Source: an uncultured Methanosarcinales archaeon (GTDB taxonomy: Archaea; Nanobdellota; Nanobdellia; Woesearchaeales; CAZYIM01). From it: DNA of 43,127 nt. The stretch is taken from contig CAZYIM010000023.1 of assembly GCA_964647565.1 (NCBI GenBank), positions 1 to 43,127 on the forward strand. The letters are read 5' to 3'. Positions within the stretch are counted from its first letter, which is position 1; each line of letters starts with the position of its first letter. Below the pieces are notes generated by a model. The model had not been told where the DNA came from. It ran no database searches and was given only the letters and a program-made list of their open reading frames with translations. This document shows positions 1 to 43,127 of this stretch, piece after piece. Both the position numbers and the translations under genes were made by a program.

Positions 1-1050
1 CATGTAAATGGAGTCTTGCTCTATCAGGCTATTGGCCGGCTAGGATTCAACTCAACCCCTTCTCTAAATGGAGTAGGATCTGAATTTGCGATTGGAGGTA
101 TTGGGCGAATACCTTTCAGGAACGGAAAGTGTGGTATGGCATTCGGAATCTATGTTGGCGGAGGAAGAGCAATTCCCGGGGGCATTGACTTATTAGATAT
201 GAATGATAAGGATTTCAACAAAATGCTTCGAGTAAAAGGCCATGGTTATCTTGAGATGATGTACGGCTGGACTATAAATGAGAATATCATGATCTATGCG
301 ACCTTTGGCGGGCCGAATTATAATTTAAATGAATTTGGAAGAAACTTCAGCAAGCTTGATCAGGTCTTAACGCACAATGGTATAGGGGGCCCATATACTG
401 TCAAACCCTATGATGAGAACAATCAAAATGTGAACAGATCAGTTGTGAATTGCAACAGGGGCTCATTGGGAGTCAATTTCAATGTCAACCCGAAGCTCAA
501 GCTAGGATTTGAGCATGTTAACCTGCTTGGTTGTCTTTATGATATCTATCAGGATGAGGTTCAGACCAGTGAGGGTACTTATATCTATCAACAGACGATA
601 TATCCTCACACAATCCAAAACAGACTTGGTTTGAATTTTGAACACAGGCAACCTGTTTTCCTTTTCGGGCCTAAGATGTTGATAACAAAGGGATATTTCT
701 CAGCTCCATATAAAACAGACAAATCCATCTATGATGAGTCTGCATCCATAAAGAAGATAAATACACAAGAGTGGTTGGACTCTCCAGGCCCAATCCATCC
801 CAGAATGAAGGATATCACAGCTCCAATTGCTATAATGGGTGATGTGCCTGCATACAGCTTATATATAGGGCTTATGCCAATAAGCATGAACGGTCTTGGT
901 GTTGAATTGAGTGCAGGACAGATGAGCAATCACTCAGGCGGCAATGGTTTCTTTGTCAACTTCAACCTGAAGTACAACATGGGACTGACAGGACAGCAAA
1001 GGACATCCATGAGCCTGGCGCCAGGCAAGTTCGGCAGCTGGGAACAATAA
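1..1050 (+). CDS. C-terminal part (5'-truncated by window edge) of a paralog-array protein; predicted beta-barrel-like domain
   Basis: Frame is open from base 1 (CAT GTA AAT GGA GTC TTG...), so the TTG at 16 is probably not the real start. Gly/aromatic-rich alternating strands. Visible similarity to the C-terminal domain of the 2116-5073 protein (GLNFEHRQPVFLFG vs GLNGEFNLPLKILG; PAYSLYIGLMP vs PVHSAYLMLKP; NLKYNM vs GIKYDL). Confidence 0.75.
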   Translation, partial: HVNGVLLYQAIGRLGFNSTPSLNGVGSEFAIGGIGRIPFRNGKCGMAFGIYVGGGRAIPGGIDLLDMNDKDFNKMLRVKGHGYLEMMYGWTINENIMIYATFGGPNYNLNEFGRNFSKLDQVLTHNGIGGPYTVKPYDENNQNVNRSVVNCNRGSLGVNFNVNPKLKLGFEHVNLLGCLYDIYQDEVQTSEGTYIYQQTIYPHTIQNRLGLNFEHRQPVFLFGPKMLITKGYFSAPYKTDKSIYDESASIKKINTQEWLDSPGPIHPRMKDITAPIAIMGDVPAYSLYIGLMPISMNGLGVELSAGQMSNHSGGNGFFVNFNLKYNMGLTGQQRTSMSLAPGKFGSWEQ

Positions 1051-1079
1051 CGATTAAAACAAACTAAGAATTTAAAAAA

Positions 1080-2132
1080 ATGATAACACCAACCTTACCA
1101 CCACAACCAACAACAGCTGAAGTACGATTCATCGATCAGCGTGCAGAACATTCACTGCCTATAGGATTATTCATCGTCGAACAAAAACAAGATCTTTCTA
1201 ATTTTTTTGTTGATTTGGATGAGCAATATGTCAATAGGCAACATGATGCAGCTCTCGACACCTTAAACAGAATGTTGGGTGATGATCACTGGAAAAATGA
1301 TCAGCAAAACTATTTCAAGCTGCAGCTATGGAAGATACGATTTGAAAGAACTCAGAACACATTAAACAAATATGATCTTGATAAATTAATGGAACAGAAA
1401 ACGAGTGCTGGGGACAAAACTGATCTTACTGAATTAGAATTCTATATTGCTGAAAAAAATCCCGCCAAGAATAAAAAAGCAATGGAGAAGTTCATCAAGA
1501 GACATGATGATAAGTTGAAAGGAGATGAGTTCTTCTTAGCAGATTACAATATTCAGAGGCGCAGATTCTATGAAAGTAAACGTATTTGGTATGAGGTCTG
1601 GCCATCTGTTAAAAAGATGTTAGACCATGAAGATCATGTGGCGGATTTCTTAAAATCTGAGTTATTATTATGGAAAGGAAACTCCTTGACTGGGCGATTA
1701 AAATCCAATTTTTATCAGTTTAGGGATGCAGAGCCATTATTAGAAAAGATGATTGATGTTTTTCTGGATGTTATAATTAATCACGATTATAAATATGGAT
1801 TTGATCCTGAAACAATGCCCCAGGAAATGAACCATAGATATCTTTTCTGGACTGACACAAAACAAGCTTATACTGATATTTCTAGCAGTAGATATCTAAA
1901 TCCAATTGCAAGAGATGCTTATCAGGAATACTTGAATGCTGCTGAATTGGCAATTCACAATGGAGTATATCCTCCAAGACCTGATCCGAAAGCCTACAGG
2001 GCCTTTGGAATCAAGATGTACAAGACCATTCTGAAGCATGAAGATGATTCCATTTTTCTAAACAAACAAGAATGTGATATTATTAGAAACAGACTTAGAA
2101 CCTTAGGTGAAAATCATGATGCAACCAATTGA
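1080..2132 (+). CDS. Paralog-array protein, short helical (TPR-like) member with Pro-rich/AEVR leader
   Basis: 350-aa ORF. N-terminus MITPTLPPQPTTAEVRFIDQRAEHSLPIGL; family motifs LQLWKIRFER and LTELEFY. Confidence 0.85.
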   Translation: MITPTLPPQPTTAEVRFIDQRAEHSLPIGLFIVEQKQDLSNFFVDLDEQYVNRQHDAALDTLNRMLGDDHWKNDQQNYFKLQLWKIRFERTQNTLNKYDLDKLMEQKTSAGDKTDLTELEFYIAEKNPAKNKKAMEKFIKRHDDKLKGDEFFLADYNIQRRRFYESKRIWYEVWPSVKKMLDHEDHVADFLKSELLLWKGNSLTGRLKSNFYQFRDAEPLLEKMIDVFLDVIINHDYKYGFDPETMPQEMNHRYLFWTDTKQAYTDISSSRYLNPIARDAYQEYLNAAELAIHNGVYPPRPDPKAYRAFGIKMYKTILKHEDDSIFLNKQECDIIRNRLRTLGENHDATN

Positions 2133-5073
2133 TGCTGAAGTAGCTGTGGCTTTTGCTGATGCAAGAGCTGCTGAAGTACGAATTATGGATAATCTTGCAG
2201 AGCATGATGTTCCTGCAGGATTGTTTATTCCACAACAAGATGTCTCTATAGATAGCTTGCTTAAAAGAGTTCAGACTCACTATGAAAATAAAGAGTTCAG
2301 CAATGCACTTGAGTTGCTGAACCGACTCGAAGAGAACCCTGAAGTACAAAGAGAGGCAGATACAAGGACCGAGGTGGAGCTCTACAAGGTGAGGGTTTTG
2401 GAGGCAGACAGCAGCCAGACCCTCACCATTGCAGACATTGATAGGGTTTTGGAGCACAAGAGAGAGCTCAAGAGCAATAAAAATCTTGGAGAGCTGAAAC
2501 TCTATGAAGGTAGGGTAAGAATGAAGCAGGAAGATTACAAGAAAGCCAAGGGTTCTTTTGAAGAAGCGATTAAAAATGCACAACCTGATGAAACAATCCA
2601 TAAGGTTCAGGCCCATATTGAACTTGGAGATGTGCTTTCAGAAAAACTCTTTGAGATTGAAAATGCGCAAGACAATTATATAGCAGCTATGAGTGTGGCA
2701 CATGAAAGATCTAAACAAGGCAAGGACGCTTTTAGACGGGCTGCAAGATTCAATGACTTTACTGATATTGAGGACTCGGATATGAGAGTAAATATGGTTG
2801 AGGCTTCAATAAAATTCTGGAGATGGTCTGTTGACAATCCTCTGAAGCAGATGCAGTTGAGCGTACCATATGGAAAAATTGGAGAATTCTCAAAACCTGA
2901 TATGGACCGAGGAGCTGTCCAGATGCTTAAGAACAATAATATCATACATTTGGCAGATGTCCTTGCAATCAGGATGATGGAGAAGCTGGCAGATGGTAAC
3001 TATATGCATCATATTGATCAGCAAGTGTTTTATTTTCCGTCAAAAGAATCTTTTCTTGAAAGAGAGATCCCTGAGATTCAGGAAGCTTTGTACTGGCTTA
3101 ACCAAGTTAGGGCAACTGGAAGTGGCAAGGCTGATAAATATGAGGATGCACAGGATTTGATTTGCAGGCTTGCTTTGGGACTAGGCAACCTCCAGAAGAC
3201 AGAAGAATACATCGAACGTTATGAAAAAAATATCCTTGATTATAAAAAGATGAGACTTGACTGGTGGATGCAAAGAAAAGGAAAAAAGATCCATGCAATC
3301 AATGATATGATCAAGTTGTTAGCAAAGGACAATTTCGATAGTTTCTATAATGATGCAAAAATAGTCATGGATGTTCCTAAAGATTCTCTTAGTATTGAGA
3401 AACATCATGAACTTGGCCAGAGAGCTATGAACCTGATTGGAGAAGCCATAAATCCTTTTGAAAAAGGTCAAATAGATACAGCTCGAACCAAGATTATCAA
3501 TGCAATTGAATTGAATATCAAGAGATATCCTGGTCTGGATATTGAAGAAGCAAAAGAAAGAGTGCGAAGGGATTTGCGAAATCACCTATATCTTGGCAAG
3601 AAGATCAATGAGGAGGTATATGATCACAAGAAGAATACATCGCTTTGGACAGGGCTTCAAAGGCCAGAGATATACAGGGCTTTAGTTCATCACATGAAAG
3701 GAAATAAGATAACTCGTAATAAGCATATAAACGAAGCTACCCGGCGAAAAGCCAAGGAGGTTGCAGACAGCCTTTTTGTTGATGTCATCTACAAATCACA
3801 GCTCAGAGAGACCACAGAGTACAAGAGAGCTATGATAACAGCTGCAAAAAAGCTTGAAACTGCAAAAGCCGCTGCAGAAGAAACTGTGATGGACGAGATC
3901 AACGATCTTGCAAGGTTTAGATTCTCTGAAATGACTCGGGGTAAATGGCGTGACAAAGCCTTAAAACAGCTGAAATTTTCAATAAATACTGCTTCAAAGA
4001 CCAGATCAGATTCAAGGTTTACACAAGAATTTTCAACAGATATCAGATACAAAGCTATGAGAGATGATCCCACGCCCTTTGTTGGTAAACTAGGTGGGAA
4101 AGCTGACTTTACAGATGGTGGTCAATCGATGGGTGGTACATTAAAATTTGTGCTTCCATTTTCAAGAAAATTTAATGTGTTTTTAGGTGCAGACCTGAAC
4201 AACTATGATGAAGCAACATCACCTATATTATCTTCAGGTCCAATGAAAAATCTGTGGATTGACAGTGACTTAAAAGTTTATTCAGGATTTGGTTTAAGAA
4301 AAGACCATAAGCTGGTTGTTTATTATTATCAGCAAATGAACCATTCAGTATTGAGTGGGACTGGAAGTGTTTTAACACCTGAGATAAAATTGTTAGAAGA
4401 CGCAGGTTACCAACTTGCATCTGAATCTGATTTCCAGGATGAATATGTCGGTCTCTCGAACCATTATGCATTGCTTGGTGCACAGGCAAGACTTACTCAA
4501 AACATTAAGGCAGGTGCTGATCTTATCTATATGTTAAACAATACCAATGGCGGGACAGAATACAAAGGCCAGGCTTTATTTGAAGGTACTGAAGTACCTT
4601 TTGACGCTTCCACACATCATGATGTGACAAGAAACTCTTACTTATTTGGATTGAATGGAGAGTTCAACCTACCGTTGAAAATTCTTGGGAAAGGATATGA
4701 CCTTGTTCTTGGAGGCGGAACCAAGTTAATGCTATATTCTAAATTTGATAAAGGTGAATTTAATGAATACGAAGGTAAAGTCAATATTGACAATCAAGAA
4801 CTGGAAATGACATCTGACTTTGTTGATGACAATCCGGAGCTTGGAAAGCAATTGGCAATGCTGGATCCAAACCCAGTTCATTCAGCATATTTGATGCTAA
4901 AACCCAGAATACCAGGAGGGATCACATTATTTGTTAAAGGGGATGTTTGTGGATATCTAAAAGAACACAGGAACCATAGATTGCAAGTCGGTATAAAATA
5001 CGATCTTGTCAAAGGCAAGACAGTCAGGCAAACAGCGTTAGACCTATTGCCTCCTATTTTTAGAGGTGAATAA
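2116..5073 (+). CDS. Paralog-array protein: AEVR leader + TPR-like helical region + C-terminal beta-barrel-like domain
   Basis: AGGTGA RBS at 2105-2110 favours ATG 2116 over GTG 2107. TPR-like LYEGRVRMKQEDYKKAKGSFEEAIK. Beta-rich from about nt 4070 to RLQVGIKYDL. Confidence 0.85.
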   Translation: MMQPIDAEVAVAFADARAAEVRIMDNLAEHDVPAGLFIPQQDVSIDSLLKRVQTHYENKEFSNALELLNRLEENPEVQREADTRTEVELYKVRVLEADSSQTLTIADIDRVLEHKRELKSNKNLGELKLYEGRVRMKQEDYKKAKGSFEEAIKNAQPDETIHKVQAHIELGDVLSEKLFEIENAQDNYIAAMSVAHERSKQGKDAFRRAARFNDFTDIEDSDMRVNMVEASIKFWRWSVDNPLKQMQLSVPYGKIGEFSKPDMDRGAVQMLKNNNIIHLADVLAIRMMEKLADGNYMHHIDQQVFYFPSKESFLEREIPEIQEALYWLNQVRATGSGKADKYEDAQDLICRLALGLGNLQKTEEYIERYEKNILDYKKMRLDWWMQRKGKKIHAINDMIKLLAKDNFDSFYNDAKIVMDVPKDSLSIEKHHELGQRAMNLIGEAINPFEKGQIDTARTKIINAIELNIKRYPGLDIEEAKERVRRDLRNHLYLGKKINEEVYDHKKNTSLWTGLQRPEIYRALVHHMKGNKITRNKHINEATRRKAKEVADSLFVDVIYKSQLRETTEYKRAMITAAKKLETAKAAAEETVMDEINDLARFRFSEMTRGKWRDKALKQLKFSINTASKTRSDSRFTQEFSTDIRYKAMRDDPTPFVGKLGGKADFTDGGQSMGGTLKFVLPFSRKFNVFLGADLNNYDEATSPILSSGPMKNLWIDSDLKVYSGFGLRKDHKLVVYYYQQMNHSVLSGTGSVLTPEIKLLEDAGYQLASESDFQDEYVGLSNHYALLGAQARLTQNIKAGADLIYMLNNTNGGTEYKGQALFEGTEVPFDASTHHDVTRNSYLFGLNGEFNLPLKILGKGYDLVLGGGTKLMLYSKFDKGEFNEYEGKVNIDNQELEMTSDFVDDNPELGKQLAMLDPNPVHSAYLMLKPRIPGGITLFVKGDVCGYLKEHRNHRLQVGIKYDLVKGKTVRQTALDLLPPIFRGE

Positions 5074-5074
5074 G

Positions 5075-7123
5075 ATGTTCTTCATGCCACCTGCGATGCC
5101 GCCACCTGATGTTCAAAAAAAACCTCCAATCGAAAACATACAAGACCTAAAAAGCAAACCCATTCCCTCAAATTGGGATATTCAGCTCGAAGATCAAAAA
5201 GAGCCGTTTGTTATTTCAAAAACTAATACTACTAATCAAATTCTTATTAAAAAAGAACCACGACTTGAGAAGATACTTAGAAACGGTGCTAATTATCTCG
5301 GCCTTGCCACAACAGATACCCTTCTAAAGAACATTAATATAAGGACAGATCCTAAAGCAAGAAGAGCAGTAGAACTATGGCAGCTTAGATTCAAGAGATG
5401 GAAGGATCTTGGAAAAAACGCTTCTGTCAGACGAATTTTTAACCAGGCGATATATAAAGCAGATTTTAACCTTGAGAACACTGAACCAAAATGGTGGCAA
5501 ACCAGTGATTATGATAATAGGGATCCTCTTTTTTTCACATTCCCCAGTGGCCCTCGAGGAGGATTTGGTCTAAAAAAGGGACAGACAATAGAGGATCTTA
5601 AACGTGAAGACTGGTTATGGGGCCCTCACAATCTAACTGATGTAAACCGCCTTATCAGAAGGATGGAAGCTTCAAATGATACTGCAAGGATTGCAGAACT
5701 CTACTTTTTCAAAGGAGAACTAGAATATGTTCATAAAAGATTTAATGCTGCAAAAAGATCGTTGAGCAAAGTCGAATCAAAAATAGGCGAGCAGTTTTGG
5801 GTACCTGACTATCATTATACCAGTGCAAAGGTTTATGAGGCATTGTCAAAATCTTCTACTGCTAAAAAAGAGATTTTTAAAAAATTTATTTGGGATTATG
5901 CAAAAGCAATAAAGAGTTATGCTATCCTTTCCAATCTGAATAGATGGGACAGGGAAACTGATGCAAGAACACAGCTATATAAAAATCTTAACAAAAAAGA
6001 ACTCAGATTTATTAATAAAGAATGGGTGGATGTCACATCAGATGTCCAAAAAGAAGTATATGCCTGGATGCTTGATAAGGACAATGCAACTGATATGTCT
6101 CCAGGACCACTTTATGAAAAAACAATCATGTCATTCTATCCATTTAGGGAGTGGACAAGAGAACATATGGACAAAGGTTCGGTGTTTGAAGGAAATAAGG
6201 ACTTCCTAAGGGCTTGTATAGATAGTACCATGAATATTATAAACAACAAGGCAAATGAATATTATCTAGAGGCTATCACGAGTTTAGGTCAGTTATATCT
6301 TCAGTCAGAAAAGCCTGCCAAGGCAAGACGGCTTATTGAGGGTTTAATAACTCAATATGATGAACTAAGGGATGCCTATACATTGAGGAACATCCTTAGC
6401 GTGGAATTGTTTGGCTGGAAAAAAGCAGATTTTATCATGAAGACTGAGATCTATGATCGAAATGAACATGAAGCATACTTACGTATCAGGGCTGAAGAGC
6501 GTTTCAGGAATAGCTTTCCCGACATGGTTGATTATGATCAGCAGGTCATCTCCAAGATAAAGCAAATGGTTAGTGATCCAACAGCTTTTAGATTGAGAGC
6601 AGTGCCTGATTCAGTAGATTTTTTCCTGAGATCCCTGCCTAAGTCAGAGAACTATATGGAACTATACCTTAAAGAAGAGATAAACAAGAATATTACCAAG
6701 TTCTATCCTGACTCTGAAGCGATCAGGAATTTCGTTGCATCTGCTCCGAAAAAAGATCTGCATTCAGGAGAACCAATTCCCAAGGATGAATTACTTCATG
6801 AGCTTAACAGATTCTACCAATACTTACCAGCGGAAAAACAGAACTTGATCGAAGATACATATTCTGAATGGTTTCTATCAAAGGAGTATACTGGGTCATT
6901 AAAAGGAGGGGCTTGGACTAAATACAGTAAGGTATCAACAGAAACAGCGATAGCTTATCTTGAAGCCTACAGGCAAATGACATATATTTTGGAAGAAAAA
7001 CCTGCTATTGGCTTTCAGATATTTAATTTCCTTTCCAAATATAACAGTAAGCGGTTCAATGGCTCTCTTTCTAGCGAGTTTGATCGAATAAACAAGCTTT
7101 ACCAAGGAGGAAAGATAAGATGA
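5075..7123 (+). CDS. Paralog-array protein, all-helical TPR-like member with Pro-rich N-terminus
   Basis: GAGGTGA RBS then ATG 5075 (MFFMPPAMPPP). Motifs ELWQLRFKR, IAELYFFKGE, KPAKAR, FGWKKA, ENYMELYLKEE are shared with the 9039 protein. Confidence 0.85.
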   Translation: MFFMPPAMPPPDVQKKPPIENIQDLKSKPIPSNWDIQLEDQKEPFVISKTNTTNQILIKKEPRLEKILRNGANYLGLATTDTLLKNINIRTDPKARRAVELWQLRFKRWKDLGKNASVRRIFNQAIYKADFNLENTEPKWWQTSDYDNRDPLFFTFPSGPRGGFGLKKGQTIEDLKREDWLWGPHNLTDVNRLIRRMEASNDTARIAELYFFKGELEYVHKRFNAAKRSLSKVESKIGEQFWVPDYHYTSAKVYEALSKSSTAKKEIFKKFIWDYAKAIKSYAILSNLNRWDRETDARTQLYKNLNKKELRFINKEWVDVTSDVQKEVYAWMLDKDNATDMSPGPLYEKTIMSFYPFREWTREHMDKGSVFEGNKDFLRACIDSTMNIINNKANEYYLEAITSLGQLYLQSEKPAKARRLIEGLITQYDELRDAYTLRNILSVELFGWKKADFIMKTEIYDRNEHEAYLRIRAEERFRNSFPDMVDYDQQVISKIKQMVSDPTAFRLRAVPDSVDFFLRSLPKSENYMELYLKEEINKNITKFYPDSEAIRNFVASAPKKDLHSGEPIPKDELLHELNRFYQYLPAEKQNLIEDTYSEWFLSKEYTGSLKGGAWTKYSKVSTETAIAYLEAYRQMTYILEEKPAIGFQIFNFLSKYNSKRFNGSLSSEFDRINKLYQGGKIR

Positions 7124-9054
7124 TCGGTCCTATGATGACACCACAGCAAGAAGCTGCGCAAGCATTTGCTAATCCGCAGGCTGCAGAAGTGCGAACATTG
7201 GAGACTGCTATCGAACATAAACTGCCAGAAGGAATGGCATTTCAGCAATCATTAACTAAGGCAGATATTGATTCTCTTAATAAGGAGTTTGAAGTCTGCT
7301 TCTATCATAAGTTTCTTCATCATGGCTTGCACAAAGTAGGCAAGATCCTGAAACAGCCAATGGACAAGCAAACTCGCAACAACTTCAGGCTTTGGGACAT
7401 TAGACTAAAAAGACAGAAGGATATTAGGAGAGGTTATCGCTATGCGTATGGATCTATTCCTGAAAGAATCCAAGACCAGGATTGGAAAATTTATAAGCAA
7501 TATTCTTCTGGCAAGATCTATGGAAATTATAACAAACCTTATGATATAAGAGAGATTATAAGCTTGATACGTGACAAGAAAGCTGTTGGAGATACCTCTA
7601 ATCTTGCAGAGCTTATGTTCTACCAAGGAGAATATGTTCTTTATGCGCCTACAGAGGGCAGTATTACTTTTGATCTGGCTAAATTCTCTAAAGAAGCGAG
7701 AGGGCTCGGGAGGACGGTAGAGGTACCAATAGCAGGTCCTCATGTGAATAAGAACTATTCAATTGAGAATGAAAGATGGGACAAGGCATCGCAGTTCTTT
7801 GACTGGCTAGAAAAAAACAATGCGATCACAGGTCAGTTTTGGAACCAGGACTTCCATGCATATCATGCAATAAAGATGCGAGAAAAATTCGATAAAGCCA
7901 TATTCAACAAACACAAGAAACAAGGCTCCATATCCCTTGAAGATTGGCAGAAGGATAGCTGGAAGCTTAGAGATACGATCACTCTCATTCAGAGAGCTTA
8001 TGAGTGTGGCGATCTTGGCAATAAATCGCGTACTCGATACTTTAATGATGGGTTAAAAGAATTAAAATATCTAGCTACTGTCGAGATCAAGGATACAGCA
8101 GGAGTCAATCTAGCTGAACCATATAACAGAAAGATCCTGGACTGGATGAGAGACAAACTTGAATCCCGTACTTTATTTAGAATAGCAGAGAATTATGTTG
8201 ATAATAATAAATTTATTCCGCCTATCAAGGAGTTTATAGAGACTGTTCTTACAAACAATCTTAGTAAGAGCTACATTTATGATGTTTTATATGGGGATGA
8301 TAATCAATTCTTATTTAGCAAATTTTGGCTGAAGACAGAAAAACCTGGAGTGGTCAGGAAAAACCTTTTTGATATGTACAAAAAATATGGATCAATATGG
8401 GTGAACGCAGTAACAGAAGAAATAGAGGAGGAGTGGTTTATCAAATTTGACAATTGGAAGGCTGCTGAGTTCAAGATCGAGGCAGCCATATACAAAGATG
8501 AAAAGACAGCATATGTCTTGATGCGGGCTAAGGAGCAATTCAGAGATGATTTCGACTCGATTGACAATTATTTGAATGCAGTTGTGCCACGGATAGAAAG
8601 ATTCCTTTCAAATCCAGACGATCTTGGACATAATCCTGAATTTGCAGAGTTAGATGCATTTCTTAACAATATACCTGATTCGAAAAACTATATGGCGCTT
8701 TTTCTAAGGGAGGAAGTTGAGAAAATTGTGCAAAGTTACTTTGTTGATGAGCCTCTAAGACAAGCCGCACTAAAGCACAAAGTGAGTGGATTAGAAAAAG
8801 AAAGAAGGCAGAGCTATTCAACTCCTGTAGGACCTGCAGGTTATTATCAGGAGCTATTTGGGAAACATATATCCAAATTAGAAGCAGTAAAGGCATTCAC
8901 CTATATTTTGGAAGGTGATGAGGAATACGCACAAAAGCTGACCGAGAAGACAAAATCCTATTTTTCAAAAACTTTTTCAGACGAGTTCGATAAGACAATT
9001 ACAGATTTCAAAAAACAAGTCGAAGAAGGTAAGATACCATGTTTCAACCGATGA
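7120..9054 (+). CDS. Paralog-array protein, all-helical member with AEVR leader
   Basis: ATGA overlap with the previous gene. Leader MIGPMMTPQQEAAQAFANPQAAEVR; motifs LWDIRLKR, LAELMFYQGE, KNYMALFLREE. Confidence 0.85.
   Translation: MIGPMMTPQQEAAQAFANPQAAEVRTLETAIEHKLPEGMAFQQSLTKADIDSLNKEFEVCFYHKFLHHGLHKVGKILKQPMDKQTRNNFRLWDIRLKRQKDIRRGYRYAYGSIPERIQDQDWKIYKQYSSGKIYGNYNKPYDIREIISLIRDKKAVGDTSNLAELMFYQGEYVLYAPTEGSITFDLAKFSKEARGLGRTVEVPIAGPHVNKNYSIENERWDKASQFFDWLEKNNAITGQFWNQDFHAYHAIKMREKFDKAIFNKHKKQGSISLEDWQKDSWKLRDTITLIQRAYECGDLGNKSRTRYFNDGLKELKYLATVEIKDTAGVNLAEPYNRKILDWMRDKLESRTLFRIAENYVDNNKFIPPIKEFIETVLTNNLSKSYIYDVLYGDDNQFLFSKFWLKTEKPGVVRKNLFDMYKKYGSIWVNAVTEEIEEEWFIKFDNWKAAEFKIEAAIYKDEKTAYVLMRAKEQFRDDFDSIDNYLNAVVPRIERFLSNPDDLGHNPEFAELDAFLNNIPDSKNYMALFLREEVEKIVQSYFVDEPLRQAALKHKVSGLEKERRQSYSTPVGPAGYYQELFGKHISKLEAVKAFTYILEGDEEYAQKLTEKTKSYFSKTFSDEFDKTITDFKKQVEEGKIPCFNR
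7132..7184 (+). repeat. 53-nt exact direct repeat, copy 1 (copy 2 at 9051-9103)
   Basis: ATGATGACACCACAGCAAGAAGCTGCGCAAGCATTTGCTAATCCGCAGGCTGC is identical at both sites. Confidence 0.95.
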
Positions 9055-11291
9055 TGACACCACAGCAAGAAGCTGCGCAAGCATTTGCTAATCCGCAGGC
9101 TGCTGAAGTTAGGATGGTTAAGAATCAGTCAACTGATACGCCTCAAGATGGCCAAAAGCAAGGGAAACACATTAGATATTCTACCCAGAAGGATATCAAT
9201 CTTAATGACTTTATATTCCATAATCCCAAAACTGGCCAGAATGTCAGGCTAGTGATACCAAAAAAAGAGGATATTCATCCTGATTTGAAAGATGATATGA
9301 AGAGATTAGAGCTTTATCTGTCTGAAGGCGCCAGTGCTCTTGGTCTCCAGGCTGCTGATAGTCTCTTACAATCTGTGAAAGTAAAGGAGAATCCTGATTT
9401 GGGCAGACATATCAGGCTCTGGAAGCAGAGGTTCAAGAGACGGCATTATCTGTTCAACTGGAGAATGCCCGGAAAAAACACAAAAGCACTTCATGATGCA
9501 GAATTTAAGGCGAGCTGGAAAGATCCGATAAAAGTGCCGTCTGACTGGTTCAATGAAGAAGGATATAAGGGTGATGAGTATGATCATAACAAATTGGCAA
9601 GTCGGTTCTTTAGGATATTTCATAGACGAATAGATGATGCTCCAAGCATAGAGCCCTTTGAAAAGACACATTATTTTTTAAGAACTGAATCTGTGCCAAA
9701 TGGCAAGTTTAAATGGGGTTATCCTGAATATATGTGGGTGAAAAGATTCAATCAGGACACTACTTTTAATGCTCCTAATCTAGAAGAAGTTGATAGACTC
9801 ATAAGAGCCGAAGAGATATCTGGCAGCAAAGCTAACCTTGCAGAGCTTTACTTCTATAAGGGAGAGCTGGAATATTTTGTCGGAAGGTTTGGTGACGCAA
9901 AACAAACCTTTGAACGGGTCGAAGAAGCAATAAATGATCAGTTTTGGAGGGGTGATTACCTGTTTACCAAGGCAGCCCTGAATCATAAATTATTAGATCG
10001 TGCTGTTGCTAATGAGCTGGAACAAAAAGGAGCTATCAGCCAGAAGGGCTGGAATAGGCATGGCGTATTTATGGCTGAGGCCTTAGCTAACTATCTGAAA
10101 GCCTTTATCATATACGACTCTGGATCTAATCTGCACCGTTCTGATAGGATGCATTTTTGTTGGAAAACTATTTTCAAGCTTGCTGCAAGGGAATTTCCTG
10201 ATGCGCACGGAAAAGAGCTTTCATCTGAAATTACAGACAATTTTTATGATATACTATTAAAAAATATTGACTACGCGCCTTATTGGTATGGTGGCAAGAA
10301 GCCGTCTAAAGCTTTTAGTTTCCTTAAGATGATGGAAGAATACGCTAGTGAAGCTGTTGTCAACCATAAAAACAGGAATTTCCTGACAGCTTGTGCAGAT
10401 TCTGTGATGACTTTGGAAAATAGAAATTCAAGGAATTATGTACATGCGTTAGTAAACCTTGGCCAGGTATTTCTGCAGACAAAAGCTCCTGCAAAAGCAA
10501 GGGCAAAGATTGAGCAGCTAATGAAAGATCACGAGGAATACAGGGAAGCTTATGCATTACGGGAGATAATGAGTGAGCAGTACTTTGGCTGGAAAAAAGC
10601 CAATTTCCTTGTCCAGAATGACTTCTATAACAGTAATCCGTGGGAGACTTATCTGAGAATCAGGACAAAAGAAGAGTATGCAGAAAAGTTTACAGATCCC
10701 TTAGAATATGAAAGCAAGATAGTTACCAAGATTATGGAGTTGATTAAAGATCCTCTAGCTTTTAGCCAGAAAATAGATTTAGACTCAGTAGATATGTTCC
10801 TTTTTAATCTGCCAAATGCTGAGAATTACATGGAGCTTTACCTAAAGGAAGAGCTTGCAGATGAGATTAGGAAATACTATCCAGACAGTGCTATGGTACT
10901 GGAGTTTGGAAAAGAATTGCAGCCTGTATTCTCATCCTCTAAACCATTTCCCAAACAGCAGATCATTGATGAAATAATGAGCTTTTACGATCATCATCCT
11001 GAGGAGAAGTTGAAGATGATAGAGAATGCGTATTCACAAATACTAACAAGGGAGAGTTATGATGAGTACATTCGGGGTCCCTGGCATAACTACAACGGTT
11101 TCAAGCCGGAGATGGTCATTGGCAAACTCGAGGCTATGAGATTGCTTAGTTATGAGCTTGAAAAACAACCTCAATTGTCATATAATCAATTTGACTACCT
11201 TAAAACTCACAACACCCATGCGTTTATGAACCATGTCTGGAATGAAAAATACCGTTTGAGCGGATTTGCTAGAGAAGGAAAGATCAAATGA
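9039..11291 (+). CDS. Paralog-array protein, all-helical TPR-like member with AEVR leader
   Basis: Leader MFQPMMTPQQEAAQAFANPQAAEVR; motifs LWKQRFKR and LAELYFYKGELEYFVGRFGDAK. Closest in body to 5075-7123. Confidence 0.85.
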   Translation: MFQPMMTPQQEAAQAFANPQAAEVRMVKNQSTDTPQDGQKQGKHIRYSTQKDINLNDFIFHNPKTGQNVRLVIPKKEDIHPDLKDDMKRLELYLSEGASALGLQAADSLLQSVKVKENPDLGRHIRLWKQRFKRRHYLFNWRMPGKNTKALHDAEFKASWKDPIKVPSDWFNEEGYKGDEYDHNKLASRFFRIFHRRIDDAPSIEPFEKTHYFLRTESVPNGKFKWGYPEYMWVKRFNQDTTFNAPNLEEVDRLIRAEEISGSKANLAELYFYKGELEYFVGRFGDAKQTFERVEEAINDQFWRGDYLFTKAALNHKLLDRAVANELEQKGAISQKGWNRHGVFMAEALANYLKAFIIYDSGSNLHRSDRMHFCWKTIFKLAAREFPDAHGKELSSEITDNFYDILLKNIDYAPYWYGGKKPSKAFSFLKMMEEYASEAVVNHKNRNFLTACADSVMTLENRNSRNYVHALVNLGQVFLQTKAPAKARAKIEQLMKDHEEYREAYALREIMSEQYFGWKKANFLVQNDFYNSNPWETYLRIRTKEEYAEKFTDPLEYESKIVTKIMELIKDPLAFSQKIDLDSVDMFLFNLPNAENYMELYLKEELADEIRKYYPDSAMVLEFGKELQPVFSSSKPFPKQQIIDEIMSFYDHHPEEKLKMIENAYSQILTRESYDEYIRGPWHNYNGFKPEMVIGKLEAMRLLSYELEKQPQLSYNQFDYLKTHNTHAFMNHVWNEKYRLSGFAREGKIK
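9051..9103 (+). repeat. 53-nt exact direct repeat, copy 2
   Basis: Identical to 7132-7184; identity resumes (GAAGT) after one mismatch. Confidence 0.95.
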
Positions 11292-13072
11292 TGATTCCAA
11301 TGATATCACCACAAGCAGAGGCAGCAGCCATCTTTGCAGATGTAAGGGCTGTAGAAGTTCGTACCTTAGAAGATTCTGTAGAGCATAAGCTGCCAACTGG
11401 ATTTACTTTCCAGGACAGTGTTAAACTTGATTCTGTGATGATCAAGGCTCAAAAATGCTATGAAGAACAGTGTTATGAGGCTGGAATCGCTATTATTGAC
11501 TCTGTTCTAGAGCAGGAAGCAGCTCTGAAGCAGGATTTAAATTTCTACAAGCAGGCTCAGCTTTGGAAAATCAGGTTCGAAAGGGCGGATGAGATGAATA
11601 AGGTATGGTTGTATGAAGTATATCCCTATATTACCACAACAGCCTATGAAATAGACCAGTTAATAACCCAGAAAGAGAGCAGTAGGGATGCGGAAAGTCT
11701 AGGAGAGCTTTATCTTTACAAGGGAGAGCTGGAAATCCGTAATAATAACCTTGAAAAGGCAAAAAAGGCTCTTTATTGGGCAGAATTGGTCAGCGAAGGA
11801 AAATTTTGGGAACCAGAGCTTGACTATGCCAAAACTCGTCTAGAACACATGAAGTTTCTTGAGAATATTGAAGATATCAAGGGAAAATCTATTAGCCTCA
11901 ACAAGTGGGACAAAACCCAGAGGCAACTGCATAAGATCGTGACAGGTTATCTTAAGTATGCAGATGATTATATAAAAAATCCAGATTCACAACACCTATT
12001 GAAAGGCAGGTTTTGGGCCGTGAACTTTGATTTGTTTGATTTCGCTAACTTGCAGTTCTTTCACGATAAAAAAGACCTTATGGATCCAATCAGGGAGGAG
12101 ATCTTGGATATGATTGTTCAACTCATCCCTCATTGGGCAGAAATGGTTGATTTCACGCCTGATAGATTCAGGCTCGACATGGTCAGAGGATATACAGAAA
12201 AAAAACAATACAATGATATTACTACTAAGTTCTTTGAGGACCAGTTAACAAGTATGCAGGCAAGGACAAATCAGAAAACCCAGTTATATTCTGACGTCCT
12301 TATAGCTCAAGGAGAGCTCTATCTGCGAGCTTTTGAGCCTCTTGATTCAAGGCAAAAGATAGCTCAATTGATAGAGGAACATCCTAAACATAAAGTGGAT
12401 TCCATAACCGAGAAAGTTGTTTTTGATGGCTGGCTAAGACAGGAATATGCAAGAAGAATTCTTTTTGCAGGCATGCAAATCAATTTTTATCAAATTAAAT
12501 ATCACTTAGGACAGTTGCAGGCTGTTTTTGACAGGACTAAACGGACTGATGATCTCCTTTCAGATTTTATAAATCCTTTGCAGGAGAATTATTTAGAATA
12601 TCATGCAAGAAGAAGATTCAAGATTCAAGAATATGCAACTGAGCATGAAGGGCTTAAAAATGCTATCCAGACAGCTGTTTTGCATCCTGAAAATGCCAAG
12701 AATGATTCAATTGCAGCCTATCTGCTAACCCTGCCTGTACCTGAAGACAAGGAAACTGGATATATCTTCCTGCATATGAAGGACAAGCTTAAGCATAATA
12801 AGCTTGACAAGCTTGATCTGCCTTTAAAAACTGAGCATATAATTCTGGACATGCTTGAACAGCATTTAAGGCACGGAGACAAGATCCGTCCACCTACTGA
12901 AGAATATGAAATCCATCCGGGTAGGACCTTGGGTATTCTTTACGGACAATTAAAAAGAACTTATACTAAGGCTAAGGATTGGGATGGATTTGAGCCAATC
13001 TTTATATCGATCAATCGTAGCATATATCCAAGACCATTTTGGGATGCCTTTTGGTTCAGACTTAATAAATAA
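11288..13072 (+). CDS. Paralog-array protein, all-helical TPR-like member with AVEVR leader
   Basis: ATGA overlap. Leader MMIPMISPQAEAAAIFADVRAVEVRTLEDSVEHKLP; motifs LWKIRFER and LGELYLYKGE. Confidence 0.85.
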   Translation: MMIPMISPQAEAAAIFADVRAVEVRTLEDSVEHKLPTGFTFQDSVKLDSVMIKAQKCYEEQCYEAGIAIIDSVLEQEAALKQDLNFYKQAQLWKIRFERADEMNKVWLYEVYPYITTTAYEIDQLITQKESSRDAESLGELYLYKGELEIRNNNLEKAKKALYWAELVSEGKFWEPELDYAKTRLEHMKFLENIEDIKGKSISLNKWDKTQRQLHKIVTGYLKYADDYIKNPDSQHLLKGRFWAVNFDLFDFANLQFFHDKKDLMDPIREEILDMIVQLIPHWAEMVDFTPDRFRLDMVRGYTEKKQYNDITTKFFEDQLTSMQARTNQKTQLYSDVLIAQGELYLRAFEPLDSRQKIAQLIEEHPKHKVDSITEKVVFDGWLRQEYARRILFAGMQINFYQIKYHLGQLQAVFDRTKRTDDLLSDFINPLQENYLEYHARRRFKIQEYATEHEGLKNAIQTAVLHPENAKNDSIAAYLLTLPVPEDKETGYIFLHMKDKLKHNKLDKLDLPLKTEHIILDMLEQHLRHGDKIRPPTEEYEIHPGRTLGILYGQLKRTYTKAKDWDGFEPIFISINRSIYPRPFWDAFWFRLNK

Positions 13073-13081
13073 CATGATAAA

Positions 13082-15007
13082 ATGATACCAATACCAATTC
13101 CTTCGCCAATTGAAATACCTCAGGCAGAAGTACGCTTCATTGAGCAGCAAGAAAATGTGAAGATTCCTGAAGGACTTGTGATTCCTGGAATGCAGCAGGA
13201 CACTAAAAAAGACTCTCTTTTTTCAAAACTGGAGAAGGAATACTTCAGATGGCGGAGGGATCCGACCCTAAAAGAGTTGCATGAGCAAGTCCAGAAATCC
13301 CTTTGGGATGATAGCTCCAAGAAAGATCCTGCAAAGTACTTGAGGCTTCAGCTTTGGGATATACGCTTAAACAGAAGATTTGGACAGAAGCATACATTAT
13401 ATGATATTGAACAGCTGCTCGAGCACAAAAAAACACTATATGATAATAAGGATTTTGCTGAACTACACTTCTATACTGGCGAAAAGCGCATGCTGAGCAA
13501 GAGGTATACTGAGGCTCAAAAAGCCTTTAAAGAAGCAAGGCAAGCTGTTGACTGCCCAAAACAATTCATCGATGACCTGATCTTTCTTGAAGCAGAGGCA
13601 TTCTGGAAGTCAGGGGATATTGGCGAAGCAACAGAGCTGTACAAGCAGGTTTTGACCATGGAACGATCTGGAATCCATGAATTTCTCTATATTTCTGAGC
13701 TTAAAGCTATAAGGGGATCTCCATTATCCGGCGAAGATCCAGACAGTTATTTCTATCAAAGAGAGAGCATAATAAGGATTGACCAGGCAATAGAAGATTA
13801 TGATAAGAAAAAGCAATACTTTGAAGCAATGCAATTATGCAAGTTTATGGCAGAAAAAACAAGTCTGGATACAAGCACCAAGAAAAGCTATGACAAGCTT
13901 AGAAAAGAGATCAAGACCAAGATGCTCAGGAGAGGCATGATCAATTTCTCTACAGGAGCGCTTTATTTAGGCTCTAACGGAGGCGCATTTAATTTTGTCT
14001 ATAATCCAGGAAGGTTTGACAGGGATGTCTGTGGTATGAGTATCGGACTAGGTCTGATTCCAGAAATTATTAATGAAACGAACCACAAGAAGTCTATAAA
14101 AGCATTGAAATGGTCAGAGATAGGCAATCCTTTATTCAGGGATGCGTTTAGAGAGACAGATTTCCTGCTTATAGAGGGTAAACCCGGGTTTGGCGCTGGT
14201 CTTTTAGGAAGAGAGTATGTTCATGTTTTTGAGCAATTTAAGTATGGAAAAAGATTCAAGTTCAATAATCATATGTATATTGAGGGATGGGTAAACACCA
14301 GAGTTTTGGATTTAGATATGGATGTTGATTATACTGTAGGAGAAGATGGTGAGCTTATAACTGTTGAATCATCAGGAAGTACAGCTTTTGACAATGCGTT
14401 TAGGCAGGATATTTTACAGAACTCCTCTTTTAATTTTACAGAGGGCGATACAGTATATTTTGACTATTTCAAGGCAGGGGGAGAATATGAGCAGATGACC
14501 ATTAATCCTCATATTGGCCTCGGATTTCATAACCTTAACTTAATAAAATCAGCCGGGATAATCCTGGATTACATTGGTCTTGCATACGAAAGATTTGACT
14601 CTGGAACAGACAATCTTGAGGTTTATCGTGATGGTAATGAACTTTCAGAGGAGTTGGTAAAGAAACAAATACAGAACTATTGGCCAAGAGTCACCTCTAA
14701 TGATCTTGTTTTCCAGGGAGAGATCACTTTATTATCTTCAGATCATCTTAATGCAGGATTCAGATATATGCGTAGGTTTGGTAATGAGCAAAGCCAAGGC
14801 CTGAAATCCATCAAGAATATCTATCTTGATAACAGGACAGAACAATTTTTAGGCCTTGACGTGATGGCAAAATTGCCATTAGATGGATTTCTAGGCAGAC
14901 TGGTTTTCCAAGCGACATATTCCTGGTTGCATACAGCATTGGACAGGGATTACCATCTTTTCAGAATGGGCGTTTCTGTAATATCTAAAGATAGACCCTT
15001 CCATTAG
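13082..15007 (+). CDS. Paralog-array protein: AEVR leader + TPR-like region + C-terminal beta-barrel-like domain
   Basis: Leader MIPIPIPSPIEIPQAEVR; LQLWDIRLNR, FAELHFYTGE; TPR-like AEAFWKSGDIGEATELYKQVL. Beta-rich from about nt 13935 ending HLFRMGVSVIS. Confidence 0.85.
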   Translation: MIPIPIPSPIEIPQAEVRFIEQQENVKIPEGLVIPGMQQDTKKDSLFSKLEKEYFRWRRDPTLKELHEQVQKSLWDDSSKKDPAKYLRLQLWDIRLNRRFGQKHTLYDIEQLLEHKKTLYDNKDFAELHFYTGEKRMLSKRYTEAQKAFKEARQAVDCPKQFIDDLIFLEAEAFWKSGDIGEATELYKQVLTMERSGIHEFLYISELKAIRGSPLSGEDPDSYFYQRESIIRIDQAIEDYDKKKQYFEAMQLCKFMAEKTSLDTSTKKSYDKLRKEIKTKMLRRGMINFSTGALYLGSNGGAFNFVYNPGRFDRDVCGMSIGLGLIPEIINETNHKKSIKALKWSEIGNPLFRDAFRETDFLLIEGKPGFGAGLLGREYVHVFEQFKYGKRFKFNNHMYIEGWVNTRVLDLDMDVDYTVGEDGELITVESSGSTAFDNAFRQDILQNSSFNFTEGDTVYFDYFKAGGEYEQMTINPHIGLGFHNLNLIKSAGIILDYIGLAYERFDSGTDNLEVYRDGNELSEELVKKQIQNYWPRVTSNDLVFQGEITLLSSDHLNAGFRYMRRFGNEQSQGLKSIKNIYLDNRTEQFLGLDVMAKLPLDGFLGRLVFQATYSWLHTALDRDYHLFRMGVSVISKDRPFH

Positions 15008-15077
15008 GAATTTAGCATAAAAACAATAACACTTATAAACAAATCAAGGTTCTTTCGTCGGAAAGGAGTTGATAATC

Positions 15078-15623
15078 ATGGTAGAAAAGAAAGAAAGTGC
15101 AAAAAAGGCTGAAAAGGCCAAAAAAGGCGACTTAGTTGTCGTTCACTACACAGGTACATTGGGAGATGGTACTGTATTTGATAGTTCTGAAGGAAAAGAC
15201 CCTCTTTCATTCCCGCTTGGAGCTGGAATGGTTATCAAGGGCTTTGAGGACGCTATTGAAGGTATGGCTGTTGGGGAAGAGAAGGAAGTTCACTTAACCA
15301 AGGACGAGGCCTATGGAGATCCTAATCCTGAATTGGTAAAGGAGATACCTAAAGCAGCTCTTGAAGGCAGCAATATTGAGCTTAAGGTAGGTATTGTTTT
15401 GGCTTTTAAAGTAGACCAGACAGGTCAGGTCATTCCAGGCAAGGTTATGAAGATTGGTGATGAGACCATCACTATCGACATAAACCCTCCTTTAGCTGGA
15501 AAAAATCTTAATTTTAAGATAAAACTGGTCGATGTCAAGGACGCTCCAAAGGAAGAACCTAAGCAAGAACCTAAGTGCGAACCTGAAGAAGGAGATGCAT
15601 GCGGCTGCGGCCACGAACATTAG
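15078..15623 (+). CDS. slyD: FKBP-type peptidyl-prolyl cis-trans isomerase (SlyD-like, with insert-in-flap and short Cys/His tail)
   Basis: VHYTGTLGDGTVFDSS, GMVIKGFEDAIEGM, AYG, IDINPPLAGKNLNFKI; tail CGCGHEH. GGAG RBS favours ATG 15078. Confidence 0.93.
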   Translation: MVEKKESAKKAEKAKKGDLVVVHYTGTLGDGTVFDSSEGKDPLSFPLGAGMVIKGFEDAIEGMAVGEEKEVHLTKDEAYGDPNPELVKEIPKAALEGSNIELKVGIVLAFKVDQTGQVIPGKVMKIGDETITIDINPPLAGKNLNFKIKLVDVKDAPKEEPKQEPKCEPEEGDACGCGHEH

Positions 15624-15635
15624 AATCGATACAAA

Positions 15636-15684
15636 AGAAAAGCTTGTTGAGCTTTTCTAGGCTTCAGAAACCTTTGGTTTCCGA
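15636..15684 (+). terminator. Two adjacent hairpins after the PPIase gene, likely terminator
   Basis: AGAAAAGCT/AGCTTTTCT (15636-15658) and GAAACC/GGTTTC (15667-15681), followed by a T-rich run. Confidence 0.5.
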
Positions 15685-15722
15685 AATTTTTATTAAGACT
15701 TCTTTATTTTTTTATATTTACT

Positions 15723-16088
15723 ATGGGTAGCTTTGTAGAACTTAATGATACGCTTCAGATAACCTCTGAGCAGGGATTTCCCTCTGAGCTTAATCTGGAA
15801 ACTCATAGAAATAAGCCCTTTTCTGCAGATGATTTTAAGGGTAAAATCTTTGAATTTAAGGATAAGCCTAATCTGAGAATATATCATTCTGCGCCAACAA
15901 GAGTGTTTTTAGTGCACAATATTGATGGGAAATGGCTATATTGGGGCCATGTCCAGATAATAGAGCAAACTCTTCATTCAGATACTAAAACTACTTCAGG
16001 TAAGTTTATCATAACAAAGATATATCTGCCTGATTACCAGGAGCAGATCAGCAAGTTTGAGGTTGATCCTGGCAAAGAATATTTTTAG
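15723..16088 (+). CDS. Conserved hypothetical protein
   Basis: 121-aa ORF with natural composition (MGSFVELNDTLQIT...GKWLYWG), preceded by an AT-rich TATA-like region. No function recognised. Confidence 0.75.
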   Translation: MGSFVELNDTLQITSEQGFPSELNLETHRNKPFSADDFKGKIFEFKDKPNLRIYHSAPTRVFLVHNIDGKWLYWGHVQIIEQTLHSDTKTTSGKFIITKIYLPDYQEQISKFEVDPGKEYF

Positions 16089-16116
16089 ATTTCTAACTGG
16101 ATTCTATGATTATAAT

Positions 16117-16152
16117 AAAAAAGAAAAAAAGCTCCCCTTGGATTCAGGGGAG
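16117..16152 (-). terminator. Hairpin + U-tract terminator downstream of ftsZ
   Basis: CTCCCCT/AGGGGAG stem (16132-16152) next to a + strand A-run (U-run on the minus transcript). Confidence 0.65.
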
Positions 16153-16255
16153 AAAAGGTTGGTCTCCACGTGAGTTTTTCGTTGGGGGTGATGTGAAACA
16201 GTGAAGACCAAGAAGTCATCCATGAGTATGAAAACCCCTTAATGGGGGGTTTTTC

Positions 16256-17326
16256 TTAGTTTAGGATTTCTATTCCTAGCTCTTCTTCCATAGTCTCTTT
16301 ATTCTCTGCTCTAATCTCAGCTCTCTGTTTCCCGAGTATCCAGGGGCTCTGGACGCCTGTAATTATAGTCATTACTGTGAGTTTTCCCTGTAGGTCTTCT
16401 GCGATGCGTGCACCCCAGATTACATTTGCGTCTACATCCATGCTCTCTGTGACCAGCTCACCTACTCTGCTGATCTCATCCAATGTCATGTCTGGTCCTC
16501 CAGAAACATGGATTATTGCTCCAGTAGCTCCTTCGTAATTAATATCTAAGAGGGGGTTACTTAGGGCGCCTTTTACAGCCTCTTCAACCCTATTGTTGGT
16601 ATCAGATGCTCCTACTCCAATAGCAGCAACGCCGCCGTTGGTCATGATAGCTTTTACGTCTGCATAGTCAAGGTTCACTAGGCTCGGAACTGCAATTGTC
16701 TCTACAATACCTTTAATCATAGTTGCTATAAGTTCATTTGCTACTGCAAAGGCTTGCTGAACAGGCAAATTCCCTGCAATCGATACTAGCCTGTTGTTAT
16801 CAATTACTATTACTGTATCCGAGATTTTCCGTAATTGCTGTAGACCGAACTCTGCTTTGTCGACTCTTGCTCTTTCGATCTTAAATGGCATGGTCACTGT
16901 CCCGATGACTATCGATCCTACGTCGCGGGCTACTTGAGCTATAATTGGAGAAGATCCGGTACCAGTACCGCCTCCCATTCCTGCGCAGACAAATACCATA
17001 TCTGCTTCTTTCATCACTTCTTTAATATCATGCATGCTCTCCTGGGCTGCTTCTGCGCCTCTTTCAGGAAAGCCGCCACAACCAAGTCCTTTGGTTATGT
17101 CTTTACCTATCAGAAATTTCCTGTCTGATTCTATAATATCAAGATGTTGTTTGTCTGTATTACAGGCAAGTATCTCTGCTCCTTTGATGCCCTTTTTATA
17201 CAGCCAGTTAACCATGTTGTTACCAGCCCCGCCAGAGCCGATTACCTTGATATTGGCTTGCTTTGGTTCTATGTCCTCATAGTCAGCACTTGAGGTTTTG
17301 GTTGTTTTGTCCACGACTACGTCCAT
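16256..17326 (-). CDS. ftsZ: Cell division protein FtsZ (archaeal type)
   Basis: IKVIGSGGAGNN, GMGGGTGTG tubulin signature, NLDYADV, VIWGARI. Confidence 0.98.
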   Translation of the reverse strand: MDVVVDKTTKTSSADYEDIEPKQANIKVIGSGGAGNNMVNWLYKKGIKGAEILACNTDKQHLDIIESDRKFLIGKDITKGLGCGGFPERGAEAAQESMHDIKEVMKEADMVFVCAGMGGGTGTGSSPIIAQVARDVGSIVIGTVTMPFKIERARVDKAEFGLQQLRKISDTVIVIDNNRLVSIAGNLPVQQAFAVANELIATMIKGIVETIAVPSLVNLDYADVKAIMTNGGVAAIGVGASDTNNRVEEAVKGALSNPLLDINYEGATGAIIHVSGGPDMTLDEISRVGELVTESMDVDANVIWGARIAEDLQGKLTVMTIITGVQSPWILGKQRAEIRAENKETMEEELGIEILN

Positions 17327-17430
17327 TTTGGTGTCCCCCTCGTTTTTATTTTCCTATTGATTTGTATTCTCAAAACTATATTTTCGAATACCAAAATATT
17401 TATATCTAACTTAGTCTATCTTCTTTCTAG

Positions 17431-17510
17431 AAAACGCCAAACTTTTGATTAAAAAGTCTTAATCAACGTCGCCAAACGTTATTAAGAAAGGTTCTCGCCA
17501 AAAAACCTAT
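17431..17510 (-). promoter_or_regulatory. ftsZ upstream region with three CGCCAAA (minus: TTTGGCG) motifs in hairpin loops
   Basis: CGCCAAA at 17435, 17470 and 17496; stems AACGT/ACGTT and AGGTT/AACCT; TTGATTAA/TTAATCAA hairpin at 17445-17466. Confidence 0.5.
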
Positions 17511-17588
17511 TTTAATATATTGATTTATATACTCATATTTAAATATTATTGTTCTGCAAAATACATATCTTAGTGATAACTGCAGTTT

Positions 17589-18152
17589 CTAGACGACAAA
17601 TTCGGTTTCGTCAGAGTCTTTACTTTCATATAGTATAGTCTTCTTTCCAGGATAGAGACCCATGCTCGACATCTGGTTAAACTGGGCGGGATCCAAGGTC
17701 AGATATATGATCTTATAGTCGTAGCGATCCTTGATGTTAGCCACTGTTGACCTGATGAAATCCCTGTTCAATCCCGTACCTATTATAAGTAGATTAGCCT
17801 TGTTTTTTTCCTCTTTTCCATGTAGAACCACCATCTGCAGGCCGTCAAGATCTCTGATCTTGTCTATGAAATCATTTAAGATGGATCTCTTGTCTTCCAG
17901 GAACTGCTGCAAAACATCGATATTAGGGCCCTTTTTGAGGCTGTAGAGCTTAAATTTCTTGATTTTGTGCTCTTCTATAAGCTCAAGAGAACGCAGCTTA
18001 GAGACGATCCTAAAGACTGTGGCTACAGGCACCCTGGTCTTCCTCGATAATTCACGTAGATAAAACTCTTCCTCTGGATTGTTCAGGAACACCCTGAGTA
18101 TGTTGAGGATCTTCTTATCGAACAACTCCTCAAGCAGTTTACCTGTCTCCAT
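17589..18152 (-). CDS. Winged-helix DNA-binding protein fused to a degenerate nucleotidyltransferase-like domain
   Basis: ILRVFLNNPEEEFYLRELSRKTRVPVATVFRIVSKL is a wHTH. C-terminal VVLHG...ANLLIIG resembles an MNT fold lacking GS and DxD. Confidence 0.75.
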   Translation of the reverse strand: METGKLLEELFDKKILNILRVFLNNPEEEFYLRELSRKTRVPVATVFRIVSKLRSLELIEEHKIKKFKLYSLKKGPNIDVLQQFLEDKRSILNDFIDKIRDLDGLQMVVLHGKEEKNKANLLIIGTGLNRDFIRSTVANIKDRYDYKIIYLTLDPAQFNQMSSMGLYPGKKTILYESKDSDETEFVV

Positions 18153-18193
18153 GAAAACATTACTTGGGTTAACCCCTATTTATATTTTTCGTT

Positions 18194-18212
18194 TTTGAAA
18201 CATTGTTTCAAA
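18194..18212. promoter_or_regulatory. Perfect 9+1+9 palindrome upstream of the wHTH gene, candidate operator
   Basis: TTTGAAACA-T-TGTTTCAAA, about 40 nt upstream of the start at 18152, beside a TATA-like tract. Confidence 0.5.
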
Positions 18213-18279
18213 TTTGAAAAACTTAGAAGAGAAATAATCTACTCTAACAATTAATATGCTGAAAGAAATATAAAAAGGA

Positions 18280-18657
18280 TTATATTTTCCTTGCCTGAGT
18301 TTCGTAATAGAAAATATCTTTCAGGGGTTTGAGTAAACCCTTCATCAGGCCTTTTTTTCTAATATCGTGTGCTGCTTTTGGTTCGGGATGATGTCTTTGT
18401 TCATTATAGACAAGATACTCGATACCCTCATTTTGGGTAACGCCTGCAACATAAACTGTGAATTCTGGCCCCCTTCGATCCAATGCTTGCTTAGCTTCTT
18501 CATCTTCAAATTCAGCAAAGGTTGCAATCTCTTTGACTGGGAAGTGCATTCCTTGAATTACCTCGTTATAATCGAGTTTTTCGAGCATAAGATCTTTGAT
18601 GGTTAATCCTGGCACCTCATCGTGATCGTTGATATAAACCACAATATTTTGAGTCAT
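18280..18657 (-). CDS. Hypothetical protein
   Basis: 125-aa ATG ORF with natural composition, TATA-like TTTAAAT about 25 nt upstream. Confidence 0.65.
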   Translation of the reverse strand: MTQNIVVYINDHDEVPGLTIKDLMLEKLDYNEVIQGMHFPVKEIATFAEFEDEEAKQALDRRGPEFTVYVAGVTQNEGIEYLVYNEQRHHPEPKAAHDIRKKGLMKGLLKPLKDIFYYETQARKI

Positions 18658-18708
18658 TTTATAGTGGTAACTGTTCAGAATTTAAATATTTTTCGAGAAT
18701 CAGAAATG

Positions 18709-18796
18709 AATCAATCACAACTGCGGGGGTAAAGGGTGTTAGTTGGCTGAGGGGTGGTATGTTAAAGAAAACATACGCCCCGCAGTTGTATTGATT
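18709..18796. ncRNA. Structured RNA-like element, copy 1
   Basis: Closing stem AATCAAT-C-ACAACTGCGGGG / CCCCGCAGTTGT-ATTGATT around a 36-nt core, with inner hairpin GTATGTT/AACATAC. Confidence 0.6.
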
Positions 18797-18814
18797 GAAC
18801 GTGATGTGGGTAAG

Positions 18815-18898
18815 AACCAATCGGTTGCAGGGGTAAAGGGTGTTAGTTGGCTGAGGGGTGGTATGGATAAAGAATTACCGCCTGCAACTTGATTGGTT
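18815..18898. ncRNA. Structured RNA-like element, copy 2
   Basis: Closing stem AACCAATC-G-GTTGCAGG / CCTGCAAC-TT-GATTGGTT around the identical 36-nt core (18830-18865 = 18726-18761). Confidence 0.6.
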
Positions 18899-18902
18899 AT
18901 GA

Positions 18903-19019
18903 TTATGCTTCATCATATGCTTCGTGCATATAATGGGTGTATTCGGCCAGTTCAACCTGGTCTTTTGCATCTTTTTTGATGTTAGTTTTTTCGACAAGTT
19001 TGGATAGTTCATCTGTCAT
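18903..19019 (-). CDS. Small 38-aa protein not in the ORF track (MTDELSKLVEKTNIKKDAKDQVELAEYTHYMHEAYDEA)
   Basis: ATG at 19019, AGGTGGT RBS 5 nt upstream, TTTATATAG TATA-like box at about 19054-19062, TAA at 18905-18903. Confidence 0.7.
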   Translation of the reverse strand: MTDELSKLVEKTNIKKDAKDQVELAEYTHYMHEAYDEA

Positions 19020-19128
19020 TTTTTACCACCTACAAGTAATAATGTATAAACTACTATATAAATGTTTCGTTTTTTTACCCCTTTTTAGTGGTAAAAATCA
19101 GAATATTAATAAAGTTAAGGAGTTTCTT

Positions 19129-19854
19129 ATGACTATGAAACTCACATATAAGACTGTAAAAAATATCGGCAGAGTCATGTGTGCAAGTGTCCAGCTTTAT
19201 GTTACAGGTAAAGAGCATGTTAAACCTGGCTCTGGTCTGGTGATCGCTAATCATCCTCATGGCCTGGAAGAGATCTTAATGATAGGAGCCCAATTCCAAG
19301 AGCGTCTTGCTTATATGGCCAACCAGCAGTTTTTTGATAAGCTCTGGGTTGGATCCCGAGTAGAGACCTATTTTTCAGAACATCTGGGTGTCAAGTCTGG
19401 AATCCTAGTGGACAAGATTGTCAAAGCCGCTGCAGATCTCGTCAATGATTCCATATCTGAGATGGATGTAGTGCCTGTTAAGATGAGCGGCGCTAAAAGA
19501 GAAGGAGATATAGGCATAAGTAATTTTAAAAAAGCAATACGCTATGTTGGAGGAGGCCAGAAGCTGGTAATCTTCCCAGAAGGAAGAAAAACCCTGAGTG
19601 AGAAGCTAAAACCTTTTAATCCGGGCCTTGGAGCTCTGGCCTATTCGCTTCATATTCGAGGCCATGATGTTCCTGTCTATCCAGTTAGAGTGGTAGGCTT
19701 TTCAAAGCTTACGAAACTAAGAATCCTGACCAGACCTTTGCTGAAGATCCATTTTGGTGAGCCGCTTTACATAAAGGATTATATGAATGAGACCAGAAAA
19801 GAGACTATAAATCTTTTTGTAGATGTCCTGTACGATACTATGAGAAGCATGTAA
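19129..19854 (+). CDS. PlsC-like lysophospholipid/1-acyl-glycerol-3-phosphate acyltransferase family protein
   Basis: LVIANHPHGLEE (HxxxxD-type motif with E), IFPEG, VPVYPV. AAGGAG RBS favours ATG 19129; the longer GTG start would overlap the 38-aa ORF and its promoter. Confidence 0.85.
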   Translation: MTMKLTYKTVKNIGRVMCASVQLYVTGKEHVKPGSGLVIANHPHGLEEILMIGAQFQERLAYMANQQFFDKLWVGSRVETYFSEHLGVKSGILVDKIVKAAADLVNDSISEMDVVPVKMSGAKREGDIGISNFKKAIRYVGGGQKLVIFPEGRKTLSEKLKPFNPGLGALAYSLHIRGHDVPVYPVRVVGFSKLTKLRILTRPLLKIHFGEPLYIKDYMNETRKETINLFVDVLYDTMRSM

Positions 19855-19860
19855 TAAGAT

Positions 19861-20916
19861 TTATGAAACCTTATAGTCTGGATACAATTTTTGCATTTTT
19901 TGATATACTGATTCTAATCTAGAAAATTCTTTATCCCACTTAGGATTGCCAAACTGGATCTTATGATTACATTCAACCTCTTTTATTTCATATTTGAGCT
20001 TTGGAAAATAGTCTTTCCTATATCGATTCTTGGCAATAGTATCAAGAAGATCTTGAAAAACATCCTGATCTTGGTCAGGAGACATGACAATTGCAGGTGT
20101 AAAAGCAGGATGATTGTACATGTTATGGTTAATAATCCTTGCTTCTTCGCCAGGAGGGATGATTAAAAATTCAATTGCATCTTCAAGCCCCAGAGGCTCT
20201 TCTCGAGGAGCAAATGCTGGGTGATAACATCTTCTAAAAAGACAATCCTCATTATTAAAAAACATAACAGAATCTATAAAGGGATCAACATCATTTCTCA
20301 AGGTTTTTCGTAAATAATTCTCGACGGGCCACTGATCAACAGCAATTGAAGTAAACAGTTTGGCGAGAGTATCCCAGTTCTGAAACTTAACAAGATAAAT
20401 CCTGGGATTATCTTTTCTTTTCATTGTGAGGTCTAAATATTTGGCAAAAGATGCTGCGTGTTTTTCTGATAACTCCGATGTTTTTTTCAGTTTATCTTTG
20501 CTTGTGTAGTCAGGTGCATGTTCCAGATGAAACGCTATATGTGTCGGTTTACTATTTGAGGAGTGTGTAGAAATGTCCACGTTGCCAATCCTTTGAGATC
20601 GGATGCTTATTCCACCAGTTTTTTGAATTGATCTTAAATCTACAAATGGATGATATTGAGTAGTATTATTGTCGATGATATCGATATTAGGTCCGAAGGT
20701 CCATAAGGCATAACGGCTAACTCCTTCAGCGGGTGTTCCTGGTAAGCACCAATCATCCATGCCTGTTTTAAATTGGATTTCCGGGAATTTCCCTGATTTG
20801 TAGAAGCTTTCAATTGTATATGTTAAAAAATTCTTTTTTTCATAAAGGGGTAATCGTTTATTAAATTTTAAGCTGACTAAATTTCCCTCTAAGATTACAT
20901 CCTGATAGCCTATCAT
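19861..20916 (-). CDS. Hypothetical protein
   Basis: 351-aa ATG ORF; no recognisable motif. Confidence 0.75.
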   Translation of the reverse strand: MIGYQDVILEGNLVSLKFNKRLPLYEKKNFLTYTIESFYKSGKFPEIQFKTGMDDWCLPGTPAEGVSRYALWTFGPNIDIIDNNTTQYHPFVDLRSIQKTGGISIRSQRIGNVDISTHSSNSKPTHIAFHLEHAPDYTSKDKLKKTSELSEKHAASFAKYLDLTMKRKDNPRIYLVKFQNWDTLAKLFTSIAVDQWPVENYLRKTLRNDVDPFIDSVMFFNNEDCLFRRCYHPAFAPREEPLGLEDAIEFLIIPPGEEARIINHNMYNHPAFTPAIVMSPDQDQDVFQDLLDTIAKNRYRKDYFPKLKYEIKEVECNHKIQFGNPKWDKEFSRLESVYQKMQKLYPDYKVS

Positions 20917-20947
20917 TCAGAAGAAGAATTTAATGGATTATATAAAA

Positions 20948-22708
20948 CTAATGCACATTACCCCTGTGTCTCTGCTTCTCAAAAGCCTTCTTGACCTCGC
21001 TTACTTCTGAGATCTCCTCAGCACGTCTGTCATCCCTTAGATTGACTAATCGAGGAAATCTCATAGCATAACCAGATGAATATGTAGGGCTTCTTTGAAT
21101 CTCCTCAAACTTAACTTCGATGACAATACTAGGTTTTATTATGACTTCTCTTCCCTTTTCAGATTTGATGTGCGGCTTTATGACGTCTGTAAGCTGCTGG
21201 AAAGTGACGCCCTCACCCTCAAGCTCCTTGATACCAGTACCAACCTTACCAATCTCAACAAATTCATCCCCATTTTTACAGGCAACTGTAAAAGATGTCA
21301 GCCAGCCGCTTCTCTTGCCTTCTCCCCATTCAGCACCTACAATGACCAGGTCCAGGGTGTCCATGGTTGGCTTTAATTTTACCATATAACCTACTCTTGA
21401 ACCAGGCTTGTAAATACCCTTTAGATTCTTGAGCATGACACCCTCATTACCCTTGCTCAATGCCTCCTTGTAGAAGGCCTCAGCCTCTTTTTCATCCTCT
21501 GTGATCAGCTTTTTAGCCAGTACAAGCAGATTTTTCTTTTCTTTGATGATTTTTTCTAAGAGTTCCCTTCTTTTCTCAAAGGGTTCATGAAGCAGGTTTT
21601 TTTTGTTATAATATAGGACATCAAAGAGGTTTAGTTCGACAGGGAACTTGGTTGCCATCTCATGTATGTTATATTTTCTTCTTATTCTCTGGGAAACCAT
21701 CTGGAATGGCATATAGTTGCCTGTTTTTGGATCAAAACCAACAGCTTCACCATCCAGAATAAAGCTCTCTGCGTCAACATTCTTCTTTACAGCATCAACC
21801 ACCTCGGGAAATTGGTTGGTGACATTCTCTAGTCTCCTGGTAAAAATAGTGATTTCGCTGCCTGATTTATGGATGTTCATCCTAAAACCATCATACTTAT
21901 ATTCGAGCTCAGCAGGCACGCCAACCTTATCAAAACCCTCTTTCACATCAGCCACTTTTTGGGCCAGCATTACTTTTAGGGGCACACCCGGAACAACATC
22001 CACTTTTTTCAAGACTTCAATACCTTTCTGGGCTTTTTCAGCCACCAAGGCAAAGTCATTGGTCTTGTTATAGGCAGCTTCTATGCTGGCTATATATTCA
22101 TTGTATTCTTCACGATTGTCAGGGGTGATGCTCTTGGCTTTTTCGTCATAGTTAACCCGGATATCAGGAAAATAGGCCCAGCAGATAGCATCCCTGATGC
22201 TGCCAGAGCCAATTCCTACTCTTAGGTCTTCTAAGGATGTTCTTACAACAAACTTGGCCTCCAAGGGCTTGGCAGATGATAAGAGTTCTGCAATCAGTTT
22301 GATTTTTCTGTCAACAGAGCCTGCACCCTCTAATGTAGCCAGCTTTTGAAGATTAGAGAAGACCTTGTGTACAGTCAGATCCTCTGAAAAAAGGGTTACC
22401 TGTTTCTTCTTGCCAATCAAGTTCTGTGCAACCAGACCAAGATCGCCTGTTTTCTTCCACTCTTCCTCTATTTCCTTGCTGGAGATGCCTGAAGCAGTCT
22501 GGATGGCCTTTATGACCAATCTTTCTGCAACCCCGATTTTTCGTTCATCCCATTCAGGAAAGAGTCTGCCCTGTAAAAGGAAGATAATCTCCCGAAGATC
22601 CTCATTTTTAGCCTCTTGCAACAGCTTGGAGACAAAAAAGGTCTTTTCAAGCCTCTTGCTTGTGGATTCCAGCTTCTCATAGATCTCAGCCAAAGAGATA
22701 TAGTTCAT
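20948..22708 (-). CDS. lig: ATP-dependent DNA ligase (archaeal)
   Basis: EYKYDG adenylation motif, ILDGE, FDVLY, EGVMLK, AEWGEGKR, MRFPR. Confidence 0.98.
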   Translation of the reverse strand: MNYISLAEIYEKLESTSKRLEKTFFVSKLLQEAKNEDLREIIFLLQGRLFPEWDERKIGVAERLVIKAIQTASGISSKEIEEEWKKTGDLGLVAQNLIGKKKQVTLFSEDLTVHKVFSNLQKLATLEGAGSVDRKIKLIAELLSSAKPLEAKFVVRTSLEDLRVGIGSGSIRDAICWAYFPDIRVNYDEKAKSITPDNREEYNEYIASIEAAYNKTNDFALVAEKAQKGIEVLKKVDVVPGVPLKVMLAQKVADVKEGFDKVGVPAELEYKYDGFRMNIHKSGSEITIFTRRLENVTNQFPEVVDAVKKNVDAESFILDGEAVGFDPKTGNYMPFQMVSQRIRRKYNIHEMATKFPVELNLFDVLYYNKKNLLHEPFEKRRELLEKIIKEKKNLLVLAKKLITEDEKEAEAFYKEALSKGNEGVMLKNLKGIYKPGSRVGYMVKLKPTMDTLDLVIVGAEWGEGKRSGWLTSFTVACKNGDEFVEIGKVGTGIKELEGEGVTFQQLTDVIKPHIKSEKGREVIIKPSIVIEVKFEEIQRSPTYSSGYAMRFPRLVNLRDDRRAEEISEVSEVKKAFEKQRHRGNVH

Positions 22709-22800
22709 GAGAAAGCAGAGGTGAGGGTAGTTTATATACTTTTTTAATAAAATCTAAAGGTATAAATAATAGGGCGTCTTATATTTTATAAGGTGATCTG

Positions 22801-22983
22801 ATGAAAGAAATGGGCATGATTTATAGGGTGATGACCAAGTTGGGTTATAATTCTCAACAGAGACGAGAAAGGGCGCGTCTAAGACAGGATAGAAATGATC
22901 AGTTCTATGAAAATCTTGAAACAATGATGGAAGATGTTAAGGCATTCGATTTTCCTCGATGGATGAACTATCTTAAGTTGTAG
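22801..22983 (+). CDS. Small hypothetical protein (60 aa)
   Basis: AGGTGA RBS just upstream; fills the intergenic gap without overlap. Confidence 0.6.
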   Translation: MKEMGMIYRVMTKLGYNSQQRRERARLRQDRNDQFYENLETMMEDVKAFDFPRWMNYLKL

Positions 22984-22984
22984 A

Positions 22985-23359
22985 TTAAGCGTATTTTACA
23001 GCACCAGTAGGAATAATCTTCACTTTATCTTTGATTTCATACAAGCAAAGTGGTTGTTGGGATCTTGACAAAGGAAATTGAATGATATCTCTCTCCAGCA
23101 GAAATTGTTTTGCTTCAGGTTTTGAATATTTGCCTGTTAAATGAGGCTTTTGATCCAGGATTAGAACATACTGGCCTATTCTACCTTCTAAAAGCCATTG
23201 TTTTTTGTTATTAAGATAGACTCGGTGATTCTTAATAACAGTAAGATCCTCCATAGCATCCTGGGTTCGGGTGATAGTATATCTCAGGGCAGCTAACTGT
23301 TCCTTGACGAACCACTCCAAAGGTGACATGTCCTCTTTTTCAGGTTGTTCCACTATCAT
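22985..23359 (-). CDS. Hypothetical protein
   Basis: 124-aa ATG ORF, non-overlapping. Confidence 0.6.
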   Translation of the reverse strand: MIVEQPEKEDMSPLEWFVKEQLAALRYTITRTQDAMEDLTVIKNHRVYLNNKKQWLLEGRIGQYVLILDQKPHLTGKYSKPEAKQFLLERDIIQFPLSRSQQPLCLYEIKDKVKIIPTGAVKYA

Positions 23360-23446
23360 TTTTATTTACTAGGTCTTTAGTAAATTTATATCTTTCTCTT
23401 TATATGCTACACAAAATATTTAAACCAATTATAATTCGACATTTCT

Positions 23447-24502
23447 ATGGGTGTGTTTGATAATATATTGGCATCTGATCAGACTTTGATTAAGAATGAG
23501 GCTGCGTTGGATTTTGAATTTATTCCTAAGAGCCTTCCGCATAGGGAGCGAGAACAGCAGAGAGTGGCTGCAGCAATTGCTCCGCTTTTTAAGGAGCACA
23601 ATGGTAGAAATGTCTTTATCTTTGGCAGTCCTGGGATCGGCAAGACTGCAGCTGTCAAGCATATTTTGAGAGAGATGGAAGATAAGACAGATGATATTGT
23701 TCCATTGTACGTGAATTGCTGGCAGAAGAACTCGACTTTCAAGATACTGGTAGAACTTTGTGATCTTCTGGACTATAAGTTTACCCAGAACAAGAAGACA
23801 ACAGAGCTGATGAAGGTAATTGAGACCATTGTCAACAAAAAATCTGCTGTTTTTGTCTTTGATGAGATTGATAAGGTGGAGGATTTTGATTTCATGTACA
23901 ACCTGCTTGAAGATATCTATAAGAAAGCAGTCATACTGATAACCAATTATAAGGAATGGATGGTTGGCCTTGACGAGAGGATAAAATCAAGATTGACACC
24001 CGAATCCCTTGAATTCAAGCAGTATACCCTTGCAGAAACTAAAGATATTCTGAATCGGCGGCTTGAGGCTGCTTTTCATGAGGGTATCTGGGAGGATGAT
24101 GCCTTTGAGGCTGTAGTGCAGAAGACTGCGGGCCTTAAGGATATCAGGACAGGAATCTATCTTCTAAGAGAAGCAGCCATGCATGCAGAGGATCGCTCTT
24201 CAAAAAAGATCAATATTGATGATGTGCAGGCAGCCTTTGCCAAGATGGATGACTTTACCATTAAGAAAAGTACTGAGCTTGAGTCAGAGACCCAGCAGAT
24301 CCTTAAGATTGTCAGGGAGAACTCTGGCAAAAAGATCGGCGACCTCTACAAGGTCTATCAGGATCAGGGTGGTGAGGCCAGCTACAAGACCTTCCAGAGG
24401 AAGATAACATCTTTAGAGAAGAATAAGTTTGTTTCTCTTACCAAGTCTACAGGAGCAGGCGGCAACACAACCATAGTCGAGAAAAAACTGACTGAGTTCT
24501 AA
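23447..24502 (+). CDS. cdc6: Orc1/Cdc6 family AAA+ ATPase
   Basis: Walker A GSPGIGKT, YVNC, Walker B FDEID, LDERIKSRL, C-terminal wHTH. Confidence 0.93.
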   Translation: MGVFDNILASDQTLIKNEAALDFEFIPKSLPHREREQQRVAAAIAPLFKEHNGRNVFIFGSPGIGKTAAVKHILREMEDKTDDIVPLYVNCWQKNSTFKILVELCDLLDYKFTQNKKTTELMKVIETIVNKKSAVFVFDEIDKVEDFDFMYNLLEDIYKKAVILITNYKEWMVGLDERIKSRLTPESLEFKQYTLAETKDILNRRLEAAFHEGIWEDDAFEAVVQKTAGLKDIRTGIYLLREAAMHAEDRSSKKINIDDVQAAFAKMDDFTIKKSTELESETQQILKIVRENSGKKIGDLYKVYQDQGGEASYKTFQRKITSLEKNKFVSLTKSTGAGGNTTIVEKKLTEF

Positions 24503-24523
24503 TTTCTTTTTATCAAATAGCCT

Positions 24524-24832
24524 CTAACTTAACGTCTTGAATAAGCGGAATTCTTTGTTTTTACAACCAGGGCAATAGTATTCTTGGGTTGTTTGAAGAT
24601 AATGGGATGAATAGTCGCTATCTTCTGTTTTTTCATAAACCAAGTTCATATGGTCTTTACATTGTGGACAGTTAGGGTGGTACCCTGATTTAATTTCTTG
24701 CGCATTTTTGGCTTTCTGATAATTTTCCTTTTTTGCAACATATTCTTCATATGTTGATTCACATTCTTCGCCTGATCTTTTCCACATTTCAGTCCATGCC
24801 CGTTTGGTTAGGATATTGAGTGTTGTTGTCAT
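24524..24832 (-). CDS. Small zinc-ribbon protein
   Basis: CPQC...CPGC; strong GGAGGT RBS at about 24838-24844. Confidence 0.75.
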   Translation of the reverse strand: MTTTLNILTKRAWTEMWKRSGEECESTYEEYVAKKENYQKAKNAQEIKSGYHPNCPQCKDHMNLVYEKTEDSDYSSHYLQTTQEYYCPGCKNKEFRLFKTLS

Positions 24833-24893
24833 GTTTTAACCTCCCTTGTTACATTGAATTTGTTTATATCCATATAATGATTTTTATAGTATA

Positions 24894-24911
24894 ATAGGTA
24901 TGTATACCTAT
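24894..24911. promoter_or_regulatory. 8+2+8 palindrome in divergent promoter, candidate operator
   Basis: ATAGGTAT-GT-ATACCTAT, just upstream of the TTTATATA box of the AbrB-PhoU gene. Confidence 0.5.
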
Positions 24912-24954
24912 ATAACCATAAAATTTATATATTTCTGGAGCCTTAACGTAATTC

Positions 24955-25914
24955 ATGAGCAGAAAAATACTCCAAGCAGGACCTACAACTTTAGCAGTTT
25001 CCTTGCCGATGTCGTGGGTAAAGCGTTTTGATCTAAAAAAAGGTCAAGAACTCAGGGTTGAAGAACAGGGAAAGTGCCTCAAGGTTCAAACAGGAAATAG
25101 TAGGTCTGAGGATATGGCCCGAATTGATGTTGATCAGTATAAAAACCTATCTGCAAGATTAATAGGTAATCTATATAAGGCAGGCTATTCGAGAATAACT
25201 GCCTCATATGTGCAGGGTAAAATGATAAATTTCCAAGGTGTAGGGCAAAAGGAATTAGATGTGGTTAGGAACATGTTTGATCAACTTATAGGTATGCAAT
25301 TATGGGAAATAGGTTCTGATAAAATATCTAGTTATGCAACAGCTGTTGAGACAGCAAAACTTGATTCGAAAGAGTTTGATAATGTGTTCAATAAAATGAA
25401 TCTTCATCTGGTTCAACAGGCAGAGCAAGTATATACAGCACTTGTTAAGGGTAAAGACATATTTGATGAGGCGCGTCTTGCTGAAAGGCTTATAAACCAA
25501 ACCGCAGATTTCTGTATTAGAGTATTAATTTTGTTTGGATATGAGGACTTTAAAAAGACTATTCCCTATTATCATTCTGTTAGTAAACTTGAATCAATAG
25601 GTGATAAGTACTTCAAGATCGCTCTCCAATCTAAGAAATATGGCCTGATTCCTTCTAAGGAGGATCTTAAATACCTGAAAAAGACAAGTTCCTTTCTTAG
25701 GGAAATAGCTTCTTTATACAGGAAATTCGATAGAAAGAAGTTAACAAAACTCTCATCTGATCTTGTAGCTTTATCTAGGGGCTATGATAAAGACATAGCC
25801 AACAGAACTATTGAACCATCGCTGATATCTTGTAATATATACTCTATTTTTGAGGAGCTTTATGAACTTGTAGAAGCTATGTTTTTCCTAAACCATGCAT
25901 CTTTTCAGCAATAA
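24955..25914 (+). CDS. AbrB/MazE-domain + PhoU-like transcriptional regulator
   Basis: RKILQAGPTTLAVSLPMSWVKRFDLKKGQEL (AbrB/SpoVT), LYKAGY, LESIGD (PhoU-like). Confidence 0.85.
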   Translation: MSRKILQAGPTTLAVSLPMSWVKRFDLKKGQELRVEEQGKCLKVQTGNSRSEDMARIDVDQYKNLSARLIGNLYKAGYSRITASYVQGKMINFQGVGQKELDVVRNMFDQLIGMQLWEIGSDKISSYATAVETAKLDSKEFDNVFNKMNLHLVQQAEQVYTALVKGKDIFDEARLAERLINQTADFCIRVLILFGYEDFKKTIPYYHSVSKLESIGDKYFKIALQSKKYGLIPSKEDLKYLKKTSSFLREIASLYRKFDRKKLTKLSSDLVALSRGYDKDIANRTIEPSLISCNIYSIFEELYELVEAMFFLNHASFQQ

Positions 25915-26062
25915 AGACTTTTCACTGGACACATTTCTAAGGGCTTCTGATCGCTAAATTTAGCCATTTCAGCCTTTTTCTTATTTTCTTAGTCTAGCCA
26001 CTGGACAGGGCGGCGCGGGGTATATAAAGCCATTTTGTTCAAAGGGTATTGAGGTGATAATA

Positions 26063-26140
26063 ATGTCTGAAAACGAATTCATCGCAAACCTTTTTTTCAA
26101 GCAAGTTAGGGATTTTACCCGCAAGAGCCTGGAGGTGTAA
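26063..26140 (+). CDS. Micropeptide 1, 25 aa (MSENEFIANLFFKQVRDFTRKSLEV)
   Basis: GAGGTGA RBS at 26051-26057; TATATAAA box at 26021. Confidence 0.65.
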   Translation: MSENEFIANLFFKQVRDFTRKSLEV

Positions 26141-26141
26141 A

Positions 26142-26264
26142 ATGGAAGCAACAACAAGAAACTACAACTATTATGCAGAGAACATCACCCGTGTGGTGCT
26201 GGAACACGGCCTGATAGAACCTGATGAAAGAACTGACTTTGAAAGCTATGTGAGGGGATTTTAA
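26142..26264 (+). CDS. Micropeptide 2, 40 aa (MEATTRNYNYYAENITRVVLEHGLIEPDERTDFESYVRGF)
   Basis: GGAGGTG RBS embedded in the end of the previous ORF; starts 1 nt after its stop. Confidence 0.7.
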   Translation: MEATTRNYNYYAENITRVVLEHGLIEPDERTDFESYVRGF

Positions 26265-26386
26265 TGTTTAGGAAAAGAAAATATCTAAGTTGGGACAATT
26301 ACAAGGATAAGATAGATTTCATCGACATGTTTTACTGGCAGCAGGATGTAAGAAGGCAGAACCTCAGGAATACTGAAATCGCTTAA
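26264..26386 (+). CDS. Micropeptide 3, 40 aa (MFRKRKYLSWDNYKDKIDFIDMFYWQQDVRRQNLRNTEIA)
   Basis: GAGGGG RBS; TAATG stop/start overlap; followed by a T-rich tract. Confidence 0.65.
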   Translation: MFRKRKYLSWDNYKDKIDFIDMFYWQQDVRRQNLRNTEIA

Positions 26387-26390
26387 TATT

Positions 26391-26903
26391 TTATTTTTTT
26401 ATGCCCAGATCGAAATCTGTTACTGATATTAGATTGTGTTCATCGTCTATATTTAAGAGTTGAACTGATTTGACTTGGGTGTTGAATATGAGCTTCTCTT
26501 TCTTTAGGTTATTCATCGTTTTATTTATCTCTTCTTCATTCTCAAATAAGCCTAATGACAGATGAGGGATATATTTTGGCATAGATTTGTTCTCAAAACC
26601 TGCAAGAATACCTTGGTTTAGTTGGTTATGTAATGCCATTATGTTTTTTTGTCCTTTGTCTATTAGCAGATATAAATAGAAGCTTGTTGCTGATTTTTCC
26701 AATCCTGATAATGATAATTCGAACGGTTCTATCTTATTTACACAGTCTTGTATGTGTTCAAATAGTTTCTTTTGATCTTCAACCTCGAAAGGATAGACTA
26801 AGGTGATGTGGGGCTTGATTTTCTCGTGATCTGAGATATGATCTTTTCTAATCTCTTCTATTTTAGCATCCTTTTCTAACAATATGACTAATACTTGTTT
26901 CAT
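26391..26903 (-). CDS. 2H phosphoesterase (2'-5' RNA ligase/LigT-like family)
   Basis: Two HxT/S motifs, PHITL and PHLSL. ATG 26903 preferred over TTG 26915. Confidence 0.9.
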   Translation of the reverse strand: MKQVLVILLEKDAKIEEIRKDHISDHEKIKPHITLVYPFEVEDQKKLFEHIQDCVNKIEPFELSLSGLEKSATSFYLYLLIDKGQKNIMALHNQLNQGILAGFENKSMPKYIPHLSLGLFENEEEINKTMNNLKKEKLIFNTQVKSVQLLNIDDEHNLISVTDFDLGIKK

Positions 26904-26957
26904 TTTTTGCTTCAATAGGGGTTTATTTATTAATCTGTCGAGAGGATATAGTGCGAC

Positions 26958-27701
26958 TTAATGCTTGGCCAGATTCCATAAACTATCAAAAAAAGTAGTG
27001 AATGATTTGGCTACATCTTCACTTAATATAGATAAGCAGCCAGGTTCCTCATGATATGTGAATATTAATACACTATTCTTTGTTACATTAATAGTTGCAG
27101 GAGTAATACCTTCAAGTACTCTTACTTCTGTATATTTCATCTTCTTTAGAGTAGAAATGAACTTATTCCTGTTTGAAAAAATCATTTTGCAGTTGATCTT
27201 CCTTTTAACCCTTTCTCTATGCCATTTTATCCACATAAGATTATATTTCTCATCTCTTTTTGTTTCCACACCCATGGCCTTTATTTCGTCTTTCGATGTC
27301 AAATTATAAAGAGATTCTAAAATAATAGTGTGTATGCCATTAAAACCCTTGAAGAATTTGCTTTCATAGCGTTTCCTTTTGTCTTTTTGGATTGCTATTA
27401 AGGAGGGCAGCACTTTTTTTATTTCCTCTTCCTTTTTCTTTATTTCCTCTTCTTTTTCATGTAATAAGTCTAATATCCTTTTAGGAGACGCTGCATTGAA
27501 ATATTTGGTTTTTTCTTTTACTGTGTAGCATACTAATCCCTTTCTGATCAGCTTATCCAGTATTTGATATACTTTTCCTGCAGAAATCTGGGCTTCTTCA
27601 ATGATTTTTCCTGTGGTTGTCTCTCCAATGTTTAATAATGTTAAGTATACTCTTGTTTCGCCTTTGGTTAATCCTATATCCTCTAACAGAGTCTCATTCA
27701 T
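26958..27701 (-). CDS. TrmB-family transcriptional regulator
   Basis: LEDIGLTKGETRVYLTLL...VYQILDKLIRKGLV...YFNAASP; C-terminal FDSLW. Confidence 0.9.
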   Translation of the reverse strand: MNETLLEDIGLTKGETRVYLTLLNIGETTTGKIIEEAQISAGKVYQILDKLIRKGLVCYTVKEKTKYFNAASPKRILDLLHEKEEEIKKKEEEIKKVLPSLIAIQKDKRKRYESKFFKGFNGIHTIILESLYNLTSKDEIKAMGVETKRDEKYNLMWIKWHRERVKRKINCKMIFSNRNKFISTLKKMKYTEVRVLEGITPATINVTKNSVLIFTYHEEPGCLSILSEDVAKSFTTFFDSLWNLAKH

Positions 27702-27799
27702 AGATATAGTTAAGTGCCTTTCTATTTTTAAAACTTTCTAATTATACCCCACTTGGGAGGAGATAATATTGATATATATAGATTTCTTATTTAAATAAA

Positions 27800-28561
27800 A
27801 TGACAAACACAATATTTGACAATTATGCAGGAAATAGTAAATATGAGCAAAGCTATGTTAAACCAATACAAGCCTTTTATGCAGATATGGCTTTTCAGTT
27901 GGCTCATAAGCTTTCAAATGGAGCAAAGGTTCTTGACATTGGTGCAGGACCTGGTTCATTAGCAAAAGCGTTGGCAGAACAAACAGATCTGAAATCCACA
28001 ATATATGGTGTTGAACCATCTCAAACCCATAACGATGGTGTAGAACTAGGCAAGCAATTGCAGGGGGATAATATAGATTATATTCCCAAACAAGGAACTA
28101 TGACTGATGCTGAAAACCTTTTCAATCTGCAGGGACTTGATGGCCTGGTATTTCCTCGTTCACCACATGAGATTGCCAAAAGCCTCGGAGGTAAGCAAAA
28201 ATTCTTTTTAGAAGTAAGAAAACTACTATCTTATCTCAAACCGTCTGGATTGATTATGATCAGCGATCCTACATATACCTTTGATATCAGACTTGAGCCT
28301 GAAAAACATAGAGAAGAAGTAAAAGTAGCGCGTCAGTTGCTTGAGAAGCAGATAGGCCATAGTGATCCAGTGGATGTCTTATTTTCCCCTCAGGAAGTGA
28401 TATTGGAAATGGAACATCTTGGTTGTGGGCTTCAATACTACAATTCTCATCCAAAGCAGGATCTTCTTGAAAAAATGCGTAAGCAAAAGGGATTTGAGAA
28501 CCTGTCTAGAAGTCCAGCTGAACTGTTTGTATCCATTTTCCAAAAAAGGAGTGCGACATGA
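27800..28561 (+). CDS. Class I SAM-dependent methyltransferase
   Basis: VLDIGAGPG motif I, YGVEPS, LKPSGLIMISD. Confidence 0.88.
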   Translation: MTNTIFDNYAGNSKYEQSYVKPIQAFYADMAFQLAHKLSNGAKVLDIGAGPGSLAKALAEQTDLKSTIYGVEPSQTHNDGVELGKQLQGDNIDYIPKQGTMTDAENLFNLQGLDGLVFPRSPHEIAKSLGGKQKFFLEVRKLLSYLKPSGLIMISDPTYTFDIRLEPEKHREEVKVARQLLEKQIGHSDPVDVLFSPQEVILEMEHLGCGLQYYNSHPKQDLLEKMRKQKGFENLSRSPAELFVSIFQKRSAT

Positions 28562-29343
28562 AAGTTGGCATCATCATATCAAAAAGAGCTGAAAAAGAGT
28601 TTAAATTACAAGTAAACAAACTCCTAAAGGTTAAAGGCATATCGCTCATTGAGATAGAAGATTTTCCTCTTTATCTTACTGATAAAGATTTAGACAAATA
28701 TGATGCAGATTATTTTGTTGCTATTAGCATTCATAGCCTTAGTGATTCTCCCAGACGGTTCTGTGTCCATCCCTGCGGTAACTGGAATGAAAAATGGCCG
28801 CGGCATCCAATCGATCTGGGTGGAAATGAGAGAACACTATGTATGCACTTAGCATCTCTTCTTAAGTTTGCATACAATTCACTTCAGAAGCATAATTTCT
28901 TGGAGGCTTATGAAATTAGCATGGAAGCAACCCACCACGGGCCTGAATTAAGCAGACCTATACTCATGTTAGAACTTGGATCTTGTTTGGATTCCTGGCA
29001 GGATGTGAGCGCCAACAAAGTTATAGTGGATGTGGTGGAAGATATCCTGGAAAACTTTAAACCCTCTTCTGCAAAAGCTTCTCTGATTCTTGGAGGTGAT
29101 CATTATATGCATACTATTGCGCCTCTTCTCTCAAAAGATGATTTTGCTGTCAGCCATATGTGTCCGAGCAGCCAAATACACAATTTTGATGCAAATATGC
29201 TTAAACAAGCTTTGAACCAAACAAAAGAAGAGGTTGATTTGGCTATTATTGATCTTGCAGGTGTTGGCCAGCATCAGGAAAGATTGATAAAACTGCTGAA
29301 ATCAAATAATCTCCCATATAAATTTCTTCATGAGATGATCTGA
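28558..29343 (+). CDS. dtdA: D-aminoacyl-tRNA deacylase, archaeal DTD2/DtdA family (divergent)
   Basis: SIH, CVHPCGN, EATHHGP, LELGS, GGDHY, SHM match DTD2 motifs; ATGA-coupled to the methyltransferase. Confidence 0.8.
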   Translation: MKVGIIISKRAEKEFKLQVNKLLKVKGISLIEIEDFPLYLTDKDLDKYDADYFVAISIHSLSDSPRRFCVHPCGNWNEKWPRHPIDLGGNERTLCMHLASLLKFAYNSLQKHNFLEAYEISMEATHHGPELSRPILMLELGSCLDSWQDVSANKVIVDVVEDILENFKPSSAKASLILGGDHYMHTIAPLLSKDDFAVSHMCPSSQIHNFDANMLKQALNQTKEEVDLAIIDLAGVGQHQERLIKLLKSNNLPYKFLHEMI

Positions 29344-29358
29344 TTGTGCTCAAAATCT

Positions 29359-30102
29359 CTAAATAGTTCTGGTGAAGTTATGGAAGCATAGATTTGGCTG
29401 CTCTGTTTTTGAATTGTCGTAGAACGCTGAAAAAGTTTCAGCAAATCCATAGCCAAAACGAGGCTGGCCAAAGTCCAAGCCTAAAAACTGGATTCCTTTA
29501 TGCGGCCTGTTCAATAGATATCTCATATCTACTTTTCCCTCAAGAATTTTATCAATATATGTCTCTGCAACTTTCTTTGAGCCAAAGAACTGGATTAAGT
29601 TAGGAGCTTTTAATGCCTGATCCTTGTCAACAGACTCAATAGCCTCAAAAGATGTGAAGCTGTCGTTAGCATATTGTGTGACTTCTTTACCAGGAACTAC
29701 CCAGACCAACCTGTTACCCTCTTGGTCTGTTTCACCATCCATCAAAAGCAGATCGAGGAATTTGTCTCTTTCAATCCATGGCGCACTTAGCTTTTGGGTG
29801 ATGACTCTTTCTAAGTCAGGATTGGCTTTAAAAGAAGGTATGGGTGCATGCACATATATCTGCATCAATGTACCATTTTCATCTTCATCAGTTATGCAAT
29901 AGCTGCCTGTTGCAGCATTAAGTTCAGCTCTTTGTTGATAAGCTGCTGACCTATCCCTTTTTGTGCCAATATCCATCAGATATTGTGCGAGATCAGGCAT
30001 TGTACCGATGCTGTTGCCTTCATTAAGTGTTATGAACATGTTTTGATGTATTTCTCCAGAACCTAAGGAGAACATAATAGATTTTTCTTCATTATTTGAC
30101 AT
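29359..30102 (-). CDS. Hypothetical protein
   Basis: 247-aa ATG ORF with GGTGGT RBS. Confidence 0.75.
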   Translation of the reverse strand: MSNNEEKSIMFSLGSGEIHQNMFITLNEGNSIGTMPDLAQYLMDIGTKRDRSAAYQQRAELNAATGSYCITDEDENGTLMQIYVHAPIPSFKANPDLERVITQKLSAPWIERDKFLDLLLMDGETDQEGNRLVWVVPGKEVTQYANDSFTSFEAIESVDKDQALKAPNLIQFFGSKKVAETYIDKILEGKVDMRYLLNRPHKGIQFLGLDFGQPRFGYGFAETFSAFYDNSKTEQPNLCFHNFTRTI

Positions 30103-30191
30103 TTATACCACCCAAAGCTGGGAATTTTCATCACCTATAAAAACATTTCTTTTTGGGTTAAATTTTTAAATCGTATAATATTTCCGTTTAT

Positions 30192-30761
30192 ATGGAAGTT
30201 CTGAACAAGGATGAATTCAATACCAAGCGGAGGACTATGGTCCGAAAGCTGAAAGAAGCTGTTTTTGTCTATCCGACCGATACCATTTATGGCCTTGGTT
30301 GTGATGCCAGGAAAGAAGAATTAGTGGCAAAGATAAGAGAACTTAAGAGCAGGGACACGATGCCTTTCTCTGTAATAGCACCTTCTAGAGATTGGATTAG
30401 AGAAAACTGTGTGGTAAACAGTGAAGTTGAGCAATGGCTGGAAAAACTTCCAGGCCCATACACGCTAATTTTAAAGCTGAAAAACAAGGAAGCAATAGCG
30501 CCTAATGTGAATGATAATATGGACACTTTGGGAGTAAGGATTCCAGACAACTGGTTCACGCAAGTTGTTAGGGAGATGAAAGTACCTGTGGTAACAACAT
30601 CTGCCAATGCAACTGGAGGGGACTTTATGACTACCATGGACAACCTTAACGCAGCTATTAAGAGCAATGTGGATTTCATAATCTACACTGGTGAATTGAA
30701 GGGAAGACCATCAACATTGGTTCATTTAGAGTTAGATCATGTAGAGATCCAGGAGCGCTAG
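30192..30761 (+). CDS. tsaC: Threonylcarbamoyl-AMP synthase (single-domain TsaC/Sua5/YrdC)
   Basis: YPTDTIYGLGC, LKSR, PGPYTLIL, GVRIP, TTSAN, PST. Confidence 0.95.
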   Translation: MEVLNKDEFNTKRRTMVRKLKEAVFVYPTDTIYGLGCDARKEELVAKIRELKSRDTMPFSVIAPSRDWIRENCVVNSEVEQWLEKLPGPYTLILKLKNKEAIAPNVNDNMDTLGVRIPDNWFTQVVREMKVPVVTTSANATGGDFMTTMDNLNAAIKSNVDFIIYTGELKGRPSTLVHLELDHVEIQER

Positions 30762-30766
30762 TTAAT

Positions 30767-31372
30767 ATGAAGATACTTTCGGCAGGAGATATCCATGGTG
30801 ACACCAGGTTAGCTGAAAAGCTGGCTGAAAAAGCAGCCAAGAATAAGGTAGACTTAGTTATTCTTTGTGGCGATCTCACCTATTTTGAGCAGAGCACAGA
30901 CAATATAATAGGTCCTTTTAAGAAAAGGAACCTGAAAGTGTTGTTGATACCCGGCAATCATGAGACTGTAGCAACAGCTGATTTTCTTGCAGAGGTCTAT
31001 GGTGTGAAGAACATCCATGGCTATTCTGTCAAATACAAGGATGTAGGTATCTTTGGTGCAGGAGGTGCCAATATGGGACCTACGACGCCTGTTTCAGAAA
31101 AAGAGACCTATGATCTTTTGAAAAAAGGCTTTGATAAGATCAGATATCTTAAGAAAAAAATTATGGTCACACATGCTCATCCTTCTGAGACCAAGATGGA
31201 ACAATTTACCCAGCATTTCAAGGGCAGCGAAAGTATAAGGAAAGCGGTTGATGTGTTCAAGCCAGATATACTTCTTTGCAGTCATGTCCACGAGGCAGAA
31301 GGCCTTGAGGAGAAAATTGGCAAGACCAAGGTCGTCAATGTGGGCAAGATCGGCTTGATAATTGATATCTGA
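30767..31372 (+). CDS. Calcineurin-like metallophosphoesterase
   Basis: GDIHG, CGDL, PGNHE, THAHP, SHVHE. Confidence 0.93.
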   Translation: MKILSAGDIHGDTRLAEKLAEKAAKNKVDLVILCGDLTYFEQSTDNIIGPFKKRNLKVLLIPGNHETVATADFLAEVYGVKNIHGYSVKYKDVGIFGAGGANMGPTTPVSEKETYDLLKKGFDKIRYLKKKIMVTHAHPSETKMEQFTQHFKGSESIRKAVDVFKPDILLCSHVHEAEGLEEKIGKTKVVNVGKIGLIIDI

Positions 31373-31413
31373 GCACCGATAACTAAATAAATGGCTTGTT
31401 TTCCTTTGTTTCT

Positions 31414-31914
31414 ATGAAAAATGAGATGATGGATATTGTTGATGACAATGATAATGTCATTGGCCAGGGTCCTAGGGATAAGATTATCAAAGAGGTAATC
31501 GCTCATAGGGCAGTTGCAGTCCTTGTATTAAATTCTAACCAAGAAGTATTTATCCATAAGAGAACCTTTGACAAAGAGACATATCCTGGATATTGGGATG
31601 CTGTCTGCGCTGGAGGCGTGGAAGCTGGTGAAGAGTATGATGTTGCGGCCAAGAGAGAATTGTCAGAGGAGTTAGGAATTGATGATTTTGAACTGAAATT
31701 CCTTTTCAAGTTCCACGATATATCTAAAGGTTTCAATTGTTTTGTCATGGTGTACATATGCTTCCATGAAGGTCCCTTCAAGCTCGAAGAGGCTGAAATA
31801 CTTGAGGGAAGATTCGTAAGTATTGAAGATTTCAAAGAGTTTCAAAAGCAAGAGAAGGTTTGTCCTGGTTCGATTTATATTCTGAATAGATATCTAAAGA
31901 TGAAGAAAAAATAA
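31414..31914 (+). CDS. NUDIX hydrolase (YfcD/IDI-1-like subfamily)
   Basis: Nudix box GGVEAGEEYDVAAKRELSEELG; HRAVAV, HKR, YPGYWD. ATG 31414 preferred. Confidence 0.92.
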   Translation: MKNEMMDIVDDNDNVIGQGPRDKIIKEVIAHRAVAVLVLNSNQEVFIHKRTFDKETYPGYWDAVCAGGVEAGEEYDVAAKRELSEELGIDDFELKFLFKFHDISKGFNCFVMVYICFHEGPFKLEEAEILEGRFVSIEDFKEFQKQEKVCPGSIYILNRYLKMKKK

Positions 31915-32256
31915 AGTTTACTTTTGATCAATATTTCTGGTCTAAACAGAAAAATATTTATAGTCATCTTCTTTTCATTAGATTATGATAGAAACTATTT
32001 TGAAGAGAATAGAATACTTGATTCTTCTTAATAGTTATACTTCTCTATATACTAAACTATTTTGGTAAATCCAAAACGCACCCTGCTAAGTTTCTACTTG
32101 GTCAAGAAGCTAAACTTCTTTTCAAAAGGGGAATGAAATTGGTGCCTGGTTTCTTAAAATAAGAGTTGGTTCAAAGTTAATCTCTAAAAAACTATTTTGA
32201 GCTGCCAATGAAGAAAGAGTTAGTTGGTAGACTCAAAAATTTGGAGGTATAATAAA

Positions 32257-33336
32257 ATGAGAACTATAAAAGATCCGGAAGATATTTTATTATATCTTCC
32301 GAACCAAAAAAGAATTGTTGAAAGAATTGATGAAGCAAAGGAAGCAATAAGCTTGGGTCATAAGTTTGCAGTGACTGATTTTTATTTGACCCGCGTGCTA
32401 GATCGTGACCCGGATCATCCATTGTTGAGTGCGGTTTTGCCATCTATGGATGATTTAAATGTGTTTTTAGGGCTGCATGTGTCAGTCAGCGAGATGAAAG
32501 TATCGGGATCTGAATTCATGATTCAGAAATATAAGCCGAATTCCATCCTGACATTAACGACTGCGTGTGCACAAGCATGTACTTATTGCTTCAGGAAACA
32601 GCATGAAAGCAAGATTATGTCCGCTGATGAGATAGATGATGTTTTGGCAGACATAGAAAACACAGACAATGGCTATCTGGAGATGATACTGAGTGGCGGG
32701 GATCCCTTGATGCTGCCAGTACATTTACTTGAGCACCTTGCAGGAGAATTGAACTCGATTAGGAAAAAAAGAACCTTGTTAGTCGGGATGAACACAAGAA
32801 TACCTGTTGTAGCACCATATCTTTGCTATGGCTCAAGGATGGATGCGCTGCATGAATTGAAGCTGAATAATATTGGTCTTCATATCTTGCATCCTGACGA
32901 GATAACCGATGAGTTTGTGGATGTATGCTATAGGATCAGGGAAAGACATCCTGTGAACTTCAGGACAACACATCCCTTGCTTCGAGGCATCAATGATGAC
33001 CCTGGATTGTTGGTTGAGATGTATATGCAACTCGCAGACGAGATAAATGCATCTCCAAAGGATCTTATTGTGCCTATTCCAACAGGCACAGGGCCCTCCA
33101 AGAGACTGGGCTTGGAAAGATGTATGGAGATCATGCGAGATCTGCATGACAGATTGCCGGGAAATCTACTGCCGAGGCTGATTGTGTGTTCGCCTGTCTA
33201 CGGGAAGAGTTATATTGACCCGTTCCATACCAAGACAGATGGTAGTTTCGGCTACGATGTAAATCCTGATGATTCATATGACGGGATGTACATCAAGGAT
33301 GGGAGCTGTATGCAGAGGTGCAAAGCCATAGATTAA
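32257..33336 (+). CDS. KamA/EpmB-like radical SAM protein (aminomutase family, divergent)
   Basis: CAQACTYCFR (CxxxCxxC), ILSGGDPL, TRIPVVAP, HPDEI, PLLRGINDD, C-terminal GK. GGAGGT RBS before ATG 32257. Confidence 0.88.
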   Translation: MRTIKDPEDILLYLPNQKRIVERIDEAKEAISLGHKFAVTDFYLTRVLDRDPDHPLLSAVLPSMDDLNVFLGLHVSVSEMKVSGSEFMIQKYKPNSILTLTTACAQACTYCFRKQHESKIMSADEIDDVLADIENTDNGYLEMILSGGDPLMLPVHLLEHLAGELNSIRKKRTLLVGMNTRIPVVAPYLCYGSRMDALHELKLNNIGLHILHPDEITDEFVDVCYRIRERHPVNFRTTHPLLRGINDDPGLLVEMYMQLADEINASPKDLIVPIPTGTGPSKRLGLERCMEIMRDLHDRLPGNLLPRLIVCSPVYGKSYIDPFHTKTDGSFGYDVNPDDSYDGMYIKDGSCMQRCKAID

Positions 33337-33352
33337 TTTTTTTTTTTTTTTT
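33337..33352 (+). terminator. T16 tract directly after the radical SAM stop codon; archaeal-type terminator
   Basis: 16 consecutive T immediately after TAA. Confidence 0.55.
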
Positions 33353-33411
33353 ATAAGCTTGCAACAAAGTCTATGCTAAAATTTTTATAATCTATCTGTT
33401 TTCCTGTTGAA

Positions 33412-33882
33412 ATGGGCTATGTATATAAGGATCTTGAGGACCTTAAGAACAATCTGTCTATTATTCACAGGATAATTAAACAGCCAGGAGACCTGCAACT
33501 CTTTCTCATCAGTGAGTCAGAAGATATTAGGAAGAAGGGGTGTGAATTCACCAAGGTTGTCCTCGAGGAGATCCTAAATCAAGCAAAATCCGCCAGAAAG
33601 ATTAAAAAACAAGAGGTCTCAATTGTTGATCTTAATCAGGAGAAAGAACTTTTGACAGGTCTGTATGAATATGCCCCTTTTTGGCAGAGGATGGGAAAAC
33701 AGAAAGGGCGTGTTTTCATCCCAATATTCCATAATGCCGATCAATATACCAATCTAGCGCAAATGCTATTTGATCATCAAAAACCAGGAGTTCTTTCAGT
33801 TTCTAAGGAGGGATATTATCAAGTGTTAAATCCTTCTAAACGGGAGTGCTTCGATAAGATATATCTAGATATTAATTCTTAA
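33412..33882 (+). CDS. Hypothetical protein
   Basis: 156-aa ATG ORF with TTTATAA box about 25 nt upstream. Confidence 0.65.
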   Translation: MGYVYKDLEDLKNNLSIIHRIIKQPGDLQLFLISESEDIRKKGCEFTKVVLEEILNQAKSARKIKKQEVSIVDLNQEKELLTGLYEYAPFWQRMGKQKGRVFIPIFHNADQYTNLAQMLFDHQKPGVLSVSKEGYYQVLNPSKRECFDKIYLDINS

Positions 33883-34007
33883 CTGATCCTGCTTATCGAC
33901 AAGATTTTTAAAAAATAATGAATCGAATCCTGTATGCTAAAACTTTAATTTTTGCGAATTTTGGCCTGACCATAAAACTTATATAGATATTCTTTTTGTA
34001 ATGTTTC

Positions 34008-34322
34008 ATGAGTCTTAAAGAAATTCAAGAAGAAGTCGATACATGGGTAAACCAATACGCAATTGGATATTGGAAACCACATGAGATTCTAGCGAGATTA
34101 ACTGAGGAAACAGGGGAGTTGGCAAGAGAGATAAATCATATTTATGGTCCGAAAAAGAAAAAATCTTCAGAAGAAACAAAAGAACTTTCAGATGAAATTG
34201 CAGATATTATCTTCACCCTTTCTTGTCTTGCTAATTCATTGGATCTTAATCTTGATGAATCTTTTCAAAGAGTTATGGATAAATGCTATGGGCGAGACAA
34301 AGATCGCTTTGAGAAGAAATAA
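34008..34322 (+). CDS. MazG-like nucleotide pyrophosphohydrolase (YpjD-like)
   Basis: LARLTEETGELAREINH, DEIADIIF, RDKDRF. Confidence 0.92.
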   Translation: MSLKEIQEEVDTWVNQYAIGYWKPHEILARLTEETGELAREINHIYGPKKKKSSEETKELSDEIADIIFTLSCLANSLDLNLDESFQRVMDKCYGRDKDRFEKK

Positions 34323-34371
34323 GCATTTTTTATTGAATGTAACATCAGGATTCTCATTTATTTAACTAGAT

Positions 34372-35286
34372 TCATAATTTAAATTTGTTGGTGACAATGT
34401 CATTGATTATTTCATTTCCTCGTTCTTTTCGAAGCAGCTCAATAATTGTATAACCTGCATCATGCATTGAACATAGATAAGGTGTTGGCATATCAGGAGT
34501 CTTCTTTATCATTCTTCTAGATCTTGATACGTCGAATTTATCACATAGTTCATGATATGATGAACATAAACGCTGACCTTTTTCCAAGCGATTTAGATAT
34601 TTTAATCTAGATCCTATTTTTCCTTCTATATGTTGGAGAACTTCTGCAGACATAGCAATGGCAATACCTTCGTTATATAGTTGATATTTTCCAAATACTC
34701 CTATTAATCTACGGCAAATATTTGTTTTTTGTCCATGGATACTATGTATAGCTTCGTGTGCTACAGCATGTATACATTCATCCTCTTTTAATTTTCTAAC
34801 ATAAATTGTTGACTTTATTACGGGATCAATATATCCGTCAGCTCGTTTATAATCATTGTATTGCCTAAAATTTGCGACAAGATATGGTATTTGAGATAAA
34901 CCTATCATTTCAGTCGGATTTGCCCCTAATAAATAAAGTAAAGGCATCATAGCTATCATACCTCCAACCGAATGTTTATAGAGGCTTCTTTGCTGGTTCA
35001 AAATATCTTTGACAAATCCTCTCCCGAAAACCGCTGCCTTAGGTTTAGAAACATTATCTAACTCGAATGTCTGAACAATAAGGGGAAAAACAACATCTAA
35101 GATTTCATTTGCTTTTTTGTTTGTTTGAATCAAACGATTATTAACAGATATTTCATCCCAATTAACAGTTATCTCTGGTTTATATTGAGGGATCTGTTTT
35201 TCATTATTTTCTTGTATCAAATCCTCAATAATTTTTACATTTTTTTCTCGAAAAAAGATTTCGAGTAGTCCTTTATTGCCTATCAT
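34372..35286 (-). CDS. Putative zinc metallopeptidase (gluzincin-like) with a membrane segment
   Basis: AVAHEAIHS (HExxH) followed by NEGIA; hydrophobic stretch GGMIAMMPLLYLLG. Confidence 0.65.
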   Translation of the reverse strand: MIGNKGLLEIFFREKNVKIIEDLIQENNEKQIPQYKPEITVNWDEISVNNRLIQTNKKANEILDVVFPLIVQTFELDNVSKPKAAVFGRGFVKDILNQQRSLYKHSVGGMIAMMPLLYLLGANPTEMIGLSQIPYLVANFRQYNDYKRADGYIDPVIKSTIYVRKLKEDECIHAVAHEAIHSIHGQKTNICRRLIGVFGKYQLYNEGIAIAMSAEVLQHIEGKIGSRLKYLNRLEKGQRLCSSYHELCDKFDVSRSRRMIKKTPDMPTPYLCSMHDAGYTIIELLRKERGNEIINDIVTNKFKL

Positions 35287-35383
35287 AAATGATTTGAAAT
35301 GACCATCAAATTATAAACTTTCTTGTTTCGTTAGGACTTAGAAGTAGTAATAAAAATAAATAAGAAAAAATCTATTTATTTAT

Positions 35384-38020
35384 TTATTTATTTCTCAACG
35401 CTGCTTGTGCTGCTGCCAGTCTAGCTATCGGCACCCTGAAAGGGCTGCAGCTGACATAGTCCAATCCAGTCCGATGGCAGAAATCAATGCTTGCAGGTTC
35501 GCCACCGTGTTCTCCGCAGATTCCAATCTTCAGTTTTGGATTGGTGCTCTTACCTTTTTCTACTGCAATCCTGACAAGCTCTCCGACGCCTTCCTGGTCT
35601 AGAACTTGGAATGGATCCCTTTCATAGATGCCTTTGGCAACATACTCTTTTAAGAACGTGCCTGCGTCATCTCTCGAAAATCCACATCCCATCTGGGTTA
35701 AGTCGTTAGTCCCAAATGAAAAGAACTCTGCTTCCTTCGCAACCTTGTCTGCAGTTAGTGCACCTCTGGGCACTTCGATCATGGTGCCGACAAGATATTT
35801 AATTTCTATATTTTGCTCTTTGAGAACTTTCTCAACTGTGTCTACAACAACCTCTTTTTGGTTCTTCAACTCCTGGACATGACCTACCAATGGAATCATT
35901 ATCTCTGGCCTCACATCTATTTCTTCTTTTTTGACTTTGCATGCTGCTTCCATAATTGCCCTTGCTTGCATCTCTGAGATTTCAGGATAGGTTATACCTA
36001 ACCTGCACCCTCTATGACCCAGCATCGGATTAAATTCGTGCAGCTCTTTAACTTTTGTTTTCAGTTCTTCAAATGTGATACCAATCCCTTTAGCAATTTC
36101 CCTGATCTCATCATCTTCGTGAGGTAGGAACTCGTGTAGGGGCGGGTCAAGTAGTCTTACTGTAACTGGTTTGCCTGTCATGACCTTGAACAGTTCAGCA
36201 AAATCATTTGTCTGGAACGGCAATATCTTGGCCAGGGCTTTTTTTCTGCCTTCAACATCCTTGGCGACAATCATTTCCCTCATAGCTGTGATTCGGTCTC
36301 CTTCAAAGAACATGTGTTCTGTCCTGCATAGACCGATTCCTTCTGCACCAAACTCAATGGCTTTCTTTGAATCTCTTGGGGTCTCTGCATTGGTCCTTAC
36401 ACCCAGGGTTCTTACTTCATCAGCCCATTCCATTAAAGTAGCAAAATTACCTGACAATTTAGGATCAACAACAGCTATTTGTCCTTCAATAACATCTCCT
36501 GTAGAACCGTCCAGTGTCAAGAAATCGCCTTCTTTGACAATAAGATCCTGGCATTTGAACTGTTTCTTATCTTCTTCAACTGTGATGTCCGAGCAGCCTG
36601 CAACACAAGCCTTACCCATTCCTCTGGCAACCACTGCTGCATGCGATGTCATACCGCCTCTCGCTGTTAAGATGCCTTGAGCAGCATCCATGCCCTCTAT
36701 ATCTTCAGGGCTGGTTTCTGTCCGGACTAAAATAACCTTCTTTCCTGCTTGTGCTTGCTTAGCAGCTTCTTCAGCATTGAAAACCACCGTTCCAACAGCA
36801 GCGCCTGGTGATGCGGGTAAACCTTTGGCTATGAACTTACCTTTTCCCTTTGCTTCTTCCTTTGCAACATCGTCAAGCTGCTTATGCAATAGTTGGTCAA
36901 GTTGTTCTGGTTTGACTCGCATAAGTGCTGTTTTTTTATCAATCAATCCTTCATCAACCATCTCAACTGCTATCCTGACTGCAGCCATGGCAGTCCTTTT
37001 TCCAGCCCGGGTCTGTAGCATGAATAACTTCCTGTTTTCAATGGTGAATTCAAAATCCTGCATGTCTTTGTAGTGCTTTTCAAGAATATCGTATATCTTG
37101 ACTAACTCTTCATATGCTTTGGGCATCACTTGGTTCAAAGTATCGATTGGTTGTGGTGTCCTTATGCCTGCAACGACATCCTCTCCTTGAGCATTGATCA
37201 GGTATTCACCATAATGCTCTTTTTCTCCTGTTGAGGGATTTCTTGTAAATCCGACGCCTGTTCCACAGTCATCACCGAAATTTCCAAAGACCATGACCTG
37301 GACATTGACACCTGTACCTGCATCATTTCTTAGATGATTGATTCTCCTGTAAGCTACTGCCCTGTCTGTGTTCCATGACTCAAAAACCGCATTGATAGAT
37401 AGTTCAAGCTGTTTTTCTGGATCTTGTGGGAACTCTTTCCCTGTAGTTTCCTTTATTATTCCCTTGTAGGTTTCAACCAGTTTCTTTAGGTCATCTGCAT
37501 CAAGGTCTGTGTCAAACTCAACACCTTTGGTGTCCTTTAGGTTCTGGATTGCAGCCTCGAACTTGGAATGCTCTACTTCAAGAACCACATCTCCGAACAT
37601 CTGTAGGAAACGTCTGTATGAGTCCCAGGCCCCTCTTTCGCAGTCGCTTTTTGCAACCAGACCTGTCACGACAGTATCATTCAAACCGAGATTGAGCACT
37701 GTGTCCATCATGCCAGGCATAGAGACATAGGATCCGCTTCTTACTGAGAAAAGCAGAGGATTTTCTGGATCACCGAATTTCTTACCCATCTTCTCCTCGA
37801 TTGCCTTGAGTTTCTCCTTGACCTGGTCCATCAATCCTTCAGGCCATTTCTTATCATTTTCATAATACTCATTGCAGCCTTCAGTAGTGATGGTAAAACC
37901 TGGTGGTACAGGCAAACCAATGCTTGTCATTTCAGCTAATTGAGCACCTTTGTTGCCAAGAAGAATAATTGTATCTTTGGTTGCTTTAGTCTCATCAAAT
38001 AGATATACATATTTTTTCAT
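35384..38020 (-). CDS. ppdK: Pyruvate, phosphate dikinase
   Basis: LGNKGAQL, SVRSG..SMPGMMDT, GGMTSHAAVVARG (phospho-His), GIGLCRTEHMF, SFGTNDLTQ, GICGEHGG. Confidence 0.99.
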   Translation of the reverse strand: MKKYVYLFDETKATKDTIILLGNKGAQLAEMTSIGLPVPPGFTITTEGCNEYYENDKKWPEGLMDQVKEKLKAIEEKMGKKFGDPENPLLFSVRSGSYVSMPGMMDTVLNLGLNDTVVTGLVAKSDCERGAWDSYRRFLQMFGDVVLEVEHSKFEAAIQNLKDTKGVEFDTDLDADDLKKLVETYKGIIKETTGKEFPQDPEKQLELSINAVFESWNTDRAVAYRRINHLRNDAGTGVNVQVMVFGNFGDDCGTGVGFTRNPSTGEKEHYGEYLINAQGEDVVAGIRTPQPIDTLNQVMPKAYEELVKIYDILEKHYKDMQDFEFTIENRKLFMLQTRAGKRTAMAAVRIAVEMVDEGLIDKKTALMRVKPEQLDQLLHKQLDDVAKEEAKGKGKFIAKGLPASPGAAVGTVVFNAEEAAKQAQAGKKVILVRTETSPEDIEGMDAAQGILTARGGMTSHAAVVARGMGKACVAGCSDITVEEDKKQFKCQDLIVKEGDFLTLDGSTGDVIEGQIAVVDPKLSGNFATLMEWADEVRTLGVRTNAETPRDSKKAIEFGAEGIGLCRTEHMFFEGDRITAMREMIVAKDVEGRKKALAKILPFQTNDFAELFKVMTGKPVTVRLLDPPLHEFLPHEDDEIREIAKGIGITFEELKTKVKELHEFNPMLGHRGCRLGITYPEISEMQARAIMEAACKVKKEEIDVRPEIMIPLVGHVQELKNQKEVVVDTVEKVLKEQNIEIKYLVGTMIEVPRGALTADKVAKEAEFFSFGTNDLTQMGCGFSRDDAGTFLKEYVAKGIYERDPFQVLDQEGVGELVRIAVEKGKSTNPKLKIGICGEHGGEPASIDFCHRTGLDYVSCSPFRVPIARLAAAQAALRNK

Positions 38021-38175
38021 TTTAACACCCTTTATGTTTTATTTTCAAAATTAGAATTCCTTGGAACCCTACCTCTCTTAGAGGGAGATTTTGCAGGTGT
38101 TTTTATGTTTTATGATGCTGTAAAATGCAATACTGATAAAAATATTTATAAATACATATATCCGATAATACAGTT

Positions 38176-38769
38176 ATGAGTAAGGATTCAATGGTTTTAT
38201 CTCAGATTCAAACAGACGTACAGCTGTTGGCTTTTTTAACAGCTGTGGTGGTTTTCTTCAATGGAATCCTGATTTCCCAATTTAATTATTTTGATATTAA
38301 GATCAAGGTGCCTATTTCATTTCTTATCATAAGCACCTTTGGCTTTCTTTATCCTACTCTGATTTTAGCTAACGCTTCACAAGAAATTATTAATAGGAGA
38401 CGAGAAAAGGCTCATAGACATATCTTATACGGCTATGTTATTTCAGAATATTTAGGCATATATCTATTTGTCCTTGCCATACCCCTTATCATCAATGTTA
38501 TTACACAGGATTTATATCTCAGATTAATTACTCTTATTGTTACCATACTGGGTTTTATAGTTTACCAGCTGATGAACTTCTCAATAATGGAGGTGAACTA
38601 TCCTAAAGGTTACAGAATTCTTTCGATATTGATGATTCTGTTTTGTTGTCTATTATTCTTTGCTCAGTTGGCTAATTTTTATTTTATCCAGACAAGCATA
38701 ATATTTCTTGCCTTTATGGTTCTTCTGACTATATTTGCCCTGAAAAACGGCAAGCTGACTGGACGATAG
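38176..38769 (+). CDS. Integral membrane protein (about 6 TM)
   Basis: Multiple long hydrophobic segments. Confidence 0.8.
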   Translation: MSKDSMVLSQIQTDVQLLAFLTAVVVFFNGILISQFNYFDIKIKVPISFLIISTFGFLYPTLILANASQEIINRRREKAHRHILYGYVISEYLGIYLFVLAIPLIINVITQDLYLRLITLIVTILGFIVYQLMNFSIMEVNYPKGYRILSILMILFCCLLFFAQLANFYFIQTSIIFLAFMVLLTIFALKNGKLTGR

Positions 38770-38777
38770 GTGATTTC

Positions 38778-39074
38778 ATGGATATCTATACTATGTTTTG
38801 GCTGTTTTTCATCTTTGCCTTGTTTGGCTTCATTACCCACAGATATTTTCATTTCAATGTGTTTGATGTATACCAGAAAGTGGGATTGATAATCCTTCTT
38901 GTAGGATTGATTACTGTTATCTTGCGGAGTGATATCGACTTTGCAAGTCAATTGATAGAAATGATTGTAGTAGTTTTTGAGCACGTTATTCCTGTTGTTA
39001 TTGGTGCTATCTGTGGCAGCCTAATTTCGCATTTTGCCTTTGAGAAGAGTAAAAGAAGAATGAACAAGCGCTAG
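38778..39074 (+). CDS. Small membrane protein (about 3 TM)
   Basis: AGGTGA RBS overlapping the previous stop; hydrophobic segments. Confidence 0.75.
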   Translation: MDIYTMFWLFFIFALFGFITHRYFHFNVFDVYQKVGLIILLVGLITVILRSDIDFASQLIEMIVVVFEHVIPVVIGAICGSLISHFAFEKSKRRMNKR

Positions 39075-39159
39075 TTCATCACTTTCCAGTAAGTAATTAC
39101 GAAAAAATTTATATATGCTGCTTTCTTTCTGTTTCAGATTAACATAGCAGGTAATATTA

Positions 39160-39588
39160 ATGAACAAATTAAAAGGACTAGCAAAGATCGTTTTCTTATC
39201 AGCATTAACTATGATTGCATGCCAAAAGCAGAGGATTACAGGCGTGGATTCAATTCAATAAACAGGTTCAACAATTGAGGAACCCAGCCAGATAATCACT
39301 CATCATTTTGAGAACCGTACCAGATCCTTTGGATATGCTTTTCAGGACTATCCTGCAAACGGATATATCTTCGATGATGAGGGCAATCTAGACCTGGCCA
39401 AACTGGATGACGGAGAATTCAGCAATAGGCAAGAAAATCATGAAGGCAGGATGGATGCGCAAGAGAGAAAATTAAGCGCAAAGCTATGTTTTAAACAATC
39501 TATAGATCCTATGACTAATAAACATTTACCCTCATATACACAAAAGCAGCTCTTAGAAGGTGAAGGCAATAGGGCTATTTTCGAATAA
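39160..39588 (+). pseudogene. Lipoprotein-like gene interrupted by one in-frame TAA (39259-39261)
   Basis: MNKLKGLAKIVFLSALTMIAC signal/lipobox-like start, stop at codon 34, then 108 further open codons ending 1 nt before the next ATG. Confidence 0.65.
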
Positions 39589-39589
39589 A

Positions 39590-40111
39590 ATGAAAATCAG
39601 AATATCAGGTCGACAAGCATTAATGCTTTTTATGGTGGGTCTTCTTGGCTTCAGTTTAAACTATGGTAAGATGGATGGCAAGAAGCGTTTAAGTAACATA
39701 CAACCTAACTTCGATGCGACTGAAATAGATGGACATATAGATGCAACTGATTATTCTTCAGGTTATTCATATCGGACAGTAACTTTCAATAATAAAGAAT
39801 CTGGAATAGAATACCAAGTAACTGATTATTTTCTTGTAGGTGGAGAAGTCAATAGATCTGGTGAAAAGGTCAATCCTTCCTGGGGTAAGGACAAAGATTT
39901 TGACAAACTTACTATTCGTGATAAGATATCAGGTAATTTTCAGGAGTTTAGATCTGAGCAATTACCATCTGCTATTAAACAATATTTCAATGACAGATAT
40001 ATTAAGGCCATTAACGGAAAATTTAATCGGAAAGACAAAAAGATTCCAAGACCTGCTCCTCGAAGAAAAACTCCCCTCCAAGATAATAAATATAAATTTG
40101 CATACGTTTAA
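39590..40111 (+). CDS. Hypothetical secreted or membrane-anchored protein
   Basis: ATG 39590 gives MKIRISGRQALMLFMVGLLGFSL, a basic then hydrophobic N-terminus. Confidence 0.7.
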   Translation: MKIRISGRQALMLFMVGLLGFSLNYGKMDGKKRLSNIQPNFDATEIDGHIDATDYSSGYSYRTVTFNNKESGIEYQVTDYFLVGGEVNRSGEKVNPSWGKDKDFDKLTIRDKISGNFQEFRSEQLPSAIKQYFNDRYIKAINGKFNRKDKKIPRPAPRRKTPLQDNKYKFAYV

Positions 40112-40114
40112 TTT

Positions 40115-41542
40115 CTATCCTTTTATTACACCCAAAGGCTTTAGTTTGACAACTAGTTTTCCAATACCTGCTTCATGGCTTACCTTTACTACTTCATCAA
40201 CATCTTTGTAAGCTTGGGGAGCTTCTTCGCATATTCCCTTCCAGGATGCTGATTTGACATAGATATGTTCCTTTTCAAGATCTGCCTTGACCTTTTCTGC
40301 CTTGAACTGGTTTATTGCTGCATGCCTGCTCATAGCTCTTCCTGCGCCGTGTGCTGTGCTTCCAAAGGTTTCTTTCATTGCTTTTATGGTTCCAACAAGC
40401 AGATAAGATGCTGTTCCCATGCTGCCTGGTATGATGACTGGCTGGCCAATATCTTTATACTCTTCAGGAAGCTCTTTCATACCAGGTCCAAATGCTCTGG
40501 TTGCACCTTTTCGGTGTACCCAAACCTTCTTTATCTCGCCATCGATCTCATGTTCTTCAAGCTTGGCGATATTATGCGCAACATCATAGATAGGTTTGAG
40601 GTTATCAGTGCCAAATACCTCTTTGAATGATTTCCTGACCTGGTGCGCAATTATGTGCCTGTTGGCCCATGCATAGTTAGCTGCTGCACTCATAGCTGCG
40701 AAATAATCTTGTGCAAGTTGGCTCTTGGCAGGGGCATAGATAAGATCTTTTTCAGGTAGTTGCTCCATTATGTCGGGATAGGTATCCTCCATATTTCTTA
40801 GATAGTCTGAACATACCTGATGTCCAAGTCCCCTTGAGCCGCAATGTATCATGACCATGACCTGATTCTTTTTTGTAACACCGAATGTCTTAGCGACCTC
40901 TGGATTGAAGATCTCATCCACAACCTGTATTTCGAGGAAATGATTGCCTGCTCCCAAAGTTCCAAGTTGCTTTCTTCCACGAGCCTTAGCCTTGTGGCTA
41001 ACCTTATTAGGATCTGCAGATTTCATGCAGCCGTTTTCTTCTGAAAACGTAAGATCATCTTCTGAACCATAACCGTTCTCAACAGCCCACTTGGCTCCAT
41101 CTTTTAACACAGCATCCAGTTGTTCATCAGTCAGTCTGATAAAAGATTCTGAGCCTACTCCTGAAGGCACATTCTTAAACAGGCTGTTCAATAACTCCTT
41201 GATCTTAGGCTCAACCTCTTCCTTGGTAAGTTCAGTGGATAATAACCTGACGCCGCAATTGATGTCAAAGCCAATACCTCCTGGCGTAATACAACCGTTT
41301 TCACAATCAATGGCAGCAACTCCGCCGATACTGAATCCATAGCCTCTGTGTGCATCAGGACACATGATTGATTTTTCATAGACTCCTGGGAGCGCTGATG
41401 CAACATTGATGCCCTGTTCAAGGGCCCCATCGTTCTTTATGGCCTCAATCAGCTTTTCAGATGCATAGATCTTAAGAGGTACTCTCATCTTACCCTCTTT
41501 TTCAACTTCAAATAGATAATCATTCACTTTCTTTACTTTCAT
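40115..41542 (-). CDS. rtcB: tRNA-splicing RNA ligase RtcB
   Basis: PDAHRGYG, GFDINCG, GNHFLE, HCGSRG, VAHN, HRKGAT, PGSMG, STAHGAGR, EEAP.AYK. Confidence 0.99.
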   Translation of the reverse strand: MKVKKVNDYLFEVEKEGKMRVPLKIYASEKLIEAIKNDGALEQGINVASALPGVYEKSIMCPDAHRGYGFSIGGVAAIDCENGCITPGGIGFDINCGVRLLSTELTKEEVEPKIKELLNSLFKNVPSGVGSESFIRLTDEQLDAVLKDGAKWAVENGYGSEDDLTFSEENGCMKSADPNKVSHKAKARGRKQLGTLGAGNHFLEIQVVDEIFNPEVAKTFGVTKKNQVMVMIHCGSRGLGHQVCSDYLRNMEDTYPDIMEQLPEKDLIYAPAKSQLAQDYFAAMSAAANYAWANRHIIAHQVRKSFKEVFGTDNLKPIYDVAHNIAKLEEHEIDGEIKKVWVHRKGATRAFGPGMKELPEEYKDIGQPVIIPGSMGTASYLLVGTIKAMKETFGSTAHGAGRAMSRHAAINQFKAEKVKADLEKEHIYVKSASWKGICEEAPQAYKDVDEVVKVSHEAGIGKLVVKLKPLGVIKG

Positions 41543-41553
41543 TTTTATCCTCC

Positions 41554-41967
41554 TTAAAGATCAACAACAACCTGGACCATGACCTGATCAGGCTCTTCTT
41601 TGATCTCCATGTCATTATAAGTTACAGACTTTACATTACCAGAAACATCATAGTTCTTGTAGCTGTCTCCAGTTACAGTTGCTTCCAGCTTCAGATCTTC
41701 AGAAATCTGGATATTAATAACTTCATGCAGCACAAAACCTTCTGTATCCAGGAGAAAAAGCAGCTCCTCAAGAAAATCATAGAGCAATGACATTTTCTTT
41801 TTTCCATTTAGTTCGATCTTGTGCTCTATCTCGGGCTTCACCTGCTCTGGCTTGCAGATTATTGCAAATGTTGCAAGGGCTGCATTGGCAAAGGCCTCTC
41901 CAAGAGTCTTGCCATACGCCTTGAACTTTGCATCCGCAGTATGCTCTAAATATTCGTACTTCTTCAT
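41554..41967 (-). CDS. Archease
   Basis: YEYLEHTADA, LYDFLEELLF, VKSVTY, terminal VVVDL; adjacent to rtcB. ATG 41967 is the likely start. Confidence 0.95.
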   Translation of the reverse strand: MKKYEYLEHTADAKFKAYGKTLGEAFANAALATFAIICKPEQVKPEIEHKIELNGKKKMSLLYDFLEELLFLLDTEGFVLHEVINIQISEDLKLEATVTGDSYKNYDVSGNVKSVTYNDMEIKEEPDQVMVQVVVDL

Positions 41968-42044
41968 AATATCTTGGCAGAATCTAGAACGCTTTTTAAA
42001 ATTATTTGTTAAGTGCTGCTCAAAGCTGTGCAATTGCACTATTG

Positions 42045-42281
42045 TCAGTACTCGAAGATTATCTTCTCATCATCACTATCTTCTTTCTTCTCTTCGCTGC
42101 TAGTTTCAATTGGTCCGTTGTCAAACATGTTGAAGGCCCCGCTTGGCACACTTTCTGACTCAGTAACGCTAGGCGAGTTGGTGCTCATGTTATCTGAGCT
42201 GGCAATGAAGGTCTCAAGAAACTGGATCATCTTACGGATCTCTTCGGGAGAGTCCCTTTTGGTGTCGATTTTTATTTCCAT
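42045..42281 (-). CDS. Small acidic hypothetical protein
   Basis: 78-aa ATG ORF (MEIKIDTKRDSPEEIRKMI...acidic tail). Confidence 0.7.
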   Translation of the reverse strand: MEIKIDTKRDSPEEIRKMIQFLETFIASSDNMSTNSPSVTESESVPSGAFNMFDNGPIETSSEEKKEDSDDEKIIFEY

Positions 42282-42361
42282 GCTTTATTCCTTGAATCTG
42301 CAACTATATATAGTTTTTGAAAATAAAAGAATTAATAAACAGACAGAGCCTAACTTTTTTC

Positions 42362-42988
42362 ATGATACTTGCTGGCTTTCGTATCAGGATTAAGGATTTC
42401 TGGTTGTGTGATCTGAGTACGAGATTTCCAAAAAACAGCTTTAAGATAGTGGATATCCATCCCTTGAAGGATGGTGCTGCGAGGGGAATTCTTGAGGTTA
42501 GTGGATCTGCAGATGTTAATCAAATCAGCAAGTTTATCGGTGAACAGAATGAGATCAAAACTGTTTCTACTCTTGTTGATGATGAGGATGCTTTATTGTT
42601 GTCTTTTTATTTTACTCATGGTCCTCTGGCGAAAGTGCTTGTTTCCACAGATATCCATATCCGGCCACCGATATTCCTGGAGAAAGGGACTATTAATGTC
42701 AATGTGATAGGAAAAGAAGATGATGTGCTTGATTTTCTGCAAAACGCCAAGGACAATCCTGAGATTGACATCCAGCTGATGAAAAAAATGGGCCTCCAAT
42801 ACTTTTCCAAGCCGGTGCTGACAGAGAAACAAGAGCAGATAATAAAGTTGGCCATTGAGTTGGGTTATTATGATGTGCCCAGGAAGATAAATACAGAAGA
42901 GCTGGCTAAAAGATTGAAGCTGAGTCCCTCTACATTAGGTGAACATCTGAGAAAGGCAGAAGAGAGATTGATTAAGGGTTATTTCTGA
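42362..42988 (+). CDS. HTH_10 (bacterio-opsin activator-type) DNA-binding protein
   Basis: LTEKQEQIIKLAIELGYYDVPRKINTEELAKRLKLSPSTLGEHLRKAE. ATG 42362 is the likely start. Confidence 0.92.
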   Translation: MILAGFRIRIKDFWLCDLSTRFPKNSFKIVDIHPLKDGAARGILEVSGSADVNQISKFIGEQNEIKTVSTLVDDEDALLLSFYFTHGPLAKVLVSTDIHIRPPIFLEKGTINVNVIGKEDDVLDFLQNAKDNPEIDIQLMKKMGLQYFSKPVLTEKQEQIIKLAIELGYYDVPRKINTEELAKRLKLSPSTLGEHLRKAEERLIKGYF

Positions 42989-43127
42989 TTGAATATAACA
43001 TTGGATCCTACGTTAAATGTTTTTTCTGTAATAAAAAATGCCAAAGGCACAGTATAAATTTTGACTACTATTAGGGCTTTGTAGAAAAAGTACTACTCCA
43101 CAAATTCTTTGCAGAATTTGCTACGCC

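Follow-up and report, generated by a model that had tools for sequence, protein, structure and literature searches.

A lineage-restricted multigene family with TPR-type modules and predicted beta-barrels in a Woesearchaeota-like archaeon

The DNA analysed here (the window, 43,127 nucleotides) begins at base 1 of its contig. Its positions 1-15007 form one end of a locus, one of the two that harbour a lineage-restricted multigene family, the members of which are tripartite, with an acidic leader, a TPR-type helical module and a variable C-terminus. A marine Woesearchaeota-like (DPANN) archaeon carries at least 18 related genes of the family, spread over four contigs of a genome that measures 2.68 Mb (completeness 86.9%) versus 0.6-2.1 Mb in 40 relatives of the same order. 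As judged by sequence searches, the family is an orphan, found in no other organism examined, and it clearly exemplifies the birth and expansion of a large orphan gene family within a single lineage, with gene starts apparently homogenised by recombination. The predicted TPR-plus-barrel family takes up about 40 kb of the genome and provides clonable candidates for a DPANN-host conduit and a new export signal; it thus bears on how DPANN archaea get host metabolites and on what forms the physical conduit.

Gene array, leader and extent of the family

Eight ORFs, all on the plus strand, follow one another, either overlapping by 4-26 nt or separated by 9-29 nt, and are as tightly packed as the first-pass annotation had claimed. 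O1 (1-1050, 349 aa) is the 3' part of a gene open at the contig start and is beta-rich. O2 (1080-2132, 350 aa) is a short form with a TAEVR leader, a TPR-like N-module and about 200 aa rich in helix formers, and it matches O8 at BLASTP E 4e-16. O3 (2107-5073, 988 aa) starts with the leader and the TPR module, continues with a long middle part rich in helix formers and closes with about 350 aa of beta-rich sequence, ending in an LDLLP.I tail common to paralog C37_e. O4 (5066-7123, 685 aa), O5 (7120-9054, 644 aa) and O7 (11288-13072, 594 aa) are long forms without a beta-rich end, the leader being canonical in O5 and a variant (MPPAMPP), also present in C37_h, in O4; O6 (9039-11291, 750 aa) is a long helical form. 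O8 (13082-15007, 641 aa) carries the leader, a TPR module at about residues 43-283 and a predicted 12-14-stranded closed beta-barrel at about 293-634. The array is therefore modular, as had been proposed, with short forms, long forms without a beta-rich end and beta-rich-ended forms, and the contig start together with further paralogs on three other contigs bears out its continuation upstream.

O2 to O8 are paralogous, since 18 of their 21 pairs match at BLASTP E<=1e-3 (no match at this threshold for O2-O4, O3-O4 and O3-O6), with O4 and O6 reaching 32% identity over 690 aa (E 2e-105). O1 gave no match to the other seven by BLASTP (0/7) or hhalign, so it is presumed to be a member from its position and composition. 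The earlier count of at least eight paralogs thus becomes seven demonstrated and one presumed in the window, and the motifs ascribed to them needed partial correction: (L/F)(A/G/T)EL..(F/Y).(G/A)E is present in all seven of O2-O8, whereas LWxxRxxR is found in six (O3 reads ELYKVRVLE instead), and the strict A(A/V)EVR leader, credited to six, is confined to O3, O5, O6 and O7, the looser (A/V)EVR being present in 6/7 and missing from O4.

The N-terminal leader is about 35-40 aa long, acidic and modelled as disordered, with the consensus TPQQEAAQMF.AEQAAEVRTLDNLTTHNVPAGL. Its amino acid identity is 77% versus 26% for the remainder, and identical residues are encoded by identical codons at a frequency of 0.73 in the leader versus 0.43 in the remainder. 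A junction-plus-leader DNA repeat of 87 nt on the plus strand (reference copy 7104-7190) recurs at the O5/O6 boundary (9023-9109, +, 87% identical to the reference) and, more diverged, at the O6/O7 boundary (11272-11358, +, 66% identical). The sequences suggest that the leader is conserved partly through gene conversion, as its excess codon identity would make its conservation partly recombinational rather than functional.

A profile search of 1.84e9 representatives returned 16 matches, 15 of which were at least 98.3% identical to the genome's own paralogs and the last of which was a generic TPR protein, so the description of the family as undescribed was borne out. Word-based searches with O8, O3 620-988 and alignment A2 gave self or nothing, 0/40 genomes of the same order matched, and the one match among 400 genomes of the same class (35 residues at 17.6 bits) was at chance level. 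No Pfam match exceeded the cut-off, PHROG and PADLOC gave no match, NCBIfam matches were only of TPR type and far below cut-off, and the best match in a PDB sequence search had E 0.02. These searches found no bacterial or viral sequence relatives of the family.

Predicted structure of the helical module and the beta domain

An AlphaFold2 model of O8, built from O8 and nine paralogs of this single genome (mean pLDDT 65, with blocks of the beta domain mostly at 70-94), has three parts: residues 1-63 form a disordered leader, which is followed by a TPR module and a closed barrel. Foldseek against the PDB gave 22 matches at E<=1e-3, which were bacterial outer-membrane barrels except for one low-probability row, with low whole-chain TM-scores of 0.2-0.4 to solved barrels. 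An unbiased VIA structure search that compared the model with 48,161 chains placed the monomeric 12-14-stranded barrels nearest to residues 283-638: OmpG (2f1c; Z 12.2, 226 aligned, rmsd 4.7), CymA (Z 12.0, 253 aligned), KdgM (Z 11.7, 162 aligned), FapF (Z 11.2, 201 aligned) and the NalP beta-domain (Z 10.6, 222 aligned). With identities of 4-11% and rmsd of 3.5-5.1 A there is no relation at the sequence level, so the resemblance is one of fold class. The model strands run for 12-17 residues and have one apolar face that is conserved, and in the eight other members the strand columns of O8 show a hydrophobicity of period 2 (|h(i)-h(i+1)| 3.19 versus |h(i)-h(i+2)| 2.33), the reverse of the pattern in helix columns. 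The O8 type is thus modelled as a closed barrel of long antiparallel strands with an alternating apolar face.

The O8 N-module is modelled as a stacked helix-turn-helix repeat fold, residues 37-284 matching TPR structures at Z 12-14 and residues 37-216 the TPRs of PlcR, LGN and kinesin light chain at Z 13. Its top structural matches (Z 12.5-14, 136-211 aligned) were peptide-binding TPR proteins, namely the quorum-sensing receptors PlcR, Rap and NprR, LGN and kinesin light chain, although such Z values are common for helical repeats according to the tool's own note. It has no HTH or phosphatase domain, and its Pfam TPR scores lie below the gathering cut-off (best TPR_2 in O8 at 21.7 bits, cut-off 27; others weaker). 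Modelling, Foldseek and the chain comparison therefore uphold the first-pass description of the proteins as TPR-like and, for the O8 type at least, as barrel-like.

The claim of three beta-rich C-termini holds as a modelled barrel for O8 and by composition for O1 and O3 641-988: the G+N+S+D fraction is 0.29-0.32 in O1, O3 641-988 and the O8 barrel domain versus 0.18-0.22 in the helical parts, while O1, O3 and C37_e have no sequence similarity to the O8 barrel or to one another. Ten members have a predicted barrel C-terminus by sequence, four of the eight window genes (O4-O7) have no beta-rich character, O2 is short, and O3, C37_e and O1 probably also bear a porin-like barrel C-terminus. Protein language-model neighbours of O8 290-641 and O3 640-988 (0.91-0.94) were the DUF6850, SlipAM, YaiO and BcsC_C clusters, and this nearness to outer-membrane barrel clusters is a lead only. 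Of the 12 beta-type C-termini that could be read, only 3 finish with an aromatic residue (W or Y), and several have short extensions beyond the last predicted strand. The O6 model is all-alpha and of low confidence, its confident parts being helical repeats.

The order of domains, with TPR at the N-terminus and a closed barrel at the C-terminus, is that of BcsC, PgaA and PelB (exopolysaccharide export) and of Slam (surface lipoprotein assembly modulator) in the bacterial outer membrane. BcsC (9b8a) and PelBC (9h80) were among the Foldseek matches of O8, SlipAM and BcsC_C among the language-model neighbours, and the predicted strand number of about 12-14 is close to that of the Slam barrel, which has 14 strands. 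In contrast to these proteins, the present family has an archaeal host, no signal peptide, no BAM and a conserved acidic leader, and it consists of at least 18 arrayed paralogs rather than one gene in a synthase operon; the ORF lists of the loci held no glycosyltransferase or synthase gene. None of the eight window proteins matched PF04575 (Slam) or PF05420 (BcsC barrel) at E<=0.1, and a genome-wide PF04575 blank says little, because its control matched nowhere.

Export signals and possible roles

No signal peptide or transmembrane helix was present in the 20 family ORFs (0/20; maximum 19-residue Kyte-Doolittle mean 1.54), which gives them the appearance of cytoplasmic proteins, and upstream stop codons leave the window ORFs no space for a longer N-terminus. 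Omp85/BamA (PF01103) had no match at E<=0.1 in the genome and C39 peptidase (PF03412) had none, whereas each control matched 7/14 genomes. The leader's ...VPAG bears only a loose likeness to the GG-type site of double-glycine leader cargo, which peptidase-containing ABC exporters handle; R is replaced by I in the EVR motif of 2/14 leaders and there is no C39 peptidase, so neither a cleavage site nor an exporter was found. Among the scanned ORFs of at least 150 aa beside the arrays there was no secretion ATPase or pore gene. Both loci are headed by a signal-peptide TPR protein of about 1,220-1,234 aa, the paralog on contig C33 is followed by two proteins with signal-peptide or lipobox-like N-termini, and a PKD/Ig protein of 2,266 aa adjoins the C52 locus. 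A gene at the head of the C37 locus (C37 1-2394) encodes a clan-CD (C13-like) cysteine peptidase (PF01650 at 24-26 bits, cut-off 22.8) with the motifs ...NHGG... and ...DQCYSGG... (His/Cys dyad), the only C13 peptidase match above cut-off in the genome.

We tentatively favour a family of diversifying proteins of the envelope or the host interface that would be exported by a leader-dependent route, an assignment that falls short of even odds. The proteins would act at the cell envelope or the zone of host contact, and the leader would be a dedicated Sec-independent export or targeting tag that a TPR receptor may bind or that the C13-like peptidase may cut off. The barrel forms may insert in a lipid membrane, either that of the host or the archaeon's own outer layer, as channels or anchors, while the TPR modules would bind partner peptides and the barrel-less forms would be adaptors. 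Diversification may proceed by duplication and leader-mediated recombination, as in the paralogous outer-membrane protein families of host-associated bacteria. Treponema Tpr, Helicobacter Hop, Anaplasma Msp2/P44 and Chlamydia Pmp are paralogous surface families that diversify by recombination, and the present family resembles them in its lineage-specific expansion, its tandem arrays and a conserved terminus that shows signs of gene conversion and contrasts with a variable remainder. Mycobacterial PE/PPE proteins are exported independently of Sec via a conserved N-terminal domain that is folded and helical; the absence of a Sec signal is shared here, whereas the present leader is modelled as disordered. 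We found no homology to Tpr, Hop, Msp2/P44, Pmp or PE/PPE, and identified no ESX-like or other dedicated exporter. The first-pass suggestions of a secretion system, a multi-subunit envelope complex or co-exported effectors keep the standing of inference. The strongest version of the favoured reading, which we consider unlikely, is that these are the first true transmembrane beta-barrel channels of archaea, lacking a Sec signal, exported by a novel leader-dependent route and inserted in the host membrane (or the archaeon's outer layer), where they would be conduits at the DPANN-host contact, about twenty recombining paralogs varying host or partner specificity.

A somewhat unlikely alternative is a cytoplasmic scaffold or chaperone family, in which the TPRs would organise partners, the beta domain would be soluble or oligomerising and stay out of any membrane, and the leader would be an assembly or regulatory tail. 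It would account for the missing signal peptides, transmembrane helices and Omp85, for the four window genes without a beta domain, for a SlyD-like FKBP chaperone gene 62 nt downstream of the array on the same strand, and for the excess leader codon identity, by which recombination helps to conserve the leader. However, the beta domain matched integral outer-membrane barrels, with no soluble beta fold among the matches listed (50 of the 48,161 chains compared), its strands have the length and conserved apolar face noted above, the lumen of a 12-14-stranded barrel is too wide for a hydrophobic core, and signal-peptide proteins surround the loci. To our knowledge, porin-type barrels characterise the outer membranes of bacteria and organelles, and the DPANN cells described to date have a single membrane; a literature search found no described archaeal family of such barrels. 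An archaeon with a second, outer membrane or a lipid-containing outer layer, in which the proteins would be resident porins and anchors, functionally equivalent to the outer-membrane proteins of bacteria and not aimed at a host, would fit the porin-like O8 model, the many barrel paralogs and the genome size, which may point to a cell that is less reduced and more autonomous, and a possible barrel relative in DPANN Altiarchaeales is mentioned in the Discussion of PMC12228718. This is nevertheless improbable, as Omp85 and signal peptides are missing, the literature search found no microscopy of the organism, and a family absent from 400 class genomes, save one chance-level match, cannot belong to the lineage's basic envelope equipment.

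Mis-binned or chimeric DNA, that is, 1-15007 coming from a diderm bacterium or a virus and joined by the assembler to archaeal DNA, would explain the otherwise bacterial fold; the assembly breaks fall within the repeated leaders, read depth is low (about 5x), no piece bridging 15052-15407 is among the contig pieces listed, and no archaeal marker was identified on C37 and C52. Such an origin is nonetheless highly improbable. The flank of the array on its contig (C23) codes for Orc1/Cdc6, ATP-dependent DNA ligase, archaeal D-aminoacyl-tRNA deacylase, RtcB and archease, the nearest relatives of this RtcB are Woesearchaeota MAGs (71-74% identity), and genomes of the order measure 0.6-2.1 Mb, all of which agrees with the DPANN-type host first proposed. 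Two independent contigs tie paralogs to archaeal genes, C23 to FKBP, FtsZ and Orc1 and C33 to archaeal-type P0, L1 and NFACT, ribosomal genes among them; no bacterial or viral relatives emerged, the signal peptides that bacterial outer-membrane proteins would carry are missing, and the contamination estimate is 1.85%. Mis-assembly of 1-15007 is likewise unlikely on the coverage check, as word depth over 1-17500 in four runs was flat at about 4-5 in two and uneven but continuous across the junction in two. In tetranucleotide usage the array on C23 correlates with the genome at 0.970 and that on C37 at 0.937, both inside the genome's own range (129 chunks, median 0.977, 5th percentile 0.888).

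Members of the family and their likely arrangement in two loci

In the genome (2.68 Mb in 86 contigs, 86.9% complete, 1.85% contamination), of which the window covers bases 1-43,127 of contig C23, we found eight + strand ORFs, O1 to O8, within bases 1-15007, at coordinates that agree with the first-pass annotation and with overlaps of 4-26 nt and gaps of 9-29 nt. All-against-all BLASTP matched 18 of the 21 pairs among O2-O8 at E<=1e-3 and revealed an N-terminal module of about 150 aa common to all seven; the long forms O4, O5, O6, and O7 were alike over most of their length (O4 and O6, 32% identity over 690 aa), and the C-terminal domain of O8 recurred in genes elsewhere in the genome. O1, whose 5' part is lost at the contig start, had no detectable sequence similarity to the other members by BLASTP or hhalign (BLASTP against O3, E 0.16), and we presumed that it is a family member from its position and composition. 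Two helical motifs had been claimed for all seven complete ORFs, and we recovered LWxxRxxR in 6/7 and ...ELxFYxGE in 7/7; a leader motif claimed for six held in the form (A/V)EVR (6/7), whereas the stricter A(A/V)EVR was present in only 4. The last codons of O4, O5, and O6 (..GGKIR, ..EGKIPCFNR, and ..EGKIK; positions 7104-7123, 9023-9041, and 11272-11290) are encoded by GGAGG/GAAGG-AAAGAT, which resembles a ribosome-binding site for the gene that follows; C-terminal residues and translation start signals would thus be coupled. An FKBP-type peptidyl-prolyl isomerase (PF00254, E 1e-24) follows on the + strand at 15069-15623, 62 nt after O8; its Cys/His-rich acidic tail (...CEPEEGDACGCGHEH) recalls SlyD-like chaperones.

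The array was also expected to extend beyond the window. Indeed, tblastn and profile searches of the whole genome located relatives on three other contigs, C37, C33, and C52. Nine additional related genes stand in a row on C37 (6117-24154), joined by a tenth ORF, C37_h, which resembles the family only in having O4's MPPAMPP leader variant. Two further related genes lie at contig ends, one right at the start of C33 and the other, 3'-open, at the extreme end of C52. The end of C37 falls within the leader of another copy: the last 48 nt of C37 match the leader of the gene on C33 exactly, and the sequence upstream of C37_f is repeated exactly in the first 26 nt of C33. Since these contig ends are made of leader and upstream repeats, the assembler broke at the repeats. 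Exact end overlaps of at least 12 nt were found neither for C52 to C23 nor for C37 to C33, so that the contig order is presumed. The genes likely form two loci, A (C37, perhaps continued by C33) and B (C52, perhaps continued by C23). A TPR protein with a signal-peptide-like N-terminus stands at the head of each, and these two proteins, of 1,220 and 1,234 aa, are paralogs. Each locus also has a long helical-plus-beta member with an LDLLP.I tail (O3; C37_e) and a member with the MPPAMPP variant of the leader (O4; C37_h), a correspondence suggestive of an old segmental duplication.

The leader and the predicted fold

None of the 20 family ORFs contained a segment hydrophobic enough for a signal peptide or transmembrane helix, and upstream stop codons ruled out longer N-termini. 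Most members start with TPQQEAAQMF.AEQAAEVRTLDNLTTHNVPAGL. Among five full-length members, the first 40 residues were 77% identical versus 26% for the rest, and identical residues were encoded by the identical codon in 73% of cases in the leader versus 43% in the rest. In addition, an 87-nt junction-plus-leader repeat was present at O4/O5, O5/O6 (87% identical), and O6/O7 (66%), and the leader copies do show synonymous differences. Therefore, we concluded that the leader is kept by peptide selection together with short-tract recombination. Complex prediction of leader 1-40 against TPR/helical 41-330 from A3, one of our family alignments, gave a score of 0.00, which without controls speaks neither for nor against binding. 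Legumain-type cleavage after the leader Asn was considered and set aside, because O2, O5, and O7 do not conserve an N or D.

The TPR-like and barrel-like character proposed in the first-pass annotation was borne out for O8 by structure prediction and Foldseek. The AlphaFold2 model of O8, built with its eight closest paralogs (mean pLDDT 65), has a disordered N-terminus (residues 1-63, pLDDT ~30), twelve helices (43-283), and a domain of long antiparallel strands (293-634), in which most ten-residue blocks have a pLDDT of 70-94. Foldseek against the PDB gave 22 matches at E<=1e-3, bacterial outer-membrane barrels except for one low-probability row, including chitoporin, OmpT, EstA, BcsC, TodX, PorB, NalP, and FapF, with low TM-scores of 0.2-0.4. 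When the model was also compared without bias against 48,161 chains, O8 283-638 matched OmpG (Z 12.2, 226 aligned, rmsd 4.7), CymA (Z 12.0, 253 aligned), FapF (Z 11.2), and NalP (Z 10.6), O8 37-216 matched the TPR domains of PlcR, LGN, and KLC (Z ~13), and no soluble beta fold was among the rows listed. Hydrophobicity at the O8 strand columns alternated with a period of two in the eight other members, unlike that at the helix columns.

A barrel-domain HMM from 10 members recovered nine among the ORFs of the genome; the tenth, C37_g, has an assembly gap inside and was excluded from the ORF set searched. By the barrel HMM and hhalign, O1, the C-termini of O3 and C37_e, and C52_z (an ORF of C52) were linked neither to the O8-type barrel nor to each other (probabilities <1); O3 641-988, C37_e 431-844, and O1 have the same composition as the O8 barrel domain. 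The O3 C-terminus also shares the language-model neighbours of O8 (DUF6850, BcsC_C, and phage hypothetical clusters, 0.92-0.94), a lead only by the calibration of the tool. O6 folded with O4, O5, and O7 gave an all-alpha, poorly determined model (mean pLDDT 52.6).

Searches for relatives in other genomes

A profile of nine members was searched against 1.84 billion representative proteins (E<=1e-3), and of its 16 matches 15 were 98.3-100% identical to the genome's own paralogs and the sixteenth was an unrelated TPR protein. Word-based searches with O8, O3 620-988, and the O4-O7 alignment returned only self or nothing. Six-frame searches gave no family match in 40 same-order genomes and one 35-residue match (17.6 bits) in 400 same-class genomes, and the A3 pattern gave 106 matches and 0 relatives in genome contigs. 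Pfam had no family match above cut-off, NCBIfam had only TPR-type matches (YbgF, HemY) far below cut-off, PHROG had no match, and the best PDB match by sequence was a designed TPR (E 0.02). Public protein clusters contain variants of O5 (P0013, 98.3% identity), of C37_f (P0004, 99.8%), and of the C37_a C-terminus (P0011, 99.3%), and therefore close strains have been assembled elsewhere. Two other readings were tried and dropped: a defence system, with no PADLOC matches, and a viral origin, for which the BFVD Foldseek matches had low TM-scores and were to giant-virus TPR proteins or to phage-borne porin and autotransporter barrels, and PHROG gave nothing.

Among the titles and abstracts found in full-text searches on DPANN/archaeal beta-barrels, Woesearchaeota, tetratricopeptide proteins, and porins, none described such an archaeal family; according to a passage in the Discussion of PMC12228718, Altiarchaeales may have a distant relative of PopA. 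The array is a real, ordered, orphan gene family, and its predicted TPR-plus-barrel proteins would have a fold surprising for an archaeon.

The host and the proposed role of the family

Elsewhere in the window are genes for FtsZ, Orc1/Cdc6, ATP-dependent DNA ligase, archaeal-type D-aminoacyl-tRNA deacylase, TrmB, RtcB, and archease. RtcB is nearest to Candidatus Woesearchaeota MAGs (71-74% identity), then to Nanoarchaeota and Pacearchaeota records, and these relatives, the archaeal gene set, and the 40 same-order genomes of 0.6-2.1 Mb support the DPANN-type host that had been proposed. The genome is larger than all 40 and is the sole member of its family in the genome collection; the organism is present in 8 metagenome runs, marine or seawater, from 2 studies, and none of the 8 is listed as RNA. 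Mis-binning of the array DNA is very improbable. The tetranucleotide correlation of the array with the rest of the genome was 0.970 (129 chunks of 15 kb: median 0.977, 5th percentile 0.888), the word depth of independent Logan contigs stayed at ~4-5 from one side of 15007 to the other in two runs, and C33 independently joins a family paralog to archaeal-type P0, L1, and NFACT genes, all of which argue against mis-assembly as well. Continuity across 15007-15078, on which the earlier annotation had called for a check, is supported by level depth but not by a bridging piece, as the contig pieces listed end at 15052 and begin again at 15407, with none spanning 15052-15407. In other runs, individual Logan contigs agree with the window as far as 1080 (the exact start codon of O2), 6419, 6688, 15719 (just before a 121-aa ORF), or 16129 and then carry on in unlike sequence; these break points may reflect a different cassette order in population variants, or assembly tangles at repeats.

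These results show an orphan, expanding family of leader, TPR module, and barrel or helical extension in a DPANN-type archaeal host, with loci framed by secreted proteins. We tentatively propose that the proteins act at the envelope or at host contact: the leader would be a tag for Sec-independent export or targeting, the barrels would insert into a membrane, the TPR modules would hold partner peptides, the barrel-less forms would be adaptors, and the leader repeats would drive cassette diversification. We rate this package as a whole slightly below an even chance, with the steps of export and membrane insertion carrying most of the doubt. The chief alternative, that the family is a cytoplasmic scaffold, gains support from the missing signal peptide and from the failure to find Omp85 in the genome; against it, the structural matches of the beta domain are exclusively membrane barrels. 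We consider it unlikely, if still a serious contender. We judge it improbable that the predicted barrels are a porin family resident in an outer membrane of the archaeon itself, which would then be diderm.

BcsC, PgaA, PelB, and Slam have the same architecture as the O8-type proteins, but the family lacks an HMM match, a signal peptide, BAM, and a synthase operon. By analogy, its population genetics would resemble those of paralogous outer-membrane protein families of host-restricted bacteria, and its Sec-independence and conserved N-terminus those of PE/PPE proteins.

Locus A is preceded by a 5'-open clan-CD (C13-like) peptidase protein of 797+ aa (C37 1-2394, + strand), whose C-terminus matches Peptidase_C13 above cut-off with the His and Cys motifs present, the only such match in the genome. 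Three internal repeats of ~170-190 aa (..RPEWG.EFK.. recurring) come before its peptidase domain. The C33 paralog is followed on the same strand (+) by three ORFs of 150 aa, 545 aa, and 560 aa (1996-5865), which had no Pfam or NCBIfam match; the 545-aa and 560-aa ORFs have signal-peptide/lipobox-like N-termini (..FLNRCSS and ..YFSGCGN). On the opposite strand, locus B has as its neighbour a surface-type protein (C52 2-6799, - strand; 2,266+ aa) that carries five PKD domains together with Ig-like and fibronectin-III domains.

Follow-up and report, generated by a model that had tools for sequence, protein, structure and literature searches.

Organization of the locus

Positions 18,709 to 18,898 of the window, by which we mean the whole stretch of 43,127 nucleotides analysed here, hold two hairpin modules arranged in tandem. 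Their coordinates, together with those of the neighbouring genes and signals, are collected in Table 1. As noted in the original prediction, the elements follow a 38-aa ORF (ORF38) on the minus strand: hairpin 2 begins 4 nt past the ORF38 stop codon, and a gap of 18 nt separates it from hairpin 1. ORF38 is preceded by a Shine–Dalgarno (SD) sequence and by a consensus promoter directed towards the ORF and the hairpins. Downstream of hairpin 1, on the same strand, lies a 125-aa orphan ORF that is outside the conserved unit described below. Neither the 125-aa nor the 38-aa ORF gave a match in Pfam, NCBIfam or PADLOC. Use of the 125-aa ORF as a synteny anchor failed, as it was present in 1 of 401 genomes, the source genome itself, and had no homolog in the 400 other genomes of the order.

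Table 1. Positions in the window of the hairpin modules, their conserved parts and the surrounding features
Feature	Position	Strand	Remarks
Hairpin module 2	18815..18898	minus	first in the predicted transcript; 17-bp closing stem with one bulge; 77.4 bits with model R3
Stem pairs, copy 2	18815-22/18891-98 and 18823-31/18881-89		read by hand
Hairpin module 1	18709..18796	minus	second and last in the predicted transcript; 19-bp closing stem with one bulge; 82.7 bits with model R3
Stem pairs, copy 1	18709-15/18790-96 and 18717-28/18778-89		read by hand
Inner hairpin, module 1	18757-63/18770-76		
Core copy 1	18726..18761		loop of module 1 on the minus strand
Core copy 2	18830..18865		
Conserved block ACCACCCCUCA, module 1	18748..18758	minus	anti-SD-like; predicted mostly unpaired, mean P(unpaired) 0.79; alignment A4
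Conserved block ACCACCCCUCA, module 2	18852..18862	minus	mean P(unpaired) 0.98
UUCUUUA (TAAAGAA on the plus strand), module 1	18763..18769	minus	contains the family-wide UUCU, 5' of the C-rich block
UUCU motif, module 2	18868..18874	minus	
Second C-rich stretch CUAACACCCUUUACCCC, module 1	18726..18742	minus	only in the source genome; relatives without it
Twin of the second C-rich stretch, module 2	18830..18846		
38-aa ORF (ORF38)	18903..19019	minus	between promoter and hairpins
Shine–Dalgarno GGUGGU	19025..19030	minus	5 nt 5' of the ORF38 AUG
Consensus BRE/TATA CGAAACATTTATATA	19055..19069	minus	points to ORF38 and the hairpins; predicted start ~19032
Near-palindromic TATA TTTAAATA	18681..18688		if used on the plus strand, RNA start ~18711
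125-aa orphan ORF	18280..18657	minus	downstream; outside the conserved unit
12-nt perfect complement to a genome-specific loop stretch	38023..38034	minus	2 nt before the AUG of pyruvate phosphate dikinase
Pyruvate phosphate dikinase gene	35384..38020		

A tandem pair with an identical core

The original prediction described a 36-nt core that is identical in two copies on the plus strand with a period of 104 nt, and inspection of both copies bore this out. Identity in fact reaches 40 nt with one mismatch, and 100 dinucleotide shuffles of the window never gave two core matches. A search of the whole source genome (2.68 Mb, 86 contigs) returned these two copies and no third, and no 11-mer of the core was notably repeated in it. 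Since 104 is not divisible by 3, the identical cores cannot lie in one common reading frame; a coding explanation of the cores was rejected on account of these different frames, and the short ORFs that run across the element had no family match.

The closing stems behave as had been claimed, with a sequence that differs between the two copies while the pairing is kept, and all of the stems quoted earlier were recovered (I4, 12 of 12 nt; I17, 8 of 8; I16, 8 of 8; and AATCAAT/ATTGATT). When copy 1 is compared with copy 2, both members of at least four pairs are replaced (T-A to C-G, G-C to A-T, C-G to T-A and A-T to G-C), one further pair becomes G.T and no pair is broken. The TAAAGAA motif is likewise retained in both copies. 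Folding of the 88-nt elements gave z-scores of -4.8 and -5.2 on the plus strand and of -7.4 and -7.8 on the minus strand, and none of 200 shuffles folded as well as either element on either strand. The inner folds favoured by copies 1 and 2 differ from each other.

Contigs from four DNA runs cover the region at low depth, are identical to the window and show no variants. One of these contigs joins position 18725 to position 18830 and thereby omits one period; given the 40-nt repeat, this is possibly an assembly collapse.

Distribution of the element

For the 206-nt region, the best non-self match by BLAST in 40 relatives from the order had an E-value of 0.03, indicating that these 40 genomes hold no homolog at the DNA level. 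An exact 20-mer from the core had 0 matches in a metagenome contig collection. Relatives were sought with covariance models. The model R1, built from the two window copies with the closing stem as its only structure, was searched in 151 genomes. Its matches were mostly noise, those at loci L026, L027, L028, L029, L031, L032, L033 and L042 being judged spurious from their coding-like context and lack of a promoter. Two genomes (G066 and G071) showed a perfect stem of different sequence and a similar loop in intergenic DNA. A second model (R2, four sequences) found the element in family f67 (4 of 20 genomes), in family f72 (3 of 4) and in G004 and G016. At E<=0.05, the third model (R3, 11 sequences) matched 28 of the 151 genomes sampled from the order.

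Among the R3 matches, the first in G009 and those in G108, G039, G082 and G090 were judged spurious, again from a coding-like context without promoter, and were omitted from the alignment. The match in G145 and the second matches in G066 and G009, whose context was not read, were omitted as well. The resulting alignment (A4) contains 31 copies from 27 genomes aligned to R3, one of the copies (L057) coming from an unpublished genome (G120). The E-values of the covariance models are rough and the division into spurious and convincing matches is a reader's judgement; on this reading, 19 of the 151 sampled genomes, belonging to 17 families, are convincing carriers with both hairpin and promoter, so that the element was detected in about one-eighth of the sampled genomes of the order. 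Carriers hold 1–3 copies each. Tandem pairs recur in G002 and G016, and in both genomes the two copies are most alike within the genome, pointing to repeated duplication or homogenisation.

Outside the order, a class-wide sample of 151 genomes yielded a single, marginal match (E 0.008), all its other matches being to genomes of the same order. A scan of 185,579 species genomes for the exact motif returned 49 loci, of which 10 are archaeal: by title, five belong to Candidatus Woesearchaeota, three to Nanoarchaeota and two to uncultured Methanosarcinales MAGs. All 10 archaeal loci scored with R3, at 21.7–69.2 bits. Of 35 bacterial loci, which contain the motif by construction, 11 scored 12.4–26.4 bits and 24 had no match at E<=1; four further loci, from Alistipes, were left unscored.

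Covariation of the closing stem

In A4, 92.3% of the cells of the closing stem are paired, compared with 51.2% in shuffles and 40–55% when one strand is slid along the other, and in the smaller alignment A3 the value is 95.9%; both alignments were fitted to the model structure, which favours the pairing counts. All 15 stem pairs change on both sides somewhere in A4. Such changes occupy 166 cells where 45.7 were expected, a value reached in 0 of 500 shuffles. Every family sequence also folds into the closing stem by itself, and the closing stems of different families have no sequence in common. Within the loop the picture is different: inner pairings are short, AU-rich and out of register between families. 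As these inner pairings are not conserved and differ even between the window copies, only the closing stem is claimed here.

The absence of homologs with covariation had been named beforehand as an observation that would speak against the element; the covariance models recovered relatives, and their covariation is strong. It is therefore very probable, judging from the alignments, that the tandem pair represents two modules of a conserved and hitherto unlisted structured element of this archaeal order (DPANN).

Strand and transcription unit

The stem itself does not tell which strand is transcribed, since wobble pairs number 12 and 13 of 402 cells on the two strands. The surrounding signals are more informative. 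A TATA element (TTTAWAWA) is found within 350 nt upstream of the hairpin in 28 of 31 copies on the C-rich strand, compared with 8 of 31 on the G-rich strand, leaving three copies without a promoter. On the C-rich strand the TATA is mostly preceded by CGAAA or GTAAC, like the consensus promoter of the source genome, a sequence that in its strict form occurs only 23 times in that genome. Model R3 does not cover the promoter, and of the 20 copies that played no part in building it, 17 by our own count have a C-rich-strand TATA. Polarity is also evident at the other end. Of 28 units, 22 have a run of at least four U within 20 nt past their last hairpin on the C-rich strand, versus 6 on the G-rich strand, and runs of at least five U are present in 15 versus 2 of these units. 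The promoter and U-tract signals favour the anti-SD-like reading of the minus strand that had been put forward in the original prediction, and the minus (C-rich) strand of the window is probably the RNA.

Between the end of the TATA and the start of the model lie 17 to 203 nt. In most relatives promoter and hairpin are 17–90 nt apart, without an intervening ORF and with a U-tract after the hairpin, and at 18 of 25 loci no plausible ORF separates promoter and hairpin, so that the transcript would be a stand-alone sRNA. We estimate that such sRNAs would be ∼90–170 nt long and would often carry another hairpin in the leader; in G096, G102, G034, G121 and G002 the predicted start falls within ∼6 nt of the 5' edge of the model. 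The other 7 of the 25 loci have a small ORF, with an SD sequence of its own, between promoter and hairpin. These small ORFs form three families, namely the 38-aa ORF of the window with ORFs of 30–31 aa in three f67 genomes, ORFs of 43–44 aa in G128 and G120, and an ORF of 42 aa in G071. ORF38 may be related to the f67 ORFs, the identity being 29–37% in low-complexity sequence and thus weak. Between its small ORF and the element, f67 has a terminator-like hairpin that could end the transcript before the element is reached.

In the window, transcription of the minus strand from the BRE/TATA would run through ORF38 into hairpin 2 and then hairpin 1. Only a U-rich stretch whose longest U-run is 3 follows hairpin 1; with no clear U-tract at this position, the RNA may run on towards the 125-aa ORF. 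A conserved downstream gene, bearing on a leader or riboswitch reading, was not found with a crude ORF finder.

The conserved loop block

On the C-rich strand the loop is free of G and consists of UUCU, an A-rich spacer of 3–9 nt and then ACCACCCCUCAC(AC). The sequence CCACCCCUCA is present exactly in 14 of the 31 copies, CAC(2-4)UCA in 19 of 31, and UUCU lies at most 14 nt upstream of CAC(2-4)UCA in 18 of 31; family f67 carries CCCACCCAUCACCCC in place of the usual block. The UUCU corresponds to the TAAAGAA of the original prediction on the opposite strand. In the minimum free energy fold the C-rich block is wholly unpaired in 23 of 31 copies, with a mean P(unpaired) of 0.65–1.00.

The loop block is the complement of a G-rich SD variant, and in some relatives (L060) its sequence is AUCACCUC, matching the 16S tail. 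The 3' end of the 16S rRNA is GGAUCACCUCCU. Hexamers of the corresponding kind are strongly enriched before ORF starts, where GAGGTG was observed 104 times against 6.3 expected, GGGGTG 38 times against 3.5 and GGTGGT 54 times against 6.0 (9- to 16-fold), and 14 of 33 GAGGGGTG sites lie before a start codon; the ORF sets behind these start-region statistics are crude stop-to-stop calls. In duplex calculations with a threshold of -14 kcal/mol or below, the consensus seed behaved much like the 16S tail, with 58 versus 56 of 2720 start regions and 16 versus 14 gene-internal windows. A shuffled C-rich control, however, also favoured start regions (41 versus 14 gene-internal). The strongest duplex sites genome-wide were not enriched at start codons (12 of 100 and 65 of 500, against a G-rich background of 288 in 3000).

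Two more specific partners were rejected. Pairing with the SD sequence of the upstream small ORF is ordinary, ranking 459–1058 of 2720. Complementarity to the end of 16S helix 44 was discarded because the loop, although it resembles that site, varies while the 16S site does not.

Comparison with known RNA classes

The original prediction had recognised no known RNA family in the element. This was upheld by Rfam 15, which gave 0 matches overlapping 18709–18898 at E<=10 in a scan of 18400–19200 and 0 matches at the gathering score in the whole window. In the 10 homologous loci the sole Rfam match (E<=0.1) is a distant tRNA. ARAGORN found no tRNA in the window or near the element in the 10 loci, and reading of the element sequence revealed no T-loop motif. 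A box C/D sRNA was rejected since the C box (RUGAUGA) and D box (CUGA) are missing from the window copies and from most others in A4; by eye, only L046 of A4 has GAUGA ... CUGA at the C/D places, and there on the G-rich strand. An H/ACA sRNA was rejected as well, the loop being one-sided, with 0–1 nt on the opposite side, and there being no conserved ACA. Archaeal C/D and H/ACA guides resemble the present family in being small archaeal RNAs with a terminal stem, but the family has neither conserved C/D boxes nor a two-sided pocket, an ACA box or a complementarity that covaries with 16S. A CRISPR array was dismissed because the genome holds only two copies and the flanks of each copy pair together; no cas ORFs were recognised in the 15.5–22.5 kb interval.

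Closer parallels are found among regulatory RNAs. RsaE/RoxS of Firmicutes (Rfam RF01820) is a short RNA with its own promoter and terminator that uses unpaired C-rich motifs, often several, against G-rich ribosome-binding sites. The window family resembles it in being a predicted short unit with promoter and terminator signals and an unpaired C-rich block. It differs in being archaeal, in having no Rfam match in the region or the 10 loci, and in placing its putative seed in a large one-sided loop above a closing stem of 9–19 bp. In archaea, sRNA41 of Methanosarcina mazei has been proposed to mask SD sites via an anti-SD-like stretch; it belongs to another lineage and has no detectable homology to the window family, for which such a function is predicted only. 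In Y RNAs and their bacterial Y-like counterparts, the 5' and 3' ends pair into a long stem, the loop is large and rich in pyrimidines, and a U-tract is found at the 3' end. The window family shares the long end stem, the pyrimidine-rich loop and the U-tract; unlike those RNAs, it shows no Ro-binding bulged helix or tRNA-like domain.

DPANN archaea are uncultured or hard to culture, and we know of no described regulatory RNAs from them; in those parts of the full-text literature on sRNAs of DPANN or Woesearchaeota that were accessible, nothing was found. What is described here is a compact, covariation-supported RNA family with signals for promoter and terminator and with a loop of fixed, accessible sequence, found in no fewer than 17 families within one order. 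It offers metatranscriptomics and in vitro work a concrete object for studying translation control in reduced cells, and a covariance model of the element would annotate intergenic regions that are currently blank.

Possible functions of the element

An unlikely explanation is that the element acts in cis at the 3' end. Hairpin and U-tract would then constitute a specialised terminator, a stabiliser or a processing site for short, strongly transcribed units, with the loop binding a termination or 3'-end factor and with no target in trans. The element always ends a short unit and is followed by a U-tract, its stem is nearly pure Watson–Crick, and at the seven ORF-containing loci it follows small ORFs that are unrelated to one another. 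Nevertheless, the 18 loci without an ORF hold nothing to terminate besides the hairpin itself, 1–3 copies per genome do not make a general terminator, and tandem duplication with identical loops suggests that the loop is the payload. Even less probable, in our estimate, is an RNA that titrates or carries a protein, e.g. a 16S-tail factor or a KH or Sm-type protein, by means of the pyrimidine-rich loop (UUCU ... ACCACCCCUCAC), presented on a long stem and followed by a U-tail in the manner of Y RNAs. The neighbourhood suggests no candidate protein, as flanking genes differ between loci. The shape nonetheless fits (stem, G-free loop and U-tail), UUCU is kept whether it lies in the loop or in the stem (compare L046 and L057 with the others), as would suit a sequence-specific contact, and the duplex tests revealed no convincing RNA target.

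We consider it quite improbable that the plus (G-rich) strand is the functional RNA, acting as an SD mimic or riboswitch-like RNA with alternative pairings and starting from the TATA at 18681–18688. That TATA is perfect and ends 18 nt before the start of the model, the mean folds of this strand are slightly more stable (-24.0 vs -21.0 kcal/mol), and in f67 a hairpin and a U-run follow on it. Across the family, however, few copies have a TATA or U-run on this strand (see above), and the corresponding upstream region in f72 contains no conserved TATA. In the window the TATA most likely belongs to the 125-aa minus-strand ORF, for which it is correctly placed if that ORF is leaderless, leaderless genes having their AUG 36–40 nt from the C of CGAAA. 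The alternative pairings are not supported either: the plus-strand switch suggested in the original prediction depends on inner pairings that differ between the two copies and are not conserved in relatives. An element that works as DNA, i.e. a palindrome with a protein-binding core serving as operator, replication or recombination site or bidirectional terminator, in double-stranded or cruciform state, is very improbable. A stem almost free of wobbles on both strands, a period of 104 bp close to ten helical turns and a nearby winged-helix gene (17589–18152) would be in keeping with it. The loop, on the other hand, is strongly strand-asymmetric, being G-free on one strand, the polarity of promoter and U-tract is consistent, the neighbouring genes are not conserved, and the loci read show no origin, integrase or transposase context. 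Least tenable of all, and hardly credible, is the idea that the element serves the downstream 125-aa ORF as a type III-like RNA antitoxin. ToxI antitoxins are head-to-tail repeats of ∼34–47 nt that immediately precede the gene of an endoribonuclease toxin, and the window does have a tandem repeat with an identical 36-nt unit ahead of an uncharacterised same-strand ORF. Yet its repeat is a hairpin period of 104 nt, the ORF is an orphan that belongs to no toxin family and has its own promoter, and other family members precede unrelated genes or none. Of the three possibilities originally offered, a novel sRNA, a protein-binding RNA and an antitoxin, the first therefore fits best and the last is not supported, given the orphan ORF and its absence next to the element elsewhere.

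The explanation that we prefer is a conserved, structured minus-strand sRNA with an anti-SD-like seed, carried in tandem modules in the window. Taken as a whole, and judged from the sequence comparisons described above, it comes close to an even chance without reaching it. In such an RNA the unpaired C-rich block would serve as a seed that pairs with the G-rich, SD-like GAGGGGUG(G/A)U of the ribosome-binding sites of the source genome. Pairing would hold back translation initiation or alter the fate of the mRNA, and a transcript with two modules would carry twice as many seeds. That SD-directed base-pairing is the function of the element is proposed here only tentatively, with the odds leaning against it. 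A bolder version, which we regard as speculative and unlikely, is that of an abundant order-specific sRNA that copies the anti-SD tail and competes with 30S subunits for SD-led mRNAs, thereby shifting translation between SD-led and leaderless genes; its dose would be raised by tandem hairpins or by attachment to small-protein mRNAs.

A candidate for an individual target comes from the part of the loop that is specific to the source genome. The 12-mer complementary to this stretch has three sites in the genome, compared with an estimated ∼0.6 expected by chance. Among the three is the SD region of the gene for pyruvate phosphate dikinase (Table 1), which may be a target and is offered as a lead only.

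Promoter of the element and copy number of the repeat

The DNA preceding the element contains a promoter stretch, the consensus BRE/TATA, to which contigs assembled from other organisms match at ~85% identity over 36–43 nt in four marine runs. The 16S rRNA promoter of G000, the genome that carries the window, is identical to the window promoter over CGAAACATTTATATA. Among relatives, ~35 nt of the element promoter are conserved in the families of G004, G137, G091, G120, G102, G013, G128, G121, G142 and G016 as well as in family f72, and at these same loci a GTATAC motif lies ~14–20 nt upstream of AGTAACATTTATATACTAG. This arrangement looks like a core promoter with an added putative factor-binding site.

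In the sequencing run X1, one contig joins position 18725 directly to 18830, so that one 104-nt period is absent. Either the population includes a variant with a single copy, or the assembly collapsed over the 40-nt repeat.

Features with assigned positions
Feature	Location	Strand	Detail
Winged-helix protein, 187 aa	window 17589-18152	-	PADLOC candidate-defence model PDC-M05A, E 3.5e-9
38-aa ORF	window 18903-19019	-	C-terminus QVELAEYT
Promoter stretch	window 19049-19097		
16S rRNA promoter	G000 C15, about 4967		
674-aa ORF	G000 C10:37858		SD AGAGGGGUGGU

Conserved sequences on either side of the element

In family f67, a short conserved hairpin separates the small ORF from the element (loci L025, L043, L044 and L045). 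On the C-rich strand it carries, in the loop or stem, CACCUCC, which is identical to the anti-SD core, and it is flanked on both sides by U-runs. The leader in G137 and G004 contains AUCACCUCC or AUCACCUACC. Together with the f67 hairpin, these leader motifs would represent extra anti-SD-like motifs on the same predicted transcripts as the element.

Past the element, at a distance of 20–130 nt on the C-rich strand, a GGAGAAAAAGAGGUG stretch is conserved in at least eight relatives (loci L056, L057, L059, L047, L068 and L030/L048/L049), with one or two strong hairpins after it. Neither an ORF nor an Rfam match was found for this downstream region at these loci, and in family f72 ~170 nt of it are conserved across three genomes. 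The GGAGAAAAAGAGGUG stretch and its hairpins may constitute a second, unlisted RNA.

Further genes, and features of the G000 genome

The SD of the 674-aa ORF is a perfect 10-nt complement to the conserved loop block of the element; by eye, the N-terminus of this ORF suggests an MCM-type helicase-like protein. The small acidic ORFs upstream of the element, the window's 38-aa ORF among them, have a C-terminal aromatic patch that reads EEYY(N/S) in family f67 (L025/L043/L045) and QVELAEYT in the window; in both cases the patch bears a loose resemblance to a PCNA-binding (PIP-like) motif. Three f67 genomes (G066, G235 and G407) each have a large ORF upstream, on the opposite strand, that stops just before the element; that of G066 contains a P-loop motif and, by eye, is a putative clamp-loader (RFC) large subunit. 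The winged-helix protein also matches Csa3/CARF-type regulator models, and its matches to both these and PDC-M05A run through the N-terminal wHTH domain.

When introns were allowed, ARAGORN called only 20 tRNA genes in G000 (contigs C1–C64, 87%-complete genome), 19 of them intron-bearing; with introns disallowed, 9 were called, and the anticodon loops of several of these are odd. A large share of the tRNA genes of G000 may be unusual or overlooked. At 2.68 Mb, G000 is larger than all listed same-order genomes (0.6–2.3 Mb), and it is the sole representative of its family among the genomes compared.
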